Virus record (IMG/VR): IMGVR_UViG_3300022917_000008
Coordinates: 1-64,000 of that record
Length of the DNA stretch: 64,000 bases
Source of the DNA: a virus
Lineage: Duplodnaviria > Caudoviricetes
Direction: 5' to 3' (one strand)
Shown here: piece by piece, positions 1 through 64,000 of the stretch
Position numbering within the stretch: the first letter of the stretch is position 1
Layout of the letters: every line of letters starts with the position of its first letter
Translations under genes and position numbers: made by a program
The notes under the pieces: generated by a model
Told to the model about the DNA's origin: nothing
The model's database searches: none
The model's input: the letters and a program-made list of their open reading frames with translations, nothing else

Positions 1-2
1 CA

Positions 3-284
3 CTAACACTTAGTGGTACAGCTAGTGGACAGGGTGGGCACACAATCTCTTCTACTGTATGGTCAAGAGTAAGTGGACCAAATACACCTAGTATTACAAC
101 ACCTAATTCCTTAACAACAACTGTAACTGGCTTGGTAGCAGGTACTTATGTATTCAGGCTAACTGTAACAGATGATGCTTCCAATATAAGTACTGCAGAT
201 GTACAAGTACAGGTAAACTCAGCATCTACTACTTGTGGATGTCTGTTAACAAACCCAATTCCAGGTAGACTTTCAAACAACTAA
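3..284 (+). CDS. 3' end of a protein with a C-terminal PKD/Ig-like domain (partial, runs off the window start)
   Basis: Frame 3 is open from the window start to TAA at 282-284: ...TISSTVWSRVSGPNTPSITTPNSLTTTVTGLVAGTYVFRLTVTDD, a typical Bacteroidota PKD repeat. Confidence 0.8.
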   Translation, partial: LTLSGTASGQGGHTISSTVWSRVSGPNTPSITTPNSLTTTVTGLVAGTYVFRLTVTDDASNISTADVQVQVNSASTTCGCLLTNPIPGRLSNN

Positions 285-285
285 T

Positions 286-690
286 ATGAAAAAAGCAATC
301 TTATTTTCCCTAGCTATACTAAGCTTTATACTAACTAGGGCCCAACAGTCCTGTACAATTCAGGCTAACTGTAGACAAACCTACACACTATCTGCAGCAG
401 GTAAGGATAGTGTACTGATTTATGGACTTGTGACAGCCAGTGATGGTGTTAAGAGTTACACATGGGCACAGAAGAGTGGTCCCAATACTTCAGTACTAAG
501 TACTCCCACAGCTACGCAGACCTATGTAAAAGGATTAGTACCAGGTACTTATATATATGGGTTTGGTGCTACAACTGTCAAGGGAACAGTATTTGCCCCA
601 GTTGCTGATACACTGACAGTATATCCTTTTGTGGATGGCATAGACAGTGTAAGGGTTTATTACAGGTCAGGTAGGATAATTAAACAGTAA
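286..690 (+). CDS. Secreted PKD-like domain protein
   Basis: N-terminal signal peptide; SYTWAQKSGPN...GLVPGTYIY PKD-like motif. Confidence 0.7.
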   Translation: MKKAILFSLAILSFILTRAQQSCTIQANCRQTYTLSAAGKDSVLIYGLVTASDGVKSYTWAQKSGPNTSVLSTPTATQTYVKGLVPGTYIYGFGATTVKGTVFAPVADTLTVYPFVDGIDSVRVYYRSGRIIKQ

Positions 691-706
691 TCCTTACCTT
701 TGGGCT

Positions 707-958
707 ATGAAATCATTAATACTATCAGCACTCCTTCTGGTTAGTGCTTGTGCATTTGGCCAGAAGGATTCCACCAAAAGTGTGGATACAGTGAAGCCCA
801 AACAATATGTTCTGGTGCTTACAGAGGCAGATATAGCCCAGTTATTCAGCCTTGTAAGAACTAGTGGTAGGTATAGTGGAGCTGAACTTGAGGCCTATAT
901 TCAGGCTATAATGGCTAAATTGACCCCACTGGAACCCCCTAAGAAATCTTCCAAGTAA
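707..958 (+). CDS. Small protein with a signal peptide
   Basis: ORF track; hydrophobic N-terminus with an AFG cleavage-like site. Confidence 0.6.
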   Translation: MKSLILSALLLVSACAFGQKDSTKSVDTVKPKQYVLVLTEADIAQLFSLVRTSGRYSGAELEAYIQAIMAKLTPLEPPKKSSK

Positions 959-999
959 TCACAATTTTTCAGTATATTTAGATGAACAAACAACCAACA

Positions 1000-1152
1000 A
1001 TGAAAACAATGACACTTAGTGCAGATCAAGTCTCTAAGTTAGAGACTGCCTTACTAGAGATTCCAGGGAAGTTTGGTCTTCCCCTAATCCAGTTACTCCA
1101 ACTCTTTGTTCAGGAAAATTCAAAGGCCCCTGAACCAGAAGAGGAAACTTAA
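1000..1152 (+). CDS. Small hypothetical protein (50 aa, MKTMTLSADQ...)
   Basis: Read by hand; A-rich leader before the ATG; fills the intergenic gap. Confidence 0.55.
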   Translation: MKTMTLSADQVSKLETALLEIPGKFGLPLIQLLQLFVQENSKAPEPEEET

Positions 1153-1175
1153 GAAACCAGGGCCTATAACATAAC

Positions 1176-1517
1176 ATGAAGACTATCAAATGGTTATTGG
1201 GCCTTGAAAAGGGACAACTTGCTATGGCTATGCTTATGATAGCTGTAAGCTCCCTGTTTGTACAGAATCAAATTAAGGAGAGGCAGAAGGATGCTCTTAA
1301 CTTAGCCTTCAGAAATGAGCTGCTAAGAAGAGATGATAGCTGTGGCTCTGAGAAGATGAAGCTGATACAGGATGCTAATAGGAGGGTGGAGGAATTCATG
1401 AGGGTGTTATTGGATAAGTCTAAGAGAACTGAAAGGATTGTGGATAGTACTGTTCACATTAACAAAAATGTAATAAGCACAACCAAAAAACTCTTGACTC
1501 ATGGTAGGAACCATTAA
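1176..1517 (+). CDS. Membrane-anchored coiled-coil protein of the lysis region
   Basis: One N-terminal TM segment followed by a helical region; upstream of the endolysin. Confidence 0.5.
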   Translation: MKTIKWLLGLEKGQLAMAMLMIAVSSLFVQNQIKERQKDALNLAFRNELLRRDDSCGSEKMKLIQDANRRVEEFMRVLLDKSKRTERIVDSTVHINKNVISTTKKLLTHGRNH

Positions 1518-1848
1518 GACCTATGTTCTTGCATACTTGTGTATGGCTATCCTCATACTAGGGACACCTAACAAACTAGCATACACAGCTCCCCAATACG
1601 GGACTACTATTGATGATCGCCTTATCTTCAATAGTTCTGTGGTCAGTAAGATGAAGGAGTTGGATTCAACTCTAAGTAGGATAAAGGCTAAGAAGGATAC
1701 TATAGTTCTTCAGCAAGAGGAAATGAAGAACATAGCACATAAAGCAAAAGCTAATGTCAACAAAGTCTATTCTGTGGATATCCTTATCAGTCCTTCTGAC
1801 TGGGGGATTGATAATACTACTGTCCAAAGGATGCAGGAGTACAAATAG
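1501..1848 (+). CDS. Membrane-anchored protein, possible spanin component
   Basis: N-terminal TM segment plus coiled coil; overlaps both neighbours. Confidence 0.45.
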   Translation: MVGTIKTYVLAYLCMAILILGTPNKLAYTAPQYGTTIDDRLIFNSSVVSKMKELDSTLSRIKAKKDTIVLQQEEMKNIAHKAKANVNKVYSVDILISPSDWGIDNTTVQRMQEYK

Positions 1849-2428
1849 CACCATAGTACCTCCAGATACAGCTAGTGCTCCTGTGCATACATACACACAG
1901 GACTCCCTGAAGGTCAAACAACAGGAGCTACTTATTGTGCAGTCTAAAGAGACCATTGAATCTCTACAGGATAGTTTAGAGAGGATTACAGAGAAACTAA
2001 CTAAGGTAATCCCTCAATACCTAATAAGGTACAAGGACACAATAGTATACAAAGATAGGGTGATAGCCCTACAAAGAGACACTATAGTCAGGGACTCAAT
2101 AAGGTACATTGACCTGGTGTTCAGGGATAGTACTAAGTGGCATCTACTAGCAGGTCAAGTAACTAAGGATTCCATCAGATTCAACACTGAGCAGTTCTAC
2201 AATAAGACTTCCATTATAATAGGACAGAAAGGCACATGGTGGCAGCCTAAGACTGTAGTGGTGAACATAGCACAAGACAACCCTTACTTAGTAACTGGAT
2301 CAATTCAATCCTACTACTACAAGCCTAAGGAAAGGAAGTGGACCCTAGTTGCAGGGCCTTCCCTACTATTCAATGGTAAGTCCTTTTATAAAGGTGTAGC
2401 TATTACAGCAGGCTACCGCGTATTTTAA
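1754..2428 (+). CDS. Putative spanin-like (lipo)protein
   Basis: Signal/TM segment ending in SKGC, coiled coil, beta-rich C-terminus ending in F; lysis-cassette position. Confidence 0.5.
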   Translation: MSTKSILWISLSVLLTGGLIILLSKGCRSTNSTIVPPDTASAPVHTYTQDSLKVKQQELLIVQSKETIESLQDSLERITEKLTKVIPQYLIRYKDTIVYKDRVIALQRDTIVRDSIRYIDLVFRDSTKWHLLAGQVTKDSIRFNTEQFYNKTSIIIGQKGTWWQPKTVVVNIAQDNPYLVTGSIQSYYYKPKERKWTLVAGPSLLFNGKSFYKGVAITAGYRVF

Positions 2429-2447
2429 CAAAAACAACCCTCATACA

Positions 2448-2807
2448 ATGGCAGTAACACAAGATTCAAACAGTGTAATCAAATTCCTAGCTGAGTTAGT
2501 AGCTAGGTTGTTCTCAAAGACTCCTGTCTTCTTCAAAGTGATACAGGTGATCTCAGTAATAGTAACTGTAGTAACTGGTTTACCAGGACTGCTAGAATCA
2601 GTTAACATTACCTTACCTCCAGCACTCAGTGTATTACAGAGTAAGATAGCTGCAATAGCAGGTCTTGTATCTCTATTCATTTCTTCTCTACCTGTAACTA
2701 CAGCAGTATCAACTTCAGGTGCAGCTAGAACTACTTCAGAAGCTTTACCATTCACAACAGGGGCATCAGAGACTCCAACAGTAACTACTCCTGCAATTAG
2801 GAAATAA
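2448..2807 (+). CDS. Putative holin
   Basis: Two TM helices, SKTPVFFK motif, immediately upstream of the endolysin. Confidence 0.6.
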   Translation: MAVTQDSNSVIKFLAELVARLFSKTPVFFKVIQVISVIVTVVTGLPGLLESVNITLPPALSVLQSKIAAIAGLVSLFISSLPVTTAVSTSGAARTTSEALPFTTGASETPTVTTPAIRK

Positions 2808-2809
2808 TT

Positions 2810-3271
2810 ATGAAAGTCAGTTCTTCATTCTTTAGTCTTTTGGAATACTTTGAGGGCTTTGTATCTTGTCCCTACAAGGACAGTGCAGGTGTTCCCACAA
2901 TAGGAATAGGCACAACAAGGTATCCAGATGGAACTAGAGTGAAGATGACTGATGAATGTGTCAAGCATGACAAGGCTATATTCTATGCTACAAATGCAAT
3001 AGCAGGGGTAGAATGGGCTATCTCCTCACTAGGGCTAAATCTCACCCAGAATCAATTTGATGCACTTGTCTCCTTTGTGTACAACATAGGGACAGGTGCA
3101 TTCTCAGGTTCAACTCTACTTAAGAAACTGAAGGTCAACCCAAATGATCTCAGCATTAGACAAGAGTTCATGAAGTGGACTAAAGTTAGGGTGAATGGAG
3201 AGCTAACCACAAGTGACTGGCAAGTCAAGAGAAGAACAAGAGAGGCTAACCTATATTACAACTCACACTAA
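2810..3271 (+). CDS. Endolysin, GH24 phage lysozyme
   Basis: FEG...PYKDSAGVPTIGIG catalytic E-x8-D-x5-T motif, QNQFDALVSFVYNIG, C-terminal RR..E. Confidence 0.95.
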   Translation: MKVSSSFFSLLEYFEGFVSCPYKDSAGVPTIGIGTTRYPDGTRVKMTDECVKHDKAIFYATNAIAGVEWAISSLGLNLTQNQFDALVSFVYNIGTGAFSGSTLLKKLKVNPNDLSIRQEFMKWTKVRVNGELTTSDWQVKRRTREANLYYNSH

Positions 3272-3545
3272 ACTCACACCGAGCCATGGATAAAAAAAAT
3301 ACCCAGAAAGGGGTTATCCCCTTAGTTACTGCTAACTGTGGACAACAGGGCTGCAGTATACCCTATATTATGCCTTATGCAGGAACTCAATCTGACTTCC
3401 AGAGGCATGCAGAAGAGAAGTTCAAACCCTTCAAAAAAGCAGCATAATGTGTCAGCTATGTGTCCTAAGTGGGCAATGCGCAATATGCCCCTTGATTATT
3501 AAGAAATAAACTGTTCTTCCTCCAGTATAAGAGGATTACTCAACC

Positions 3546-3797
3546 ATGTCAATAACAAAGTGGTTTATCAAGAAAGGGATGGTCTATAACATGAACACCC
3601 CTAATGCAGACAATGGATTTGATCTGCTTAAGTGGCTAAGACAATCATTGCTTAGCTACCTGAATGTAGCCTACTATGACAACTGTTGTGACACTGGCAA
3701 GACTACTCTTCCAGTAAGATACAACAGCACATCTCAGAAGTTGGAGTACTTCAATGGCACTGCATGGGTTAAACCCCCATCTACTGCACTGACCTAA
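3546..3797 (+). CDS. Hypothetical protein
   Basis: ORF track; YNSTSQKLEYFNGTAW motif resembles tail-fibre-associated repeats. Confidence 0.55.
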   Translation: MSITKWFIKKGMVYNMNTPNADNGFDLLKWLRQSLLSYLNVAYYDNCCDTGKTTLPVRYNSTSQKLEYFNGTAWVKPPSTALT

Positions 3798-3802
3798 TAA
3801 GA

Positions 3803-3829
3803 AAGGGAGGACACTTGTTCCTCCCTTTT
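3803..3829. terminator. Bidirectional intrinsic terminator between the convergent transcription blocks
   Basis: aaagggagga-cacttgt-tcctcccttt hairpin with A/T tracts on both sides, at the strand switch. Confidence 0.8.
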
Positions 3830-3832
3830 GTT

Positions 3833-4282
3833 TTATGGGGCCATAAATGCAGTGTTAGTATCTCTATGTGCAACTAACTTAGGCTTCAACCATGCCCTTT
3901 CAGTGATCTTCCTCTGTGTTTTCCTCATATTGCGGAACACAGAGTTTGTTACTGAGTTCAGGTAACATAGCATCATCTCAACCCCCTTTCCTTCATACCT
4001 GCTTTGCATAGCAGTAGATATGGGGAAGTGTCCATAGCCTTCATTCATCCTAGTCTCAGCTAGACTCTTACCAATGCTCTTGTTGAAGTTGTCCTCATCC
4101 AGGTTACAGATGGATACCCCATACCATATGCTATTGCCTACTCCTTTCATGGCAACAGTAGCCCTGGAGTTGGTAAAACTGTCAATCTCTGATTGGGAGT
4201 AACCATACTGTATTAACTCCCTTTCAGTCATCTTCTCCACATAAGGAGTGAAGGCATAAAATGTCTTGTCTTCCATAGTCAA
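3833..4282 (-). CDS. Hypothetical phage protein
   Basis: ORF track; C...D.F.K..GK..A..R motif common in phage proteins. Confidence 0.7.
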   Translation of the reverse strand: MTMEDKTFYAFTPYVEKMTERELIQYGYSQSEIDSFTNSRATVAMKGVGNSIWYGVSICNLDEDNFNKSIGKSLAETRMNEGYGHFPISTAMQSRYEGKGVEMMLCYLNSVTNSVFRNMRKTQRKITERAWLKPKLVAHRDTNTAFMAP

Positions 4283-5005
4283 TTATTCTAATATGTACTT
4301 GACTCCATCGAACACAATAGCTTCAATTGTGTTGATGTTTACAGGCCTTGGTGCCTTCTTCTGCATATCCATGCACTGATATCTTCCATCCCTGGATGTA
4401 AACTGCAGCTTGTAGCCAATCAGGGTTCTCATCTCACCAGGTTTTGTGCCTGTAACGGGATTCTCCTGTACCTTCCTTAGCTCAGCTTCAGCAGCTGCTG
4501 CAACCCCTGTTTTACCCTTTTGTGCTTTGGATATAGCTTCCAGTGCATTCTTGATTTGAGTGTCCCTAAGAGCCTCTAATTCCTTCTTGGTAAGGCTCTC
4601 ATCCTGCTTTTGGAATGTCACAGCAAACACTTGGGCAGAATGGATGTTCTCCCAGATAGTCCTAATGCCTGGTGTATGAATATCCCCCAACTTAGGCATA
4701 TCCTTTGGATCATATCCAATCTTCTGGGCAGCAATCCACTCCTGTATCCTCTTGTCATTCCACAGCTTGTCTTCCTTACCAACAGTCACTGTCTTGTGAT
4801 ACTGGTTAGCACTGCACAGAAGCACCTCAACATAACTAGGGTCAAGGGTTACTGTTTGGTTGGACTCATGATGCAGTAGTTTGAGTTCACCCTTCGCATC
4901 TTTCTCAATGAATGTATAATGAGATACTTCAGAGAATACATCTCCTACTGCTATCTCATTAATGACTACCTTAGTAGTCTTCTTTGGGGCTGTACTTGTT
5001 GCCAT
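4283..5005 (-). CDS. Hypothetical protein
   Basis: ORF track; tightly packed with neighbours. Confidence 0.75.
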   Translation of the reverse strand: MATSTAPKKTTKVVINEIAVGDVFSEVSHYTFIEKDAKGELKLLHHESNQTVTLDPSYVEVLLCSANQYHKTVTVGKEDKLWNDKRIQEWIAAQKIGYDPKDMPKLGDIHTPGIRTIWENIHSAQVFAVTFQKQDESLTKKELEALRDTQIKNALEAISKAQKGKTGVAAAAEAELRKVQENPVTGTKPGEMRTLIGYKLQFTSRDGRYQCMDMQKKAPRPVNINTIEAIVFDGVKYILE

Positions 5006-5007
5006 GT

Positions 5008-5748
5008 TTATTTGTTTTCCTCTTTATCAAGTCTTTTGAAGAATCCAGCTTTGAGTTGTTTCTGGGATTCACCATCAGATAATGCTTTCCTGTACCTGGT
5101 AGTAGCAAGGTTAGACCTATCATAGGACATTTTGATGCCACTAGCAGTGTTATCATGTGCTAACATGTTGTCAGGCATGAATCCCATTGCTTCCATGGTC
5201 CTCAGTTCCTCCTTAGTGCTCATAAAGGTCACAGTGAAGTTATGATGATCCTCCACCTGTTTAATGAGCTTGGTAAGTGCCTCAGACTTAGGGGGTCCCC
5301 AAACACCACCATCCCTCTGGTAGAGACCCTTTGAGCTGTTCTCCTCACCATCAGTAAATATCTTCAGCAGTACTTTGTCTGATAGATGTTTAGCCTTCAC
5401 TATCTCTTCAATAGTCTCTCCAACTGTCTGAAACAGTGGAGTATTACCATGTGCACCTCTACCTCTGATAGCAGAGCAGGCTACTACAGGAGACATGAAG
5501 TAATGCCTTGTAGTCAAGCCTTTAGGATTGTCAGAACTGAACTCTATGACTGTCATAGTAGTAGTTACACCATCCTGTGGTGTCTTAGCTTGGATTTCAA
5601 TGTCCTCATTGACTCCAACTAATGCATTTATATACTTGCCCCCATAGGCCATGGAAGAGGAGGCATCAAGAATGTGCACAATGTGGACTGTTCCACCTGT
5701 CACATTCGAATTGGGATTGCCCAATGTAGCTTTGTTATCGTCTCTCAT
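5008..5748 (-). CDS. vWA-domain protein
   Basis: ILDASSSM MIDAS motif, GNTPL, IFTDGEENSS. Confidence 0.85.
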   Translation of the reverse strand: MRDDNKATLGNPNSNVTGGTVHIVHILDASSSMAYGGKYINALVGVNEDIEIQAKTPQDGVTTTMTVIEFSSDNPKGLTTRHYFMSPVVACSAIRGRGAHGNTPLFQTVGETIEEIVKAKHLSDKVLLKIFTDGEENSSKGLYQRDGGVWGPPKSEALTKLIKQVEDHHNFTVTFMSTKEELRTMEAMGFMPDNMLAHDNTASGIKMSYDRSNLATTRYRKALSDGESQKQLKAGFFKRLDKEENK

Positions 5749-5750
5749 AA

Positions 5751-6077
5751 TTACCTGTTATCTCCTGATCCACCAATAACACCCCTTTCTCTCCTGCTTA
5801 TAAGCTTCTTCATATTGTAGCTAGCAGCTACTTCTAAGCTGGAGTCAAGGTCTTTTAGTAAGGCTGCAAGGTACCATAGGACATCACCACACTCATCTAT
5901 GATAGCAACTTTACTATCTGCATCAAACACACCACCTTTGTCCCTAAGTACCTTTTTGATCTTACCCTGTACTTCCCCAGCTTCATTACCTAAGCCTAGT
6001 GCTGGGTACACTATTTTATCACCACCATTGTATATGGCACTTATCATTGCCACATCTTCATACTCCTTGAAATTCAT
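5751..6077 (-). CDS. MazG-like nucleotide pyrophosphohydrolase
   Basis: LGLGNEAGEV...DECGDVLWY motifs. Confidence 0.9.
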   Translation of the reverse strand: MNFKEYEDVAMISAIYNGGDKIVYPALGLGNEAGEVQGKIKKVLRDKGGVFDADSKVAIIDECGDVLWYLAALLKDLDSSLEVAASYNMKKLISRRERGVIGGSGDNR

Positions 6078-6093
6078 TGAAGTCTAAATGAAG

Positions 6094-6474
6094 TTAGAGA
6101 TTGTACTTCTTCTTTATTCTTTTATAAGTCTGCATATCCTGTTCCTTCTCTCTTTCTTCATTGTTCTTTTTGAATTCCCTTACTCTCTTCTCTTGGGCTA
6201 GCCTGCTCTTCTTTTCAGTAGGAGTCTCTAGCCTTCTGCCATATACTATCATGCTATAGCCATCAGCCTGTACATGAGTTATCACCCCACCTTCATACTT
6301 GGTCTGGAATCCCTCAATAGCTTTATCCACAGTATTTATAAGGTGTTCTTTGAGTAATCCTTGCTCATCCACCTTCATCCTTCGTGAGACTATACTGACA
6401 GCATAGTTACAGTCAATCATCTTAGTTTTGCCTTGACTTTCCTGCTTTGTCCCTACTTGTTCCATGATGATCAA
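6094..6474 (-). CDS. Hypothetical protein
   Basis: ORF track; the true start may be downstream. Confidence 0.6.
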   Translation of the reverse strand: MIIMEQVGTKQESQGKTKMIDCNYAVSIVSRRMKVDEQGLLKEHLINTVDKAIEGFQTKYEGGVITHVQADGYSMIVYGRRLETPTEKKSRLAQEKRVREFKKNNEEREKEQDMQTYKRIKKKYNL

Positions 6475-7024
6475 TTAACTTAGGTGTTCTCTTCCCCATG
6501 ATCTTCAATATCTCTTCTAGTGCAAAGGGTCTGTACTCCTCATACATGGCATAAGCAGCATCAACTCCTACGTCCATACTCTTACCCCAGGGTTCATATT
6601 CAAGTCTTCCATGTGAGTGTCCATATAGATGTATAGAGCCATGGTGACTCTTATTCCACACTCTGTGTGCATAGTGACTAAGGCAGAACCTCACCCCTTC
6701 TATATCCACTTCAAGTGCTTCATGGCAATGTCCAAATGCAGCTACTATAGAACTTCTCTTATCATGGTTACCCCTGATGTAGATAATGTCCTGACAGGCT
6801 ATCCTGTTCCTATAGTTCTTGATGGTATCATTGCCCTTGAAGGAGATATCTCCCAATATGTATAGTGTATCCTCAGGAGCAACTAGGGAATTGATCTGTC
6901 CTAGTATCTCATTATCCATCTGTTCCACACTATCAAAGTCCCTGTATCCATCTTTCCAGTTAGATACACTAGGGCCTGCTATGTTCTTGTGACCTAAGTG
7001 CAGGTCACTAGTAAACCAGATCAT
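6422..7024 (-). CDS. Calcineurin-like metallophosphoesterase
   Basis: SDLHLGH, LGD, GNHD and GHSH motifs. Confidence 0.9.
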   Translation of the reverse strand: MIWFTSDLHLGHKNIAGPSVSNWKDGYRDFDSVEQMDNEILGQINSLVAPEDTLYILGDISFKGNDTIKNYRNRIACQDIIYIRGNHDKRSSIVAAFGHCHEALEVDIEGVRFCLSHYAHRVWNKSHHGSIHLYGHSHGRLEYEPWGKSMDVGVDAAYAMYEEYRPFALEEILKIMGKRTPKLIDHHGTSRDKAGKSRQN

Positions 7025-7025
7025 G

Positions 7026-7586
7026 TTATTGTTGTTTTGGCTCTTCTACCACGGCAAACAACCTATCTGTGATCCCCTCATAAACCTTCTTTGTTCTTTC
7101 CATGATAAACTTAAAGAGTTTCTCAATAGGTTTATGGATTATGAACCACGCAAAGGAGAAAGGCCAGTAGAATATCCAGTTGAATAATTCAGCTTTGTGG
7201 TCACTAACCTTTGGCCTAAACCTACCCAAGGTTGGAGCACTATAACTGTTAGGGTGTGCCTCAAACTTCCCCTTGTACTCCTGATATTGCTGAATACTAG
7301 CCTCCACTATATCTTTCCATTTATAGAAGGACCATAGTGTACCAATCACTGCATACAACAAAAAGTATACCACAGTCCTCACTGGATTGTGAACTATTCC
7401 TACCCAAAATTGGTCTACATTTCTGCCAGCTCCACACCAATATACAAGCGCAAAGGTGACTATAACCCAGAAGGTTGACCAGCTACCAGGGTAGTCTGCT
7501 ATTTCCTGTGCTGTTATCACTGTGATGCTAGCTGCTACAATTAACAGCCAGAACCATAAGGTTCCAAATTCAAAGATTGCTATCAT
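7026..7586 (-). CDS. Multi-pass membrane protein
   Basis: About four hydrophobic segments. Confidence 0.75.
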   Translation of the reverse strand: MIAIFEFGTLWFWLLIVAASITVITAQEIADYPGSWSTFWVIVTFALVYWCGAGRNVDQFWVGIVHNPVRTVVYFLLYAVIGTLWSFYKWKDIVEASIQQYQEYKGKFEAHPNSYSAPTLGRFRPKVSDHKAELFNWIFYWPFSFAWFIIHKPIEKLFKFIMERTKKVYEGITDRLFAVVEEPKQQ

Positions 7587-8037
7587 TATTCTTCAGTTTT
7601 ATGGTTATTCGTTCCATCAGTCTTTGCTTCATAGTACTACCATCCATCTTGCCATACCACTTCATGACCTCAAGTAGTATGTCTTCCACTGTAAGTACTG
7701 GTTTCTTACTCGCCATGTAACTAAGTCTGGCTTCCTTAGTTGAGAAGTACTTCCATCCATACCTAGGTGCACCTGACTGTGCCACGTGTGTACCTATGTA
7801 CCTGGTGTTGCCAGTGGTTCCTGACTGTTCATTGTAACAGTACAACTCCTGGTCCTTGTCATAGATGTCTACTCCATCATCAGTAGTGAATATTACTGCA
7901 TCCAGCTTGTCCCAACCTTCACCATCTTCTACCACCCAACTAGGGACCTTATCACCATTTTCTGCGTAATAGTACCCTAGTTGTGGGTTTAGGGAGAGTG
8001 TTACCACCCTCCCTGTTTTTTTGTGTTTGTATTTCAT
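7570..8037 (-). CDS. Hypothetical protein
   Basis: ORF track; TTDDGVDIY motif. Confidence 0.7.
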   Translation of the reverse strand: MKYKHKKTGRVVTLSLNPQLGYYYAENGDKVPSWVVEDGEGWDKLDAVIFTTDDGVDIYDKDQELYCYNEQSGTTGNTRYIGTHVAQSGAPRYGWKYFSTKEARLSYMASKKPVLTVEDILLEVMKWYGKMDGSTMKQRLMERITIKLKNNDSNL

Positions 8038-9011
8038 TATTCTGCTTTTGGATAATCTGAGATCATGTCCCAGGCAATCTGACCCTTTTCACCCTTTCTG
8101 AAGGCATTCCAGGCCTGTATAACCATTCTCATCCTTGAGGAAGCCCTTTTATCATTCCAAGCTACAGAGCCTGTAAATGCGTTCCTAAGGCTTGTAATAG
8201 GATGAGAGGCATCCAGGGGTTCATTACTCTTCAGCATAGTGAAGAACACTGAGGAGTCATTTGGATTCACTCTGGCAGTGATATACCTGAGCGCTTGCCA
8301 TTCTGCTGGTGACAGGAACTTATCAGAGATTCTATGGAACCATGTTCCTTTCCTATTCCCAACACATGTAAAGAGTAATGGGTTATCATTCTTCTTACAC
8401 CACTCAGTAGCTTGCTTGTTGGTTATCTTACCTTTGCCTCTGATACTATTATCAGTCTGGGCTTCCAGTGTACCTCCATCATAAGCCATAATGAGTGCAA
8501 TAATTCTGTAAGGGTACTTCATCACATACTCAGGCTCCTTCTTCACAGGAGGCACAAACCTTTCTACAGGCATAGGCACCCATTTAGTTTCTCCAGCCCT
8601 AAACACATTGCGTATGTGTGGATCAATTCCAGTATGTACATTAATAGTAAATGTAACACCAGACATTAACATGGCCTTCAGCCTGTTATGAAAGTTCATC
8701 AGGTGTCCATTACTATCAATGTGTACAGTAGAGTAGCCCCCTGCATAACAGAATTCTCTTGCAGATATCTTTGCAAGGTGGCCTCTAACCTTTTCTTCCT
8801 GTAACCTACTAGGCTCATTACTAAGACTCAGTAGATATTCAAGCAGGACTTTACCTGCTTTAACACCAAATATATGGCGGTACTCAGTGAGTCCACCAGA
8901 CTTAAGATAATCAACCAGGTAGTCATTGTCTAACCTGATCCTTTTCCAATCAATGCTGCTTGACACCAATACGTTCATGTTTGTCGTCTGAAAGTAAACC
9001 TTTTTGTTCAA
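8037..9011 (-). CDS. Hypothetical protein with a degenerate ParB/DGQHR-like motif
   Basis: DSNGHLMNFHNRLKAM resembles ..DGQHRL.A. Confidence 0.45.
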   Translation of the reverse strand: MNKKVYFQTTNMNVLVSSSIDWKRIRLDNDYLVDYLKSGGLTEYRHIFGVKAGKVLLEYLLSLSNEPSRLQEEKVRGHLAKISAREFCYAGGYSTVHIDSNGHLMNFHNRLKAMLMSGVTFTINVHTGIDPHIRNVFRAGETKWVPMPVERFVPPVKKEPEYVMKYPYRIIALIMAYDGGTLEAQTDNSIRGKGKITNKQATEWCKKNDNPLLFTCVGNRKGTWFHRISDKFLSPAEWQALRYITARVNPNDSSVFFTMLKSNEPLDASHPITSLRNAFTGSVAWNDKRASSRMRMVIQAWNAFRKGEKGQIAWDMISDYPKAE

Positions 9012-9264
9012 TGTCTTCTATTCTTTGCTTCAATGTTTCAAATAGTTCCTGGGCCCTATTGACTACCTCAGTAGTAGGTGCACCAGAATAGTACTTATTA
9101 CTCATAAGTAGTGCCTTAGTTAACTCAAGCATCATATGCTCTAGCTTAGTTAATCCACCTACTTCATAAGTGCTCATGCCACTCAGCACATACTCTCCTG
9201 CTCTATTGTACCCCATTTTTGTATCGCAGTAGTGGTTGGTGGATACTGTTGCTTTAATGTCCAT
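8950..9264 (-). CDS. Hypothetical protein
   Basis: GLTKLE motif resembles the GLTKRE-type small phage proteins. Confidence 0.6.
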   Translation of the reverse strand: MDIKATVSTNHYCDTKMGYNRAGEYVLSGMSTYEVGGLTKLEHMMLELTKALLMSNKYYSGAPTTEVVNRAQELFETLKQRIEDIEQKGLLSDDKHERIGVKQH

Positions 9265-9547
9265 GCCACCTCCTTTCCTTTAGCTTGTACTTCTTGTTCC
9301 TGTATATAACAACACTATCACAGATGTCCACACTGATAGGTTCTTTACTCTTGGGGAACTCATCATCTGTTCTGTAGTACTCCACTACATAGTCTGGTAC
9401 AAGTGAGCTTTTGCTCTTTACAATCACATTGAATGTAGGGTTAGGACAGATGCACCTTGTGCCCCAGCCAGCTCTTACATGTCCCCAATCAACACATGGG
9501 GACATACTATCTAAGGTTAACCTTAGTACTAACAATAAACTTATCAT
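9254..9547 (-). CDS. Hypothetical protein (start moved to the ATG at 9547)
   Basis: The ORF-track start overlaps a terminator hairpin at ~9563-9588. Confidence 0.5.
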   Translation of the reverse strand: MISLLLVLRLTLDSMSPCVDWGHVRAGWGTRCICPNPTFNVIVKSKSSLVPDYVVEYYRTDDEFPKSKEPISVDICDSVVIYRNKKYKLKERRWHGH

Positions 9548-9630
9548 GTTACTAAAATAAAAAGGGGACCAGATTTCTCCAGTCCCCTTGTAGTTCATTC
9601 CTCACCCAGGATAGAACATTGCCTACTAAG

Positions 9631-11520
9631 CTATTTCACTTCACATGCACCACCAGCACAAGCTAGCTCTCCCTTTAAGTCAGTAGTATCATCTAGTTCT
9701 ACTACCTTAGTTAGATCAATGCTGGTAAGGTGCTTCGCTTTCTCTTCATATTCTTCTTTAGTAATACTTTCAAATGGTGCTTGTACATAGGTGCCATTAT
9801 CGTATGGGAGAACACTAAGGCCATTATACACTTCCTTATTGTTCCACATCCATTCTCCAACTACTTCCCACTCATTCTTACTCTCATATGGTAGGTTACT
9901 AGAGTATACAGCCTTTCCATTGATAGATACAGTAGCACTAACATTATGTGTATTATCTCCATATCTATGCCCTGCTCTAACCCATTCAGTACTGATCTTC
10001 TTTACTCTTTCAAGTAAGTCAATAGCACTTTCAGTTCTTAGAATTGCTCCTTCAGGTGCTGCAATAGGAATTCTCACACATATGGTGTCATGTGGCCTTA
10101 GTTGGTCATCCTCTACTAACTCAGGATGATTGACAATCAAATAGGACGCAATGTCTTCATTCCTATTGAATCTCAATGTTCTAAGATAGTATCTGTCATG
10201 CCATGCATGTATGCCAGATGAAGTACCTAATACACAACTGGTTGTACCTGAAGGCTTTACACAAGTAACCCTAGCTGCCTGATTAATGCCTATCTGGTTA
10301 GACATGTACTCATTCATCTTCTTGGCAATCAGGGCCATCTTCTTCAGGTCATACTTGAGTATTTCTCCAGATGCAATACCAGTCATTCCTATACCTAATA
10401 GAGCATCCTTTTCTGTTGTCTTCTTCCAGATAGGTCTGAGATAATGGAAGTCTGTAAATCCAGCCTGAAGGGTTCCAAAGAAGGCTGCAGCTCCTACTCT
10501 CTCAATCAGGTCTGTCTCATCCTCTATATCAGACACATTTATTTCACAGAGATTACAAAACTGGTATGGTCTTAGTCCAATCTCACAACAGGGATTTGTT
10601 CCCCAATCTGAGTTGTTACTGAGATAAAAACCAGGTTCTCCACTCCCACTTAATTCAATCTTTTTCCACAGTTCAAAGAATTCTTCCTCTTCAATCCTAC
10701 TCCTTACTATGACAGCACTATTGTTAGCCCTGCCTCTTTGCTCATTCAATTCCCACCAACTACCATACTTACATGTCAGCATCTCCTCATCATCAAATGA
10801 GAATAGGGCAATCATAGCTGCTCTTCTAATGCCTCCTGCCAGCACTGCATTTGCAATGTGACAGAGTATGTCATGGCACTCAATGGGACTCAACTTTTCT
10901 CCATTCTTCTTCCTGTCTAGTATCTGCTGTACTTTAAACAGACACTCTTTAAGTGGCTCAGGACCAGGTGCTTTACCACCAGCAGTCACAAGCCTCGCCC
11001 CTTTAGGTCTAATATCCCTCAAATCAAAGAGTGGAAGGGGCCCACCATCTAAATAGGCTTTCATCAATGCTTTTACAGCATCAGCCCAACCTTCAATAGA
11101 ATCACCTACCAGGTACCTTCTTGTTTTAGTAGGTATTCTAATCTCAGGTAGTTTGTCAACATGATGAAACTGAACACTATATCCAATACCTGTTCCACCT
11201 AGTAGTAGGAACATAGCTTCACTGAATGAATGAAGACTATCTATTGGGAAGAAGCAACAGTTATATATCCTGCTAGGAGTTCTCTCAATTGCAGGACCTG
11301 CAAATTGTAGTGCCCTCATGGATGGTAGCACCTTTTTACTCAGTATGAAGTTTATATTCTCACTGATCTCCTTAATCAGCTTAGGGTACTGCTTTACCAT
11401 CATATCCTTGTACCTCATTACTATCTCATACCAAGTCTCCCTCCTCTGTAGTTCTGGGATATACTTGGCATACTTACTGAACACTGTCAACTCTGACAAA
11501 ATTTCCAACCCTTTATCCAT
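9631..11520 (-). CDS. nrdJ: Ribonucleotide reductase, class II (adenosylcobalamin-dependent) type
   Basis: YNCC, TNPCCEI, VKPSGT, C-terminal ACAGGACEV; no beta-subunit gene nearby. Confidence 0.9.
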   Translation of the reverse strand: MDKGLEILSELTVFSKYAKYIPELQRRETWYEIVMRYKDMMVKQYPKLIKEISENINFILSKKVLPSMRALQFAGPAIERTPSRIYNCCFFPIDSLHSFSEAMFLLLGGTGIGYSVQFHHVDKLPEIRIPTKTRRYLVGDSIEGWADAVKALMKAYLDGGPLPLFDLRDIRPKGARLVTAGGKAPGPEPLKECLFKVQQILDRKKNGEKLSPIECHDILCHIANAVLAGGIRRAAMIALFSFDDEEMLTCKYGSWWELNEQRGRANNSAVIVRSRIEEEEFFELWKKIELSGSGEPGFYLSNNSDWGTNPCCEIGLRPYQFCNLCEINVSDIEDETDLIERVGAAAFFGTLQAGFTDFHYLRPIWKKTTEKDALLGIGMTGIASGEILKYDLKKMALIAKKMNEYMSNQIGINQAARVTCVKPSGTTSCVLGTSSGIHAWHDRYYLRTLRFNRNEDIASYLIVNHPELVEDDQLRPHDTICVRIPIAAPEGAILRTESAIDLLERVKKISTEWVRAGHRYGDNTHNVSATVSINGKAVYSSNLPYESKNEWEVVGEWMWNNKEVYNGLSVLPYDNGTYVQAPFESITKEEYEEKAKHLTSIDLTKVVELDDTTDLKGELACAGGACEVK

Positions 11521-11585
11521 TACTGCTTGCTTTAGAGAACAATCTACTCCTTTCTGCCATCTTCTCCAAGCTATTCCCTCTAACT

Positions 11586-12269
11586 TTATAGGTTAGTTAT
11601 TTCTCCAATTCCCAGTAATACAAACTTCACATCCTCAATGTATTCCACATTATCATCATGGAAGTGACCATAAACCCACTTCCCAGGTTTATTATCCCTT
11701 TGCACCATATAGTGGAACATAGTGTCTACAAGTGCTCTTTCATACTTCAGGTCTGACATCAGGTTAACATCACGCTCACTGAAGTGAGACACTAGTGGTC
11801 CCTTAGTTGGAGGATAACAGAATTGTGGAGCTGTGTGTGTCACAACTATGTCAATCTTGGTGCCCTCCAATGCAGATGCCAACTTGTCCACATCCATTAT
11901 GAACACTTCATCCTTCCAATAATCCCTGCCCTCAAACCTCCTTATTCTATCTACACTGACAGCACCTCCTACACAAAGAATGTTCTTGCCTTCTAAGTGT
12001 AGTACAGCATAGTCCTGCACAAGGTGTATATTAGACCATCTTCCATCATGCCTTCCATCCCACCATTTAGGGTCATCATGGTTTCCTCTGATGGCATAGA
12101 TGTGGTATCCTCTGGCCTCCCAGGACTTATTCCAATAGTCCATGGTTTGTTCATCCTTCTTGTCAAACCCCAGACCAAAGTCTCCAACCTGTATTATGTT
12201 AGTTCCCTTAGGGAATTCATACTGGTTGATAACCCTAAAGTTTCCATGAATATCCCCCAATGCTATCAC
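11586..12269 (-). CDS. Metallophosphoesterase
   Basis: GDIHG, GDFG, RGNHD, THTAP and GHFH motifs. Confidence 0.9.
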   Translation of the reverse strand: MIALGDIHGNFRVINQYEFPKGTNIIQVGDFGLGFDKKDEQTMDYWNKSWEARGYHIYAIRGNHDDPKWWDGRHDGRWSNIHLVQDYAVLHLEGKNILCVGGAVSVDRIRRFEGRDYWKDEVFIMDVDKLASALEGTKIDIVVTHTAPQFCYPPTKGPLVSHFSERDVNLMSDLKYERALVDTMFHYMVQRDNKPGKWVYGHFHDDNVEYIEDVKFVLLGIGEITNL

Positions 12270-12805
12270 AACTCATACTTTTTAGCTAGTACTCCCTTCA
12301 GCTTATCTTCTACTTCTTCAATACTTTTACAACCACTTTGGTTAATGAGTTTAAGCTCCTTGTTTATCTCTGACATGAGTGCACTTCCTGTACTCAGTTC
12401 CTTCTTACTTAGTATGGGAATGCTAGCTACGTCCTCAATTACCCTTCTTGTTAAGGTGGAGTAATGGTTCTTAATGTAAGTGTACACCTTCTTCAGCTCT
12501 CCACTTGTGCTATTTATGTGATCATTAATAGCAGTCTGCTTCTTACCCTCAAGCTGTTCATTGTGCGTCATGTGCACTGGTTGCATTACACTGTATATAT
12601 CCTTAACCATTTTGCTCTCCACTTCCCTCATAGTACCCACACTCATCCTCTTTGCCATTGTCTCAATATAGTCCTCATATATATTACCTGCCGTTGTAAC
12701 TGTGGCATTTTTATCAAGCATAGCCCAAGGTAGTGAGTTACTTGATATGTTAAAGGGAGTAGTAGTACCAGACTGGGTTATTATATCTGCATTAGAGAAG
12801 GCCAT
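12266..12805 (-). CDS. Hypothetical protein
   Basis: ORF track. Confidence 0.65.
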   Translation of the reverse strand: MAFSNADIITQSGTTTPFNISSNSLPWAMLDKNATVTTAGNIYEDYIETMAKRMSVGTMREVESKMVKDIYSVMQPVHMTHNEQLEGKKQTAINDHINSTSGELKKVYTYIKNHYSTLTRRVIEDVASIPILSKKELSTGSALMSEINKELKLINQSGCKSIEEVEDKLKGVLAKKYEL

Positions 12806-12811
12806 AAATTA

Positions 12812-14695
12812 TTATTTAGACCAGTGATCATGTACACCAACATCTGATATACATGGAATTGACTTCAACCATATTCTTCCAGCTTCTTCCATCACTTCCT
12901 TCTGTATTTGCCCCCACCCTTCTGCATAACTTTCCTCTACATAACAGAATATTGCATCATGCACTTGCAGGAACATCTGCACATCATAGGGAGCTTCTCC
13001 TATCTTCTCTCTTAGTCTAACTAAGGCTAACTTACACATCATTGCTCCAGTACCTTGGATGGGTGTGTTCTTACTAGCCCTTTCAATCTCTCCTCTTTCC
13101 TTCTTATCATTCATGTTAGCATTGTGGAACTGTCTTACGATGCTATAGGGTTTGTAGGACCTAATGAACTTGTTCCTTACACCATACTGTGCACAAGCTT
13201 CAAGGAAGTCCTTCACCTTAGGCACTAAGGAAAAGTACTTAGTAATGATAGCATCAGCTTCATCCACTGTTATGCCTAGTGTATCACTGAGTTTGTACTT
13301 GCTACCTCCATAGGCCAACATGAAGTTGATGGTCTTAGTAACATCCCTAGGGCTTTTACCCCTAAGATATACCTTAGTTGCACCCACATACACAAACTCA
13401 GGCTTACTCTTTACTTCACTAAGTGGTATACCAAAGATTAGTGCAGCTAGTTCTCCATGTAAATCCCTACCATTATTGAATGCATCTAACCACAATGGGT
13501 CTTGTGATCCTTCTGCAATAAGCCTTAACTCTTGTCCACTAAAGTCTGCCCCAACAATCTTATAACCTCTTGGAGCTGTGAAACAAGCAAGATACTCTTT
13601 TCTAGCTGGGATTTGTTGTAGGTTTGGCTCACTTGATGAGACTCTGTGCGTATCAAGTATTTGCCAAAAGTTAGTATGGATTCTTCCAGTTCGCTTGTTA
13701 ATGTAGCCAAGGAAATCTTCTCCATAAGTAGTAGTTAGTTTCTGTTCATGTTTGTAATCAAGGAACATCTTAACTAGGGGAATCCTATTCTGATACTTCA
13801 ATATTTCCTTCTCTGAGCTTGACTCCTCAGTTACTCCTACTGCTTGTAGTACCTTTAGTACTTGTACAGGACTAGTCCATTTAATGTCTGTAGGCTTCTG
13901 GTATCCACCAAACATATCCTGTTGTACAAACCTCTTACTAAATTTCTTTAGTCTGGGGTCAAGTAGAACCATAGCATCAAGCTTCTGTTCTAGCTCCTTC
14001 ATTTTACTCTCAGCCTTAGATGCAAGCTCTAACCATTTATCCACATCAAGCTGCATACCATTGTATTCAATATCAGCTAGTGTAAGTACTACTCTGCACT
14101 CAAGCTCAACCACATCTTCCACACAGAGAGTATGTATCTCTTTCTCCTGCTTCTCCTTGATGCAAAACAGGAATTCAACATCCCTCGCACCATAGACAAT
14201 GCTTGAATGGGTGAATGGCTTAGACCCCAAGCCAACAAATCTTCCCCTTTCTGTCTTATCAAGCATAGCTCCATTGCAATACTTGGCTGTAAGTCCTGCA
14301 AGTCCAAGGGTCCTCCCCTCAATACCATTTGTGAGGCAACATTCTGCCAGAAAGGTGTCATAGACTCTTTCTGTTCTCCATCCAAAGGTGAATCTAAGGA
14401 AGTTGACATCAAATTTTGCATTGTGGAATATTTTTAGCCACTTAGGAGACTCGTAGTATTTCTTGAGTCTTGATACATCCTGTCCCCTAGTGTCAATGAC
14501 GAATTGTGTATCTGCATCACCCAACTGAAGCATGATGACCTTATTACTAAAGTTCATCTCACCTTCAGTCTCAGTATCAGAGCCAAATTCAAAGTGTGTG
14601 TCCAGCCAATTACAGACATCATCTATTGTGCAAGGTATGATAGGTCCATCCTTCTCACAATACATGTCTGGCTGCCTGGACATGTAATGAATCAT
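12812..14695 (-). CDS. polA: DNA polymerase family A with a 3'-5' exonuclease domain
   Basis: ExoI DTETEG, HNAKFD, SSSEPNLQQIP, motif A DFSGQELR, motif B KTINFMLAYG, motif C VHD. Confidence 0.95.
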   Translation of the reverse strand: MIHYMSRQPDMYCEKDGPIIPCTIDDVCNWLDTHFEFGSDTETEGEMNFSNKVIMLQLGDADTQFVIDTRGQDVSRLKKYYESPKWLKIFHNAKFDVNFLRFTFGWRTERVYDTFLAECCLTNGIEGRTLGLAGLTAKYCNGAMLDKTERGRFVGLGSKPFTHSSIVYGARDVEFLFCIKEKQEKEIHTLCVEDVVELECRVVLTLADIEYNGMQLDVDKWLELASKAESKMKELEQKLDAMVLLDPRLKKFSKRFVQQDMFGGYQKPTDIKWTSPVQVLKVLQAVGVTEESSSEKEILKYQNRIPLVKMFLDYKHEQKLTTTYGEDFLGYINKRTGRIHTNFWQILDTHRVSSSEPNLQQIPARKEYLACFTAPRGYKIVGADFSGQELRLIAEGSQDPLWLDAFNNGRDLHGELAALIFGIPLSEVKSKPEFVYVGATKVYLRGKSPRDVTKTINFMLAYGGSKYKLSDTLGITVDEADAIITKYFSLVPKVKDFLEACAQYGVRNKFIRSYKPYSIVRQFHNANMNDKKERGEIERASKNTPIQGTGAMMCKLALVRLREKIGEAPYDVQMFLQVHDAIFCYVEESYAEGWGQIQKEVMEEAGRIWLKSIPCISDVGVHDHWSK

Positions 14696-14985
14696 ACATC
14701 CTGTATTAGCATAGTCAGAGGATACTTTCTCAGATATTCTTCCATTGATTGATGGAATGCACTATGATGTACTATGTGCATCTCTCCCTGTACCCAAGTC
14801 ATAAGACAAGACCAGAATGCAGCTGATGTACACACCATGTAGTTCTTATCTAAGATAGTACCAGGTCCTCCTAAGGCTAATACTCCTTCCCATGCCCTCT
14901 TCATGTCAAAGCTAGGATACAGAGAAGCTCTTATTTGTCTTATGGTCATCTTGCCTGTGTATAGGTCTTCCATCCTTTCATTCAT
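14692..14985 (-). CDS. Hypothetical protein
   Basis: ORF track; overlapping stop/start with neighbours. Confidence 0.6.
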   Translation of the reverse strand: MNERMEDLYTGKMTIRQIRASLYPSFDMKRAWEGVLALGGPGTILDKNYMVCTSAAFWSCLMTWVQGEMHIVHHSAFHQSMEEYLRKYPLTMLIQDV

Positions 14986-15560
14986 AAAGTCAATGTTTCC
15001 TTGTTTATATCACACTTCTCATAGAGTTCTGATCCTTCTGGTATTCTAGTGTCTTCTCCTAGCCTTTCCAGTAACTGGTTTCTCCAGTATTCAGTCTTAT
15101 TGAATATGTGCCAATAGGCAGTATATTCTGTTTCATATGATCCAGTGGATGTTCTTATAAACTTTCCACTAGCATCCATCTTATAATCCTTCAGCTTGAA
15201 ACAAGCCTTAAAGTCAGGACTAGTGAGAGAATAAGCCCCATTGAGGAACAATAGGTAGTCAGTACCAAACTTAGCAGGTACCTTGTATACAAGTACTACT
15301 TTATTTGCTACATCTATTGTCTCAACAAAGTTGATGCTCTTCTCCATAGCCTGCACAAAATTGTGAAACCCTAGTGTAAATTCTGAGGGTTGGAACAGTA
15401 AGAACATAACATTGAAGGGGTATTCATGCTTATCCCAATACAAGTAAGTGGTTACAAATCCAAACTCCGAGAATTGCCCTACCAATTCCTGTCTAATACC
15501 TAGACAAGGAAATAGGAATACTGTTGAGACATTGTCTGTCTTAACTCCTAACTGGCGCAT
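14982..15560 (-). CDS. Hypothetical protein (crAss-like replication block)
   Basis: ORF track. Confidence 0.7.
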   Translation of the reverse strand: MRQLGVKTDNVSTVFLFPCLGIRQELVGQFSEFGFVTTYLYWDKHEYPFNVMFLLFQPSEFTLGFHNFVQAMEKSINFVETIDVANKVVLVYKVPAKFGTDYLLFLNGAYSLTSPDFKACFKLKDYKMDASGKFIRTSTGSYETEYTAYWHIFNKTEYWRNQLLERLGEDTRIPEGSELYEKCDINKETLTL

Positions 15561-16626
15561 CTACATAGTAATTTAGTTCCCTTAAACCATTCTTCAAATA
15601 TACCTCCCTTGGGTATTTCCACCTGTTCTCCTTGATATGCCATAGCAAATCACTAACAAGTGCTTGGTATCCTTTCACTTCCTTCAGCTTTGGTCTGCTC
15701 ATGCCATACCTACCTGCGTAGTAGTCATAGGTACCCATCTGCCACAACTGAGGCCCTATACCTTTCTCATTAGTGAATGCCACTATGAATACAAAGGCTT
15801 TAATGGTGTACTCCTTCCATCCTTGTTGGTCCATAAAGTGATGCAAGGCATCAGTATAGAATGCACCTTGCAGGTCATACCTGTAGTTACCAAATGCATC
15901 TCCAAAGTCACTGCTTCCTGTAGTCTTTATGTCATAAGGTTGTACAGTCTTCTTAGTGTGGTTGACTACTACTTTATCCAGAAGTGCCTTGAACTTAAGT
16001 CCATGTTCTTCCCAATAAATAGCTAACTGATCAAACACTTCTATATGATCACCAATGAATGCCACATCAAATGGATGCACACTCTTCTGCTTGATTATAG
16101 GACCTGTGTACTCATCATCCTCTAGCATCTTAACTAAGGCCTTAGCCTTATCCTTCACTTCCTGTAGAACAATCCTCTTACCTGAGGAGTTCCTTAGTGC
16201 ATTGTAATACACAAGTCCCTCAGATTCAAATCTTGCCACTACAGTTTCAAACTTGTCTCTTTTAAAGCCTACTTCATCATAAGCTTCCTTAGCTAGTAGT
16301 CTAGTAGACCCATGATCTAAAACAGTTCCATCTTCTATGGCAATCTGCTCTAGGTTGTAGAAAGTGTCTATAAACTGCTTTAGCTGCCCACTAGGGACTT
16401 CTTTCACAAAGATGAACTGTCTATCCAGTTCAGCAGGTTGTGTCAGTAATGCGTCTACTATGGTGCCTAGTACCATAGCATCAGTAGGATCATCCTGTGG
16501 TCTTTCAATTTCACCCATAACCCACCTGTATTCCTGGTTGTAGAATACTTGTGGATTAAAGTCTAGTAATTTGAGTGAGGACTGACTAAATGCCCTCACA
16601 TTCCTGTAATCAACTGGTTGGGTCAT
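15541..16626 (-). CDS. PD-(D/E)xK exonuclease (RecE/exonuclease VIII-like)
   Basis: SQSSLK, GTIVD, KALLD...DIKTT, YDLQGAFY. Confidence 0.85.
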   Translation of the reverse strand: MTQPVDYRNVRAFSQSSLKLLDFNPQVFYNQEYRWVMGEIERPQDDPTDAMVLGTIVDALLTQPAELDRQFIFVKEVPSGQLKQFIDTFYNLEQIAIEDGTVLDHGSTRLLAKEAYDEVGFKRDKFETVVARFESEGLVYYNALRNSSGKRIVLQEVKDKAKALVKMLEDDEYTGPIIKQKSVHPFDVAFIGDHIEVFDQLAIYWEEHGLKFKALLDKVVVNHTKKTVQPYDIKTTGSSDFGDAFGNYRYDLQGAFYTDALHHFMDQQGWKEYTIKAFVFIVAFTNEKGIGPQLWQMGTYDYYAGRYGMSRPKLKEVKGYQALVSDLLWHIKENRWKYPREVYLKNGLRELNYYVDAPVRS

Positions 16627-17233
16627 TATCTGAAGATAAAATGTTGATAATCATCTTCTTATCCTTCTTATCTGCAATTTTGATGTACTTAACCCTTCCT
16701 GAATCATTGACATACTGTGCACTATCATCTTGTAGGATTCCCCAAGTTACCAGAAGGTCCTCAATGATCTTAGTGTATAACACTCCCCTATTAGACACAT
16801 CCACAGGGAATTCAGTGTCATATATGAATATCTCCATTGCTACTGGATACTCACTAGGGTTGATTGGCCTTAGTATGCTGGGGTTATGCCCCACTATACT
16901 TTTGGATAGTTCTTCTTTCAACTTGTCTACTCTGCTACTTCTTCCATGTTTTGCTATTGATCCATTCCATATCTGCTGGAAGTTAACCACCCAATACCTG
17001 GGTGTTCCAGCGGTCCTTGAATTGGCTAGAACTGGTGCCTCTGTCTTCACATTCCTTAGCACACCATCATCATCAAAGTAATACTTCTTCCTATTCTTAT
17101 AGGACTTGGGTATGTCTGTCTTTCCTCTAACTGAGGAGCCTTCCTTAACATAATACACTGCTCTCCTAGCCTTACTAATAAGGACCTTGTCTGGATAGTC
17201 AGGTATTACAATCTGCCTTAGTATTTGTCTCAT
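16610..17233 (-). CDS. Putative RusA-like Holliday junction resolvase
   Basis: DVSNR...KIIEDLL...GILQDD acidic motif pattern; start moved to the ATG at 17233 (hairpin upstream). Confidence 0.65.
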   Translation of the reverse strand: MRQILRQIVIPDYPDKVLISKARRAVYYVKEGSSVRGKTDIPKSYKNRKKYYFDDDGVLRNVKTEAPVLANSRTAGTPRYWVVNFQQIWNGSIAKHGRSSRVDKLKEELSKSIVGHNPSILRPINPSEYPVAMEIFIYDTEFPVDVSNRGVLYTKIIEDLLVTWGILQDDSAQYVNDSGRVKYIKIADKKDKKMIINILSSDNDPTS

Positions 17234-17273
17234 ATGTAAAAAGGGGTATATCCGCAAATATACCCCTTTTATT

Positions 17274-18320
17274 TTATGTGGTGATCAATGCCTTCACCTC
17301 TTCTCCAAACTCCTGTATTGCCTTGTTGCCTACTGGGGAGAGTTTCAAGTCTCCTCCCACAATCATCTTCCCTTCCTTTACATCATAAGCACCTTCCAGC
17401 ACATGCTGTAACCACTCTTCCCTTGCAGTAATAGTGGGAAACTTAGGAGCCTTGAGTGTTCTTATGATCTCCTTACCAAGGTCTTTGAAAGTCTTGATAG
17501 TAACACCAGAAGCTGCCAGTTTACTTTTCAAGTGCTTCCTGAAGTGTGGCTTTAGTTTACTCCCCTGTTCCTCCACAGACTCATCTTCCCACAACTCAAC
17601 CATACTAGAAGGTATGGCTGTGTTAGTGAGTACAAAAGCCTTAACATCAGCTACATTTTCTGCCTTTACCATCACTCCGAATAGTGGCTTGAATGTCTTT
17701 TCTTCCACAGCTTTGTGTACACTAACTGCATCTGGTATGGAAGCAAGGAACATGTAGTTGGCTAGGTATACAGGCCTGTGTTCCTCCTTAGATGTTCTTC
17801 TCATCTTGTGCATTACCCAGTTTGTTGTTACACATATGTCAGAGAACATTCCTTCCATTCCCCCTACTCCAGGGATACTACATGTATCAATGTTCCGGAT
17901 GTTGATCCTACCAGTACACATGCCAGTTACTCTACCCACTAGATGGGAGAGTGTACTCTTAATATCATTCTGTTCATCACCCACACCTAGTAGTAGTGGA
18001 ACATTGTAATGTCCTTCCTTTATAGCCTTAGTTACCATTCCTGCAAACTCTGGGTGTGATCTCCACCCTTTCACTCCATACTTCTTATCAAACTCATTTA
18101 ATGGCCTGTCAATAGATAATACCTCACCAGGTGAGAATGAACTATTTACACGAAATGCCAGGTCATACAGTGGAACATAGCCAAGTGTTCCAATAGACCA
18201 GTTTGTGAGTATATCAATGGGTTTCCTACTGTTCTCAGAATGGTAACTCAGCTGGTGTTGGAAGAACTGCTCGTTTATAAGCCCCTTCTTCTTCTTTACT
18301 TCCTTGGTTTCCATTGTCAA
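17274..18320 (-). CDS. Hypothetical protein, last gene of the Ubl operon
   Basis: ORF track; overlaps the E1-like gene. Confidence 0.7.
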   Translation of the reverse strand: MTMETKEVKKKKGLINEQFFQHQLSYHSENSRKPIDILTNWSIGTLGYVPLYDLAFRVNSSFSPGEVLSIDRPLNEFDKKYGVKGWRSHPEFAGMVTKAIKEGHYNVPLLLGVGDEQNDIKSTLSHLVGRVTGMCTGRINIRNIDTCSIPGVGGMEGMFSDICVTTNWVMHKMRRTSKEEHRPVYLANYMFLASIPDAVSVHKAVEEKTFKPLFGVMVKAENVADVKAFVLTNTAIPSSMVELWEDESVEEQGSKLKPHFRKHLKSKLAASGVTIKTFKDLGKEIIRTLKAPKFPTITAREEWLQHVLEGAYDVKEGKMIVGGDLKLSPVGNKAIQEFGEEVKALITT

Positions 18321-19038
18321 AAGTTAAATCATACAAGTAATTTGGAATGGATTTCACTATGCTAAAGGGAACATCCCTTACTAGAGGAGTACCATCCAGT
18401 TGTGACTGCCTGTTTGCAGTCCAATTGGTGAGACATCCTATTATCTCAGATGCTATGCCTAAGCTGCAATGAGTGGTTGCTTTAAGAGAACAGTTCTCCT
18501 TCTCTACTTCACTATCTGAGAACAGTGTTGCTCTATACCTCTCAGCTGTTGCTGGAGTGACTACATAGACCTGGTAGTCTTCTGCTAGTAGTCTGCCATC
18601 AATGAGTAGCATGTTTATGGGATCGAACCCATTTTGCTTATCATCAAGCCACTTCTCAAAGGCTAGTTTTCTTGCTGCCATGTTGTCTACAGCAAGTATC
18701 ACTATTTCTGTAACAGCACTGTCTTCCTCAAACATCTCATCCATTGCCATTACAACTGCATCATTTCCACTCAACTCCCTACATAGGTTTTCCACTTCAT
18801 GCACCTTATATGAACCTATAGCTCTTGCACGTAGCATCTGCCCTCCAAGGTTGTGTGTCTCAACAAGATCACTATCATAAAGGTATACTGTGGCACCTAT
18901 CCTAGTCAAACACATGGTTACCCAGCTACCTATGCCTCCAGAACCAATTACAGTGACTGGTTTGTGCTTAAAGTATTTAAGCCAAGGTGCATCTGCAAAC
19001 CTTGACCTTACGTGGTCTATTCTATCTCCCTGCCCCAT
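18235..19038 (-). CDS. ThiF/E1-like adenylyltransferase
   Basis: VIGSGGIGSW, DSDLVETHNLGGQ, AVDNMAARK, IDGR, candidate catalytic Cys in ENCSLK. Confidence 0.9.
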   Translation of the reverse strand: MGQGDRIDHVRSRFADAPWLKYFKHKPVTVIGSGGIGSWVTMCLTRIGATVYLYDSDLVETHNLGGQMLRARAIGSYKVHEVENLCRELSGNDAVVMAMDEMFEEDSAVTEIVILAVDNMAARKLAFEKWLDDKQNGFDPINMLLIDGRLLAEDYQVYVVTPATAERYRATLFSDSEVEKENCSLKATTHCSLGIASEIIGCLTNWTANRQSQLDGTPLVRDVPFSIVKSIPNYLYDLTFDNGNQGSKEEEGAYKRAVLPTPAELPF

Positions 19039-20276
19039 GGGTCTACAAATGTTACTTTATTGCCTTTTTTCTTAGGTTCCTTCTCTAATTTTCTAAGTAA
19101 GGATAGGTACGTAGGATGTGCTTTAGCTAGTGTTGCAAGGTCAGTTGCAATAGCTGAGGCATCCACTGATGCCATCACAGCAGCCAATTCACTCATCTGT
19201 ATGCCAACCCTTTGAGCAGTAACTGAGGGTTGGTACTCAGCACTTACATCCACCAACAGTTGTTGCATGTAGGTAATCCACCTTGTGTAGTGCTCAGTGT
19301 TCCTCTTCTTATGGAAGTACTCTGAGAACCATGTCAAGCCTTCTGGGAGTGAAGTAAAGAACTTATCCTTTGTATCAACTTCCAGCCTGAGCCCTTCATT
19401 GAGCCAATCAAGACAGATTTCTCTTGCTTGTTTGTAGGTGAGGGTATCACTTGGCTTTCTGTAGTATTCCTTTTTTCCCTTTCCTGGGTTTGCTGGGTGG
19501 AGGGGAAAGGTGCTTTCTTGACCTACCTCCCCTTGGTCTTCCTTTTTTGATGTGGGTGCAGCTACCTCCCTAGGCTGATTTTGTGGCCATGTGTGATAGG
19601 GCCCCTGGTATGGAGCACCATTCCAATGATAGGTGGTCTTCTTTGCAGCATCTACCTTCTCTTTGACATAATTGTACCTATCAACAAAATAAGGAGCAAT
19701 GTCTGCAGTCTCCCTGATTATGTCAAGGTCAATTACCATCATTAGCTTCTTGTTGACGCGGGATGTTTCATCCTCATTGTTACTATTCCTGTACTTGAAC
19801 TCATGTAAGCTGTCTGCAACATATGCAACCTTAGCTACATATGTACCTGCGTGATTAACTATGAGAGACAAGTAGTAGTGGTGAACGGGAGTGTTGATTT
19901 GTAGCTCATCCCAGTCCTCTCCACTAAAGAATGCTGCCATATTATGGTGGGTATGAATGAGGCCTTGCTTGAGGTTCATACAATCAGGTATCTGATCATA
20001 CATATTAAGAACCTCTTCTGCATCCATTGTAGCCTCAGTGTGACCTGCAGTGCCTATATCCATTAAGAAGAGCCTATCTGCCTTCAGGACTAGTGTACTT
20101 GGGTTACCAATGTCTCCTGCTACTTTAGTGTAGAACAGGACACCTATCCACTCTATATTACCTACCTTCTTGTGAAGGAGGTCTATCTCAGCTTGCAAAT
20201 TGTGGGATAGTATTAACTTCCCTTTATTAGTGAGTTCAAACTTATCTAGCTTCTCCAACTTTTTTACTGGTTCCAT
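19017..20276 (-). CDS. JAB/MPN metalloprotease (deubiquitinase-like)
   Basis: EWIG...IHTHHNMAAFFSGED JAMM motif. Confidence 0.85.
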   Translation of the reverse strand: MEPVKKLEKLDKFELTNKGKLILSHNLQAEIDLLHKKVGNIEWIGVLFYTKVAGDIGNPSTLVLKADRLFLMDIGTAGHTEATMDAEEVLNMYDQIPDCMNLKQGLIHTHHNMAAFFSGEDWDELQINTPVHHYYLSLIVNHAGTYVAKVAYVADSLHEFKYRNSNNEDETSRVNKKLMMVIDLDIIRETADIAPYFVDRYNYVKEKVDAAKKTTYHWNGAPYQGPYHTWPQNQPREVAAPTSKKEDQGEVGQESTFPLHPANPGKGKKEYYRKPSDTLTYKQAREICLDWLNEGLRLEVDTKDKFFTSLPEGLTWFSEYFHKKRNTEHYTRWITYMQQLLVDVSAEYQPSVTAQRVGIQMSELAAVMASVDASAIATDLATLAKAHPTYLSLLRKLEKEPKKKGNKVTFVDPWGREIE

Positions 20277-21543
20277 ACCAAAAACTGTTGTATATGTAGT
20301 CTGTTAGCATAGCCTTAAGCTCTATGACTGCCCAAGATATTAATCTACTATCAGCATACTTCTCTATCTTATTTTCTTCTGTGTCCTTCTCTTGTTTTTC
20401 TATTCTCAGTTTTACCCAGTTGCCCTTAAAGAGCAGTTCTGGACTAAACGATGCATTAGTGCGTGCTAGCTCTGTATCAGTCATGTTATCTTCTGAGGGA
20501 TACGCGGAAGACAGAGTGACAGTGTTCATTGGATAGTGCAGTGTATCAGGAGTATTCTTAGTTAACTGCTCTATAAATGATATATCAGTAACAATACTAA
20601 CATTGATGACGCCTGACTTATCTATAGTCACATTGTAGGTGATCTTTGGCCTACCTGATATGAACCTGGATATGATAGATTGCCTGGTGCTAGAGTGTAT
20701 TTCAGGTGCTCTGGCACTGTTACTTGACTCATGAAAGGCTTGTTGTATTGTTATATGTGGCCCTCCTTCTAGTGATTCCCATCTAAGGTAATCAGGTAGG
20801 GTCTGCATGAACAACTCATACTTCATTTCATCAAACATACTGAATCCTAACTCACCAACTAGGGTTTCAAAGCTGGTACTACCTAAACAAAATGCTGACC
20901 AGCCATTACCAGTCCTCATGTGAGAATGACTATATGCCCTTCTATACTCCTGTATACTCTTTGTGCCTCGCCATCCACATAAATTCTTCATACTCAACTT
21001 ATGGTCAAGTTGAAACTTTATGTACAGGTCCTTGATTGTATGCTCCTGCCTTCTACTATTAGTTATCACAAACTCGGGAAAAAGGATAACCACCTGGTAC
21101 AGAGTCCCACTGAGCCTTGAGTCACTAGCCATGTTCACATCCCACTTACCCCTGGAAAGGCATTCCAGCGTCCTATCTGCTTTTTCAAAGCTGGCTACAC
21201 CAATATCCTGAACATCCCATCTATCTGGAAAATGATGTTCCAGCAGTGCTTTGAAAGCTTCCACTGACTTTTCTCTCCATTCTCTATAGACCTTCAAGCT
21301 TCCCTCTGCCTTAGTTTCATACTCAGCCTTCCTGTAATTACCCATCAATGTTGAATGGAATGCTGTGTAATAGTCGTATAACACTCTATCTGTGTCATAC
21401 AGATGTTGTATCTTACCCCTTACATCATCAACATCAAGTATGTTGTCTTCATCAACCTCAGCTGCTGTCCTAAGAGGAGCTAGGGCCTCAGTTAAACCCC
21501 TGCCTATGGCCCCAGATATGCCCTCAATCCTTTGACTTGCCAT
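20242..21543 (-). CDS. Putative prokaryotic E2-like (UBC-fold) protein
   Basis: YSHSH...WSAFCLG resembles the E2 HPH/N...CL motif; lies between the Ubl and JAB genes. Confidence 0.55.
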   Translation of the reverse strand: MASQRIEGISGAIGRGLTEALAPLRTAAEVDEDNILDVDDVRGKIQHLYDTDRVLYDYYTAFHSTLMGNYRKAEYETKAEGSLKVYREWREKSVEAFKALLEHHFPDRWDVQDIGVASFEKADRTLECLSRGKWDVNMASDSRLSGTLYQVVILFPEFVITNSRRQEHTIKDLYIKFQLDHKLSMKNLCGWRGTKSIQEYRRAYSHSHMRTGNGWSAFCLGSTSFETLVGELGFSMFDEMKYELFMQTLPDYLRWESLEGGPHITIQQAFHESSNSARAPEIHSSTRQSIISRFISGRPKITYNVTIDKSGVINVSIVTDISFIEQLTKNTPDTLHYPMNTVTLSSAYPSEDNMTDTELARTNASFSPELLFKGNWVKLRIEKQEKDTEENKIEKYADSRLISWAVIELKAMLTDYIYNSFWYGTSKKVGEAR

Positions 21544-21593
21544 GGTCTTTAATTTAAAAAGGGAGAAAGGGTTGCCCCTCTCCCCCTTATATG

Positions 21594-22016
21594 TTAGAAC
21601 TGTCCAGACCTCAGAGCTTCCAATTCCCTTGCAAGGTCATTGGAGATAGGCTTAGAAACCTTCTCTGTGTTGCTAGACACCTTATCATAATCACCTTCTT
21701 TGATTCCTTCTATGATTTCCTCAATGCTCTCAACGAACTTGTCCTGTACATCACGCAGTACAGCAATGACATCCACATCCTTGGTACCAGCCTTGATCTG
21801 CTTGGGAGTCAAGAGCAATGTGAATGATTCTTCAGGTAGCTGTGCATCATCAGCTGCCAAGTCTACCCTACTTTCCCTTACTACAGCCCTCATCTTGTCG
21901 AGGTCACCAAAATCTGCTCTCAGGGAATCCTTAAGTTGTCCCCAAGTTGTAGCTTCAGTACGAAGCTCCTTTGCACCACTACGTGTAGTAGATGCTACTG
22001 TGATAGTCCTAATCAT
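21594..22016 (-). CDS. Putative ubiquitin-like (beta-grasp) protein with a C-terminal extension
   Basis: ~77-aa beta-beta-alpha-beta pattern ending FTLLLTPKQIKAG, then a helical tail; first gene before E2/JAB/E1. Confidence 0.55.
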   Translation of the reverse strand: MIRTITVASTTRSGAKELRTEATTWGQLKDSLRADFGDLDKMRAVVRESRVDLAADDAQLPEESFTLLLTPKQIKAGTKDVDVIAVLRDVQDKFVESIEEIIEGIKEGDYDKVSSNTEKVSKPISNDLARELEALRSGQF

Positions 22017-22028
22017 TAGTGAAATATA

Positions 22029-23108
22029 TCAAAAGCCACAAACTTCTTTCATCAGCTCTTCTGCTTTCACTCTACCATACTGCTTGTACACATCTGAAAT
22101 GTCCTTGCAGTTGGTGAGGAGTTTAGGTATAAAATAGGGTGCTATCCTATAGTTCTTCCATAGGAACCTTGCACCACCTACACCTGTCTTATCCCTATCA
22201 TACAATGATATGATCCTGGGATAGTACTTCTTTATATGCCTTATGAAGTCTTTGAGGAAGTATTGCCCTTCTCCATGTATAGCCATTGCTTCATACCCCA
22301 GCTCTCTAAGGCACATGCAGTCCTTCATGGACTTTGTTAGGATCAGGAGTTTATTACTCTTATCCTTCTTGACGTTACATTGATAGTAACCCTGGATGTC
22401 TTCATAGTTATTGACATTACCTACAAACCTTATCTGTTCGCCAGTAGCTAGAGGGAAATAGCATTTTATGTGTTTGGATACTGGGAAGTAGTAACCATAA
22501 CATGGATTGCTGTCTGTATGAGTATATTTAGTCACCCACTGAAGGATACCATTGATGGGCAACTTCATCTCAACTAGTCTAATGCAATGCACATTGTACA
22601 GATCAAGTGTCTCCTTTGTTATTCCATACTGCAACCAGTATTCCAAATCTCTATCAGTATATGCCCTTGAGTGTGCTCTTATCAGGGCTCCAGTTTGTGT
22701 TACAAACCTCTCCTTGAACCTTTCCAATTGTTTCTCTGCTCTGATACCAATTGGTTTATAGCCTGTATACTTTTGTTCATGGGGGTTACCAAGCCCCAGT
22801 TTGAAGTCTACATTTATCATAACTAGGGCTCCTCTATGGTCTAAGCCTCTTGTTATGCATAGGAAGTCAAATATATCCCCATGATTACCTCCTGCTCCAA
22901 AGTCTTTGAATTTGATCCTATTCCTTATATCCTTGTATAGATTAAAGGAAGGACTGCTATCACCACTTCTCAAGGGGGATACATAGTTCTTCTTCAGCTC
23001 ATAATCATACCCAAGGTAGTGTCTCCACAATACAGATTCATCAACCTCTTGTAATATATGTTCCGCATCTAGCTCCTGATAGATATTATTCAATCCATAG
23101 CCTGACAT
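22029..23108 (-). CDS. DNA primase (DnaG-like, TOPRIM)
   Basis: SPLR.D..PSF, FKDFG, TKSMKD, LYDRDKTG. Confidence 0.85.
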   Translation of the reverse strand: MSGYGLNNIYQELDAEHILQEVDESVLWRHYLGYDYELKKNYVSPLRSGDSSPSFNLYKDIRNRIKFKDFGAGGNHGDIFDFLCITRGLDHRGALVMINVDFKLGLGNPHEQKYTGYKPIGIRAEKQLERFKERFVTQTGALIRAHSRAYTDRDLEYWLQYGITKETLDLYNVHCIRLVEMKLPINGILQWVTKYTHTDSNPCYGYYFPVSKHIKCYFPLATGEQIRFVGNVNNYEDIQGYYQCNVKKDKSNKLLILTKSMKDCMCLRELGYEAMAIHGEGQYFLKDFIRHIKKYYPRIISLYDRDKTGVGGARFLWKNYRIAPYFIPKLLTNCKDISDVYKQYGRVKAEELMKEVCGF

Positions 23109-23144
23109 GAGAAAAAGAAGGGGGAGTGTTACCTCCCCCTATTA

Positions 23145-23804
23145 TTAAAATGGTAGGTCACTCACATCTCCAACAGGCTCCTGTGGTACCAGTGAGTCAT
23201 TATTTTCTACTTCGTTGTTAGCTACATAGGGGTACTTCTCCACCGTGTTATTGGTGATTTGGTACTTACTCAGCTGAATAGCTGCCTTACGTCCCTCAGT
23301 ATGCTTTTCACACCATTTAACCCTATCAGCTATGATAAGGTTGGATTTCTGCTTGGCGTCACTGTTCTTCCAGATTGTGAGGAAGTTGATAGTATTGGTG
23401 GGCTCACCAATTGCAGACTTAACTGCTTCTACCAGTTCCTTAAGGGTTTTAACCTTAGCAACCTTGTGTACCAGTGCATCCTTTTCACAGAAACATGCAG
23501 CCAGATAGAACAACTTAGTGTTGATCTCCTGTTGCACTCTCTCAAAGGCTTCATCCTTGGTCTCAGTACCTATTTTCTTCCTGTTCTGGTACTTGTCCTT
23601 GGGATATACCTTCTCTTTGTTAGGACCAAATGTCCTCTCCCTGAAATACTTACCATCAGCAGTCTCAATCTCAATGTCAAAATACTCATACTGCTCAGTG
23701 GCATCATAGCCAAGTCCAAGAAACTTTGCATTTTCATGGATACCAGCTTCCCTAAGGTAGACTTTGTCTGACTTAGGATTAACATTACCAAATCCAAAAG
23801 ACAT
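23145..23804 (-). CDS. Putative single-stranded DNA-binding protein
   Basis: Acidic C-terminus ending DLPF; between the AAA ATPase and primase genes. Confidence 0.55.
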   Translation of the reverse strand: MSFGFGNVNPKSDKVYLREAGIHENAKFLGLGYDATEQYEYFDIEIETADGKYFRERTFGPNKEKVYPKDKYQNRKKIGTETKDEAFERVQQEINTKLFYLAACFCEKDALVHKVAKVKTLKELVEAVKSAIGEPTNTINFLTIWKNSDAKQKSNLIIADRVKWCEKHTEGRKAAIQLSKYQITNNTVEKYPYVANNEVENNDSLVPQEPVGDVSDLPF

Positions 23805-23840
23805 TAATACTCTGTTTAGTTTTCTTTTGATTCTCTTCTA

Positions 23841-24122
23841 CTACAGTTGAACTGTGGGTTCTTCTGCTACAGTTTGTACAGGTACTGTACTTGCTGCATT
23901 GGATACAGGATTTGTTGCAACTTCATCCAGGTCCTCCAGCACAAAATGGCTAGGCATAATCTTGTTACGCAGATTAATACCATAGGTCTTAGCAGCCCTT
24001 CTAACTACAGCTGCTGAACATTTAACTCCACTCTGACTTGTAAGGTCTTCTGCCATCTTTGCGACAGTAAACCCATTGTTGATGTAGGCATCAATTTGTG
24101 CCTTAGTGATCTTGAAACTCAT
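23841..24122 (-). CDS. Small HTH-like protein
   Basis: ORF track; helical pattern. Confidence 0.55.
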   Translation of the reverse strand: MSFKITKAQIDAYINNGFTVAKMAEDLTSQSGVKCSAAVVRRAAKTYGINLRNKIMPSHFVLEDLDEVATNPVSNAASTVPVQTVAEEPTVQL

Positions 24123-24128
24123 TTGAAC

Positions 24129-24812
24129 TTAACTTTGGAACTCTTTAATAGCTTCTGCAACCTTCAATAGATCATTCTGTATTTCCTTTCCTTCAAACAT
24201 TCCCATGGGACTCTTTGCAGTAGTCTTGGGATCACCATTGGTTATAAACCCATACTGGATACCTTCCTTAGTATCCTTCTTATAGGTGAATAGCACAATG
24301 CTGAACAATCCTTCGTAAGTAATGGTGTTGGTAATCATCTTACCTGCAGTCTTAGCTCTGACTGTCTTTTCACCATCTGCATCAACAGTCTCTTCCTGGT
24401 GATTCAGTATAAATATAAACAGATCATCCCTCATGCTCTTGGCCTTAGTGCCAATCTTGTAGATCATCTGGGCTACATCAGTGAACTTAGCAAACCCAGT
24501 CTCCTTAGCCTTGTTCATCAGATAATCTGCTGCTATATACTGGTTATCATCCACTATGATATACTTGATCTCAGGCCTTTTGCTATTGATAAAATCCATT
24601 GCCTGTAAGATCAATGCACTGTCTGCAGTGTTCAGTAAGTTACCCTTGGGATTATCCCTGGTCCATTCAGTATAATTGGTCTTCCATCCCTTATAGGGTA
24701 ATGGCTTTCCAGTTACATTGAAATAAAAGGTCTCAGCAGGAGGAAGTGTTCTGGCAGATGTACTTTTGCCACTGCCAGCTTCTCCCACTATCAGTACACT
24801 ATTTGCACTCAT
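24129..24812 (-). CDS. AAA-family ATPase (Sak4/AAA_24-like)
   Basis: GEAGSGKST Walker A, IIVDD Walker B, AKSPMGMF. Confidence 0.85.
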   Translation of the reverse strand: MSANSVLIVGEAGSGKSTSARTLPPAETFYFNVTGKPLPYKGWKTNYTEWTRDNPKGNLLNTADSALILQAMDFINSKRPEIKYIIVDDNQYIAADYLMNKAKETGFAKFTDVAQMIYKIGTKAKSMRDDLFIFILNHQEETVDADGEKTVRAKTAGKMITNTITYEGLFSIVLFTYKKDTKEGIQYGFITNGDPKTTAKSPMGMFEGKEIQNDLLKVAEAIKEFQS

Positions 24813-24815
24813 GTC

Positions 24816-25946
24816 TTAAGAATATGTGCCCCTTTTAATCTCTTCGTAGATATTCTTCATTTCTTCAGACTGAGGTGCAGGAAGCTCCCTAAACATGTTT
24901 ATAGCACCATTAAAGTACAATCCACATTCAAGGTTAGGAGTTCCAAACCTGTTCTTCAAGATACTCAGGGTTCTATAGTTATCCTGCAGGATACCAATAT
25001 CATACCCTAGTTCCTTCTTAATTTGGTACCTTTCTGGACTAAATAGTCCTAGTACAACTAAGGCATCCCTTGCAGTGACTTTACAATCACCTAAACCATC
25101 AAGGGAGGGCTTTATCTTTTGCTCAATGTTCTGTCCACTACTTGTGAATTGAAGCTTCTCTTTGTCTGCAGCTTGCTGGTGAATGTTAACCCAAGCCATC
25201 TTGTAGTGCTTAGTCAACATCTTCCTACAGTACTCAGATGAGAACTTGGACATTGCTCCCCATGTAGTGTTAGTGTCCAATGTTGCTTCTGACTGTAACA
25301 AGCTCATGTGATCTACTACACCTATCACTATCAACTTGGGATCATTAGCCACATAAGTGTCAAAGATCACATCACTCCCTTCAGTGGGGAACACCTCAAC
25401 TCCCTTGAAGTAGAACCTACCATTAGCCCTAGCATAAGCCCTGGCATACTTGTATATGCCAAAAGGGTTGGATATGTAGTCAATAACCTCAATAGATTCC
25501 CTCAGTTCCCTGAAGTACTCTGTACACTCCTCTACTTTGTCCAGTATCTCCTGTGATAGATGATACTGACCCATAGATATCAGATGCATTGGTTGTACTA
25601 CAATCCCATACACTTCCTTCAACCTAGCACATGCCAGTGTCAACATGTACTCCTGAATAGACTCCTCTAAAGCAAAGTACAGTATCTTTATCTTTAGTCC
25701 AGTCTCTGGGTGCTCCTTAATGAACTTGTAAGGTTGGCTCACAAATAGAAACTTTGCCAGTTGTGTCTTACCAATACCACTACTAGCAGTCACTTCATAC
25801 TGTACTCCTGGTATAATACCAGGTACATGCTTGTCTAATGAAGGTATACCAAATGGAATACTGTTATATCCACCAGCATCCCTTGTAGCCTTATTGGCCT
25901 TCATCAACTCAAGCAGTACCTCAAATGGTGATCTGTCTTGCTGCAT
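24816..25946 (-). CDS. Replicative SF4 (DnaB-like) helicase
   Basis: ASSGIGKT, YFALEE, VVDH, HQQ, ILKNRFG. Confidence 0.9.
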   Translation of the reverse strand: MQQDRSPFEVLLELMKANKATRDAGGYNSIPFGIPSLDKHVPGIIPGVQYEVTASSGIGKTQLAKFLFVSQPYKFIKEHPETGLKIKILYFALEESIQEYMLTLACARLKEVYGIVVQPMHLISMGQYHLSQEILDKVEECTEYFRELRESIEVIDYISNPFGIYKYARAYARANGRFYFKGVEVFPTEGSDVIFDTYVANDPKLIVIGVVDHMSLLQSEATLDTNTTWGAMSKFSSEYCRKMLTKHYKMAWVNIHQQAADKEKLQFTSSGQNIEQKIKPSLDGLGDCKVTARDALVVLGLFSPERYQIKKELGYDIGILQDNYRTLSILKNRFGTPNLECGLYFNGAINMFRELPAPQSEEMKNIYEEIKRGTYS

Positions 25947-26602
25947 TACATTCTCTTTTCAAATGGATTAATGAGTTCATTCTCACTTCCTCCATTCTTC
26001 ACAAGATCACATTCTGTAGCTAGGGCACTACTTCCATCCTTTAGTATGAAGTACTCCGCAGTGTGACAATAAGTATACACACCTCTACACCTGTCTAACA
26101 TGGCCTCAGTTGCCTTGAGAATAGTCTCCTCACTATGCCTGTACTTGTTCATGAACTTCATCATCTTGTTAGTAACATCTGTTGCATTACTACGCAATGG
26201 TTTGTTCCCCCCATTCTTCACTCCTTTTGGAAATAATTCCAGGTACTTCTGTACAAGCACACTCACATCATCTACCCTATTCTCCACAACTAACTGAGCC
26301 CCAGTTCCTATTAGTGAAAGTATCTTAGCACCAACATCACTGATGCTATAATCATCCAAGCTGAAGTTATCAGCTTCCCTCAAGTCCAATAGTTGCTTCC
26401 TAACAAGAGGCTGCAGCATGACAATCTTCTGGTCTGCATTGCCTCTGAGATAGGTGAGGAGTAGCTCTCTACTTGCACTAAATAATGCTAGTATGGCATA
26501 CTCCTCTACCTTAATACCTTTTGTAACTAGTTGGTCCAGTACTCCTTTGTCAAAGACCAATATAACCTGTTCCATGTACCATCTTTGGGTTTTAAAACTC
26601 AT
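25946..26602 (-). CDS. Hypothetical replication-associated protein
   Basis: Directly upstream of the helicase; YLELFP...YFILKDG motif. Confidence 0.6.
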   Translation of the reverse strand: MSFKTQRWYMEQVILVFDKGVLDQLVTKGIKVEEYAILALFSASRELLLTYLRGNADQKIVMLQPLVRKQLLDLREADNFSLDDYSISDVGAKILSLIGTGAQLVVENRVDDVSVLVQKYLELFPKGVKNGGNKPLRSNATDVTNKMMKFMNKYRHSEETILKATEAMLDRCRGVYTYCHTAEYFILKDGSSALATECDLVKNGGSENELINPFEKRM

Positions 26603-27767
26603 TCAACAACCCTTCTAATCCTCCAAGCTCCAACCATGTTATTTTCTCACTAGGTACTCCTTTCATAGCCTCCATTGCCCAAGCTTCATCCATTGTGTCC
26701 TTACACACTGTGATAATGATCTTGGCTTTTTTCTCGTCTTCCAGGTTACATGCTCTTAAAAACTTCTGAAGAGAGTCCTCACTATTAGATTGCAATTGGT
26801 GTACCAATTCTGTCTTCAGATCAGGGAATGTTATCCCCATATCAGTCATCTTTACAACTGCCAGAGTATTAATCTCTTCATCAATGAATCTGTCCAAATT
26901 GTTCTTAGCTTTTTCTTCTCCCACCTGCAGGTATGCCTTTTTGTTCTTGCTGTGGTAACTATAGGGAGACAGTTTGTCTGCCATTGCAGTTCTGGCAGTA
27001 AATATCAGTAGCCTCTCATTTACCTCATTTGCTATTCTCTTTGCTACCTTGAATTTACTCCTCACTCCATAAAGCAGTTCAGACCTTCTCCTTGCTGCTG
27101 CTTCCTTTGCTGCCTTCAGTCCTGGATTTGCTTGTTCCTTGATCCTTAGATCATCAAATAGTGCAGTGTGATAGTCATATGACTGTCTTTCAGTAGCAGG
27201 TACTCCATTTACCTTATGGCACTTGACACTTTCATTCAATGGTACTTTCACTATATACACATGGAAGTTGGCTATAATACCATCTCTGATAGCCTCTTCT
27301 ATTGCATATTCAAATCCCACTTCAATACCCAGCTTGAACTTAAGATGGGCCCTTGAATACTCATTTGCAGTACCAGTGACTAACAGCAACCTCTCAGGAT
27401 CAAGCTTCTTAATGGCATCCATCTGATTAGCAGATAGTTCATGCCACTCATCCACAACCAACAACTTAGGCCTTGTTGCTATTTTCTTCAAACTAGGGAA
27501 ACATAAAGTAGTAGCATCACAATGTATACCACCCCATTTGAGTAGCTCTTTGTGCCAGTTGCTTGCTATAGGTCTGTATGGAGCTGCAATGAATATTCCC
27601 TCAGCTCCACCCCATCCTCCATGCTCTGCACGAAAGAACTTCTCTCCTATAGCATCAACTACTATCTTACTTTTGCCTACCCTTGGAGCTATTACTAGTG
27701 CTCCAGTATAATCACATCTTCTAATGTGCTCAACAGCAGCTGCTTGTACTAGCTCTCTTTTGTTCAT
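26592..27767 (-). CDS. SF2 DEAD/H-like helicase
   Basis: APRVGKS, VVDEWH, VTGT, GITFPDL, QKFLRA; start moved to MNKRELVQ at 27767. Confidence 0.85.
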   Translation of the reverse strand: MNKRELVQAAAVEHIRRCDYTGALVIAPRVGKSKIVVDAIGEKFFRAEHGGWGGAEGIFIAAPYRPIASNWHKELLKWGGIHCDATTLCFPSLKKIATRPKLLVVDEWHELSANQMDAIKKLDPERLLLVTGTANEYSRAHLKFKLGIEVGFEYAIEEAIRDGIIANFHVYIVKVPLNESVKCHKVNGVPATERQSYDYHTALFDDLRIKEQANPGLKAAKEAAARRRSELLYGVRSKFKVAKRIANEVNERLLIFTARTAMADKLSPYSYHSKNKKAYLQVGEEKAKNNLDRFIDEEINTLAVVKMTDMGITFPDLKTELVHQLQSNSEDSLQKFLRACNLEDEKKAKIIITVCKDTMDEAWAMEAMKGVPSEKITWLELGGLEGLLNEF

Positions 27768-27769
27768 AG

Positions 27770-28108
27770 TTATAAAGTTGTTAGAAACACAATTGAAAGT
27801 CCATAGTCCTCCACAGTTACATCCTGGCATATAATGCCACCTACACTTGCAGCCTCATCTTCAAGGGCTTTTTCTACCTCCTCAGTTGTAACAGTGGATT
27901 CCATCTGTACTTTCCTGTACAGTAGTTGGTAGTTGTGCTCAGTGCTTTCCTCAGTGTATCCTATGATCACAGTATCAGTTACAAGACCATGATTGATAGA
28001 TACACTCTTAGGAGTGATGCCTGAGTTGAGGAAATCCTGTATCTCAGGATCACCTTCTATCTCTCCACCTTCTACAGTGTGAAGTAGTTTGAACTTTTCA
28101 TGTTTCAT
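27770..28108 (-). CDS. Hypothetical protein
   Basis: ORF track. Confidence 0.65.
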   Translation of the reverse strand: MKHEKFKLLHTVEGGEIEGDPEIQDFLNSGITPKSVSINHGLVTDTVIIGYTEESTEHNYQLLYRKVQMESTVTTEEVEKALEDEAASVGGIICQDVTVEDYGLSIVFLTTL

Positions 28109-28123
28109 GTTATTTCTGTTTGG

Positions 28124-28501
28124 TTATTTCAACATTTCATTTGATACTCTAACCTCTTCATGGATGATACTCAACTTGTGGTCAATCTCATCTGCATGCT
28201 TAGGGTTTTGTTCCTTCAATCTTTCAAAGTATGAATAGATATTGCTCTCATTCCTGCTCAGAAGTAACACTAAGCCTCTGTCTTCCATTGCAATGAACTT
28301 CAGCAATACTATGTGCACTGAAGGTACAGGTGTCCTTGAATACACCACAACATCCTCCTCTGCACTTGAGTCAAGGGCATTGAGGTATATCTTCTTAGTG
28401 GGAGCATCTAATGAGTTAATGAAGTCCAATATTAGGTCTTCTTCATAGAATGCATCAAACACTAAATCTTCTGGTAACTGGGGCCATCTTACCTTACTCA
28501 T
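28124..28501 (-). CDS. Hypothetical protein
   Basis: ORF track. Confidence 0.65.
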   Translation of the reverse strand: MSKVRWPQLPEDLVFDAFYEEDLILDFINSLDAPTKKIYLNALDSSAEEDVVVYSRTPVPSVHIVLLKFIAMEDRGLVLLLSRNESNIYSYFERLKEQNPKHADEIDHKLSIIHEEVRVSNEMLK

Positions 28502-28935
28502 TATATTATATTTGGTTCTGGTAACACTAATCCAAGCTCTTCAGATGCAAACTGGAACACCCTCTCAAGATAGTCACCAAATGTCTTAGTGGTGAGGTCC
28601 CTAGTTGATGGTACTTCAATCACTTCTCTATCCTTATATATGTAAGGCCTACCCAATATCTTTATCTTCAATTCTCTGTGCATATCCTTGTGGTAATCAC
28701 CAGTATGGTCACAGATTATATCCAATAGCTTGTGGTAGTACCTGTTTTGCCTAAGTGTTCTTTGTTCTTCTTCCTCCTTCTTTGGATCATATGCAGTGGC
28801 TATCAGTCTGACAACATCTCCTTTAGTTGATAAGACTTTAATCTCAGCAGCAAACTGAACTTTGTCCTTTGGTAGCATTTCCAGCAGTCCATAATTGCTA
28901 ACTGTTGCTAACCCCTTCACTTCCCACTTGCTCAT
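28501..28935 (-). CDS. NinB/YbcN-like recombination protein
   Basis: RTLRQNRYYH...HRELK...STRDLT..F..YLE pattern; start moved to the ATG at 28935. Confidence 0.7.
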   Translation of the reverse strand: MSKWEVKGLATVSNYGLLEMLPKDKVQFAAEIKVLSTKGDVVRLIATAYDPKKEEEEQRTLRQNRYYHKLLDIICDHTGDYHKDMHRELKIKILGRPYIYKDREVIEVPSTRDLTTKTFGDYLERVFQFASEELGLVLPEPNII

Positions 28936-29398
28936 AACCCAGGTACTTAGCAGTGTTAACAAATATTTCTGCTACCTGCTCAGACATGTTCAAATTCTTC
29001 CTTCCCTTATTGATCTCAATGCTCTTGTAAATGTTCCCCTCTTTGGTCCTCTCCCCAGCTGCTTTCCAATCAAAGAACATCTCTACAAGATCAAACAGAT
29101 TCATGCCACTCACACCCTTTTCCCCATAGAATTGGGGATGGTGGCTATTATGTGCATAATGATGATCCAAGGCAGGCTTTAATCTCTTAACACCTTCCCT
29201 ATATGCATCACTATTGTACTCCAATCCTTTAAGTAATGGAGTTTCCCTATCAAAGTACTCTTTCTCAGGACTTTGTAGCTTAGATGCATCGTGCATTAGT
29301 CCCCTAGTCATTAGCTCTAATTGAGCCTTATACAGATAGACTCTTACAGCCTCTATATGCTCCTTAGTGTCCTTAGTACTATCATATTCCTCAGCCAT
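28898..29398 (-). CDS. HD-like protein (DUF5662-type)
   Basis: HDASK, HHYAHNSHHP, EMFFDW motifs. Confidence 0.7.
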   Translation of the reverse strand: MAEEYDSTKDTKEHIEAVRVYLYKAQLELMTRGLMHDASKLQSPEKEYFDRETPLLKGLEYNSDAYREGVKRLKPALDHHYAHNSHHPQFYGEKGVSGMNLFDLVEMFFDWKAAGERTKEGNIYKSIEINKGRKNLNMSEQVAEIFVNTAKYLGYEQVGSEGVSNS

Positions 29399-29786
29399 AC
29401 ACTATCTTTAAGTGTTCAGTTAATGCCTTCACTCTTGGACATTTGTCTATAAATGTCTCTACTTGACTATGTGCATCAGGATGCAATAGTACAATGTTCC
29501 ACTTCTGCAGAGCATATAGTGGATACTTGGCCTTGGGCAATATGTGATGAAAGTAGAGTGTAAGTGGTTCCCCAGTTAAAGGTTTACCAGTTTCAAAGCA
29601 TACATGCTCTCTTTCATTCCATATCTCTTCATAGAATGCAGTGAAGTTGTCCATGATGCTTTCCTCCAGACTTCTACCTTGGCCGCTGTTAGCAGTCTTC
29701 ATGAGGAGATTACCCTGTGGTCTAACAAATATACCCCTATCAGCCAAGCTCTTACCTTCCTTAGGTTGTTTCTTCTTGGGTATCAT
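29391..29786 (-). CDS. HNH-like nuclease
   Basis: CFETG...FHHILPK...NIVLL...H. Confidence 0.7.
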   Translation of the reverse strand: MIPKKKQPKEGKSLADRGIFVRPQGNLLMKTANSGQGRSLEESIMDNFTAFYEEIWNEREHVCFETGKPLTGEPLTLYFHHILPKAKYPLYALQKWNIVLLHPDAHSQVETFIDKCPRVKALTEHLKIVYG

Positions 29787-29787
29787 A

Positions 29788-30486
29788 TCACCACTTAATT
29801 GGTTCTAACTCAAGCATTTCTAAGTACCTATTTGCTCTTTTAAACACATCCTGACAATCCCATATACCTCCAGAATAGGCAACTGAGGCTGGATGACTTG
29901 CAGTCAGTATGATGTCTCCTAGTCTAGCATACTTGCTAAACTGTTCCTGGGCTTCTTTACCCAGCAATATGTATACAATTGGATGTGGGGACTTGTTCAC
30001 CCCTTCATGGAACACCTCATCTATGAACCTGGTCCATAGTCCTTTGTGGCTATTGGGTTCCTTCCATCTAACTGTAAGTGAGGCATTTATGAGAAATACT
30101 CCTTGTTCTGCCCATTTCTCCAGGCTTGGCAGGTTATCCCAAGCACAAGTTGTTTCTCCATTCAGGAATACAGTCCTCCTTATTTCCCTGTAAACCTCCT
30201 TCAATGAAGGCTGTAATTTGCCTGTTAGACTGCAAGACATTGCCAGTCCATCAGGCTCAATGCTATTATAAGGGTCTTGCAGCCCCATTACGACCTTTAT
30301 TTTATCAGGGGCACACTTGTTCAGGGCAGTGAATATCCTGTCTGTACGAGGCACTATTTTGTTCCCATGTGCCTTCTCCTTTTTGATGAAGTCAATAATC
30401 CTGTCAAACTCCCTAGACTCAATGAATTGGTCTAATACATCAAGCCAGGGAGTTGACAGAATGCCTTCAAGTTCTTTTTTGTCCAC
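29788..30486 (-). CDS. ung: Uracil-DNA glycosylase (family 1)
   Basis: LQDPY, GLAMS, PSL, QGVFLINASLTV, SHPAS. Confidence 0.9.
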   Translation of the reverse strand: MDKKELEGILSTPWLDVLDQFIESREFDRIIDFIKKEKAHGNKIVPRTDRIFTALNKCAPDKIKVVMGLQDPYNSIEPDGLAMSCSLTGKLQPSLKEVYREIRRTVFLNGETTCAWDNLPSLEKWAEQGVFLINASLTVRWKEPNSHKGLWTRFIDEVFHEGVNKSPHPIVYILLGKEAQEQFSKYARLGDIILTASHPASVAYSGGIWDCQDVFKRANRYLEMLELEPIKW

Positions 30487-30698
30487 TATGTATATCTTGA
30501 TTCAGTGTTGAAAGCTTTCACCAGTTCTTCTTTCAATGATAGTAGTTGATCTCTATTCAGGAATAAATAGGTGTTGTTAACCTGCACTGTTGCTTCCTTG
30601 AGAAACTTCCCTATAGCATTAACTTCCTGTGATACTATATTGACCTTTATTTGATTTAGGCCAACATTTATTACAGTGCTTATCATAGTACCCATCAT
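30486..30698 (-). CDS. Hypothetical protein
   Basis: ORF track. Confidence 0.55.
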   Translation of the reverse strand: MMGTMISTVINVGLNQIKVNIVSQEVNAIGKFLKEATVQVNNTYLFLNRDQLLSLKEELVKAFNTESRYT

Positions 30699-31501
30699 AT
30701 CACTTTAAATGAATCTCTAACCTTCTGACATAATGCTACAAACCTAGGATCAGTCTGAATATCTGATCTCCAAGCTAAGTCCTGTGCTGCTAGGTCTTCC
30801 ACAAACCTTATTGTAGCACCTGGTACCACACTACCTGTTGGACTTGTGTAAGTCTCTTTCTCATTCCCCAGTATCCATACACTATCACTAACGGCTAGAG
30901 AAGGTTCCAATACATGTGAAGATATGAGTATGGTGTTCATCTCATCTAAGTTAGCTACCTTAATAATGTTCTCACATAACTTAGCTGTGGCTAGTGGGTC
31001 TAGCCCACTAAATGGCTCATCTAGTAGGATGAAATGCTCACTACACAGTAGTTGCTGTATAATAGCTGCTCTTTGCCTTTGTCCACCACTTAGTTGAGAG
31101 GGGTACTTGTCTCTGTGTTCACCCAGGTTGAACTCATTAAGATAGAATTCAATCTTGTCCTTCTCCTTAGTTACTAAGAGAAGATTCTTCATTAGTGAAT
31201 GGTGATTGAACAGAGGATAGTTCTGAGCTACCATGCCTATTAGTCCTGCTTCAGTCTCCCTCTGTTCAACACCTATCCTTATTGTACCTGTGGTTGGTTT
31301 CTGTAAGCCTGCTATGAGCTTGAACAACTGAGATTTACCTATCCCAGATTTGCCCACTATAGTACAGACTTGCCCAGTTGTTTGACCAGGCCTTACTAAG
31401 TCCTTCAGTTGGATATTAATATCCCTGAGGATCATTTTGTCTCCGTACTTAAGTGAGACATTCTCCAGGCTTAGGAGAGGTTTCTCAGTTGAATAAGTCA
31501 T
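30695..31501 (-). CDS. ABC transporter ATP-binding protein (NitT/TauT-like)
   Basis: GKSGIGKS, LSGGQRQR, LLDEPFSGLD, SH switch. Confidence 0.95.
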   Translation of the reverse strand: MTYSTEKPLLSLENVSLKYGDKMILRDINIQLKDLVRPGQTTGQVCTIVGKSGIGKSQLFKLIAGLQKPTTGTIRIGVEQRETEAGLIGMVAQNYPLFNHHSLMKNLLLVTKEKDKIEFYLNEFNLGEHRDKYPSQLSGGQRQRAAIIQQLLCSEHFILLDEPFSGLDPLATAKLCENIIKVANLDEMNTILISSHVLEPSLAVSDSVWILGNEKETYTSPTGSVVPGATIRFVEDLAAQDLAWRSDIQTDPRFVALCQKVRDSFKVI

Positions 31502-31698
31502 AGTAGTTGCTTTTTAGTTTCAATGTAATCATCTACAGCATCCCTGAATGCTTGCTCCAAACCTGACAGATTAGGAGACTCATAGGACACTAAGTCCTTT
31601 ATGCCACTTATTCTACCATGGTAAGCATTGTCTTCAGGGCTATACTCTATGCTACCATGATACCCTTTGTAGTGGTCAAGTCCATCGTCTATGTTCAT
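31498..31698 (-). CDS. HicB-like antitoxin domain protein
   Basis: YKGYHGSIEYSPED...HGRI.GI.DLVSYE...F..AVDDY. Confidence 0.8.
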   Translation of the reverse strand: MNIDDGLDHYKGYHGSIEYSPEDNAYHGRISGIKDLVSYESPNLSGLEQAFRDAVDDYIETKKQLL

Positions 31699-32435
31699 AG
31701 TTTGTGCTTTATTTTAGGTTCAAAATCTTCCTTTTCGCCCTTAAGAATGCTTCTTAGGGCCCTGGTATTTGCACGCTTGTGGTGCATCTTGTGCTTGTCT
31801 ATTTCAGCCTTTTCTCTACCACTGCGCCTGCTATAATACATACCCCACTTATCATGGAGCATATCCCTCAACTCTGCCATTCTCTTCATCATTGCAGAGT
31901 CAATGTCTCTTACATGTGTAACAATAGCAGGTTTAACCTTGACAACCAGATAGTATGCAGGAGAACCTAACTCATACCATGTGTTACGATAGTGGCTTTC
32001 CCTAGGATCGATTACCTTATAGAACAGAGCTTGTAACTGGGGTGTTAGCTTGTCATATTCTTTCTGGTATATTCTCCTCAGTGAAGGGGCCTGTCCAATG
32101 GACTTCCAGGTCTTCCATAATGGACTCCTCTGGCTTGGAGGAGACATGTATCTCAATACATCAGAAAGCTTACTCATCCTTCTAACAAGGGTTACATACT
32201 TTGGATTCCTGAGTCTACCCTTTTGTGCAACAACATCTAGTGCTGCTTGTAGAATGGGGGCATCAGCTCTCCTCTTGATGTCATCCCTTAGTTCTATGTT
32301 AATGGTCCAACCATCTTGATATGGTTTTTCCACTGGTACCCAAGGCAAGTTCCTTTCAGCCTGAAGAAGCTCATTGTACTCTTCAGTGAGTGCTAGGTAT
32401 CTCCTGTAATTCCTTTCGTGCTTGTCAAGCAGCAT
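31695..32435 (-). CDS. Hypothetical basic protein
   Basis: ORF track. Confidence 0.7.
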   Translation of the reverse strand: MLLDKHERNYRRYLALTEEYNELLQAERNLPWVPVEKPYQDGWTINIELRDDIKRRADAPILQAALDVVAQKGRLRNPKYVTLVRRMSKLSDVLRYMSPPSQRSPLWKTWKSIGQAPSLRRIYQKEYDKLTPQLQALFYKVIDPRESHYRNTWYELGSPAYYLVVKVKPAIVTHVRDIDSAMMKRMAELRDMLHDKWGMYYSRRSGREKAEIDKHKMHHKRANTRALRSILKGEKEDFEPKIKHKL

Positions 32436-32438
32436 ATG

Positions 32439-32801
32439 TTACTTTTTGTATATAGGGTTGTATATCTCCCACAGACTATACTTCTTTCTGAACAGCAAGG
32501 TTTTCCTCCTGCTGTAACCTATTGGTTCCCAGTAGGAAGGACTATTTGCTATTTGCATTTCCCTCTCCATCACCCATCCCTTGTATGTTCTGGGTGTGTA
32601 GATGGTCTGAAATGTACTCCTCACAGTCCTTGTTCTACCAGTTGGATATGGCTGTGTGTTCAGCCAATCAATTACTCCCTTTGTAATACCCAGAGCAGTC
32701 TTTGTCCTAGCATCCACTGAGTATGGTCCATCAACTAGGGGAATTGTCTGTCCAAAGGACAATGCTGGAATCAGCAGTGCTAACAGTGCTAACTTTTTCA
32801 T
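32439..32801 (-). CDS. Secreted hypothetical protein
   Basis: Signal peptide MKKLALLALLIPALSFG. Confidence 0.65.
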   Translation of the reverse strand: MKKLALLALLIPALSFGQTIPLVDGPYSVDARTKTALGITKGVIDWLNTQPYPTGRTRTVRSTFQTIYTPRTYKGWVMEREMQIANSPSYWEPIGYSRRKTLLFRKKYSLWEIYNPIYKK

Positions 32802-32823
32802 CTATTGGTTTGTTTTGATTAAA

Positions 32824-33276
32824 CTAATCCCCTCCATCTCCTCCACCATCTGATCCACCTCCATCACTACTACTACCTGCATCTCCACCATCACTACTCT
32901 CTCCATCAGTGTCTGCAGTGTCCACATCTTCTTGTATATCAGCTGGTAGGTCTTCTTCTTCAAGATCAAATTCATCCTCACTTATCAACTTGTATCCTCC
33001 TACTGGAGAAAGACCAGGATTGAATGTGGATTTGGTCCATGATAGTCCAGTAAGATCATCCAACTGAACATCACTGAGGAGTGAGAAGAACTCCTCAATT
33101 GCCTTATTCTTGACACTGAATACATACAGGTAGCCAGCTCTATTATTGATGCTGTCTGTCAGTCTATATTCATGCATCTTAACCACCTTAGGTGGACTAG
33201 TACAACTGGCTAACCTTACGCAGGTTAGGAGTATGAGTGGGACTATGAGTCTCAAGAGACTCAGCTTTCTTGTCAT
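32824..33276 (-). CDS. Putative lipoprotein with an acidic Gly/Ser/Asp tail
   Basis: LASC lipobox-like motif; low-complexity C-terminus. Confidence 0.55.
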   Translation of the reverse strand: MTRKLSLLRLIVPLILLTCVRLASCTSPPKVVKMHEYRLTDSINNRAGYLYVFSVKNKAIEEFFSLLSDVQLDDLTGLSWTKSTFNPGLSPVGGYKLISEDEFDLEEEDLPADIQEDVDTADTDGESSDGGDAGSSSDGGGSDGGGDGGD

Positions 33277-33751
33277 AGTATTCCGATTTGTTGTGCAAAA
33301 GCTCTACCCATGCAAGTACCAGTGTTCCTAGCAGGAATGCTAGGTGGATTATCAAGTACTTCCATAGCTCATCCCAAGGGATGTTCTCCTGCCTTAGTTC
33401 AAGGAAGGTCTTTAACAGATATATAGATGATATGCCAACTAAAGAAGACCCCATCTTGACCTTTAATATTCCACTAGATACATTCTCATTCTTATACCCA
33501 TGGTCCTTGCTAATGAATGAGTTATAAGAGCCTGTGATGATAGATTTGATTAGGTTGGCAACCATAGCTTCATCCACTGCCTCTAGTGACCATACAATGT
33601 CATCAGTTCCAAGATGTCTATGCACACAGGCCTTCACTACTATGTATATCAGTACTACAAACAGCCTAATAATCATGCCTATGAGTACCCATCTACTAGC
33701 AAAGACCAGAGTTTCAATAGCCTTCTTCACCTTCTTCATCATGAGTTTCAA
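33197..33751 (-). CDS. YqhA/UPF0114 family membrane protein
   Basis: VFASRW, LKVKMGSSLVGISSIYLLKTF, IIHLAF. Confidence 0.75.
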   Translation of the reverse strand: MKLMMKKVKKAIETLVFASRWVLIGMIIRLFVVLIYIVVKACVHRHLGTDDIVWSLEAVDEAMVANLIKSIITGSYNSFISKDHGYKNENVSSGILKVKMGSSLVGISSIYLLKTFLELRQENIPWDELWKYLIIHLAFLLGTLVLAWVELLHNKSEYYDKKAESLETHSPTHTPNLRKVSQLY

Positions 33752-33792
33752 GTTAAAAAGGGGGATTGCTCCCCCTTGTGTTTAGGATTTAA

Positions 33793-34410
33793 TCAACGCC
33801 CATTTGGAGTACCCACATTGATGGTACCAACTGAACCTGCCTGTGCTCTCTTTACAGAGGCTTCACGCTCAGATTCAAGTTGCTTCTTCCATTCAGTTGC
33901 CTGAGTAGTAAGAGTAACCACCTGTGCATTGAGGTTGATAATGGAGGCTTTGTTTTCCGCTTCCTTCGTTGCAAACTGTGCCTCAAGCAGTCTTTTTTCA
34001 GCCTCAAACTGAGATTTTGCTATGCCAGTAGCTTTGCCTATTTCAGACTTTACCCTGTCATCAAAACTAGTCTGAAGGTCTGTGAACCCCTTCTGCAGGT
34101 TCTCCAGTTCTTGCTTAGGAACTGACACTAAATTCTGTAAAGCAAGAATCTCTTCAGCTGTCTTCAGAGCACTCTCCTTTACTTTCAAACCAAACTCCAC
34201 ATCATGGGCCCTGAGCTTTTCAGTGTATTCCACATCCAGGGCCTTGATCCTTGCCTCTTTCTGGGCAATCTCATCTGAAAGGTCCTCAGACTTACCACTG
34301 AGTCCAGTAAGTACTTGGGATATTTTGTTCATCTCTTCCACTACAGTGGACAATTTCTTACTTGCTGAACCAACAACTGCCTCAACAGCAGTACTTGTCT
34401 TCTTACTCAT
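33793..34410 (-). CDS. Coiled-coil protein
   Basis: Heptad-rich sequence. Confidence 0.7.
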   Translation of the reverse strand: MSKKTSTAVEAVVGSASKKLSTVVEEMNKISQVLTGLSGKSEDLSDEIAQKEARIKALDVEYTEKLRAHDVEFGLKVKESALKTAEEILALQNLVSVPKQELENLQKGFTDLQTSFDDRVKSEIGKATGIAKSQFEAEKRLLEAQFATKEAENKASIINLNAQVVTLTTQATEWKKQLESEREASVKRAQAGSVGTINVGTPNGR

Positions 34411-35446
34411 AAAGCTTGTTAAACACTCTCTCTCTCAATCTATTCGTAATACCTAGGGAGCTGTAAGCCCTTACCTTCTCCCCAAGTAGCGTTCCTGCAT
34501 AGGTTGATGTAGGATTACGCAACATTGATTTGATAGCATTGAACCACTCATCTGGTGTGTTGCATAGAGTCACGCCTGCAGTGCCCTTGTAAAAAGACAC
34601 TGAATATGGTTCTACATTTGATGCTATTATAGGAATGCATTTACATCCTGCTTCCAATATCTTTAGATCAGACTTGTGGGCATTGAATGTGGAATCTTCC
34701 AAGGGTGCTAAGGAAACATCAGCATAGGTGTAACACTCCATGTATGAGGCTACAGGTCTAATTGGGAACACTTCATAGTTACCTGCAGGCTTTATTATCT
34801 TCAGCATCTTTTCAGATACATTGTCAATCCTACCTGTTCCAAACTGCTGGTTATACCCTGCTAGTATGATTGTACCCTTAGCCCTGAACTCAGCATCACT
34901 ACCTAACTTCTTAAAGACACTTGCTATGGTCTTCAAGTCGTGAAAGTGTGAGCTTCCCCCTGTATACATGAACCTAACTTTAGTGTCTGGAATCCTGCTT
35001 AGGTTGAACTGTCCACTGTTGTATGGCAATCCGTTAGGAATCACATACACATTCTTGTTAAGTGCCTCAACAGCTACCTTTAACCTGTCATTTGTTACAA
35101 TAACAGCATCAGCTATTGATATGCACCTTTGAATCTGTTCATGTGTCTTATTCCTTGCCCATACTGCAGCCATTTCATGATGGGGATAAAGCACCCAATG
35201 GTCATCCACATCAACTACGATCTTGAATCCAAATTCCTCCCTCTTTTTTAATAATGCATCAATAGAGAATGTTGGTACTCTATTGAACCACACTATGTTA
35301 GCCCATCTAAGTCTGTCATCAGTTGGAGTATGCTGTTGTGTCCATGTAAATACACTCAGGTTCATGTTCCCCATGTATGTTGCTGGTAGTAACACCCTAT
35401 GGTAGGAACATCCAATCTCTTCATGGTGGTTTGCTATTATATTCAT
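34403..35446 (-). CDS. Glycosyltransferase (GT-B-like)
   Basis: YHRV..P, VDVDD, ADAVIVT, APLED..FN..KSDLKILEAG, IASNV.PY. Confidence 0.85.
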   Translation of the reverse strand: MNIIANHHEEIGCSYHRVLLPATYMGNMNLSVFTWTQQHTPTDDRLRWANIVWFNRVPTFSIDALLKKREEFGFKIVVDVDDHWVLYPHHEMAAVWARNKTHEQIQRCISIADAVIVTNDRLKVAVEALNKNVYVIPNGLPYNSGQFNLSRIPDTKVRFMYTGGSSHFHDLKTIASVFKKLGSDAEFRAKGTIILAGYNQQFGTGRIDNVSEKMLKIIKPAGNYEVFPIRPVASYMECYTYADVSLAPLEDSTFNAHKSDLKILEAGCKCIPIIASNVEPYSVSFYKGTAGVTLCNTPDEWFNAIKSMLRNPTSTYAGTLLGEKVRAYSSLGITNRLRERVFNKLYE

Positions 35447-35528
35447 GGTAATTAGTCAAAGTCACGCCAATCCCCTTCTGGTTTACTCCAGAAGAGAAGT
35501 AATAGAAATAAGCCAATTAGTAGACAGA

Positions 35529-36314
35529 TCATCTCTTCTTTATTGTTAGCATTGTGTATGGTAATAGCCACTCACGTACCTTACGTAGTAGTATATCCAT
35601 ACATATGCCAGTTAACAAAATCAGTAATTGAATAGCCCACACATAGTCGAACTTGAAGTACTTGTTCTGATCACTAATAATCACACCAATACCTCCATCA
35701 CTCTTGCATAGGTTCTCCACCATTGCTATCATCATCCAAGCCATAGCAAAGTTTTGCCTTATAGCCTCAAGCACTTCCCCTAGTTTACCTAATATGATCA
35801 CTTCCCACACTACCCTCCATTCTGAGAACCTTAGTGTTCTGGCATAGTTTAGCTCGTCTTGTGTAGTCCCACTTATTATATTTAGTATAGAAGTCATGAA
35901 AAACACACTTATGCCAAACACCAATAAGTAGACCTTCTGGGAATCCACGTCTCCCCCTGCTATCTTTAGGAACAAGAATGTTAATCCAACGGTTGGTAAG
36001 AACCTTAGCTTTGTTCCTAGTAATGCTAGTGAGGTGAAGAGTGGTAGAACTGATGCATAGCAAAGTACGAGGCTTACAAGGGCTGCATAAAACATTGCTT
36101 GAGTACATAGTCCAATTGATTTAAGAAACTCTCTAAACACTCCTTTATGAAGTATCAGATCAACTAGGGCCCTAGCTATTTCTAAAGGTCTTGGGAACAG
36201 CGTATTGTTAGTGAAATCCCACAATAGCATCACCACTAATAGCTGGCAGGCCACTAGCAGGATTCCTTCCTTTCTGTTCAGTGATGCATTGGGTGTTATT
36301 AATTTTTTGTACAC
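35529..36314 (-). CDS. ABC transporter permease (NitT/TauT-like)
   Basis: LFPRP, multiple TM segments, EAA-like loop (YARTL), W...VE...GGIG. Confidence 0.85.
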   Translation of the reverse strand: MYKKLITPNASLNRKEGILLVACQLLVVMLLWDFTNNTLFPRPLEIARALVDLILHKGVFREFLKSIGLCTQAMFYAALVSLVLCYASVLPLFTSLALLGTKLRFLPTVGLTFLFLKIAGGDVDSQKVYLLVFGISVFFMTSILNIISGTTQDELNYARTLRFSEWRVVWEVIILGKLGEVLEAIRQNFAMAWMMIAMVENLCKSDGGIGVIISDQNKYFKFDYVWAIQLLILLTGICMDILLRKVREWLLPYTMLTIKKR

Positions 36315-36485
36315 TTTTCCAGGTTTTAATGGTGAAGGAAGCTATAGACCTACCATTGTGACAATACATCCAGCACACTGCATGCCAACTACCTAACAAC
36401 CCCTGCAGAGTGAATACCTTAAGTGCTGAGTGTATACCTGGAATAGTAGATTCCAAGGATTGATGGGTATCAGTTTCCATAGTAG

Positions 36486-36707
36486 TTACTTTACATTGAG
36501 AAGAAACAGCTCAAACATTTCCCTAGCTACTTTTTGGTTATCCATCTGAGTTCTCATCTCACTCATACACACCTGCACACTTAGGTCTGGGTGGTACACC
36601 TTCACTCCTCTTGGATAAGTGTTGACTTGTTGTCCACCATATGGTCTGTAAGGCCATACTTCCCACTTAAGCTCACTAAGGATTTTGTCAATCTCTTCTC
36701 TTGTCAT
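36486..36707 (-). CDS. Small protein resembling the GGQ domain of class I release factors / peptidyl-tRNA hydrolases
   Basis: PYGGQQVN...V.V.H......V...E.R.Q..N...A matches the RF GGQ-domain pattern (GPGGQ.VN...R.Q..N+..A). Confidence 0.6.
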   Translation of the reverse strand: MTREEIDKILSELKWEVWPYRPYGGQQVNTYPRGVKVYHPDLSVQVCMSEMRTQMDNQKVAREMFELFLLNVK

Positions 36708-36774
36708 GTGATAGAAAAAGTGGGCTCCAGCCCCAATCAGTCTTTACTGGAGCCCTATTAAAGAATGAATGACA

Positions 36775-38595
36775 CTACTTTGCTCTCAACAGCTTGATTT
36801 CCACCCTTCTGTTCTTAGCCCTAGTTGTAGGACTATTCTGGTCAGCAGATGGATCAAGTGGTCTGTCACTACCAAACCCTGTAGAAGTGGTCCTGGGAGA
36901 GAATTCCTCATTCTTGCCTATGAGGTACACAGATACAGCTTTAGCTCTTGCATCAGACAAGTCCTTGTTCTTAGCAGGATCACCTGTATTATCAGTATGC
37001 CCACTAACCTCAATGAATAGATCAGATGCTACAGTCAGCTTGTCTGCAATCTTGTCTAGTATTGCATAGGAAGAAGGACTGATAACAGCTGAACCTGTCT
37101 GGAAGTTTATACTATAGGAAGCATCAGCAGCAGTGGTACCCTTAGTTGCTCTACTAAAGTCTACCTTAGATACACTACCAGCTGTTCCTTTGTTCTTGCT
37201 ATATGCAGCCTTGAGGAAGGACCAGTCTGTTACACTATTATAGTCAGGAAAAGAAGGTATTACTTCAGGGTATGCCTCAGTACATATCTTACCAAAGGTA
37301 TTATATACCGCCTTGTAATTATCCTTAGTACCATCAGCACCAGTATAATTGGCGGCATCAGCAAGATTAAATACCCTACTACCACCAATGTTGACAACAT
37401 TACCATCATCATCAGTGAAGTCATAGCTCAGGTATCCTTTGTACCAATCTTCCTCATGCATTACCTGATCCTGATATACAGCATCAGCTACCTTAGCTGC
37501 AAACCTTAGTGCATCATCATGGCTCTTTACCTGGTCACCACCTTTGCCTACCATAGTACAGAACTTCTCCATAATCTCCCTATTATCCTGTGCCCACTTC
37601 TTTATGAAGATGATGGCGTTAGGCATCTGGGCTGCAAAGTCCTTAGTGGAGGCAATTGAGACCAGACCACCCTTCTTTTGAACAGCATAAAGGTCTCCTG
37701 GGAACCATGTGACAACTCCTGTAATGCCCACTGTGGTATCTTTTCCAGTTCTATGGCCATTCTCCACAAGTGCCAGCTTGACTTGCTGTCCTGCCACATA
37801 TGCTTTTGCAGCCTCCATGTAGTCATCATTAGGAGCTGGTATGAAATTGACCTTAGTCCTGTCATATGTGGTGTTATCATTGTTGACATCCCATCCATTG
37901 AGTTGGCTTTTTATTACAGCAACATTCCAGTCACCATCCCTGATAACCCCTACATTGACTGATCCTCTTGCGTCTTTTTCATATTTCTTCTTGATGAGCC
38001 ACTTGTCTTCACCATAAGATGCACCTCCAAAAGTAACAACAGTAGGCACATACTCAGGACCAAAATCCTTTTTAAGTCTGGCCTCAAGCCCTGCAAAATA
38101 AGACGGGACACCATCTCCCATCCAAGCAATGAAATGAGTACCAGTAGCAGGATTACTCTCACCTTTACTAAGTGCTTGAGCAAATGCATATAAGTCCTCC
38201 CCTTGTTTGCTAGTGTTATTCTGAACACTAAGTTTAATATTTAATCCCAGCTCCTCTGCTATGCTACCTTTGGCAGTACTTGTACCACCTACAGCATACA
38301 TGAGGCCCATCTGGGCATTCCATCCCATTAGTTCTCCTCTTACCTCAGGGCCATTGATGGCTACTGCATTGCCAAAATCAGGTATAGGCCTTGTAGGAGC
38401 ATTGGCATTCTTGTCATATGCCAGTGGAGGTAGGGTGGAGGAGGCCTTAGTCACAATCTTGTCCTGTTTGGCAGCTGGGGGGAAAGCCTTTGTATACCCC
38501 CATTTACCTAGGAAGAACAGTCCTACCAGTACTATCAACAGTAGTACTTTGCCTCCTGGCTGTAGGTTATTGAAAAATCTTGATGCTTTGCTCAT
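36775..38595 (-). CDS. Periplasmic substrate-binding protein (NMT1/SsuA-like) fused to a C-terminal OmpA domain
   Basis: N-terminal TM segment; C-terminal INFQTGS...GHTDNTG...LS..RA..V...NRRVEI; start moved to MSKASRF at 38595. Confidence 0.85.
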   Translation of the reverse strand: MSKASRFFNNLQPGGKVLLLIVLVGLFFLGKWGYTKAFPPAAKQDKIVTKASSTLPPLAYDKNANAPTRPIPDFGNAVAINGPEVRGELMGWNAQMGLMYAVGGTSTAKGSIAEELGLNIKLSVQNNTSKQGEDLYAFAQALSKGESNPATGTHFIAWMGDGVPSYFAGLEARLKKDFGPEYVPTVVTFGGASYGEDKWLIKKKYEKDARGSVNVGVIRDGDWNVAVIKSQLNGWDVNNDNTTYDRTKVNFIPAPNDDYMEAAKAYVAGQQVKLALVENGHRTGKDTTVGITGVVTWFPGDLYAVQKKGGLVSIASTKDFAAQMPNAIIFIKKWAQDNREIMEKFCTMVGKGGDQVKSHDDALRFAAKVADAVYQDQVMHEEDWYKGYLSYDFTDDDGNVVNIGGSRVFNLADAANYTGADGTKDNYKAVYNTFGKICTEAYPEVIPSFPDYNSVTDWSFLKAAYSKNKGTAGSVSKVDFSRATKGTTAADASYSINFQTGSAVISPSSYAILDKIADKLTVASDLFIEVSGHTDNTGDPAKNKDLSDARAKAVSVYLIGKNEEFSPRTTSTGFGSDRPLDPSADQNSPTTRAKNRRVEIKLLRAK

Positions 38596-38736
38596 TTTTG
38601 TTTGGTTTGTTGTTTGGTTATGACTTCTTTTTGAATAGATTGGATAGCTTTTTGTGTGCAAACCAGCCTAGTAGAAAACATGCTACTCCATATATGATGG
38701 ATTCAAGGCTGGAAAACACAAATAGACCTAGTACCA

Positions 38737-39714
38737 TTAGTCTAAGAGTTTAAAGTTTGATTGAACTACTTCTGCTTCAGGTATCTTGTTGAAGTTGAAC
38801 TGAGGCACAGGCTTTGAATAGTCATCAGGAAGCATCAGTTTGCCATCCCTCATGTAACTATCCAACATGTTGAGTCCTTCATCATGTTGCATTTGGTTCT
38901 CCACCTTAATTCCTGCCATAATGTCCTTACTTCTCTTTTCAAAGTCTTCAATGTAGGCAATCTTGTGTGTGACACTTTCCTCCAATGCCTTCAGTGATTC
39001 CTGGTATATCCTGCCTTCTTCAGTATCACCACTAAGGAATGCTTCAGCTTGATTAAGTGCCCTAGCCTGATCCCTTAGCATGACATACTCTTCTCTTTTC
39101 CTTGCTACTTCTTCCTTGAGTTTAATGATAGACATACCCCAGTTATCAGCTAATAGGTCCAGGAATTCAAGGCTCTTAGTCATCCTCTCATAGTTGGGAG
39201 TGTACAACCTAATGCTTTGTTGTGCACCTGCAGCTCTACTACCACACAAAGAGGCTGTACTAAGGTCCTTCAATTGCTTAGCTGCAGCACCTTTTTTGAG
39301 ATTTTCCTCCACTTGTGCATTCAGCTCCTTTAGCTTCCTCTCAGTCTCTACCTTCCTACCTTTAAGCTGTACTTTAATCTTATTCAGGTTTGCTAGTTTC
39401 TCCTGTAGTATCTCCACATACCTATCCATGTATGAGAGAGGGTCTAACTTAATGAAGAAGCTGATGAACTTATGTATAATGTTCTTGTAAGTCATTACAA
39501 AGAACTTAGGATTGAAGAATGCAGTAAGGACTATCAATGCTATGGGTGCTCCATATACAATAGTCCATAGTGTACTCTTCAATGTCTGCTCTACAAAGGG
39601 TACTATTAACCCCCAAAAGAAGAAGATTGCAGCTCCTATACCTAATGGAATTGCATATCTTATTGCCTTCTCTATAACTGGGGGCCTCCCTCCACTACTG
39701 GGTAGTTGTTCCAT
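38737..39714 (-). CDS. Membrane protein with two TM segments and a PspA-like coiled coil
   Basis: Two N-terminal TM segments followed by a long helical region; adjacent to the SBP-OmpA gene. Confidence 0.6.
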   Translation of the reverse strand: MEQLPSSGGRPPVIEKAIRYAIPLGIGAAIFFFWGLIVPFVEQTLKSTLWTIVYGAPIALIVLTAFFNPKFFVMTYKNIIHKFISFFIKLDPLSYMDRYVEILQEKLANLNKIKVQLKGRKVETERKLKELNAQVEENLKKGAAAKQLKDLSTASLCGSRAAGAQQSIRLYTPNYERMTKSLEFLDLLADNWGMSIIKLKEEVARKREEYVMLRDQARALNQAEAFLSGDTEEGRIYQESLKALEESVTHKIAYIEDFEKRSKDIMAGIKVENQMQHDEGLNMLDSYMRDGKLMLPDDYSKPVPQFNFNKIPEAEVVQSNFKLLD

Positions 39715-40360
39715 TTATCAGGTATTTTTGAATGTTCTCTCTATCCTGCATGATCTTCTCAATGAAGTTCTTGTAGGACACTTCAAATGTTGTTTTCTTG
39801 ATTTCCAGCTTGCCCTTATTAGCAATGACATCACCATTTAGTTTGGCCATTTGCTGGGCATTGGCACTCAGTTTGTTGGTAAGCTCTTCATTTTCAAGCC
39901 TCAACCTCTCTATAGCACTCTCCATGTTCTTTATGGATTGTGCTGCAGTACTAACTGAGGCATCAAACTCACTACTTTTCTTCTGCCCTAGTATGGCAAT
40001 ATACTTACCTGCAGCATCAACTAGGGACTCTGCTGTAACTCCTTGTGCTTGGAACCCAGCAAATACACTCATATACTTCTGTTGTTCAGTGAGTGGAACA
40101 GCAGCAAGTGCTTGGAGTGCTTTGGCAAACTCATAATAATCTGGTCCTGGTAGATTAGCATCATCCATTAACTTCATTAGATACTTGTTGAACTCACTAG
40201 TGGAGTTCTGATCTAACTGGGGAACTGTATGCACTCCAGCTGACGTGGCTCCCATCATACTAACCCCACTACCACTAGGTCCTGTTGTAGGCTTAACAGT
40301 GGTTATCTTTTTGTCTGGTGGTGGTGTATCACTCTTTATGAAAAAGTCCTTGAATGACAT
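39695..40360 (-). CDS. Coiled-coil hypothetical protein
   Basis: NLPGPDYYEF motif; operonic with the previous gene. Confidence 0.65.
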   Translation of the reverse strand: MSFKDFFIKSDTPPPDKKITTVKPTTGPSGSGVSMMGATSAGVHTVPQLDQNSTSEFNKYLMKLMDDANLPGPDYYEFAKALQALAAVPLTEQQKYMSVFAGFQAQGVTAESLVDAAGKYIAILGQKKSSEFDASVSTAAQSIKNMESAIERLRLENEELTNKLSANAQQMAKLNGDVIANKGKLEIKKTTFEVSYKNFIEKIMQDRENIQKYLINGTTTQ

Positions 40361-40429
40361 AACGATTGATTTAAAAATGAGGAGGAAGGCTGGGACCCTC
40401 CTCCTCTATATTACAAAGCAGAGACAGGA

Positions 40430-41371
40430 CTATGATTGAGGCTGTGCTTCAATAGACCTTTCACCTGCTTCCCTGGCTCTCTGAGCCTTGGTTTCTTCAT
40501 CCACCTCATTTGCCTCAGCTGTAGGTGCAGTCCTTGTAGGTTCAGGCCTTGGTCTCAGCAGGTTGCTGGTATAACCAGGCCTTCTGTTCTGCAAGCCTTC
40601 CTGTGCAGGCACACCAGCAGGTGATCCAGGCAGTGTTGGGACACTAATACCAGCTTTAGCCATAGCAGCACGTACAGAGGAACCTGTTATAGTGTTGTTA
40701 TGAGTAATGATGATATCTTCATCCCACATCTTGCCTGTCTTGGGATCATCCATACCTTCAACAGACAGGTGCCTGTTAGCATAGATTTTGTGCTCCACAC
40801 CCTTGGTGTCAGTGTAGATCAGCAGATCACCACCATTACCAGCAGTCTTGGGCCTCTGTTCCCCAGGTGTCTTGTCCTTGTTGACCCATGTGCGGCCTAC
40901 AAAGCTGTCCTCCTCTACAATCTTGCTCTTCAGTTCTTTGCCCTTGAGGTCAATGAACCTGTAAAGCAGTGGGCCACCAGGCTGACCAGGCTCACCATCA
41001 AAAGTGAGCCATCCCTGATACTTCACACCTTCAATTACAGTGACAGCCTCTCCAACCTCTTCCCAGGTCTTGATGAACCCATCTCCAATGGCCTTCATAG
41101 TGCTGTAATTCATCCAGGTAACCCTTTTCCTGGGACCTGTATTGAATGCACTGTGTCCAGCCATTGTCACTGCAAGCAGCCCACTCTGGTTACCCAGGGG
41201 TTGTGGAAACAGCTGTTCCAGCTGAAGCTCCAAAGTTTGCTTGTCTGCTCCCACTGTCCTGATCCTACTGACCAATACAGGGGTGATGGGTTCTGAATTA
41301 GCCACTTTGGCTCCCTCAGGCAGGTTCAGTACTCTGACCTGTGTCTGAGGCATTGATTGTGTTGTTTGCAT
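40430..41371 (-). CDS. Hypothetical protein with a disordered C-terminus
   Basis: ORF track; followed by a terminator hairpin at ~40380-40406. Confidence 0.75.
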   Translation of the reverse strand: MQTTQSMPQTQVRVLNLPEGAKVANSEPITPVLVSRIRTVGADKQTLELQLEQLFPQPLGNQSGLLAVTMAGHSAFNTGPRKRVTWMNYSTMKAIGDGFIKTWEEVGEAVTVIEGVKYQGWLTFDGEPGQPGGPLLYRFIDLKGKELKSKIVEEDSFVGRTWVNKDKTPGEQRPKTAGNGGDLLIYTDTKGVEHKIYANRHLSVEGMDDPKTGKMWDEDIIITHNNTITGSSVRAAMAKAGISVPTLPGSPAGVPAQEGLQNRRPGYTSNLLRPRPEPTRTAPTAEANEVDEETKAQRAREAGERSIEAQPQS

Positions 41372-41426
41372 TTTGATGCGTTTTTAAGTTAATAAATGTT
41401 TACATGCCCTTATAATGAGTAGCCCA

Positions 41427-41681
41427 TTAGGATTCCTGGATGTTAACCTCCAGTCTTCTTCTGTGAGCCACCAAAAGCTTATGAATAGAGTCTAGCAGCC
41501 TGAAACAGTTCTCCTTTGTATCAGGTTTTCCCCTAAATGCTCTAGTTCTTAAGTAGTCTTTTCTCTTTTCCCTATATGCTAAGGTGGGAACATAGGTCCT
41601 CTTACCATCTGTATGCACCAGCAAAGTGCCACCACCTTTGGTTTTGTATGCTTTCAGGACGGCCATAATAGTATTGTACAA
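41427..41681 (-). CDS. Small basic hypothetical protein
   Basis: ORF track. Confidence 0.5.
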   Translation of the reverse strand: MYNTIMAVLKAYKTKGGGTLLVHTDGKRTYVPTLAYREKRKDYLRTRAFRGKPDTKENCFRLLDSIHKLLVAHRRRLEVNIQES

Positions 41682-41792
41682 TGTAGTGGAGAATCTTCTT
41701 CAGAAAAAGATAGGGGAGTGTGGAGAGAAGCAGCTCTCCCTTCCACAAAGAAAGCTGTCAGCAAACATGTGGGAGTTCTCCCCTACCTAGTA

Positions 41793-43814
41793 TTATAAGA
41801 CTAACTCCTTTACAGGTTGGTACCTGTTTGAGGCATGCAGAGTCTTCAATGGCAAGAATGCATCAATGATGTCCAGATCATGGATGTTGGTGAACACCTG
41901 ATTCAAGACACCCATATTACATCCTCCAAAGTACATGATATTGGGAATATCCTGGAACTTCTTCCCATCTCCTACAGAGCCCTCCTTGACATCCCATATA
42001 ACAGTAACACCTTCCCATCCAAACCATTGCCTCATCTTGTTCTGGAACTCAAGGAAGCTTGATGTTGGACTATAAGAGCTATTGAACTCACCATCAGACA
42101 TGGCCAGTATGACCTTGTACCTGTTGATCATATCAATCCTCTGTGATGAGAATGCAGGCTCTTCATCTACCCATATCTTTAGTGCATCAGGTATTGCACT
42201 AAAGTTGGTACTACCATGTGGAGTACCAATGTACTTGGATATATTACTGAGATTCCATGAGAATGGCTTAGTCCTATCAACTAGTACATCAACAGTTGTG
42301 ACCTTAGTTGACATAAACTTGTTTCTCCCATTGGTCTCTGACTTAGTACCTGCAGCTACAACATCAGCTGAGGAACCAAACCTTACCAGGAATTCTCCTG
42401 CTTCAGCATCAGGGTTCTTCAGCAAGAATACTGTAGTGGCTAGCTGACAAAGTGCATTGGCACTGAATTCACTACCCTTGTGACTAACAGCTCTCATAGC
42501 CATAGACCCTGAGATGTCAGATGCTACAAGTACAGGTACCTGTAGTATAATCTTCTCAAGCAGGCTAAATGCCTTGACATCCATTTCTGCAGGAGTAAGT
42601 TTCCTGCTTGCAATCTCTGCAATGAGGTCAATGAGAACATCCCCAGCTACATTCACCTTAGCAGCCTTTTGGACTTGCTGAAGTTCCTTAGTGGTCATCT
42701 TCTCCTTTTCCTCAGTTGTGAGTGATGCAAGCTTGGTTTGGGCCTTCTGCTTGTCTGCCAGCCATTGGATGTACACAGCACCACAGTTCTCCCCAGACTT
42801 AAGTTTCCACTTATCCCTGGGTGAAAGTGTTCCTGCTTTGTCCTTGCTACATATCCTGCAGGCTACCCTATACCTTGCCTCAGAAGGCAATGTGTCTAAC
42901 CAATCCATAAACTGAGTCTTGTCCATGAATGTTACACTCCTGGGATCATCCAGATGTGCACTAAACTTAACAGCCTCAGTTTCAGACAGGTAGGTTTTCC
43001 TAAACTGCCTGTAACCCTCGAAATGCAAACCACCCTTCATCTTGGTGATCTTCCAGTCCATCTTGGCAGACAATGCCTTGATGAAATCAATCACCCAAGC
43101 ATCCTTCTGCTTTGTGTGCTCTTTCTTCTCTTTCTTCACTGTGATGGAATCACCCACCTTGGCATCAGCATACTTCTCATTCTTCTTGAATGCCTTGATG
43201 TTCTTGTCAGTAATAACATACTTGCGTATCCTACTACTGTTTGGTACATGGGGTAACCACCTGGCCCACAGCATCTTTTCATTCTCTGTGGTAGTAGTTG
43301 CCTTTAGTACCTTAGTGATGTAATCAGTGACAGGGTTAATGCCTACATCCAGCTTCAGAACTTCCTGTAGTGTACCTTTGTACCTATCAGTCTTCAGCTG
43401 GTAAAACATGATACCCCCCAAATTGTAATACTCTCCTATGATTGGTAGGAAAGTATAGAACTGCACTGGAGCCCTTTCAAGCATCCATTTTAAGCAGTAC
43501 ATAAACACACGTCTCTTACTCTGACCACCAGTGTCAGGTGTCTTGATACCTCTCCTACGGAAGACATTGTGTTCCCTATTGCTCATATCCCCTAGTGAGA
43601 ATACAAGAACATAGAACAACTCTTTCTTCTCCTTAGTGTTGCATTCACTCCATGCAGCGTCAAGGTACCTGTAAACCTGTTGCTGAGTGACTGTAGTATC
43701 TGATAACTTGTTGCCCTGTTGAAACAAGTCCAGTGTACTACTCATCTTGTAGAAAGGATTACTCTCCACAAGCTTTGATGTCTTAGCAGCCATAATTGAT
43801 CCACTCATTGACAT
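41793..43814 (-). CDS. Ro60/TROVE-like protein (DUF2828-type helical domain plus C-terminal vWA)
   Basis: N-terminal SSTLDLF...AAW.E...F.L.D...GGQSKRRVF resembles DUF2828; vWA MIDAS SDISGSM, STNF, SDGEF, VIWDV; directly downstream of the RNA island. Confidence 0.7.
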   Translation of the reverse strand: MSMSGSIMAAKTSKLVESNPFYKMSSTLDLFQQGNKLSDTTVTQQQVYRYLDAAWSECNTKEKKELFYVLVFSLGDMSNREHNVFRRRGIKTPDTGGQSKRRVFMYCLKWMLERAPVQFYTFLPIIGEYYNLGGIMFYQLKTDRYKGTLQEVLKLDVGINPVTDYITKVLKATTTTENEKMLWARWLPHVPNSSRIRKYVITDKNIKAFKKNEKYADAKVGDSITVKKEKKEHTKQKDAWVIDFIKALSAKMDWKITKMKGGLHFEGYRQFRKTYLSETEAVKFSAHLDDPRSVTFMDKTQFMDWLDTLPSEARYRVACRICSKDKAGTLSPRDKWKLKSGENCGAVYIQWLADKQKAQTKLASLTTEEKEKMTTKELQQVQKAAKVNVAGDVLIDLIAEIASRKLTPAEMDVKAFSLLEKIILQVPVLVASDISGSMAMRAVSHKGSEFSANALCQLATTVFLLKNPDAEAGEFLVRFGSSADVVAAGTKSETNGRNKFMSTKVTTVDVLVDRTKPFSWNLSNISKYIGTPHGSTNFSAIPDALKIWVDEEPAFSSQRIDMINRYKVILAMSDGEFNSSYSPTSSFLEFQNKMRQWFGWEGVTVIWDVKEGSVGDGKKFQDIPNIMYFGGCNMGVLNQVFTNIHDLDIIDAFLPLKTLHASNRYQPVKELVL

Positions 43815-43855
43815 TTGGTTTTTAGCATTTCTCGAAATGGGTTAAAGACATAGAT

Positions 43856-43922
43856 ACTCACTAATGTTGATCAATTACAAGTTGATTGCTTTTGCAAAGC
43901 ATTGATTTGATTCTAAGTGAGT
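43856..43922 (-). ncRNA. Motif RNA 1: minimal Y-like RNA carrying a Thr(UGU) anticodon stem-loop
   Basis: ACTCACTTAGAAT...ATCAA-CTTGTAA-TTGAT...TTAGTGAGT. Confidence 0.7.
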
Positions 43923-44001
43923 GAAGAAGTTAGTGTTAAGCTTGTCTCTCGCTACATGGCCTTTGCAGGGTTATTATGTAGACGTTTGCACTTAACACTT
44001 G

Positions 44002-44121
44002 TGTAGGGGATGGGATTCGAACCACATACATACGTCCTCCAAAAGGAATTGTATAAGTTATTCTAAGTAGTGTAATATACACTACTAATACTACGTGCTC
44101 TACCAATTGAGCTACCCCTAC
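44002..44121 (-). tRNA. Motif RNA 2: tRNA-Gln(UUG)-like RNA with a ~46-nt motif-containing insert in the 5' anticodon stem
   Basis: GTAGGGG/CCCCTAC acceptor, GCTC-AATTGGTA-GAGC D arm, CGT[insert]CC-TTTTGGA-GGACG, TTCGAAT T loop. Confidence 0.7.
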
Positions 44122-44395
44122 AAAATAGGAGTTCCTCCATAGAAAATGGAGGAACTCATAATGTCCTTAAAAACAACCTGTTGCAGAACCAAGCCTTGGC
44201 CATTTCAGCCAATACTTGTTTTTTGAGCAATATTGCTCGCTCTTGGAGGGAGATACAATCCCCTTCCAAGACTGGTAGTGAGCTGTGTCTAGTCTAACAC
44301 CTAGTCACCTGCCTACTAACATAGTTTGACAGTTACAATAGAAAAAGCCCCACATAGATATGTAGGGCCTTTATCAAAATTAACTGTAGGAACAG

Positions 44396-44514
44396 TTGGG
44401 GGACTTGGAATCGAACCAAGGACTATTCCTTATGATGGAATAATTGTTGTTGATGGATTATAAGTAGGTGTACCTACTAAGTAACTAATTGTGATACCAC
44501 TTCACCATCCCCCA
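44396..44514 (-). tRNA. Motif RNA 3: tRNA(CAU)-like RNA with a motif hairpin inserted between the D arm and anticodon arm
   Basis: TGGGGGA/TCCCCCA, GTGA-AGTGGTA-TCAC, TTAG-TAGG-TACA-CCTA-CTTATAAT insert, ATTCC-ATCATAA-GGAAT, CTTGG-TTCGATT-CCAAG. Confidence 0.75.
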
Positions 44515-44521
44515 ATATAGA

Positions 44522-44582
44522 GACTCACTAATTGTTAATCTGGTGTTCCACTTAAGGAACTAGGTTGGATTCTAAGTGAGTC
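44522..44582 (-). ncRNA. Motif RNA 4: minimal Y-like RNA with one internal hairpin
   Basis: GACTCACTTAGAAT...GTTCC-TTAAGT-GGAAC...TTAGTGAGTC. Confidence 0.65.
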
Positions 44583-44591
44583 AAGAAATTA

Positions 44592-44711
44592 AGTCCTCTA
44601 ACTTATTTTTGGATTGATTAAGAATCAATTGCCTAACCATTTGGCTACTGTGGATTGCTCCATAGACAGGATTCGAACCTGTATTATTTGTTAAAGTATT
44701 CTAAGAGGACT
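44592..44711 (-). ncRNA. Motif RNA 5: circularly permuted tRNA-Lys(CUU)-like RNA closed by the motif stem
   Basis: AGTCCTCTTAGAAT..T arm ACAGG-TTCGAAT-CCTGT, acceptor CTATGGA-GCAA-TCCACAG, D arm, ATTGA-TTCTTAA-TCAAT..TTAGAGGACT. Confidence 0.85.
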
Positions 44712-44716
44712 ATTTG

Positions 44717-44791
44717 TGGAGAAAGTAAGACTCGAACTTACCTCCCTTGCTTATTTAAGGCAAGCCTGTAACCACTCCAGGGCATTTCTCC
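44717..44791 (-). tRNA. tRNA-like gene with a 9-nt anticodon loop (undetermined, possibly UAA)
   Basis: GGAGAAA/TTTCTCC, CTTGC-CTTAAATAA-GCAAG, GTAAG-TTCGAGT-CTTAC. Confidence 0.6.
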
Positions 44792-44795
44792 AGGG

Positions 44796-44924
44796 ATTTC
44801 ACTAAGTTTAGTTGCCTATTTTCAAGTAGGTGCCTGACCACACAGGCTTACCCCCCATTAAATCTCCTCACATATGTGGGGGGTTAGGATTCGAACCCAT
44901 TTTTTGAGGTATTCTAAGTGAAAT
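44796..44924 (-). ncRNA. Motif RNA 6: circularly permuted tRNA-like RNA (Phe GAA or Ser UGA, ambiguous)
   Basis: ATTTCACTTAGAAT..GG-TTCGAAT-CC..CCCCCCA-19nt-TGGGGGG, GCCTG-TGTGGT-CAGGC, CCTA-CTTGAAAA-TAGG..TTAGTGAAAT. Confidence 0.8.
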
Positions 44925-45075
44925 AAAGAACTTGAGTGAGCTTGGCCAAGCTGTATTATTCCCCTACACTTTTACAGTAGCACTGAAGCTTTTACAAAAA
45001 AGGCCATATCTTCTTTAGGCCCTAGGGCTCTAGTCTAACTATTAAGTACAGACCTTGTTAACACTCACTCTTTTG

Positions 45076-45158
45076 TGTTGGTGGGAGGGGTTACACCTCC
45101 ATGCCTTGCGGCGCTTTGACATTTAATCGCAGTGTGTCTATATTTCCACCACACCAAC
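45076..45158 (-). tRNA. Degenerate type II (Leu-like) tRNA
   Basis: GTTGGTG/CACCAAC acceptor, GTGGAA..AGACAC D arm, GCC-GCAA-GGC variable arm, poor anticodon stem, non-canonical T loop. Confidence 0.5.
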
Positions 45159-45192
45159 AAGTACTGTGCAAACATACAACAATAAACTGAAA

Positions 45193-45392
45193 CCCACTAA
45201 TTTTTCTTCTTTTTTGACATAAAAGTGCTCACCACTGAACTTCTCCCCCTAGTTGAAATATAGTAGGCCTATGGAAATAAGCCTACTTGAAACATCCTTA
45301 GAAGCGCGAGCCACGAAGTGCCCCAGAGATGGGGACTTTGTAGAGCAGGGGGAGCCAGAGTCGAACTGGTATTTGTATGTATTCTAAGTGGG
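45193..45392 (-). ncRNA. Motif RNA 7: circularly permuted tRNA-Asp(GUC)-like RNA with a ~95-nt structured acceptor linker
   Basis: CCCACTTAGAAT..CCAG-TTCGACT-CTGG, TCCCCCT-G...AGGGGGA, GTTC-AGTGGT-GAGC, CTTTT-ATGTCAA-AAAAG..TTAGTGGG. Confidence 0.8.
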
Positions 45393-45474
45393 CTAAAGAG
45401 TTTAAAAGAAGGGTGTAGAAACACCCTTCGAGGTGTTAAGTAACCCCAAAAGGGGCTTTACTTATGAAAAAAGG

Positions 45475-45575
45475 TGTGGAGAGGAGGATTTGAACCTCCA
45501 TGAATGTCTTGCAACATTCCCAGCTATAGTCCAGGGTCCAGCCTATAGCCTGCTCTACTATTGGCATACCTCCAC
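45475..45575 (-). tRNA. tRNA-like RNA with an enlarged anticodon arm and long variable arm
   Basis: GTGGAGG/TCTCCAC, GGCTATAG-13nt-CTATAGCT, GAATGT-TGCAAG-ACATTC, GGAGG-TTCAAAT-CCTCC. Confidence 0.55.
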
Positions 45576-45584
45576 ATATGTATA

Positions 45585-45803
45585 TCAGTCACTTATATCC
45601 TCATATATAGTAGCTGATAAAGCTATTATTGATAGTACTATTAATAATGCTATTGAAACCCATGCAGGTAGGTACAATATGGCACATGCTATTATACCAG
45701 CTATCAAAGCCATTACAACCAATATGGCTAGGGCTATGCCTACACTTTCTGCTGCCTTACGTGTATCCATCTGCTTCCTCCTTGTATTTGTCTCTGTACA
45801 CAT
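45585..45803 (-). CDS. Small membrane protein with two TM segments
   Basis: ORF track; probable start at MDTRK. Confidence 0.6.
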   Translation of the reverse strand: MCTETNTRRKQMDTRKAAESVGIALAILVVMALIAGIIACAILYLPAWVSIALLIVLSIIALSATIYEDISD

Positions 45804-46266
45804 TCCTTAGTATGGATAGGATTCTTGCATTAGGCTTTGTGCTTGGATTGAGAGACCTTGCAGTAAAGTAGTCAATGTCTGCCCAATCATTGATAAATTG
45901 AGCAACTGCACCACTTCTTTTGACCCCAGCAGCACAATGCACTACACATACATCTGCATGGCTATTCTGCTCTATAAAGGCCAAAATAGCCTTTCCCTGC
46001 TCCTCACTCATGGGAACTACAGAAATGTACTCTCTTTTGTCACGACCCAATAAAGGCACCTGTAATGGCTCATCAACATCATCAAATAGTAGTCTTAGAA
46101 CATTTGGATGGTCTTTTTGGAACCAGTGGGGCATTCTTAGCAGGTCTTGCTCTCCTATTATCTCAATGAAGCAAGCCTTGTTCTTTAGGCTAACATTTTC
46201 ATCATTAAGATGTTCCCTAGCTACCATTGCTCCAAACTGATTCCATGATAATGCAAGTGCTATCAT
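45757..46266 (-). CDS. Protein tyrosine / dual-specificity phosphatase-like protein
   Basis: VHCAAGVKRSGA CX5R motif, FDD loop, PN..I. Confidence 0.9.
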   Translation of the reverse strand: MIALALSWNQFGAMVAREHLNDENVSLKNKACFIEIIGEQDLLRMPHWFQKDHPNVLRLLFDDVDEPLQVPLLGRDKREYISVVPMSEEQGKAILAFIEQNSHADVCVVHCAAGVKRSGAVAQFINDWADIDYFTARSLNPSTKPNARILSILRNVYRDKYKEEADGYT

Positions 46267-46432
46267 CTTTCAGTGTCTTTATAAACATCATAAGATACAG
46301 TGAGGGCAATGGAACTAGCTAGTACCCACCACATATATTCACTGTCATGCTGAATTACCAGTAATATTGTGTTAAGTATAACAGACAGCCCGTTTAGTAT
46401 TACAGCAGCTAAGGCAGCCCAATGTAATGCTC

Positions 46433-46663
46433 TCATTTCTTACCTCCTAATAGCATTATCAAGCCTGTAGCAACACCCAGTCCTATCCATATAGATAGAG
46501 ACAAGACAGTACTAAAGGCAATAACCCATAAGAATATAACCATAACAGCATGAACACTAGGTTCACTTATTCCAGCTGTTATCCAGTGGATGATATGGTT
46601 AGCTGTACTAAAGCACATCCACATTGAAAAGATTGCTATTGCAATCGCAATAATGTATCTCAT
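46433..46663 (-). CDS. Small membrane protein
   Basis: Two hydrophobic segments. Confidence 0.6.
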   Translation of the reverse strand: MRYIIAIAIAIFSMWMCFSTANHIIHWITAGISEPSVHAVMVIFLWVIAFSTVLSLSIWIGLGVATGLIMLLGGKK

Positions 46664-47085
46664 TTCTCCAGTAACTTGTAATAGCCTTTGCAGTGATCAC
46701 ACTGACTAAGGCACTTTGACTTCCCCTCTACATTCCTCTGACAATAGACATATCTATTGAATTTGGCAATACCCAAGGAGAGTTTAATAGTCTTCGTATA
46801 GGCAACTAGGCTATGCACATACAGATCAGGTCTGAATATGTGCATAAAATCCCCTAAGGAGTAGGTTCTTCCTTTGCAGAAAAATCTAGCCTTTCCCCTT
46901 AGTTTAACATTCATTCTCCACATCCATCCATCTATTGGATCAGTATGTGGGCTAAGAACAGTCTTAGCTGGATACTTGAGTATATACCCATCAAATCCAA
47001 CCCTTCCTATTCTGAGGTAAAGGAAGCACCACTTATAGTAGATAACTCCCTGTTGTCTGCCTGGTATCCACCTAAATAGTTTCAT
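46660..47085 (-). CDS. 2OG-Fe(II) oxygenase-like protein
   Basis: ILKYP...HTDP...R.NV...FRPD..VHS (HxD...H triad). Confidence 0.65.
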   Translation of the reverse strand: MKLFRWIPGRQQGVIYYKWCFLYLRIGRVGFDGYILKYPAKTVLSPHTDPIDGWMWRMNVKLRGKARFFCKGRTYSLGDFMHIFRPDLYVHSLVAYTKTIKLSLGIAKFNRYVYCQRNVEGKSKCLSQCDHCKGYYKLLEK

Positions 47086-47342
47086 ATCCTGTGTTAAAAA
47101 GAGAGCCCCATAGTAGAAACTAAGGGCTGCTAACGATTGCTTGCCATATTAAAAAGAGTTAATCCTGTCTACCTCCAATAGTAGAATAGTCCAGCAAAAC
47201 TTAATGCTCAGCCCTTGTGAAAGGGTTTTCTCAAACTATCTCCCTTATCAAGCTTGCCTTGGATAGCCTACATTCCTTTTGGGTGTCCTGTAGTGCTTGC
47301 CTAAGAGCAGGACTAAAGAATTTTAGGAGCAATCAAAATGTC

Positions 47343-47621
47343 TTACTGTTGTGCGTTAGCATGAGCATGTTCCTCCTGCTGAGTAGCCTCCTCCTGGGTG
47401 TTCTCCTCAGCATGTATTTCATTCACAGACTCATAGAACATGTTTGTCCTGTTCCTACAGGCCTGTTTGGCATCCTCACTCAGGTCCTCAAAGGGCACCA
47501 TAAGGTTCTCACCATTTACATCCACACTCTTGTGGCCCTGTCCCTCTTTGTCAGAGACCCACTTCTTGTGTTGGCGTGCTGATACTTTCTCAATGTCAGG
47601 TAATTGCAAGTTGTTCTTCAT
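47343..47621 (-). CDS. Small protein resembling a RyR-repeat domain
   Basis: H..W...K...G......LMVPFEDLSE..K pattern. Confidence 0.55.
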   Translation of the reverse strand: MKNNLQLPDIEKVSARQHKKWVSDKEGQGHKSVDVNGENLMVPFEDLSEDAKQACRNRTNMFYESVNEIHAEENTQEEATQQEEHAHANAQQ

Positions 47622-47670
47622 ACTTGTTCTGTTTTTATGAAAGTGAATAAATAAGCTTTGTTAAAATAGG

Positions 47671-47789
47671 AACTCACTAAACTTTTTAAGATGGGAGTCG
47701 AACCCATTACCCATTGATTAGAAGTCAATTGCTCTACCAAATGAGCTACTTCTCCAGATTAAGGAGATTTGATGTATTCTAAGTGAGTT
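47671..47789 (-). ncRNA. Motif RNA 8: tRNA-Arg(UCU)-like RNA permuted within the acceptor stem
   Basis: AACTCACTTAGAAT..TCTCC-TTAATCT-GGAGAAG-TA-D arm-ATTGA-CTTCTAA-TCAAT-GGGTA-ATGGG-TTCGACT-CCCAT-CTT..TTAGTGAGTT. Confidence 0.85.
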
Positions 47790-47866
47790 AAGAAAGTATG
47801 TAGGGGCGTGCTTCCAGCTACACCACAACTTGAAGGGCCTTGACCCTTGCCTCCCCTACAATAATA

Positions 47867-48442
47867 TTACATCTTCCTAAAGGAAGTCTTCTTGTCAAAC
47901 CCATGACTAACTACCTTCTCAATGTCAGTCCTTGTATCCTTGATAATAGGTTCCCTAGTTAAGAACTCTACTATCCTAAGGTACGCATCTTCAGGAGGCA
48001 CTAACCTACCAAACTGAAAGTCTGCTAGCTTTACATTCTTAGTACCTTCCCCATCAAATGTATACCTAGGTAGTAGCACCACAGGACAGTTTAGCTTCTC
48101 ATTCACATCTGTTGGTTTGTTATGTCCAGTAAGGTACTCACGCTCAGTAGGGAGTTTGTATGCATTCTCCTTATCCACAAACTTTCTTAGCACTAGGACT
48201 TCATCCCCTATGTATACCTTCCCATTGTAACAACACACCTTGTACGTTGTTCCACAAAAAGCTATTCCATAATAGTAATACCCAGGTAGGTCAAGATACT
48301 CAGGCCTGTATATGCCACTTTTCACCCATGAGTGCTGTGGTGTTTCAGTTTCACATACTCTCTCATATACTACCTTAGGGTCAATACCATATTTACCAAT
48401 AAGGAAGTCATAGTAGTCCTTGAAGTTAGATACGATCTTCAT
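47867..48442 (-). CDS. Conserved-looking hypothetical phage protein
   Basis: MKI.S.FKDYYD N-terminus and HGFDKKTSFR C-terminus. Confidence 0.75.
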   Translation of the reverse strand: MKIVSNFKDYYDFLIGKYGIDPKVVYERVCETETPQHSWVKSGIYRPEYLDLPGYYYYGIAFCGTTYKVCCYNGKVYIGDEVLVLRKFVDKENAYKLPTEREYLTGHNKPTDVNEKLNCPVVLLPRYTFDGEGTKNVKLADFQFGRLVPPEDAYLRIVEFLTREPIIKDTRTDIEKVVSHGFDKKTSFRKM

Positions 48443-48990
48443 GACACAGTTTTTGCTTGTCCAAACAGTAGTTGGTCTAGATGATCCTGCATTTCCCTGT
48501 ATTCATTCCCTAGTTGCATCTCACTGAGGAACTGATTGTGCTCCCTCATGTGCATACTAAGCTTGCTGTTCTTGAACATGACACCATGCCTTACATTGGC
48601 TATCTTGTCACAAAGCTTGACAAACTTAGCACCAGGAGTTTCCCTTATGTTCTGCCAGTATATAGGTGGATGTCTTTCATTCCTATTCCTACCAGGATAC
48701 TCAGTAACAGCTAGAATGACTTCAGCTACCCATATAGCATCTTCATTAGTGTGTCCTTCAAGCAGGCTAATGTGTTGAATCACATCACTGTAGTTGGTTC
48801 TTGCATCTTCATACAGGTCATGGCCTGCAATGGCATACCTGTACCTCCAAAACTCTGCTTTGGGCACCAGATGTTGGAACTCCTTAGCTACTTGTAAGGC
48901 AAGCCTCAGATGATACTCATAAGGCAGATAGTCCTCATACATGTGATTTGTTATCTCATGCCTGTGAATGGCCCATGTCACAAAGTCCAT
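48439..48990 (-). CDS. HD-domain protein, SpoT/Mesh1-like (p)ppGpp hydrolase family
   Basis: PYEYHL, GHDLYED, V.AVTE, VKLCDKIAN; start moved to the ATG at 48990 because the upstream GTG lies inside motif RNA 9. Confidence 0.8.
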   Translation of the reverse strand: MDFVTWAIHRHEITNHMYEDYLPYEYHLRLALQVAKEFQHLVPKAEFWRYRYAIAGHDLYEDARTNYSDVIQHISLLEGHTNEDAIWVAEVILAVTEYPGRNRNERHPPIYWQNIRETPGAKFVKLCDKIANVRHGVMFKNSKLSMHMREHNQFLSEMQLGNEYREMQDHLDQLLFGQAKTVS

Positions 48991-49016
48991 AAATGGTTGT
49001 TTTAAGGTTAAAAATA

Positions 49017-49129
49017 AGCTCACTAATTCTTTTTTTGGCACACCTAGGGGGATTGGATACCCCCACTTCCAGGGCTAGCCTGGCGTCTTATTTAGACTAT
49101 AGATATAAGTAAAGTATTCTAAGTGAGCT
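49017..49129 (-). ncRNA. Motif RNA 9: complete CCA-ending tRNA-like cloverleaf enclosed by the motif stem
   Basis: AGCTCACTTAGAAT..ATATCTA-TA-GTCT-AAATA-AGAC-G-CCAGG-CTAGC-CCTGG-AAGT-GGGGG-TATCCAAT-CCCCC-TAGGTGT-G-CCA..TTAGTGAGCT. Confidence 0.75.
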
Positions 49130-49153
49130 GTTGATATGCATGATACTATGTAG

Positions 49154-49260
49154 GGGGGAAGGTGGGATTTGAACCCACTATTACAAAAACCAAATTTTGC
49201 TTTTTACCAATGTTTGAAGGTATTCTAAGAGGTCAACCTCTAACAAGATTAACTTCCCCC
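49154..49260 (-). ncRNA. Motif RNA 10: tRNA-like RNA with the motif hairpin in the D-arm region
   Basis: GGGGAAG/CTTCCCC, TTAG-AGG-TTGA-CCT-CTTAGAAT, CAAAA-TTTGGT-TTTTG, GTGGG-TTCAAAT-CCCAC. Confidence 0.7.
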
Positions 49261-49475
49261 ATTTAGACCCTTCTGGTGGGTCAGCCCGTCCATTCAATGC
49301 CTTTCTGGTATATGTCTCACCACCCTGCTTCCAGTTGCACATACTGTATTGAGTGTAGTCTATTGTGGCGACCCAATACTATGTGAGGCAAAGAGATTCC
49401 ACCTCCTCCTGGACTAGGACTGGAGGTCATTTTGCAGAGTACCACCGTCCAAAAGTACACGTACAGTGTGAACCT

Positions 49476-50057
49476 TTATCTTTGTCTTTGAGTCTGCCTC
49501 AAAGGTACTTTTAGTGCCTCATCATACATCTTAGACAAGTCATTAATGTGTATATGAGCACTAATGCCCCAGTTACCATTAACCCTTAATGTAAGATACT
49601 CACTCTTCAGCCAATCAGGGAACTCCATATTACCCCTTGTCTTATTACACTTCTTGCATGCACTAATAAGGTTCTCTTCAACTGAAGCACCCATCTTCTC
49701 CCAAAGGACAATATGGTCTACAGTCAAGGGTACTTGGTTATTACCACAATACTGACAAGTGTAGTTGTCTCTCCTGAATACATTCCAGGATATAGTTTGT
49801 TCAATGTTTCTTTGAGACTTTCTAAGTACTACCTTGTTGAGTCCCATAACCCCCAATGTATCAAGCTGATACAAGAGGGTCTTCCACTCTTCATGAGTGG
49901 GTTGTATGATGGATAGAGGTACTAGACCAGTCTCTGGAAAAAGCATTAGTTCTGCTTCCTGTCCATTAGCCAGTAACATACCACTTATCTCTAGCTTATC
50001 ACCATACTTCAATAACTCCTCTGGCCTAAATGGCCCAGTCAAATTCTTCATAGACAC
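49476..50057 (-). CDS. HNH endonuclease
   Basis: RRDNYTCQYCG...TVDHI...NLISACKKCNKTRG. Confidence 0.9.
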   Translation of the reverse strand: MSMKNLTGPFRPEELLKYGDKLEISGMLLANGQEAELMLFPETGLVPLSIIQPTHEEWKTLLYQLDTLGVMGLNKVVLRKSQRNIEQTISWNVFRRDNYTCQYCGNNQVPLTVDHIVLWEKMGASVEENLISACKKCNKTRGNMEFPDWLKSEYLTLRVNGNWGISAHIHINDLSKMYDEALKVPLRQTQRQR

Positions 50058-50073
50058 AGTTTGTTTAGAGTAG

Positions 50074-50179
50074 CTGGGGAACCCATATTGCTATGGGCAC
50101 TTGGATTTGGACTCCAAGGTTCAGTGTAATGTTATTCTAAGTAAGGAAGGGTCTTACTAACACTTAATGAATTCCCCAG
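50074..50179 (-). ncRNA. Motif RNA 11: cloverleaf with a motif arm, Trp(CCA)-like anticodon arm and GNRA arm
   Basis: CTGGGGAA/TTCCCCAG, TTAG-TAAG-ACCCTTC-CTTA-CTTAGAAT, TTGGA-GTCCAAA-TCCAA, CCCATA-GCAA-TATGGG. Confidence 0.7.
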
Positions 50180-50193
50180 TTTCCCTGATTGTT

Positions 50194-50265
50194 GTTTGGT
50201 GACAGTCACTAATATCTTAAAACCATATCTAAGTTGTTGTGTTTATTCTAAGTGTACTACCAAAC
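50194..50265 (-). ncRNA. Motif RNA 12: minimal Y-like RNA
   Basis: GTTTGGT-AGTACACTTAGAAT...TTAGTGACT..ACCAAAC. Confidence 0.65.
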
Positions 50266-50275
50266 AAAAAAGAAG

Positions 50276-50476
50276 TTATATGCTTATCACATCAATGCCT
50301 ATTCCAATGAAGCCTGGTTCCAAGTCTTCTGCAAGCCTTTGGAACTCAGAGTGAACTGTTTGGCCCTTCTTGCCAATTCCAACAAAGGAGTCACTGACTG
50401 TAACATTGCGAAGTGGTATCTTTTTGATAGTACCCTTCACTTCAATTCTCTTAAATATCACCAGTTTCTTTGGCAT
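50276..50476 (-). CDS. Small hypothetical protein
   Basis: ORF track. Confidence 0.55.
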   Translation of the reverse strand: MPKKLVIFKRIEVKGTIKKIPLRNVTVSDSFVGIGKKGQTVHSEFQRLAEDLEPGFIGIGIDVISI

Positions 50477-50482
50477 AAAACA

Positions 50483-50983
50483 TTAATCCTCATCATCATC
50501 AAAGTCCTTCAGTCCAGCAAGTTCTGCTTCAGCCCTTGCTCTTTGCTCCTGTGGTGTAAGAGCAGCCTCAATACTCTTGTGTAGGTCCTTAGCCCTTGCT
50601 CTCTTGTCATGAGCATAGGCATCCCAGTTCTTCTTCCTGATGGTGAGCCTGAAGAATGTCAACCATTTCTCAGCCTCCACCTTGTTGATCATCAGTTCCC
50701 CAGTGTTGCTAAACTCAGGATCATGATTGGCTGCAGCCCCTTTCAGTGCTGATGCCATCTTCTGCAGGCTGGCCACATTTGCTGCACAAAGGTCCTGCAC
50801 AGTCATTGGGGATGCTTGCCCAAATGTCCTTGTGGCAGGATATGTGATATTCCTATCCACACACATACCAATGAAGGCATACCTCTGCTGAGTTTCTTCT
50901 GCAGTCAGTTTGGCTGGCAGCCCTGGCTTAACAGGAACTGGGGCCTGAGCTACAGGTGTAGCATTTGCTTGTCCATCATTCAT
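50483..50983 (-). CDS. Hypothetical protein
   Basis: ORF track. Confidence 0.7.
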   Translation of the reverse strand: MNDGQANATPVAQAPVPVKPGLPAKLTAEETQQRYAFIGMCVDRNITYPATRTFGQASPMTVQDLCAANVASLQKMASALKGAAANHDPEFSNTGELMINKVEAEKWLTFFRLTIRKKNWDAYAHDKRARAKDLHKSIEAALTPQEQRARAEAELAGLKDFDDDED

Positions 50984-51044
50984 TTTATTCAGATTTTGAT
51001 TGTTTCAAAAACAAGGGGAGGACCATTCTCACCCTCCCCTTTAT

Positions 51045-52724
51045 TCAACTTTTGTTAAACAAGTACAGAGTACCTGCAGTCAGACATAATATGCCTGAGT
51101 TGCAGATTCTGAGTACTGACTGCTCAGTCACAAACCTACATGCTATAGTTGCTATCTTTGCAAGGTCAGACTTTCTGTATACATCCATAGCACCATTTGT
51201 TGGTATGTATAGATGGTCTCCTCTTTCAGCAATGATACACATCCCATTTAGCTTCGGGCCCAACTCTACTCTCATACCCTTGACAGCAAATAAGAAGTGC
51301 TCTACTTGGCTGCCCAATTTACTCTCAATGACACCATATTTACCACTAGGGCATAAATACACATCAGTTGCATTAGTAGCTGTTCTCAGTGTTGTCATAT
51401 GACCCAACGAGATGTCAATGATAAACTTACTACCAACTACAGTCTGGACTATGCCAGTTTGCACCACAACTGATTTAGTGTAGATAGAACCCATTGTAGA
51501 GGATATGTGTCCATTGAGGATTTGGTCTACTGCAATAATAATGAAGGAATCACTTCCACTATCAAAGTATATGCTCTTCCCATTACTTGTGTGACCAAAT
51601 GAACCTGATGGGATGAGAAAGTTCTTCACTTCCTCCTCTCCTTGTTGGGTGCAATTGTAGAGTTTACTGTACCTTGTTATTACAACATTGGTATTACCGA
51701 GGATACATCCTTCAGCCTTAGTTGATACATGGTGCTTAGCATATGCACCTGGGCCTGTACTTCTGTAGATTGTGAATGTATCAGTATCTTTCCTTGTGTA
51801 GAAGAAGCTGTCTGTTGCATCAAAGTCTTCCACATCAAGATTGATTGTTCTTACTGTAAGCTCACCTTCCTTAATAGCCTGTATGAATGAGGATACTTTG
51901 CCTACTGGTACATGAGCATTAGTATATACTCCTCCACTCACATTAGGCACAAACCTCTCAGCATCCTGGAATATCTTAATGAACTGGTCAGTGACTCTTC
52001 TGTCACTAAATGGTTCATAGAATGCAGGGATTACCAAATCAGGATCATTTGATAATACTGAGATTTTCCTGATCACTCTGTCCTCAAACTTCTGTACCTT
52101 CCTGTGTATACCCTTGTAAGGGTGTAGATGAGTGAACATCTGGAAGACCATAACTGAAAGTGCATAGTAATCAGACTTGTCATCAATGTGGTTGTACAAC
52201 CAATCCCTTATCTCAGGCAACATCACACCTGAGTGTGGTCTGCTCTTAGTCTGGAATGAGTCCACATCAATGAAATAGACCTCAGCCTTGTTGGACACAA
52301 ATATGTTATAGGGGTTGAAGTCCCCTATCACAATGCCCAACTTATGTGCCTGGATCATGCTGGCTATCATACCAGCATATATATCTTGCTTGACCTTCTC
52401 TGTGAACCCTGCCTTAGTTGCAGTGGGCTTAGAGAAGATAGTTGCAAGTAGGTGCAGTTTATGAGTATCTAAGTACTTCATAGACAGACCTTTAAGAAAA
52501 CCTTGTTTGTCGTAAAACAACTCCAATGGCTTAATGAAGTTGTCAGGGAGTACCATAAGCTCCTGCAGTGTCTGTAGGGATAGATTGCCTCTCTGGTGAT
52601 ACACTTTGATGACTTGATGGGAATCTTTTGGATGCTCATACAATGTACCTTCACCCCCTCTATTGATCTCCTTGTTTGTATCAACAGACAAAGCTATCTT
52701 CCCATAACCATCATATAGTGTCAT
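51045..52724 (-). CDS. Ser/Thr protein kinase (TerY-P triad type)
   Basis: RGGEGTLY, VIKVY, IGDFNPYNI, FIDVDS, D.YAL, HPYKG. Confidence 0.9.
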   Translation of the reverse strand: MTLYDGYGKIALSVDTNKEINRGGEGTLYEHPKDSHQVIKVYHQRGNLSLQTLQELMVLPDNFIKPLELFYDKQGFLKGLSMKYLDTHKLHLLATIFSKPTATKAGFTEKVKQDIYAGMIASMIQAHKLGIVIGDFNPYNIFVSNKAEVYFIDVDSFQTKSRPHSGVMLPEIRDWLYNHIDDKSDYYALSVMVFQMFTHLHPYKGIHRKVQKFEDRVIRKISVLSNDPDLVIPAFYEPFSDRRVTDQFIKIFQDAERFVPNVSGGVYTNAHVPVGKVSSFIQAIKEGELTVRTINLDVEDFDATDSFFYTRKDTDTFTIYRSTGPGAYAKHHVSTKAEGCILGNTNVVITRYSKLYNCTQQGEEEVKNFLIPSGSFGHTSNGKSIYFDSGSDSFIIIAVDQILNGHISSTMGSIYTKSVVVQTGIVQTVVGSKFIIDISLGHMTTLRTATNATDVYLCPSGKYGVIESKLGSQVEHFLFAVKGMRVELGPKLNGMCIIAERGDHLYIPTNGAMDVYRKSDLAKIATIACRFVTEQSVLRICNSGILCLTAGTLYLFNKS

Positions 52725-53436
52725 ACCTTATGATTGTCAGATCATCATTGAGTGTCATGCCTTCCTTGCTCATTATAGTAATCTTGCGATTCAACATAGT
52801 GTTGATATGCATCTGGTCTTTGTTCTCCAATAAGAAGCTAATGCACTCTTCCAATGGTCTGTGGGCATGCTTAATAGCATCAATCCCATCAGTACATATG
52901 GACCAGTTCCTAACTCCTGTATAGAAGAATCCAGGCCTACCAGCAAATATAGAAGGACTAGGGTCTTCTTCCTCAATGTATGCAATGTAACTAGGGGCAT
53001 TATCCTCTCCTGAAGTCACCCTTTCATACTCTCCATCCACATATAACATACCATCTCCTAAGAACTTGACTGCCAGACTCTTAGTTTCAGTGTTGTATAT
53101 GGCAAGGACTACAGTAGAAAGAGATTCAAGGATGGTCAGTCCACTTACTTCTCTTAGGGACGCTGCATAGGTACATAGGACAGCACACAAGTCATCCAGA
53201 ACCCCTACCTGGCTCTTAAATCCCTTGGACATACTTTGCTCACACAGGAACCAAGATGTCTGTATTGTCCTCCTAAGGGCATATGCATGCATTTGGGATG
53301 CATAGTGGGACCTAATCCCATCACTACACCCATCAAACACTGCAGCAATGACCCAAGGCCCTCTTTGCTCTAAATGGTAAGCATCCTCACAAAAGTCCTG
53401 ATGGGTTGTTGCCCTCTTGTTCAGTACATGGATCAT
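52711..53436 (-). CDS. PP2C-like phosphatase
   Basis: CEDA, VFDGCS, GDG, CTDG, DDLTI. Confidence 0.9.
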   Translation of the reverse strand: MIHVLNKRATTHQDFCEDAYHLEQRGPWVIAAVFDGCSDGIRSHYASQMHAYALRRTIQTSWFLCEQSMSKGFKSQVGVLDDLCAVLCTYAASLREVSGLTILESLSTVVLAIYNTETKSLAVKFLGDGMLYVDGEYERVTSGEDNAPSYIAYIEEEDPSPSIFAGRPGFFYTGVRNWSICTDGIDAIKHAHRPLEECISFLLENKDQMHINTMLNRKITIMSKEGMTLNDDLTIIRYDTI

Positions 53437-53603
53437 TTAAGTGTTTTTTGTAAATCTTCAATCACTCCCCTAGCCTTATGGTAGGGGCAATTCTGCCTCT
53501 CATAATACCTCCCAAACATAAAGGCTATGAAAGCTATCCCCAGTGTAACCACAACTGTGGATAGTTGTTTAAGCACCCACCCAGGTTCTTGGTTAGCTGC
53601 CAT
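53433..53603 (-). CDS. Small single-TM protein (56 aa, MAANQEPGW...)
   Basis: Read by hand; overlaps the stop/start of both flanking genes. Confidence 0.6.
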   Translation of the reverse strand: MAANQEPGWVLKQLSTVVVTLGIAFIAFMFGRYYERQNCPYHKARGVIEDLQKTLK

Positions 53604-54298
53604 TAGAATGCAATTGTTTGGTTAGAGGCAGATTTGCTTACAGAAGCACTGATGAAGCCAATCATCTTCCTAATCTCCTTACCACTCTGGCCTACCACAG
53701 CAAGATGCTTGAAGTGCATATCCTGCTGTGCCTTGGTGAATGAAGAAGCATTATTACCTACACCAAAGAGTATGGTGTCAAAGGCCATAATGTTCCTTTC
53801 TTCCTTGGCCAGGTTATCCAGAATACTGGCTACTTCACTGGCCCTAGTAGAAGACACATTGTTCTCACCATCAGTGATGACAAAGATCAGTACCTTCACA
53901 TTGATGCCAGTCTTTTCCAGCTGCTCCCTGTATTCCACAGTGGATTCCAGTGCCTTCTTGGCACCTGCAAACAGTGCAGTGGAACCATCCCTGGGCTTGA
54001 AGTGCATTGCCCTGGGGTCCAACTGAGAAATGGGAACATATCCACTCTTCTCATAGACCTTTTCCCCAAACTCAAGCACTTTGATCATGATTCTGGGAGC
54101 TACATGAGACTTCTGCATTTCCTCAGTGAATGTGGAGAATGCCTCATTGAGTTCCTTCTCAAAGCCCTGTACTGAGCCTGATATGTCCATGGCAACACAC
54201 ATGAGGATGATCTCATCTTCCTGTACGTTGCTTGGATCAAAGTTGGTGATGGTGTAACCTGTACCCATCATACCAAAGTCATATTCTTGTGTGTTCAT
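53603..54298 (-). CDS. TerY-like vWA protein
   Basis: MDISGSV MIDAS motif, GSTALF, VITDGE, GVG. Confidence 0.85.
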   Translation of the reverse strand: MNTQEYDFGMMGTGYTITNFDPSNVQEDEIILMCVAMDISGSVQGFEKELNEAFSTFTEEMQKSHVAPRIMIKVLEFGEKVYEKSGYVPISQLDPRAMHFKPRDGSTALFAGAKKALESTVEYREQLEKTGINVKVLIFVITDGENNVSSTRASEVASILDNLAKEERNIMAFDTILFGVGNNASSFTKAQQDMHFKHLAVVGQSGKEIRKMIGFISASVSKSASNQTIAF

Positions 54299-54393
54299 TT
54301 GCTTCTTTTGTTTGGCTAAATTAACCTTGTTTCAAATTCCCAATCATGGTCCTTAATCCATTGAAACTTTCTGGGACTAACCCCAGGGTTTCT

Positions 54394-55224
54394 TCAGACA
54401 GTTGCTAGCACATTGTCTGTGCTCTTGACAAACTGTACACCTGCAGCTTTGGCTTTGTTCCAGATGTCATTCACTGCAGTGTAGAATCCAGGCGGCAATC
54501 CAGGCACATCAGACATACAGTCCTCCATCACAAATATCTTGGGTGCCAACTGGGGCACTTCTGTGATGGCTTGGCGTAGTGAATTCACCACACAATGGCT
54601 CTTGGCTTCACCTGCCAGAAACACCCTCTCATATTCCATGAGTGTTTTGATGAGTGGTTGGTTGAACTGTGTCTTGGGGTCCCTAGGTATCTCAATGTTT
54701 GCCCTGAAGATACCAAAGTGTTCTGTGTACTGGTTGTCCCCCTTTGTGACGTAGTTCACAGGCTTGCCATTGCTGGATTCCCATTCACACACTGCCAGAT
54801 GGAGTGGTTTGTACAGAGCTGCACCTACAGAACCAATGAGGCAATGGTTAGGCCAGATGCAGTGAGTAAACTCACCTTGCTTCTCCAGTTCAGCCACATA
54901 GTCTATTGACCATGCAGGAGAGATACGAGGGGTGTACTTACCATCATTCAGGTCCTTGGGAGTGATGAGTGTAAATGGTGCTACAGGGCTACCATCTGCG
55001 TTCATCCACCAGCAGCTGTGTGCAATATCCAGAGGTCTGTGAGAATCCAGGCTCATGGAGATGTGATCTATCTCCTTGCTATTCTTCTGGATGAATGCAA
55101 CTACCCTGTCCATGTCCTTGGTTGCACCAGGTACTCCCAGTGCAGCTGTAAACTCAGGAGTAGCAATGTCCATGAAATCATTCTGACCATCAATGATCAA
55201 AAGAGCAATTCTTTTGTTGTTCAT
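54394..55224 (-). CDS. Nicotinamidase/isochorismatase-family cysteine hydrolase
   Basis: IIDGQNDF, DSH, WPNHC, KG, GEAKSHCV; true start MNNKRIALL at 55224. Confidence 0.9.
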   Translation of the reverse strand: MNNKRIALLIIDGQNDFMDIATPEFTAALGVPGATKDMDRVVAFIQKNSKEIDHISMSLDSHRPLDIAHSCWWMNADGSPVAPFTLITPKDLNDGKYTPRISPAWSIDYVAELEKQGEFTHCIWPNHCLIGSVGAALYKPLHLAVCEWESSNGKPVNYVTKGDNQYTEHFGIFRANIEIPRDPKTQFNQPLIKTLMEYERVFLAGEAKSHCVVNSLRQAITEVPQLAPKIFVMEDCMSDVPGLPPGFYTAVNDIWNKAKAAGVQFVKSTDNVLATV

Positions 55225-55251
55225 TTTATTTGTTTGGTTTAATGTATAAGA

Positions 55252-55510
55252 TACTGAGGAGTGTGTTGTTACACCAAATGCTCTGAGACTATTCCATGCC
55301 TCACATCTCCTAAGGAAATGGAACCTTAGGCTGCTTAACCTTCCATGTTTGACAGCATGGTATACATGGACCACGATTCATCTATGGAATATAAGTCCCC
55401 CACACCATTTGTTTGGAGATACTACCTATTACTAGGCTGTCCTTTCTCAAGACATTCCATTCGCAACTCATCATAGGATGGCTACTTCCAAGCCTACCTC
55501 CTCCTCAGTA
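55252..55510 (-). ncRNA. Structured RNA resembling the 23S rRNA L11-binding GTPase-associated centre (H43-H44) with a large insertion
   Basis: 10-bp terminal stem; GGAGGTAGGCTTGGAAGTAGCCATCCT...GTGTAACAACACACT. Confidence 0.7.
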
Positions 55511-55516
55511 ATAAGG

Positions 55517-55828
55517 TTACTCCATGTTGTGGATAGTGATGTCAGTACCCATAATGGTAACTGCAGACACCTTTTTCTTGTCCACCATGATGGTGGTGCC
55601 GTTACATGAGATGAGCATCTTGTTGGTGAGTTCAGACAGGTCCACTGTCTTCAGCGCTGGCTTAGCTGCAGCCTGTTTGTAGGAAGAACCAAGGTATCTC
55701 CTCATAGCCCTTATTGAGCCTGGGGTTGTACCCATTTCCTTAGCCAGCTGCTTGTCCCCTGATGGGTCTGCTGCCTGAATAGTGTCAATGTCTTGCTGTG
55801 TGAAGTCGAGATCATCATTCTTTTTCAT
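55517..55828 (-). CDS. Small HTH protein
   Basis: DKQLAKEMGTTPGSIRAMRR helix-turn-helix. Confidence 0.7.
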   Translation of the reverse strand: MKKNDDLDFTQQDIDTIQAADPSGDKQLAKEMGTTPGSIRAMRRYLGSSYKQAAAKPALKTVDLSELTNKMLISCNGTTIMVDKKKVSAVTIMGTDITIHNME

Positions 55829-55911
55829 TGTATGTTGTTTTTTGTTTGGCTTAATAAAGGAGGTCTTACATAGACATGCAAGGCCTGTAATTTATACCCT
55901 TAAACTAAAAG

Positions 55912-56315
55912 TGGAGGTGAGGGGAGTTGAACCCCTGTCCAACTTCAGTATCAATGTGTAGGAGTTTATATGCTTATCTGTGTTTGTCTTCTACAGTAGA
56001 ATAGTCAATTCACTTATCGCGTAGCACTGGGCAGAATTGACAATCACCACACTACTTTAGGTAGTGACTCTTTTGCTTTAGCTTATTAGGCAGCTATAGC
56101 TACACCTGTGTAAAGGCTTCTTACAGCCCCTTTGCTTCTGCTGTCACCAGCTTTGGCTACACTTGCTTTCAGCATAAATGCTGATTTACCTACTTTATTA
56201 GCAGATATTGTTCCGTCTCATTTGTTAGGTACATTACTGTACTTTAGGCCCTCATGACGCTTGGGCCTGCATAACTACCTATCAATACACAAAGCTGTCT
56301 AAACCTGGCACCCCC
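55912..56315 (-). ncRNA. ssrA: tmRNA
   Basis: 5' GGGGGTG..TTTAGAC; 3' GACAGGGGTTCAACTCCCCT-CACCTCC-A; G3:U70 Ala identity; internal ORF ending VAIAA-TAA-TAA. Confidence 0.9.
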
Positions 56316-56390
56316 ATAAAAGTGGGGAGAGGGCTTGCCATCCTCTCCCCAAGAACTCAAATGATCCGCAGTCTCCAGACTGTTTGCTAA

Positions 56391-57821
56391 CTAACCAGCT
56401 GCTTGAGTCTTCCTTTTGGGAGCAGACTTCTTAGCAGTAGTATTCTTGGCTGCAGGTCTTGCAGCTGCTTTCTTCTTTGCTCCACCAAAGAGGTTGAGGC
56501 CATTACCACCACTCATGGCTTGCATGAGCAGTAGTTGACCAATACCACCTCCATTCAGTGATCCACCATTACCACTCATCATGAGTAAGGGCAGCATGCT
56601 GGACAGGTCACCATTACCCTTGGCTTTGGATAGCTGGCTAAGTACCAGTAGCTGACCAATGTCATTACCACCTGCACCTACTCCTACCTGACCACCCTGT
56701 CCACTCATCAGCATGAGCATGAGGGGATCAATGCCATTAATACCCAGGCCATTGGCCTCACCACCTACCATGCTGAACAGGGATATAATCTTGGTATAGA
56801 AGTACATACCAAGAATGTTGCTCCTCTGTAGCTTGTTGGTAGTTGCCCCAGTTACAGGGTTGATGAACTTGTAGTCACCATTGACCTTTTTGCCAGTGAT
56901 AAGCAGTTCTCCATCCAACAGGATGACATCTCCTTCTTCCAGGTCCTGTGTAGGGACCTTGTAGAAGTCTACATCAAACTTCAGGCTGCCTACATCCACA
57001 CGAGTCTTCTCAGTGCCTTCTGTCTGAATGGTAACATAGTTACCCTGTTTGTCCTTAAATGCCAGTTCTCCATTCATGGAGATGGCTATCCTTCCTGGCT
57101 CCAACTTACCAAAGTTGAGGTTCATACCAGGTATGTTGCTCAGTAAATCCATTGTGTTGTTTTGTTGTGCCTCTACAGGCTGATTTGAAATTGTTTGTTT
57201 TGTCCTTTCACTAGGATTGCCCCACATCAGCTGGGCTTCACTAGGTGAGATACTAAGGGCTTCCTTAGTGTTATCACATGAGATGAACCCCCCAGGACTA
57301 TAGGTTTTCCCTCCAATTGTTGCATAGGATGGTATATTACCACCTATCGATTTGACAGGCTCCAGTACTGGGATTACTGCTCCTTTGTCTGCCTCTATGA
57401 CAAAGTGTATCCTATTAGTACTCTTAAGTAATGTGAGGGCCCCAGTTGCTTCGCCTATTACAGCAAAGAGCTTGTCTTTGAGTGTGTTATTATTCACTTC
57501 CTCAGGTTTATGACCATAAATACTTTCATAGTATTTCTCTCTGATCAGTAGATTGGACGCTATTGCATCAAGTTGGTAAGACCTAGGCAATTGATCCCAT
57601 TCTACGATGCGTATCTTGTGGAATTGTGCAGGATACTCTTTACCACTGAGGAGATGTAATATTCTCATCTCCCTATAGTATGCTATAGTGACCCTATTGG
57701 AGTTCTGACAGTTAGCCTCAGTGTGAGTTCTGTCAAAATCGTCTTTGCCCACAAAATAGTAGGCTACCCCCTGCTCCAATTTGCAGAGGTATAAGCCTGG
57801 TAGTACTTCATTGCGTTGCAT
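56391..57821 (-). CDS. Hypothetical protein with a Gly/Met-rich C-terminal repeat region
   Basis: ORF track; repeated (P)L(L/M)(M/L)M.GG units; possible internal start MDLLSN. Confidence 0.7.
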   Translation of the reverse strand: MQRNEVLPGLYLCKLEQGVAYYFVGKDDFDRTHTEANCQNSNRVTIAYYREMRILHLLSGKEYPAQFHKIRIVEWDQLPRSYQLDAIASNLLIREKYYESIYGHKPEEVNNNTLKDKLFAVIGEATGALTLLKSTNRIHFVIEADKGAVIPVLEPVKSIGGNIPSYATIGGKTYSPGGFISCDNTKEALSISPSEAQLMWGNPSERTKQTISNQPVEAQQNNTMDLLSNIPGMNLNFGKLEPGRIAISMNGELAFKDKQGNYVTIQTEGTEKTRVDVGSLKFDVDFYKVPTQDLEEGDVILLDGELLITGKKVNGDYKFINPVTGATTNKLQRSNILGMYFYTKIISLFSMVGGEANGLGINGIDPLMLMLMSGQGGQVGVGAGGNDIGQLLVLSQLSKAKGNGDLSSMLPLLMMSGNGGSLNGGGIGQLLLMQAMSGGNGLNLFGGAKKKAAARPAAKNTTAKKSAPKRKTQAAG

Positions 57822-57852
57822 TGCATTTGTTTGACAGCTTTCTAAATGTTGT

Positions 57853-58050
57853 TTACTTCTGTTGCTGCTCTCTGGGGGATACTTCCAAGATCAAGCCTTC
57901 AGCTACTGTATAATCAAAGACCTTCAGATTGTCCTTGATTGTGATAACTGTTGCTCCATCTAATAATTTGAGTGCCTCTTTATCCAGAGCATCCTCCCCA
58001 GTTAGAATGAGTCTTAGTTTCCCATTCTTTACTATGGTTCCTTTAATCAT
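57853..58050 (-). CDS. Small hypothetical protein
   Basis: ORF track. Confidence 0.6.
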   Translation of the reverse strand: MIKGTIVKNGKLRLILTGEDALDKEALKLLDGATVITIKDNLKVFDYTVAEGLILEVSPREQQQK

Positions 58051-58463
58051 GCAGCGATTGTTTTAAGGTTATGCCCACCATGTAATACATGCCCATGGTT
58101 AAGCCATGCTGCCTCATCCCCTATGATGAGAGGCATCCTATGGTGGTATGGCAGTACCACATTGTTTGCAGCAGTAGTTACTATGACAAAGTTGTGACTA
58201 GGCATGTATAGACATCCTACCTTCATAGGCCCATCCATACCAAAGCCCACATTCTTCTCATAGAACTCATCTACTTCAATAATACCTCTCTGGGCATCCT
58301 TCTTATGCCAGAACCCATGGAGGCTTTCTTCTCTGGCATTAAGTATAGGACCCTGCCCAAAGTCCAATCCAAACTTGCCTTGTAGGATACCAGACAATAC
58401 TCTGTATTGTGCCAGTACACCAGGTGTTATAAGGCCTGTACCTTTTCTGAGTCTTGTACACAT
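58047..58463 (-). CDS. SRAP (SOS response-associated peptidase / abasic-site processing) family protein
   Basis: N-terminal MCTR, NAREE, FYE, IVTT.AN, HHRMP. Confidence 0.85.
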   Translation of the reverse strand: MCTRLRKGTGLITPGVLAQYRVLSGILQGKFGLDFGQGPILNAREESLHGFWHKKDAQRGIIEVDEFYEKNVGFGMDGPMKVGCLYMPSHNFVIVTTAANNVVLPYHHRMPLIIGDEAAWLNHGHVLHGGHNLKTIAA

Positions 58464-58487
58464 AAAAAATGATTTGATTAGTGAAAA

Positions 58488-58799
58488 TTAGAGGCTATCT
58501 AACCCCATGTCATGAGCCTTTGTCCTGACTGCTTTAATGGTCTCTACCAGGTCATTGAATCTGTCCTCATCCATATTGAGAACTTCCTCCAATACATTGT
58601 TAGCCATACTACACAATTCACCTCCACTTGCATCAACTTCTGTGACACAACCATCTTCATAGTTGACTGTGAAGCTGTTACCCAGAGGAGAGATCACACT
58701 GAAACCTGTAGCCTTGGTTATCTCCTTGATTACCAGAGCCTTCTTCTTTCTTGCTGTTGCCATTGTAGCAATTTGTAAACTTGAACACTTTTCCTTCAA
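58488..58799 (-). CDS. Hypothetical protein
   Basis: ORF track; probable start at MATARKK. Confidence 0.55.
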   Translation of the reverse strand: MKEKCSSLQIATMATARKKKALVIKEITKATGFSVISPLGNSFTVNYEDGCVTEVDASGGELCSMANNVLEEVLNMDEDRFNDLVETIKAVRTKAHDMGLDSL

Positions 58800-58804
58800 T
58801 ACTC

Positions 58805-58990
58805 CTACTTATAGGAGAGCTTTCTTTTGGGTGTGGGTCTATTGAGCCTATCATTAATGGTCTTAGTACCCTTAATCCTGGGGCTCTTAACACTATGTGA
58901 TTCATTCCTTGAGTCAGAGGAGGACCCTGGCCATATGAATGAATTGTACAGAATATCATCTGTAGTCTTGAACTGTTCCTCCTGTGCCAT
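58805..58990 (-). CDS. Small hypothetical protein
   Basis: ORF track; tight packing. Confidence 0.5.
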   Translation of the reverse strand: MAQEEQFKTTDDILYNSFIWPGSSSDSRNESHSVKSPRIKGTKTINDRLNRPTPKRKLSYK

Positions 58991-58992
58991 AA

Positions 58993-59493
58993 TTACAGCT
59001 TTTGGTAATTGTTCTGTATGAACTTGATTAGGTCTGTAGTAGAGTTGGCAGGATACACATCAGCTACCTGTACCAATTCAACTCCAGGCACTTGGACTAC
59101 AGGCTCACCATAGTAAGATGTTAGTCCTTTATACAGTTTCACTGGGGTGTTGCGTGAGGTTTGTTCCATGAGATATTCCAGTATACCCTGCAACATATCT
59201 ACAGACTCCATGGTAAATGCTATGTCCACTACATGTAGAGCAGCTACCATTGTGCCTCTGTCCTGTTCAGAGAATACTGGATACTTGCCTTTGGTGGCAA
59301 ACATTAAGGCATCACTATCCACGCCTACAATAAGCATGTCACAGCTAGCCTTGCATTTCTCCAGGTATTGCACATGGAGAGGGTGCAATATGTCAAAGCA
59401 ACCACTGGTTACGCCAATGGTAATACCATCCTGAAGATTCTCCAGGAATGAGCCTAATAGCATTTGGGCTCTGTCTGTGTTGGGGAAGTACAT
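58993..59493 (-). CDS. Cytidylyltransferase-like nucleotidyltransferase (RfaE/TagD-like)
   Basis: SGCFDILHPLH, LIVGVDSD, KG..PV...R, STT. Confidence 0.85.
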   Translation of the reverse strand: MYFPNTDRAQMLLGSFLENLQDGITIGVTSGCFDILHPLHVQYLEKCKASCDMLIVGVDSDALMFATKGKYPVFSEQDRGTMVAALHVVDIAFTMESVDMLQGILEYLMEQTSRNTPVKLYKGLTSYYGEPVVQVPGVELVQVADVYPANSTTDLIKFIQNNYQKL

Positions 59494-59509
59494 ATGTTGT
59501 TTGTTTGGT

Positions 59510-59737
59510 TTAAGGTGTTAGGTCTGCTATGCGTGTCAAACTCCTCTTATGTATTGGTATGATCCTCACTGATTTGCCTTGTGATGCTAACACCTCCTTG
59601 GCAATAACCATCTGTTTATCTGTGTATATCATTGCTTGTCTCTCATCAGTAGTATGAGTAGTAACTGGGGCACTAAGCACTGGTATCACACCATAATACA
59701 CAGTCTTGGCAATGTTTGAAATCATGAATCTCTTCAT
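59510..59737 (-). CDS. Small hypothetical protein
   Basis: ORF track. Confidence 0.55.
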   Translation of the reverse strand: MKRFMISNIAKTVYYGVIPVLSAPVTTHTTDERQAMIYTDKQMVIAKEVLASQGKSVRIIPIHKRSLTRIADLTP

Positions 59738-60198
59738 AACAATGAATGTTTAACCCTGGATACCCTGTGCACCTTTGCTGCACTAGGATAGCCTACTAGG
59801 GTTGGAACCCCTAGTTATAAGAAAATGAAACTCATATACTACAATGTGACCATCTGCAAGGTCCCTTCACATTATAGCAATTACCCAACTATGCCCTTCT
59901 TCACAGCCCTAAATCCAGAACGCTTTGTTCCAATTTACATTCATATGTTACAGCAGGGTAATGTGCTGTCTTACATAGCATACAACTCCTATTACTAGGA
60001 TTCTTGAAAGTAGTGGTTCCACACTACACTCTATACATTGCATGTTGCATAGAGGTTACAGTAACATGAGCACAGGGATGAAGGCAAGAGAACATGACGG
60101 CTAAATCCTTGTTACACACCTATCCTGTGCTCAATAAAATAGAACCCCAGTATAGACATACCGGGGGATCAGGTATCTGGTACCTGATTAGTGTATCT

Positions 60199-60537
60199 TT
60201 AGACCAGCTCCAATACTTGGGTGGTCTCAATTATTTTGTTCACCACAGACTGTACATTCTCCTGTGGTGGAGCTACTTCTACATAGAATGTTGGTGGTAC
60301 ACCAACCCTATGTGGTTCTGCATAGCCAGGTCGTCTTACGAGGAACACTACTGGTATCTCCTCTACAGTGATCTGTGTGAGGTGTGGATGGGTTGGTACA
60401 GGTTCTACACGTGCTACTGTGTATATTGTGCCATGCTTTGGCATCTCCACTAAGAAACTCAACAAGCCTGCTAAAGCAGCAAAGGCTAAGTTCTCTTCAT
60501 CAGGGCGTACAGGTGTGACTAATGATCCTGGTTTCAT
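60199..60537 (-). CDS. Hypothetical protein
   Basis: Start moved to MKPGSLV at 60537. Confidence 0.6.
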   Translation of the reverse strand: MKPGSLVTPVRPDEENLAFAALAGLLSFLVEMPKHGTIYTVARVEPVPTHPHLTQITVEEIPVVFLVRRPGYAEPHRVGVPPTFYVEVAPPQENVQSVVNKIIETTQVLELV

Positions 60538-60646
60538 ATAATGTTGTTTATGTGTTTGTAATAAAGGGAACTCCTTCAACCTATCTTCTGTTAAGGAGAT
60601 ATCCAGAGTTCCCTTGTGCCAACTGAACTGCTCTCACAGAGCTTCT

Positions 60647-60943
60647 TTACTCAGCAATTTCTTCAGGTATGTGAACAATATAGGAGCGTGAATACACCTC
60701 CCTACCATGCTTAACACCTTGTGCCCAGAGGAAGCTAGTAGCCACCCCTAGTTGCACACAGTAAATAAGCACAGTTTCCTCGTTCTTACACTTGTTTGTT
60801 GCTTCTTTCCAGGCCTTGAGTTTGGCATGATCCAGGTTTGGTTCAACCTTAGGATGCCTTTGTCTCTCCTGGGGGATTTCTTGACAGATGGTCTCTGTAC
60901 TGTACATATGCTGATTGTTTGGTTTAGTGGTACCTGAGTGCAC
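60647..60943 (-). CDS. Hypothetical protein
   Basis: ORF track. Confidence 0.5.
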   Translation of the reverse strand: MHSGTTKPNNQHMYSTETICQEIPQERQRHPKVEPNLDHAKLKAWKEATNKCKNEETVLIYCVQLGVATSFLWAQGVKHGREVYSRSYIVHIPEEIAE

Positions 60944-61180
60944 CCCCAGCAGTATGCATAAAGACGTGTGTCTTCATACCTCTACCAGCATCAGGCTCTT
61001 TCTTAGTGCCTGCTGGGTACTGTACTCCACTAATTATTTGGCTATCAGTAAGCCTTCTAAGTGCCCTCCTATGCTTCCTGGAGGATACTTCTAGTGACAC
61101 AAAGCCACGATTTGCCCTGCGTACTGATCTTTGTGAATCAGGACTGGGTGCTGCCTTAGTTGCTCTCTTCTGTCTGCTCA

Positions 61181-61504
61181 TTAGTTTAAACAAAGGGGTT
61201 GTGAATGCCAAAATGCCTGTTGTTGCCTCACTGCGGGTGCCATTTTATTGAGCATCTTCTTTGAATGTAAGAAGTTCTTCTTAGACTGTTGTGCTGCCAT
61301 CCTCAATACATCAACCCTAGCTTTGGTCACATCATCATCAACCATACCAGAATCACCTTGTATCTCAGCTGCTGTTATTGCATTGTCAGCTAGTTTTGCT
61401 GTCCTCCTACTGCGGTCCACAATGTCAGTGTATATTACAAACTCAACATATTGCCCTAGTGCTTCTGGTAAGTGCACACTCCTATGATCTCTTTTCTTTG
61501 TCAT
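61181..61504 (-). CDS. Hypothetical protein
   Basis: ORF track. Confidence 0.55.
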   Translation of the reverse strand: MTKKRDHRSVHLPEALGQYVEFVIYTDIVDRSRRTAKLADNAITAAEIQGDSGMVDDDVTKARVDVLRMAAQQSKKNFLHSKKMLNKMAPAVRQQQAFWHSQPLCLN

Positions 61505-61516
61505 AAGTGTATAATT

Positions 61517-61963
61517 TTAGTAACGAATGAAGTAATACCTAATGCTACCATGAAGGCTATCCCCATCCAATACAGGGCGCTTGGTAGAGTTTGTCCATAT
61601 CCAAGGGTATGGAAAATCTGTGTTATTACACCCCTTTTCATACTCATTTAGTTTAGTACTAAGACCCAATATTGTTGTTAGATACTCCCTTTTCACCTGC
61701 ATGAATGCTTCTTGATACTTCAGTTTCACATCAGCCAGGCTACTCTCAGCTTGTAATAGTGTTACATTCACACAATCAAGCAGAGGTGCTGACCTATTCT
61801 TGGTATGCCTCAGGTAGTGCACTGCTGAATTTGCTAGTTTAATGCTCTGCAATGTACTCTGCAACTGTGCTGCAGCCCTAGTGTACATGGTATCACTTTG
61901 CTGAGCACTAAGGCCGAAAGACACCATGAGGACAATAAGTAATGTACCTGCTACTCTTTTCAT
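61517..61963 (-). CDS. Secreted hypothetical protein
   Basis: Signal peptide ending GLSA|Q. Confidence 0.65.
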   Translation of the reverse strand: MKRVAGTLLIVLMVSFGLSAQQSDTMYTRAAAQLQSTLQSIKLANSAVHYLRHTKNRSAPLLDCVNVTLLQAESSLADVKLKYQEAFMQVKREYLTTILGLSTKLNEYEKGCNNTDFPYPWIWTNSTKRPVLDGDSLHGSIRYYFIRY

Positions 61964-62143
61964 AAGAACTGTGTTTTGGTTAAAGAAAAGGAGGGGGCCT
62001 TGCTATGGCCTACCCTCCCTAATCAAGATCAAGATTGCTCTCATCTATCATTGTACATACTACGAGACCATCGCGTAGTTATTTTTAGTGTGTGTATGTT
62101 CTATGTTATTAAAGACAGGAGGGGGAAGTTCTCCCCCTCCAAT

Positions 62144-62482
62144 CTAGGTACTGATGGCCATGTAGCTACCACCTTTTTGTCTTAGTGCAGCCTTATCCTT
62201 ATGCCTAGTACTGTCAAGGTACTTCTGCAATTTAGCAGGGTCCTTAGTTCTCAGGGTGTATACATTCTCACCTGGCTCAAATGGTGTTAGTATGCCCATT
62301 CTCTTAGGTACACAGCTGGACATTGTAGACAGGTGTGAGTTAATGCCCACTGCTACCACATGGGTGTCAGTAATGTCTATTACCACATGTACCTCAGTGT
62401 CATTGTGGTACCTAAAGAAGCCTATTGACATCTTTTGCATCTCCCCAATGTGTGCACTGAACTGCTCCATTTTCTCATTCAT
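62144..62482 (-). CDS. Hypothetical protein
   Basis: ORF track. Confidence 0.65.
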   Translation of the reverse strand: MNEKMEQFSAHIGEMQKMSIGFFRYHNDTEVHVVIDITDTHVVAVGINSHLSTMSSCVPKRMGILTPFEPGENVYTLRTKDPAKLQKYLDSTRHKDKAALRQKGGSYMAIST

Positions 62483-62499
62483 ATGATGAAGTTTTTGGT

Positions 62500-62841
62500 T
62501 TACCTTATTGGTCCAAGTACTGGTATCCTGGACACACCACCTGGAGCCTTAGTTATCTCCTCAGCTGTGATAGGTATCTGCACCACATCACCAGTGTATG
62601 TCAACCTACCCTCATCAATGTGTTTGGTCTCAGTACCATGCTTCCTCTTGTTTGGAGAGAGTCCATACTGGTTACAGCCTGTGATATTATCACACCTGTA
62701 TACCACTACACCCTCAAAGCCAGTGACTTCATCCCTCAATACCCATCCAAGGCCAAACTTGAATGTGGGTAGTTTGTTTGTGATGTTTGCAACCAGGGGC
62801 TTGGGTGCCCTTGTCTTAGTTGCTTTCTTCTCTGTTGCCAT
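62500..62841 (-). CDS. Hypothetical phage protein
   Basis: LG..RD.VTGFEGVV...ITGCNQY motif. Confidence 0.65.
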   Translation of the reverse strand: MATEKKATKTRAPKPLVANITNKLPTFKFGLGWVLRDEVTGFEGVVVYRCDNITGCNQYGLSPNKRKHGTETKHIDEGRLTYTGDVVQIPITAEEITKAPGGVSRIPVLGPIR

Positions 62842-63154
62842 ATTGGTATTGTTTGGTGTCACTGAATGTAATGGTCCTTACTACAGTCCCATCGAAGTTA
62901 TGCTCTTTAGCCTTCTTACTGTCCTGTATAAAGTCCTCATGTTCGTATGCAGGTGGTACCTTAGGGTCATGCTCCCTGAACTTTACCACAAACTTGGGAC
63001 GTACAGACTTCTTGGAGAAGGCATGTGATAAGGCCATTCTCCAATCATCTCCCCATTGCTCTCTTATTGCTCTAGCCAGGGCACATTCACAATTGCTTCC
63101 AAATATCACATCTTTGAAGTGACTAGCTTTCAGTTGTATAATGTATTCAGCCAT
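62816..63154 (-). CDS. Hypothetical protein
   Basis: ORF track; CALARAI motif. Confidence 0.6.
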   Translation of the reverse strand: MAEYIIQLKASHFKDVIFGSNCECALARAIREQWGDDWRMALSHAFSKKSVRPKFVVKFREHDPKVPPAYEHEDFIQDSKKAKEHNFDGTVVRTITFSDTKQYQYGNREESN

Positions 63155-63516
63155 TAGCGCTTGTTTTTGTATAGTGTAGGCTCAAATAACCAAACCCCAG
63201 CTGTATACTCCTTATTCTTCTTGTTCCATGCTATTGGGAACATGTACTCACCAGGAGGTAATAGTCTCTTATCAGGCTGTGCACCTACACCTTCTACACA
63301 TCTTACAGACTCAATACTGTAGTTGAGGCTGTCATACAAGGAATCCACAGTAAAAACAGTGTCACCATGTGGTGGGATCAACTGCTCAATATTGTGATCC
63401 TGCAGCTTGAGAATCAGCTCATGTTTGTCATTGTTATGCACATGTAGCTTGTATTGTGCCTTAGCTCCTAGACTAACTAGGGCTATTGACAGTAGGAGAA
63501 ACAGTTTTATGCCCAT
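63154..63516 (-). CDS. Secreted hypothetical protein
   Basis: Signal peptide ending AKA|Q. Confidence 0.65.
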   Translation of the reverse strand: MGIKLFLLLSIALVSLGAKAQYKLHVHNNDKHELILKLQDHNIEQLIPPHGDTVFTVDSLYDSLNYSIESVRCVEGVGAQPDKRLLPPGEYMFPIAWNKKNKEYTAGVWLFEPTLYKNKR

Positions 63517-63769
63517 GGTATTCTCTTAGTTTTTGGTGCAGTTCAGCTGCCTGCTTGTTAGTTAATTTGATGTCTTCAGGAGTGAATGGTGTTCCCATCT
63601 TATATCTCCACTTGAGGTCTGCTTTATATGTGTGTGGTGGCCATAGTGTGAAGTTGACTGAGTATGTATTATACCTCTTCCTAAGCTCTGCATAATCAGC
63701 TACATTCAGTAAAGATTCTACATACATAGGTGGGCCTTCCTCTATGCCTTTAGGTTTCTTGTCTGTCAT
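63473..63769 (-). CDS. Hypothetical protein
   Basis: ORF track. Confidence 0.55.
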   Translation of the reverse strand: MTDKKPKGIEEGPPMYVESLLNVADYAELRKRYNTYSVNFTLWPPHTYKADLKWRYKMGTPFTPEDIKLTNKQAAELHQKLREYHGHKTVSPTVNSPS

Positions 63770-64000
63770 ATCTTGGTTTTGTGTTACTGCGCCCCCATAG
63801 TGATAGTGGCTTTAGCATAGAGAGGATTAAATGAGTATCTTTCAACTCAATTGGGCTACTATTCACCCTCACCCCAATCACTTGCATAACCCTTAATAGC
63901 TTGAGGTATCCACATCTATGAGGGAGCAGTAACTGAATTATTTTGGATAGTTGAGTGTATATACATCTTTTATAGCCTGTTCTCCTTCCCTAGTTAGTTC

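What the first reader, a model, noticed from the sequence alone, without database searches (positions are those of the whole stretch)
43910..50252. Twelve copies of a covarying bulged-helix motif, ATTCTAAG...CTAA
The + strand octamer ATTCTAAG starts at 43910, 44060, 44569, 44698, 44911, 45381, 47776, 49116, 49222, 50134 and 50245, with a variant ATTATAAG at 44457; all are intergenic. Each has a partner CTAA whose flank is the reverse complement of the octamer's flank (ACTCAC/GTGAGT, AGTCCTC/GAGGACT, ATTTCAC/GTGAAAT, CCCAC/GTGGG, AGCTCAC/GTGAGCT). Variable stems around an invariant core indicate an RNA protein-binding or processing site rather than a DNA repeat. In 8 copies the helix closes the 5' and 3' ends of the RNA. 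In 4 copies (44060, 44457, 49222, 50134) the two strands are in the opposite order and form an internal hairpin, so the motif itself is circularly permutable.
Basis: seen in the sequence. Interest (0 to 1): 0.88.

Follow-up and report, generated by a model that had tools for sequence, protein, structure and literature searches.

The report
Phage Y-RNA-like handle on tRNA mimics
The twelve repeats are the shared "handle" of a family of small tRNA-shaped RNAs encoded just upstream of a phage gene whose protein folds like the RNA-binding ring protein Ro60, so they are most likely a new variant of the Ro/Y-RNA particle and not broken tRNA genes.

Summary
ATTCTAAG occurs 12 times on the + strand of the 155.7-kb phage genome, 11 of them in 43.9-50.3 kb. 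Read on the minus (RNA) strand the element is helix-CUUANAAU ... UUAG-helix. Eleven of the twelve copies have a complementary 4-7 bp helix; the copy at 50245 is imperfect.

The motif recurs in six related phage contigs. I found 38 distinct helices with clear covariation and G.U pairs.

The bodies are tRNA look-alikes: rotated gene order, capped acceptor stems, the handle grafted at five cloverleaf positions, or bare anticodon hairpins. The phage also has a separate canonical set of 23 tRNAs, which covers every anticodon I could assign to the mimics.

All handles lie directly upstream of a 673-aa gene. Its model matches Ro60 (Z 17.9) and viral DUF2828/DUF7788 proteins, but no sequence profile detects this. 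I found no splicing endonuclease or RNA ligase in the genome.

Best reading (0.6): Y-RNA-like tRNA mimics whose handle binds the Ro60-like protein. Binding and transcripts are untested.

Unchecked notes from this scan report analogous systems with a different handle (ACAGCAA) in many other phages. I found no published description.

The parts
41793..43814 (-). 673-aa Ro60-like (TROVE-type helical ring plus vWA) protein, DUF2828/DUF7788-like by fold; presumed partner of the handle RNAs
   Evidence: AF2 model pLDDT 79. The top 12 PDB Foldseek hits are all Ro60/TROVE. VIA gives Z 17.9 with 386 aa aligned, against at most 12.7 for vWA-only hits. Atlas TM is 0.64-0.74, including a DUF7788/DUF2828 cluster. 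BFVD hits are DUF7788, DUF2828, TROVE and Ro-like proteins. The DxSxS MIDAS motif is invariant. There is no Pfam, PDB-sequence or PHROG hit.
43856..43922 (-). Closing-type mini unit: handle around a 6-bp hairpin plus an anticodon-like stem-loop (UGU), directly upstream of the Ro60-like gene
   Evidence: The inner hairpins are conserved in L125 and L128 while the linkers vary.
44002..44121 (-). Colinear tRNA-like RNA (UUG anticodon) with the handle hairpin (44060-44088) inserted in the anticodon stem between positions 29 and 30
   Evidence: Rfam tRNA 42.7 bits with a 57-nt insert. 7-bp hairpin. Same design with other anticodons in L125 and L131.
44396..44514 (-). Colinear tRNA-like RNA (CAU) with the variant handle hairpin (44457-44480, CUUAUAAU) inserted between positions 26 and 27
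   Evidence: Rfam tRNA 43.6 bits with a 59-nt insert.
44522..44582 (-). Closing-type mini unit enclosing one 5-bp hairpin
   Evidence: fold z -3.9.
44592..44711 (-). Closing-type unit in rotated tRNA order: T arm, acceptor stem capped by a GCAA loop, D arm, anticodon arm (CUU); the handle sits at the variable-loop position
   Evidence: ARAGORN calls tRNA-Lys after re-ordering. Fold. Weak full-length YrlA match of 19.9 bits.
44796..44924 (-). Closing-type unit, rotated tRNA-like body with a 19-nt linker across the acceptor end
   Evidence: ARAGORN does not recognise it after re-ordering.
45191..45394 (-). Closing-type unit, rotated tRNA-like body (GUC) with about 95 nt between the acceptor strands
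   Evidence: ARAGORN calls tRNA-Asp after re-ordering.
47671..47789 (-). Closing-type unit: tRNA-like body (UCU) whose acceptor stem is capped by a loop, with the handle leaving from the 3' strand (CTT / CTCC)
   Evidence: Rfam tRNA 53.8 bits over model positions 5-66 only. ARAGORN calls tRNA-Arg after re-ordering. Same design with a covarying cap in L129 and L130.
49017..49129 (-). Closing-type unit around a non-tRNA three-hairpin body
   Evidence: fold z -3.3.
49152..49260 (-). Colinear tRNA-like RNA (UGG-like loop) with the handle hairpin (49222-49243) in the D-loop
   Evidence: The hairpin is weak in the fold.
50074..50179 (-). Colinear tRNA-like RNA (CCA anticodon) with the handle hairpin (50134-50160) in the D-loop
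   Evidence: 4-bp helix. The L125 counterpart keeps only a long hairpin plus the handle.
50196..50262 (-). Imperfect closing-type copy
   Evidence: No run of 4 pairs; fold z 0.30.

Best explanation
The octamer and its partner form the conserved handle of about a dozen small non-coding RNAs encoded, on the same strand, in the 6.4 kb upstream of a Ro60-like gene. The handle is a short variable helix ending in a C-G pair, followed by CUUANAAU and a G-poor linker on the 5' strand and preceded by an A-rich linker and UUAG on the 3' strand. I infer that it is the docking site for the Ro60-like ring protein, as the conserved stem of Y RNAs is for Ro60. The rest of each RNA is a cargo or effector module. 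It is a whole or partial tRNA look-alike that presents tRNA parts (T arm, D arm, anticodon loops of at least eight specificities) to tRNA-binding factors. It is not itself needed for decoding, because the phage has a full canonical tRNA set elsewhere. Because only the helix and its inner flanks are needed, the handle can close the RNA ends or sit as an extra arm inside a colinear tRNA-like RNA. Shown here: the motif, its covariation, the tRNA-like bodies, the fold of the protein and the conserved neighbourhood. Inferred: transcription as separate small RNAs, protein binding, and any role (decoy or tether).
For: The motif is clustered and far above chance. In eight loci of related phages, 32 of 55 sense-strand copies have a helix of 5 bp or more, against 3.7% at random positions, and there are only 15 antisense copies. 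There are 38 distinct helices; partner-shuffle z is 11.7, and 4.7 for positions outside the selection rule. There are 14 G.U pairs, and G.U outnumbers A.C 10 to 4 among non-Watson-Crick positions. The protein folds like Ro60 and DUF2828/DUF7788. A handle unit sits directly upstream of this gene in the window and in L125, L126, L128, L129, L130 and L131, down to 42% protein identity. Several units follow the YrlA order of 5' stem, T arm, capped acceptor-like hairpin, D arm, 3' stem (PMC4201824). Phage Ro60 genes with upstream Y-like RNAs are known (PMC12135203). A separate cluster of 23 canonical tRNAs at 67.7-88.1 kb includes Lys-CTT, Arg-TCT, Asp-GTC, Met, Pro-TGG, Thr-TGT, Gln-TTG and Trp-CCA and carries no handle. 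Some units can never become tRNAs: the mini units, and L125 2905 and 4721. U-rich tails follow the closing helix in 12 of 30 units, against 3.8% at random.
Against: The protein is not detected by Pfam TROVE or DUF2828 or by PDB sequence profiles. Its N-terminal 410 aa, folded alone from only 8 sequences, gave only generic helical-repeat matches (Z 7.4 or less) and no Ro60. The handle bears no evident resemblance to the published Ro-binding motifs (GNCGAA-type, CGAA, GGUCCGA). In the most distant relative (L127, 36% identity) only one degenerate copy was seen, and not next to the gene. In some units removing the insert restores canonical stems exactly, which would also fit splicing.
Confidence: 0.6

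Rival explanations
1. The handle is a cut-and-rejoin signal, a bacterial-virus analogue of the archaeal bulge-helix-bulge motif. An endonuclease cuts in the linkers on both sides, and a ligase joins the exons or circularises rotated precursors. This would yield functional tRNAs from interrupted and permuted genes.
For: Deleting the insert restores 5-bp anticodon stems (CGT+CC with GGACG; ATTCC with GGAAT), and joining CTT to CTCC restores a 7-bp acceptor stem. A pair in the downstream exon covaries in L125. ARAGORN recognises three re-ordered units as tRNAs. The insertion sites resemble those of archaeal non-canonical introns (my own knowledge).
Against: The genome gives no Pfam match to the splicing endonuclease, RtcB, Rnl1 or Rnl2-type ligases. 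The required cut sites lie at variable distances from the motif (sums of 16, 17 and 24 nt, read), and the linkers cannot form two bulges around a 4-bp helix. Many units have no tRNA to restore. Acceptor ends are capped by short loops. The phage already encodes canonical tRNAs with the same anticodons.
Confidence: 0.12
2. The handle is an RNA maturation, stability or termination element independent of the Ro60-like protein. The closing stem plus U-tail would define the 3' end, and the AU-rich conserved single strands would be sites for a host RNase such as RNase E, or for another protein. Its position next to the Ro60-like gene would then reflect only the layout of the small-RNA cluster.
For: U-rich tails follow the 3' helix strand. 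In L126 and L130 units lie between protein genes, much like processing sites. The fold evidence for the TROVE part of the protein is inconclusive when that part is tested alone.
Against: This does not explain the invariant CUUANAAU/UUAG core, nor its use as an internal arm grafted into tRNA-like bodies. A unit directly upstream of the Ro60-like gene is kept across seven loci.
Confidence: 0.18
3. CTTANAAT is a DNA promoter element (a TANAAT -10 box) for each small gene, and the complementarity of the flanks is incidental or acts in DNA.
For: The conservation pattern TA-N-AAT and a frequent CA about 7 nt downstream resemble a sigma-70 -10 box and start site. The 43910 copy has a -35-like TTAACA at 18 nt.
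Against: Promoter-like sites in the region are no more frequent than in shuffles (13 against 15.4), and only one includes the motif. In the four hairpin copies the motif lies inside tRNA-like genes whose acceptor strands pair across it. Helix covariation with G.U pairs requires both strands in one RNA. The motif is absent upstream of the other genes of the genome.
Confidence: 0.05

Closest known systems
Bacterial and mycobacteriophage Rsr (Ro60) with YrlA-type Y RNAs (Chen et al. 2014, PMC4201824; Rfam RF02553)
   Same: Small RNAs are encoded beside a Ro60-type gene. The 5' and 3' ends pair in a stem with a conserved 5'-strand motif. The body mimics tRNA in the order T arm, capped acceptor-like hairpin, D arm.
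   Different: The handle sequence is unrelated to GNCGAA. The Rfam model scores 19.9 bits against a threshold of 69. There are about 12 RNAs per genome instead of 1-4. Many keep a full anticodon arm. The handle can also be an internal arm at the D-loop, 26/27, 29/30, the variable loop or the acceptor 3' strand. The protein is not detectable by the TROVE profile.
Thermus phage phiLo Ro60 with Yrl1/Yrl2 (PMC12135203)
   Same: A phage-encoded Ro60-type protein with Y-like RNA genes immediately upstream.
   Different: phiLo RNAs carry the CGAA motif in a stem-bulge-stem and the paper does not describe them as tRNA-like. Binding is shown there and not here.
Handle-tagged tRNA-mimic RNAs beside DUF2828-type Ro60-like genes, noted earlier by this scan in other phages (unchecked AI notes, e.g. 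e1-5595809, e1-5642329)
   Same: The architecture is the same: a short closing stem plus a conserved single-stranded word, interchangeable tRNA-derived cargo, and a position inside tRNA clusters next to a Ro60-shaped vWA protein.
   Different: Those handles are described as a 7-bp stem plus ACAGCAA. Here the word is CUUANAAU with a UUAG partner, and the protein is too divergent for the DUF2828 profile. I did not examine those loci.
Bulge-helix-bulge flanked introns and circularly permuted tRNA genes of archaea and the red alga Cyanidioschyzon (own knowledge; reviews PMC4390854, PMC6379350 listed)
   Same: One short RNA motif marks both inserts and the ends of rotated tRNA genes, at many cloverleaf positions.
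   Different: There is no two-bulge geometry, no endonuclease or ligase gene, and no fixed cut distance. Many units have no tRNA to restore.

Membership tests
Y RNA (YrlA type) | Encoded next to a Ro60/TROVE gene | tested here: met
   All 12 copies lie within 6.4 kb upstream of the gene, on the same strand. The gene is Ro60-like by fold only.
Y RNA (YrlA type) | 5' and 3' ends pair in a stem that carries the conserved Ro-binding motif (GNCGAA-type / CGAA / GGUCCGA) | tested here: not met
   The terminal stem is present in 8 copies, but the conserved word is CUUANAAU/UUAG. No CGAA-type motif stands at that place (motif).
Y RNA (YrlA type) | tRNA-like domain in the order T arm, acceptor-like stem-loop, D arm | tested here: met
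   Window 44592-44711, L126 1230, L129 2935 and 8398, L131 6167. Other units have different bodies.
Y RNA (YrlA type) | Reaches the Rfam RF02553 gathering score | tested here: not met
   Best score 19.9 bits against 69. No match at gathering in six related loci.
Y RNA (YrlA type) | Bound by Ro60 in vivo or in vitro | not testable with these tools
Ro60 / TROVE protein | Pfam TROVE (PF05731) profile match | tested here: not met
   No match in the protein, its 24 homologues or the whole genome.
Ro60 / TROVE protein | Helical-repeat ring followed by a vWA domain with a MIDAS motif | tested here: met
   The full-length model aligns to Ro60 chains over 386-418 residues, Z 16-17.9. DxSxS is invariant.
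Ro60 / TROVE protein | N-terminal domain alone recognisable as TROVE | tested here: inconclusive
   The N-terminal model (8 sequences, pLDDT 74) gave only generic helical matches, Z 7.4 or less.
DUF2828/DUF7788 viral vWA proteins | Profile match to PF11443 / PF25043 | tested here: not met
   No Pfam hit at E up to 10. The likeness is by fold only: atlas TM 0.64/0.72 over 493 aa, BFVD E 1e-11 to 3e-8.
BHB-type tRNA splicing system | Two 3-nt bulges separated by a 4-bp helix at the cut sites | tested here: not met
   The linkers on both sides are A-rich and unpaired, and the implied cut distances vary.
BHB-type tRNA splicing system | Splicing endonuclease and RNA ligase available | tested here: not met
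   No PF01974, PF01139, PF09414 or PF09511 match in the phage genome. The host is unknown.
Kink-turn | Tandem sheared G.A pairs after a 3-nt bulge | tested here: not met
   The G of the octamer varies (G, U, C, A), and the would-be second pair is A-U.
Sigma-70 promoter | -35 box at 16-18 bp from the -10 box, and a transcript start downstream of the motif | tested here: not met
   Only one copy has a -35-like hexamer. The motif lies inside tRNA-like genes in four copies.

The most novel reading that the evidence does not exclude
The handle is a true RNA cut-and-rejoin signal, so this phage makes working tRNAs from interrupted and circularly permuted genes. That would be the first tRNA splicing and permutation system of this kind in a virus of bacteria, possibly with the Ro60-like protein as its platform.
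Probability: 0.08. Interest if true: 0.95.

Novelty: new variant of a known kind. Interest (0 to 1): 0.68.

Why it matters
Ro60/Y-RNA particles are known from animals, bacteria and a few phages, but what the tRNA-like part of bacterial Y RNAs does is still open. In this phage family a very divergent Ro60-shaped protein comes with a dozen RNAs. They put one handle on a graded series of cargoes, from bare anticodon hairpins to complete cloverleaves with different anticodons, attached at five different positions. That modularity argues that the particle's business is to present tRNA shapes, for instance as decoys or tethers for host tRNA-targeting enzymes. It also gives a natural mutational series for testing what the protein and its partners recognise. 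Finally, rotated or interrupted tRNA-like genes in phage genomes should not be read as degraded tRNAs or as evidence of splicing without checking for such a handle.

Tried and rejected
- The kink-turn reading is rejected because the G varies.
- A fixed-distance splice rule is rejected. The implied joins lie 4-9 nt before UUAG and 9-18 nt after the octamer. ARAGORN accepts almost any join, so it cannot place one.
- A pattern scan of viral contigs (T-loop word plus octamer) gave 118 loci, almost all chance. Only L071 and L083, which carry the same sequence, hold a 9-bp-helix copy inside a normal tRNA cluster. These two incomplete records show no homologue of the protein and no TROVE match.
- The search for related loci with the 673-aa and HD proteins found nothing in viral contigs.
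- Relatives of the 191-aa neighbour (L119-L124) have ordinary tRNA clusters, no handle, and no Ro60-like match in their fragments.
- No DNA or protein match was found in the isolated-phage collection.
- Sequence profiles against PDB found nothing.
- The N-terminal domain folded alone gave no Ro60 match.
- Literature searches for permuted or intron-bearing phage tRNAs and for DUF2828 found no description of this system.

Full report
**Observation.** The window holds 12 copies against 2.96 expected. The whole 155,657-bp phage record has 12 on the + strand, 11 of them between 43.9 and 50.3 kb, plus the variant at 44457. Genes and RNAs of this region run on the minus strand. In RNA sense the element is 5' helix strand, CUUAGAAU, body, UUAG, 3' helix strand. 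Ten copies have 5-7 consecutive pairs and 50134 has 4. The copy at 50245 pairs only imperfectly and folds no better than shuffled sequence. Eight copies enclose an RNA and four are local hairpins, as stated.

**The pairing is selected and is RNA.**
- The neighbouring 673-aa protein has 37 homologues. I fetched seven of their loci.
- In about 80 kb of the window's cluster plus these loci, CTTANAAT occurs 55 times on the sense strand and 15 times on the antisense strand.
- 32 of the 55 have a UUAG partner with a helix of 5 bp or more, against 3.7% for random positions.
- There are 38 distinct helices. Shuffling partners gives z 11.7 for positions 1-6. It gives z 4.7 for positions 5-6, which played no part in choosing the units.
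- Each helix position shows several pair types, there are 14 G.U pairs, and G.U outnumbers A.C 10 to 4.
- The fifth base of the octamer is free (G 29, U 9, C 2, A 1), which excludes a kink-turn.
- The 8 nt after the octamer are nearly G-free with a conserved U at +4, and the 8 nt before UUAG are A-rich.
- Minimum-free-energy folds form the closing helix around structured bodies, with z between -1.8 and -3.9 for six of the seven closing units folded.
- In the four hairpin copies the motif lies between the two acceptor strands of a tRNA-like gene, so it must be transcribed. This, together with the lack of -35 boxes, argues against a promoter.

**The bodies.**
- ARAGORN finds no tRNA in the window.
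- Rfam finds tRNA-like matches with 57-59 nt inserts (44002-44121, 44396-44514) and one lacking its acceptor ends (47688-47751, model positions 5-66).
- After circular re-ordering ARAGORN calls Asp-GTC, Lys-CTT and Arg-TCT in three closing units.
- In window 44592-44711 the order is T arm, acceptor stem capped by GCAA, D arm, anticodon arm.
- In relatives the same order occurs with the handle continuing from the anticodon stem (L129 2935, L131 6167) or without any anticodon arm (L126 1230). That is the published YrlA layout.
- The Arg-type design, with a loop-capped acceptor stem and the handle leaving its 3' strand, recurs in L129 and L130 with a covarying cap and other anticodon loops.
- Other units hold only an anticodon-like hairpin (43856-43922, conserved in L125 and L128), a non-tRNA body (49017-49129), or, in L125, an acceptor/T minihelix or a plain long hairpin with the handle. 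These can never become tRNAs.

**The phage does not need these as tRNAs.** A separate cluster at 67.7-88.1 kb on the other strand has 23 canonical tRNAs. It covers every anticodon I could assign to the mimics, and it has no handles.

**The neighbour.**
- The 673-aa ORF has no Pfam, PHROG or PDB-sequence match.
- Its AF2 model (24 sequences, pLDDT 79) has Ro60/TROVE structures as the 12 best PDB hits, with E from 3e-7 to 2e-4.
- VIA gives Z 17.9, rmsd 4.6 Å over 386 residues spanning both domains. vWA-only hits reach Z 12.7 at most, over about 190 residues.
- The ESM Atlas gives TM 0.64-0.74 over 493-578 residues to viral clusters, one of them DUF7788/DUF2828.
- BFVD lists DUF7788, DUF2828, TROVE and "Ro-like RNA binding" proteins first.
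- A DxSxS MIDAS motif is invariant.
- Caveat: the N-terminal 410 residues, modelled alone from 8 sequences, matched only generic helical repeats. Homology of that domain to TROVE therefore rests on the full-length comparison.

**Linkage.** A handle unit lies directly upstream of this gene in the window and in six of the seven fetched loci (L125, L126, L128, L129, L130, L131), down to 42% identity. The remaining genes of the neighbourhood differ between loci: small-RNA cluster genes in the close relatives and Ter genes in the distant ones. L127 (36% identity) has one degenerate copy elsewhere.

**Splicing alternative.** Removing the inserts restores CGTCC/GGACG and ATTCC/GGAAT stems, and joining CTT to CTCC restores an acceptor stem. 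However, the implied cut sites are not at a constant distance, and no two-bulge geometry can form. The genome has no match to the splicing endonuclease, RtcB, or Rnl1/Rnl2-type ligases. I keep this reading at about 0.1.

**Ends.** U-rich tails follow the 3' helix strand in 12 of 30 closing units, against 3.8% at random. Three strong terminators lie inside the cluster. This suggests several short transcription units. No expression data could be obtained.

**Comparison and novelty.** Ro60 with tRNA-like Y RNAs is known in bacteria and mycobacteriophages (PMC4201824). A phage Ro60 with two upstream Y-like RNAs has been studied structurally (PMC12135203). Four things differ here:
- the handle sequence;
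- the protein subfamily, which sequence profiles do not detect;
- the number of RNAs and the diversity of their cargo;
- the use of the handle as an internal arm at several cloverleaf positions.

Earlier unchecked notes of this scan describe the same architecture with an ACAGCAA handle beside DUF2828-type proteins in many other phages. I did not examine those loci. I found no paper describing either. My verdict is a new variant of the Ro/Y-RNA kind. The reading is well supported by comparative sequence and fold evidence, but binding and function remain inferred.

Noticed in passing
genome 67699-88121 (outside the window, mostly + strand): Canonical cluster of 23 tRNAs, including one with anticodon CTA (an amber-reading tRNA that ARAGORN labels Pyl) at 83117-83190. 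Close relatives encode a 75-aa RF-1-domain protein in the small-RNA cluster. This hints at stop-codon suppression or ribosome-rescue functions.
   Followed up: no
window 55909-56315 (-): Phage-encoded tmRNA (Rfam 75.6 bits) with tag peptide ETEQYLLIK.
   Followed up: no
window 44717-44791, 45473-45575, 45075-45165, 47800-47870 (-): Four more tRNA-like RNAs in the cluster without the handle. One has a 9-nt anticodon loop that itself reads much like the octamer. One has a long insert after the D arm. Two have odd arm orders.
   Followed up: partly
L071 9446-9500 (IMG/VR contig of 140 kb; same sequence in L083): An unrelated phage with 24 ordinary tRNAs has one element with a 9-bp helix, CTTATAAT and a TTAG partner just upstream of a tRNA-Glu. 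No homologue of the Ro60-like protein and no TROVE match were found in these incomplete records.
   Followed up: partly
window 47867-48442 and 48439-49041 (-): Two overlapping genes sit inside the RNA cluster: a PHROG 4243 protein that also sits in the tRNA/tmRNA clusters of distant phages (L119-L124), and an HD-type phosphohydrolase (PHROG 990). Both are possible RNA-end or nucleotide enzymes.
   Followed up: partly
window 49476-50057 (-), 51045-52724 (-), 45757-46266 (-): An HNH endonuclease, a 559-aa protein with a protein-kinase/RIO-like domain and a weak dual-specificity-phosphatase-like protein flank or interrupt the RNA cluster. The first two are syntenic in L125 and L129.
   Followed up: no
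L126, L130, L131 (loci of distant relatives): In the more distant phages the Ro60-like gene lies next to TerD/TerC/vWA-TerF-like genes and a DUF7873 protein. An earlier scan note links DUF7873 to another tRNA-mimic RNA.
   Followed up: no
upstream of the 5' helix strand in about 30 closing units (window and L125-L131): A loosely conserved T-rich word of the type AACTTCTT directly precedes the helix. It could be a leader, a start region or part of the handle.
   Followed up: no

What the first reader, a model, noticed from the sequence alone, without database searches (positions are those of the whole stretch)
47671..47789. tRNA-Arg(UCU) permuted in the middle of the acceptor stem
The D, anticodon, variable and T arms are canonical, but only CTT follows the T arm. 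The missing CTCC sits at the 5' side, pairing with GGAG through a short loop. Joining CTT to CTCC restores a perfect 7-bp GGAGAAG/CTTCTCC acceptor. This is a different permutation point from the other elements, so the motif can be attached at several sites while preserving the tRNA fold. It also raises the possibility of excision and ligation to a true tRNA.
Basis: seen in the sequence. Interest (0 to 1): 0.8.

Follow-up and report, generated by a model that had tools for sequence, protein, structure and literature searches.

The report
Capped tRNA look-alike on Ro60-type handle
This 119-base phage gene encodes an arginine-tRNA-shaped RNA whose acceptor arm is closed off by a hairpin and whose two ends form a conserved "handle"; it is most likely a docking partner (a Y-RNA-like tRNA mimic) of the Ro60-like protein encoded next door, not a scrambled tRNA gene that is cut and re-joined.

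Summary
On the minus strand of 47671-47789 lies a canonical D arm, UCU anticodon arm, variable loop and T arm. Only CUU follows the T arm. The missing CUCC sits upstream and pairs with G1-G4 through a 7-nt loop. Joining them in silico gives a sequence that ARAGORN calls tRNA-Arg(UCU).

The cap hairpin is real. The one orthologue found (L118) keeps it through a C-G to A-U double change, while the loop is rewritten.

The splicing idea is not supported:
- The complete 156-kb phage has a normal tRNA-Arg(UCU) elsewhere.
- It has no detectable RNA ligase or splicing endonuclease.
- Homologous bodies in related phages carry six different anticodons, and acceptor stems of 0 to 7 bp with no upstream complement.

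The element's two ends form a 7-bp helix plus CUUAGAAU/UUA-G. This "handle" is shared by 12 RNAs here and by hundreds beside one protein in other phages. That protein (41793-43814) folds as Ro60 (Z 16.3).

Best reading: a Y-RNA-like tRNA mimic tethered to a Ro60-like protein, and a new topological variant of that kind. This scan has already reported the same kind of system on this genome and on many other phages.

The parts
47783..47789 (-). Handle helix, 5' strand (AACUCAC); probable 5' end region of the RNA
   Evidence: Pairs with 47671-47677 over 7 bp. Own-partner pairing across the family far exceeds permuted partners.
47776..47782 (-). Conserved handle motif UUAGAAU (with the preceding C: CUUAGAAU), followed by AC
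   Evidence: 12 copies on the minus strand between 43.9 and 50.3 kb. Relatives have C-UUACAAU, UUACAAA or UUAUAAU.
47768..47775 (-). 5' single-stranded linker (8 nt, A-rich)
   Evidence: Read. One C>U difference in L118.
47756..47767 (-). Cap: upstream strand UCUCC (47763-47767) and 7-nt loop (47756-47762) that close the end of the acceptor arm
   Evidence: Compensatory change in L118 (UAUCC/GGAUA), with the loop changed at 6 of 7 positions. Chance 0.4-1.4%.
47688..47755 (-). tRNA body: acceptor 5' strand GGAGAAG, D arm, anticodon arm (UCU), variable loop, T arm, and acceptor 3' remnant CUU
   Evidence: Rfam tRNA 53.8 bits for 47688-47751. Called tRNA-Arg(tct) after the in-silico join. The anticodon stem equals that of the phage's own tRNA-Lys(CUU).
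47678..47687 (-). 3' linker (7 nt) and UUA, the partner of the motif
   Evidence: UUA precedes the 3' helix strand in 10 of 12 copies.
47671..47677 (-). Handle helix, 3' strand (GUGAGUU)
41793..43814 (-). Gene of the 673-aa Ro60-like (TROVE ring plus vWA) protein, the proposed partner of the handle
   Evidence: No Pfam hit. AlphaFold2 pLDDT 80. The 12 best Foldseek matches are all Ro60/Rsr/phage Ro60, best E 1.5e-8. VIA Z 16.3 to 1yvr over residues 28-650, against at most 11.8 for vWA-only chains. It is the only ORF of 30-64 kb shared with all 50 related loci.

Best explanation
The element is a small non-coding RNA of about 119 nt that works like a Y RNA.

Anatomy. Its 5' and 3' ends pair into a 7-bp helix followed by an internal loop (CUUAGAAU opposite UUA-G). 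This "handle" is the docking site for the phage's divergent Ro60-like protein. Two A-rich single-stranded linkers tether a complete tRNA-shaped module to the handle. In this copy the linkers leave through a nick in the 3' strand of the acceptor stem. Three base pairs (AAG/CUU) continue from the T arm. A hairpin made of the 5' linker and G1-A5 stacks on them. The result is a three-way junction that looks like a full 7-bp acceptor arm but has a closed end. The RNA therefore displays elbow, anticodon arm and acceptor shape, yet cannot be aminoacylated as made.

Proposed use. It presents a tRNA-Arg(UCU)-like surface to host proteins that read tRNAs. It either brings them to the Ro60-like particle or soaks them up, for example anticodon nucleases.

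Shown here: the anatomy, selection on the cap stem, covariation of the handle, and co-occurrence with the Ro60-like gene.

Inferred: binding of the handle to that protein, absence of splicing, and the tether or decoy role.
For: 1. Handle. Among 122 motif-plus-T-arm candidates taken without any helix requirement, 77 have a closing helix of 6 bp or more. Partner permutations gave a mean of 20 and a maximum of 29 (200 runs). Closing elements of 7 bp or more: 205 on the Ro60-like gene's strand, 19 on the opposite strand, and 15 with a reversed-motif control. 47 of 50 loci have at least one.
2. Partner protein. It has a Ro60 fold and is the only neighbouring ORF conserved in all 50 loci. Two records found purely through the RNA motif, both 19-24% complete fragments, each encode it within about 1-3 kb of the element.
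3. Not needed for decoding. A canonical tRNA-Arg(UCU) exists elsewhere in the genome, and the body is not a copy of it.
4. Anticodon drift. Six anticodons occur on one class-I body, including UAG and GUA, whose bacterial tRNAs (Leu, Tyr) need a long variable arm by general knowledge.
5. Acceptor is dispensable. 71 non-redundant acceptor-attached elements have 0-9 bp acceptors. L006 has about 1 bp. In L073 and L074 the T arm runs straight into UUA-G.
6. A mirror-image cap (a GAAA-loop hairpin in the 3' linker) occurs in L220.
7. Tagged tRNA-like genes in relatives have odd anticodon loops in 16 of 54 cases, against 17 of 375 untagged ones (Fisher p 1e-7).
8. Precedent. Y RNAs are a 5'-3' stem with a 5'-strand motif in an internal loop plus a tRNA-like module, encoded beside Ro60, also in phages (PMC4201824, PMC12135203).
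Against: - No RNA or binding data, so the transcript ends and the protein-RNA contact are inferred.
- The handle motif is not the published GNCGAAN0-1G / CGAA motif.
- Rfam YrlA gives no hit at E<=1, and Pfam TROVE does not detect the protein.
- Most acceptor-attached relatives (55 of 71) contain ARAGORN-callable tRNAs with 5-7 bp acceptors. RNase P and 3' processing could release these, so in some phages the handle might mark tRNA precursors rather than stable mimics.
- The cap covariation is a single event, inside a 17-nt patch that may have been swapped in as a block.
- Sequences in the counts are related, so the p-values overstate independence.
Confidence: 0.68

Rival explanations
1. It is a true permuted pre-tRNA. 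Both linkers are cut at the tRNA boundaries. CUU is ligated to CUCC, by host RtcB for example. RNase P and 3' trimming plus CCA addition then open the cap loop, giving a working tRNA-Arg(UCU).
For: The join restores a perfect cloverleaf that ARAGORN calls tRNA-Arg(tct), in both the window and L118. All tertiary-contact bases are canonical (alignment). The cap loop is free to vary, as expected for a discarded segment. A Bacteroides control genome has RtcB.
Against: - A canonical tRNA-Arg(UCU) is already present.
- No ligase or splicing endonuclease was found in the complete phage genome.
- There is no bulge-helix-bulge. The putative cut sites lie 7 nt before the UUA and 8 nt after UUAGAAU here, and these linkers range from about 0 to 16 nt in the other copies and relatives, so no fixed ruler fits.
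- Homologues in L006/L174, L073 and L074 have no acceptor to restore.
- The anticodon changes freely on the same body.
Confidence: 0.07
2. It is a Y-RNA-like particle that is further processed. RNase P cuts 5' of G1 inside the cap loop and CCA is added to the trimmed upstream strand, as shown for M. smegmatis YrlA. This would leave a two-piece, nicked tRNA held together by the handle and still bound to the Ro60-like protein.
For: A 7-bp acceptor stacked on a 5-bp T stem is the main RNase P determinant. M. smegmatis YrlA, with a 7-bp closed acceptor, is cleaved by RNase P in vitro and gains CCA in vivo (PMC4201824). The cap stem is conserved while the loop is not.
Against: Salmonella YrlA and Deinococcus Yrn1 are not cleaved (PMC4201824). 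After cleavage the upstream strand would be held by only 4-5 bp plus the 7-bp handle. Nothing here tests it.
Confidence: 0.17
3. It is a decayed tRNA pseudogene next to expression signals. TAGAAT would be a -10-like promoter box, and the hairpins would be terminators or chance.
For: CTTAGAAT lies 10-40 nt upstream of ordinary tRNA genes in 30 of 32 unrelated phage loci, where it is most simply a promoter. The cap hairpin scores as a weak terminator-like site on the plus strand.
Against: - The helix strand immediately upstream of the motif covaries with a partner about 100 nt downstream in each copy. A promoter does not need that.
- The motif also sits inside tRNA bodies as a hairpin.
- The cap pairing is kept by a double change.
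- Strand bias is 205 against 19.
- No plus-strand genes are there to terminate.
Confidence: 0.04

Closest known systems
YrlA-type bacterial and phage Y RNAs with Rsr/Ro60 (Chen et al. 2014, PMC4201824; Rfam RF02553)
   Same: Encoded beside a Ro60-type gene on the same strand. The 5' and 3' ends form a stem with a conserved 5'-strand motif at an internal loop. Carries a tRNA-like module with canonical D and T arms and a closed acceptor stem-loop. Several different RNAs per locus.
   Different: The handle motif is CUUAGAAU/UUA-G, not GNCGAAN0-1G. There is no Rfam YrlA hit. YrlA replaces the anticodon arm by the Ro60 stem, whereas this RNA keeps a full anticodon arm and leaves through a nick in the acceptor 3' strand. 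The protein is invisible to Pfam TROVE. There are a dozen partner RNAs in at least five topologies.
Deinococcus radiodurans Yrn1 (as described in PMC4201824)
   Same: According to PMC4201824 the order of the T and D arms relative to the 5' end differs from YrlA, and the stem-loop between them takes the anticodon-arm position. The protein-binding stem therefore sits at the acceptor end, as in this element and its relatives.
   Different: Yrn1 has no demonstrated D arm and no separate capped acceptor hairpin. Its Ro-binding helix resembles the metazoan one. I did not examine its sequence here.
Thermus phage phiLo Ro60 with Yrl1/Yrl2 (PMC12135203; PDB 9KOP, 9L5Y)
   Same: A phage-encoded Ro60 with phage-encoded partner RNAs upstream of the gene. 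It is a structural match to the protein here (Z 11.4-12.7).
   Different: The phiLo Yrls were picked by a CGAA motif and are not described as tRNA-shaped. There, a complex with host PNPase was shown.
Circularly permuted and split tRNA genes of Cyanidioschyzon merolae and archaea (reviewed in PMC4090602, PMC3400036)
   Same: Part of the 3' side of the tRNA lies upstream of the 5' side. Leader and trailer pair with each other. A join would restore a cloverleaf.
   Different: Those use a bulge-helix-bulge cut by the splicing endonuclease, are the organism's only gene for that tRNA, and permute at loops. Here there is no BHB and no endonuclease or ligase gene, a canonical duplicate exists, only 4-5 nt are displaced, and homologues cannot be restored.

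Membership tests
Y RNA / YrlA (RF02553) | Encoded next to a Ro60/TROVE protein gene | tested here: met
   The gene at 41793-43814(-) lies 3.9 kb downstream on the same strand. Ro60 fold, Z 16.3, Foldseek E 1.5e-8. It is met at fold level only; Pfam TROVE is negative.
Y RNA / YrlA (RF02553) | Terminal 5'-3' stem with a conserved 5'-strand motif at an internal loop | tested here: met
   A 7-bp helix plus CUUAGAAU opposite UUA-G. Covariation against permuted partners.
Y RNA / YrlA (RF02553) | The Rsr-binding sequence GNCGAAN0-1G (CGAA) | tested here: not met
   The motif is C-UUAGAAU here and C-UUACAAU/A in relatives. Only the AA is shared.
Y RNA / YrlA (RF02553) | Match to the Rfam covariance model | tested here: not met
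   No RF02553 hit at E<=1 in 40000-60000.
Y RNA / YrlA (RF02553) | tRNA-like module with D and T arms | tested here: met
   RF00005 at 53.8 bits, positions 5-66.
Y RNA / YrlA (RF02553) | Physical binding to Ro60 | not testable with these tools
   Needs EMSA or RIP.
Permuted / split tRNA gene | The 3' part is encoded upstream of the 5' part, and a join restores the cloverleaf | tested here: met
   The in-silico join is called tRNA-Arg(tct) in the window and in L118. Only 4-5 nt are displaced.
Permuted / split tRNA gene | Bulge-helix-bulge at the junction | tested here: not met
   Read. The boundaries are followed by unpaired 7-8 nt linkers and a 7-bp helix with an asymmetric loop. There is no 3-nt bulge / 4-bp / 3-nt bulge.
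Permuted / split tRNA gene | Splicing endonuclease and RNA ligase available | tested here: inconclusive
   None in the phage (PF01974, PF01139, PF09414, PF09511). The host is unknown. A Bacteroides control has RtcB.
Permuted / split tRNA gene | Supplies a tRNA not otherwise encoded | tested here: not met
   A canonical tRNA-Arg(tct) lies at genome position 76648-76720.
Canonical tRNA gene (RF00005) | Contiguous 7-bp acceptor stem with free ends | tested here: not met
   The Rfam match stops at model positions 5 and 66, and ARAGORN is silent. 3 bp are contiguous.

The most novel reading that the evidence does not exclude
The element is a genuine permuted tRNA gene of a bacteriophage. The handle (with the Ro60-like protein) directs cutting and RtcB-type re-joining of CUU to CUCC, or RNase P opens the cap to give a two-piece chargeable tRNA. 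Either way the array would be a regulated, protein-gated reserve of tRNAs. This would be the first protein-dependent tRNA permutation or splicing system outside archaea and eukaryotes.
Probability: 0.07. Interest if true: 0.9.

Novelty: new variant of a known kind. Interest (0 to 1): 0.5.

Why it matters
Y RNAs were known to borrow the upper half of tRNA. This copy shows a phage keeping the entire tRNA shape, anticodon arm included, while deliberately closing the acceptor end with a selected hairpin and hanging the whole body on a protein handle through a nick in the acceptor stem.

Three comparative observations suggest that what is selected is the display of tRNA surfaces, not decoding:
- a mirror-image solution in another phage;
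- acceptor-less versions in relatives;
- free exchange of anticodons on one body.

This makes a concrete idea testable: large phages may use Ro60-like particles carrying a panel of tRNA look-alikes to engage or neutralise host factors that read or cut specific tRNAs. It also warns annotators that such genes are neither pseudogenes nor intron-containing or permuted tRNA genes.

Tried and rejected
The 60-66% identical relatives of the protein, which come from Logan assemblies, could therefore not be fetched, and only one true orthologue of the element (L118) was obtained.
- The search for related loci with the single protein found nothing. The alignment A1 was needed.
- tblastn of the protein against cultured-phage records: no match.
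- blastn of the array against phages matched ordinary tRNAs only.
- A pattern for further capped orthologues in IMG/VR: 0 hits.
- The first motif-plus-D-arm pattern returned mostly promoters of ordinary tRNAs. My first loose helix scan of distant loci was dominated by noise, because their motif is UUACAAU rather than UUAGAAU.
- A profile search of PDB sequences with A1: no hit.
- The sigma-70 promoter and terminator scan was uninformative.
- Considered and rejected: known small ribozyme cores (hammerhead, hairpin, twister) as the handle. This was from memory only, with no match, and no Rfam ribozyme hit.
- Considered and rejected: an RNase III leader-trailer stem, because the helix is too short.
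- Considered and rejected: a phage attachment-site remnant, because of the covarying helix and the array context.

Full report
**What is there**

The window is the first 64 kb of a complete 155,657-bp virus record (100% complete). All features of the finding are on the minus strand.

- Rfam's tRNA model matches 47688-47751(-) at 53.8 bits (E 9e-9). It covers only model positions 5-66, so the outer four acceptor pairs are missing.
- ARAGORN reports no tRNA there.

Reading 47789 down to 47671 gives, in order:
1. a 7-nt helix strand;
2. UUAGAAU;
3. an 8-nt A-rich linker;
4. UCUCC;
5. a 7-nt loop;
6. GGAGAAG;
7. U8 A9;
8. a canonical D arm;
9. an anticodon arm with loop CUUCUAA (UCU);
10. a 5-nt variable loop;
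11. a canonical T arm;
12. CUU;
13. a 7-nt linker;
14. UUA;
15. the complementary 7-nt helix strand.

My automatic motif/helix script returned the same boundaries, 47671-47789. Appending the upstream CUCC to CUU in silico gives a sequence that ARAGORN calls tRNA-Arg(tct) with a perfect 7-bp acceptor.

**Is the cap hairpin more than chance?**

- A 4-bp cap at a suitable distance is expected in 1.4% of random leaders of local composition, and a 5-bp cap in 0.4%.
- A scan of metagenome contigs with a 23-nt pattern from the body found one true orthologue, L118:12064-12182.
- L118 is 97-99% identical to the window over the 12 kb upstream.
- Within the element it differs only in one linker base, in the cap stem (C>A on one strand and G>U on the other, so C-G becomes A-U), and in 6 of 7 loop bases.
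- The in-silico join works in L118 too.

So the stem is kept and the loop is free. One caveat applies. This is one event inside a 17-nt patch, and the patch could have been exchanged as a block.

**The handle**

- CTTAGAAT (once CTTATAAT) occurs 12 times on the minus strand between 43.9 and 50.3 kb.
- In 10 of the 12 copies the bases upstream of the motif pair over 5-8 bp with a stretch preceded by UUA.
- The partner lies either 48-191 nt downstream (the helix closes around the RNA) or 13-18 nt upstream (a hairpin inserted into a tRNA body) (sequence).
- The helix sequence differs from copy to copy.

In 50 loci from other phages the motif is C-UUACAAU, UUACAAA or UUAUAAU.

A test that did not require a helix gave clear results. 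Of 122 motif-plus-T-arm candidates, 77 have a closing helix of 6 bp or more. When partners are permuted the mean is 20 and the maximum 29.

Closing elements of 7 bp or more number 205 on one strand, 19 on the other, and 15 for a reversed-motif control. This is an RNA helix, not a promoter. Elsewhere, CTTAGAAT in front of ordinary tRNAs is probably a -10 box.

**The partner protein**

The 673-aa ORF at 41793-43814(-) has no Pfam hit, but it has 38 homologues.

| Test | Result |
|---|---|
| AlphaFold2 model from their alignment | pLDDT 80 |
| Foldseek, 12 best matches | all Ro60, Rsr or phage phiLo Ro60; best E 1.5e-8 |
| VIA-align to 1yvr, residues 28-650 | Z 16.3 |
| VIA-align to vWA-only chains | Z at most 11.8 |

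Among all ORFs of 30-64 kb it is the only one shared with all 50 related loci. 47 of those loci carry at least one handle element on its strand.

The converse also holds. Two records reached only through the RNA motif (L005, L006), both 19-24% complete fragments, each encode this protein within about 1-3 kb of the element.

**tRNA gene or mimic?**

1. The phage has 23 ordinary tRNA genes, including tRNA-Arg(UCU) at genome position 76648-76720. The body here is not a copy of that gene. It is closest to the phage's tRNA-Lys(CUU), with the same anticodon stem.
2. A clade of near-identical class-I bodies carries six anticodons: UCU (window, L118), UAU (L006, L220), UAG (L174), GAU (L005), ACU (L108) and GUA (L187). 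L006 and L174 differ in the element only at that one anticodon base.
3. Among 71 non-redundant elements whose handle closes around an unpermuted body, the acceptor has 0 to 9 contiguous pairs:

| Contiguous acceptor pairs | 0 | 1 | 2 | 3 | 4 | 5 | 6 | 7 | 8-9 |
|---|---|---|---|---|---|---|---|---|---|
| Elements | 1 | 5 | 1 | 1 | 14 | 10 | 21 | 16 | 2 |

   In L073 and L074 the T arm runs directly into UUA-G. L006 and L174 have about one pair and no cap. Nothing could restore those.
4. L220 has a 4-bp remnant extended by a self-contained GAAA-loop hairpin in the 3' linker.
5. Handle-tagged, ARAGORN-callable tRNAs in relatives have abnormal anticodon loops (8-nt or 6-nt loops, A34, UCA) in 16 of 54 cases, against 17 of 375 untagged tRNAs in the same loci (Fisher p 1e-7). 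The sequences are related, so this p-value is generous.
6. No RtcB, Rnl1, Rnl2-type ligase or tRNA-intron endonuclease is detectable in the complete genome. The host could supply RtcB.
7. There is no bulge-helix-bulge. The linkers between handle and tRNA body vary from about 0 to 16 nt among copies and relatives, so a cut at a fixed distance from the handle cannot restore each tRNA.

**Counter-evidence kept in view**

55 of the 71 acceptor-attached relatives contain complete, callable tRNAs. In those phages RNase P and 3' processing could release a tRNA, and the handle could mark a precursor. In this phage, however, every tagged copy is disabled in some way: a capped acceptor, an arm inserted in the anticodon stem, or missing halves.

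**Mechanism proposed (inferred)**

- The RNA is stable as made.
- The Ro60-like protein binds the helix-plus-CUUAGAAU handle.
- Flexible linkers tether a tRNA-shaped module.
- The cap hairpin stacks on AAG/CUU and the T stem, completing a closed acceptor arm.

This follows published Y RNA logic: a terminal stem with a 5'-strand motif at an internal loop plus an effector module, tRNA-like in YrlA (PMC4201824), with phage Ro60 and phage Yrl RNAs recruiting host PNPase (PMC12135203). What the tRNA surface recruits or soaks up is unknown. A secondary possibility is cleavage by RNase P in the cap loop with CCA addition, as shown for M. smegmatis YrlA (PMC4201824).

**Comparison and novelty**

It works like a Y RNA, but it fails two membership tests for YrlA: the GNCGAA motif and the Rfam model. 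It also differs in topology. It keeps a full anticodon arm and exits through a nick in the acceptor 3' strand.

I found no paper on permuted tRNAs in phages or on this system. The scan itself has already reported the array, the protein and other copies on this genome, and similar handle-tagged tRNA mimics beside Ro60-like genes in many other phages. One of those notes led me to the Y-RNA reading. I then checked the fold, the co-occurrence and the canonical tRNA set independently.

**Verdict**

The splicing interpretation is unlikely, at about 7%. The element is a new topological variant of a Y-RNA-like tRNA mimic.

Noticed in passing
window 47795-47861 (-): A stretch of about 66 nt directly upstream of the element is absent from the otherwise 99% identical L118. 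It closes with GUAGGGG/CCCCUAC and contains a D-arm-like run, but its fold is not unusual (z -1.1). It may be an inserted small RNA or a mobile piece.
   Followed up: partly
window 47284-47792 vs L118:12061-12563: Identity to L118 drops from 97-99% upstream to 84% over the last 521 nt, mainly in ORF 47343-47621. The element lies at a mosaic boundary.
   Followed up: no
L006:91-191:- and L174:6404-6504:-: Two elements are identical except for one anticodon base (UAU against UAG) on a body with almost no acceptor stem.
   Followed up: partly
L220:225-338:-: A homologous body has a 4-bp acceptor remnant extended by a CUGC-GAAA-GCAG hairpin in the 3' linker, a mirror image of the cap in the finding.
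   Followed up: partly
L076, L079, L082, L045 and others: Several handle-tagged tRNAs have 8-nt anticodon loops (ARAGORN 'tttg', 'ttct', 'ttgg') or UCA (opal-reading) anticodons. These are recurrent across phages.
   Followed up: no
window 55911-56315 (-): A phage-encoded tmRNA (Rfam 75.6 bits; tag peptide ETEQYLLIK).
   Followed up: no
window 49476-50057 (-) and 51045-52724 (-): An HNH endonuclease ORF sits inside the RNA array, and a protein-kinase/RIO-like ORF lies just upstream of it.
   Followed up: no
window 44002-44121 (-): In the tRNA-Gln(UUG)-like gene the handle hairpin and its linkers (about 46 nt) interrupt the 5' strand of the anticodon stem. Removing them would restore CGUCC/GGACG exactly (read). 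The linker lengths differ from those of the finding.
   Followed up: partly
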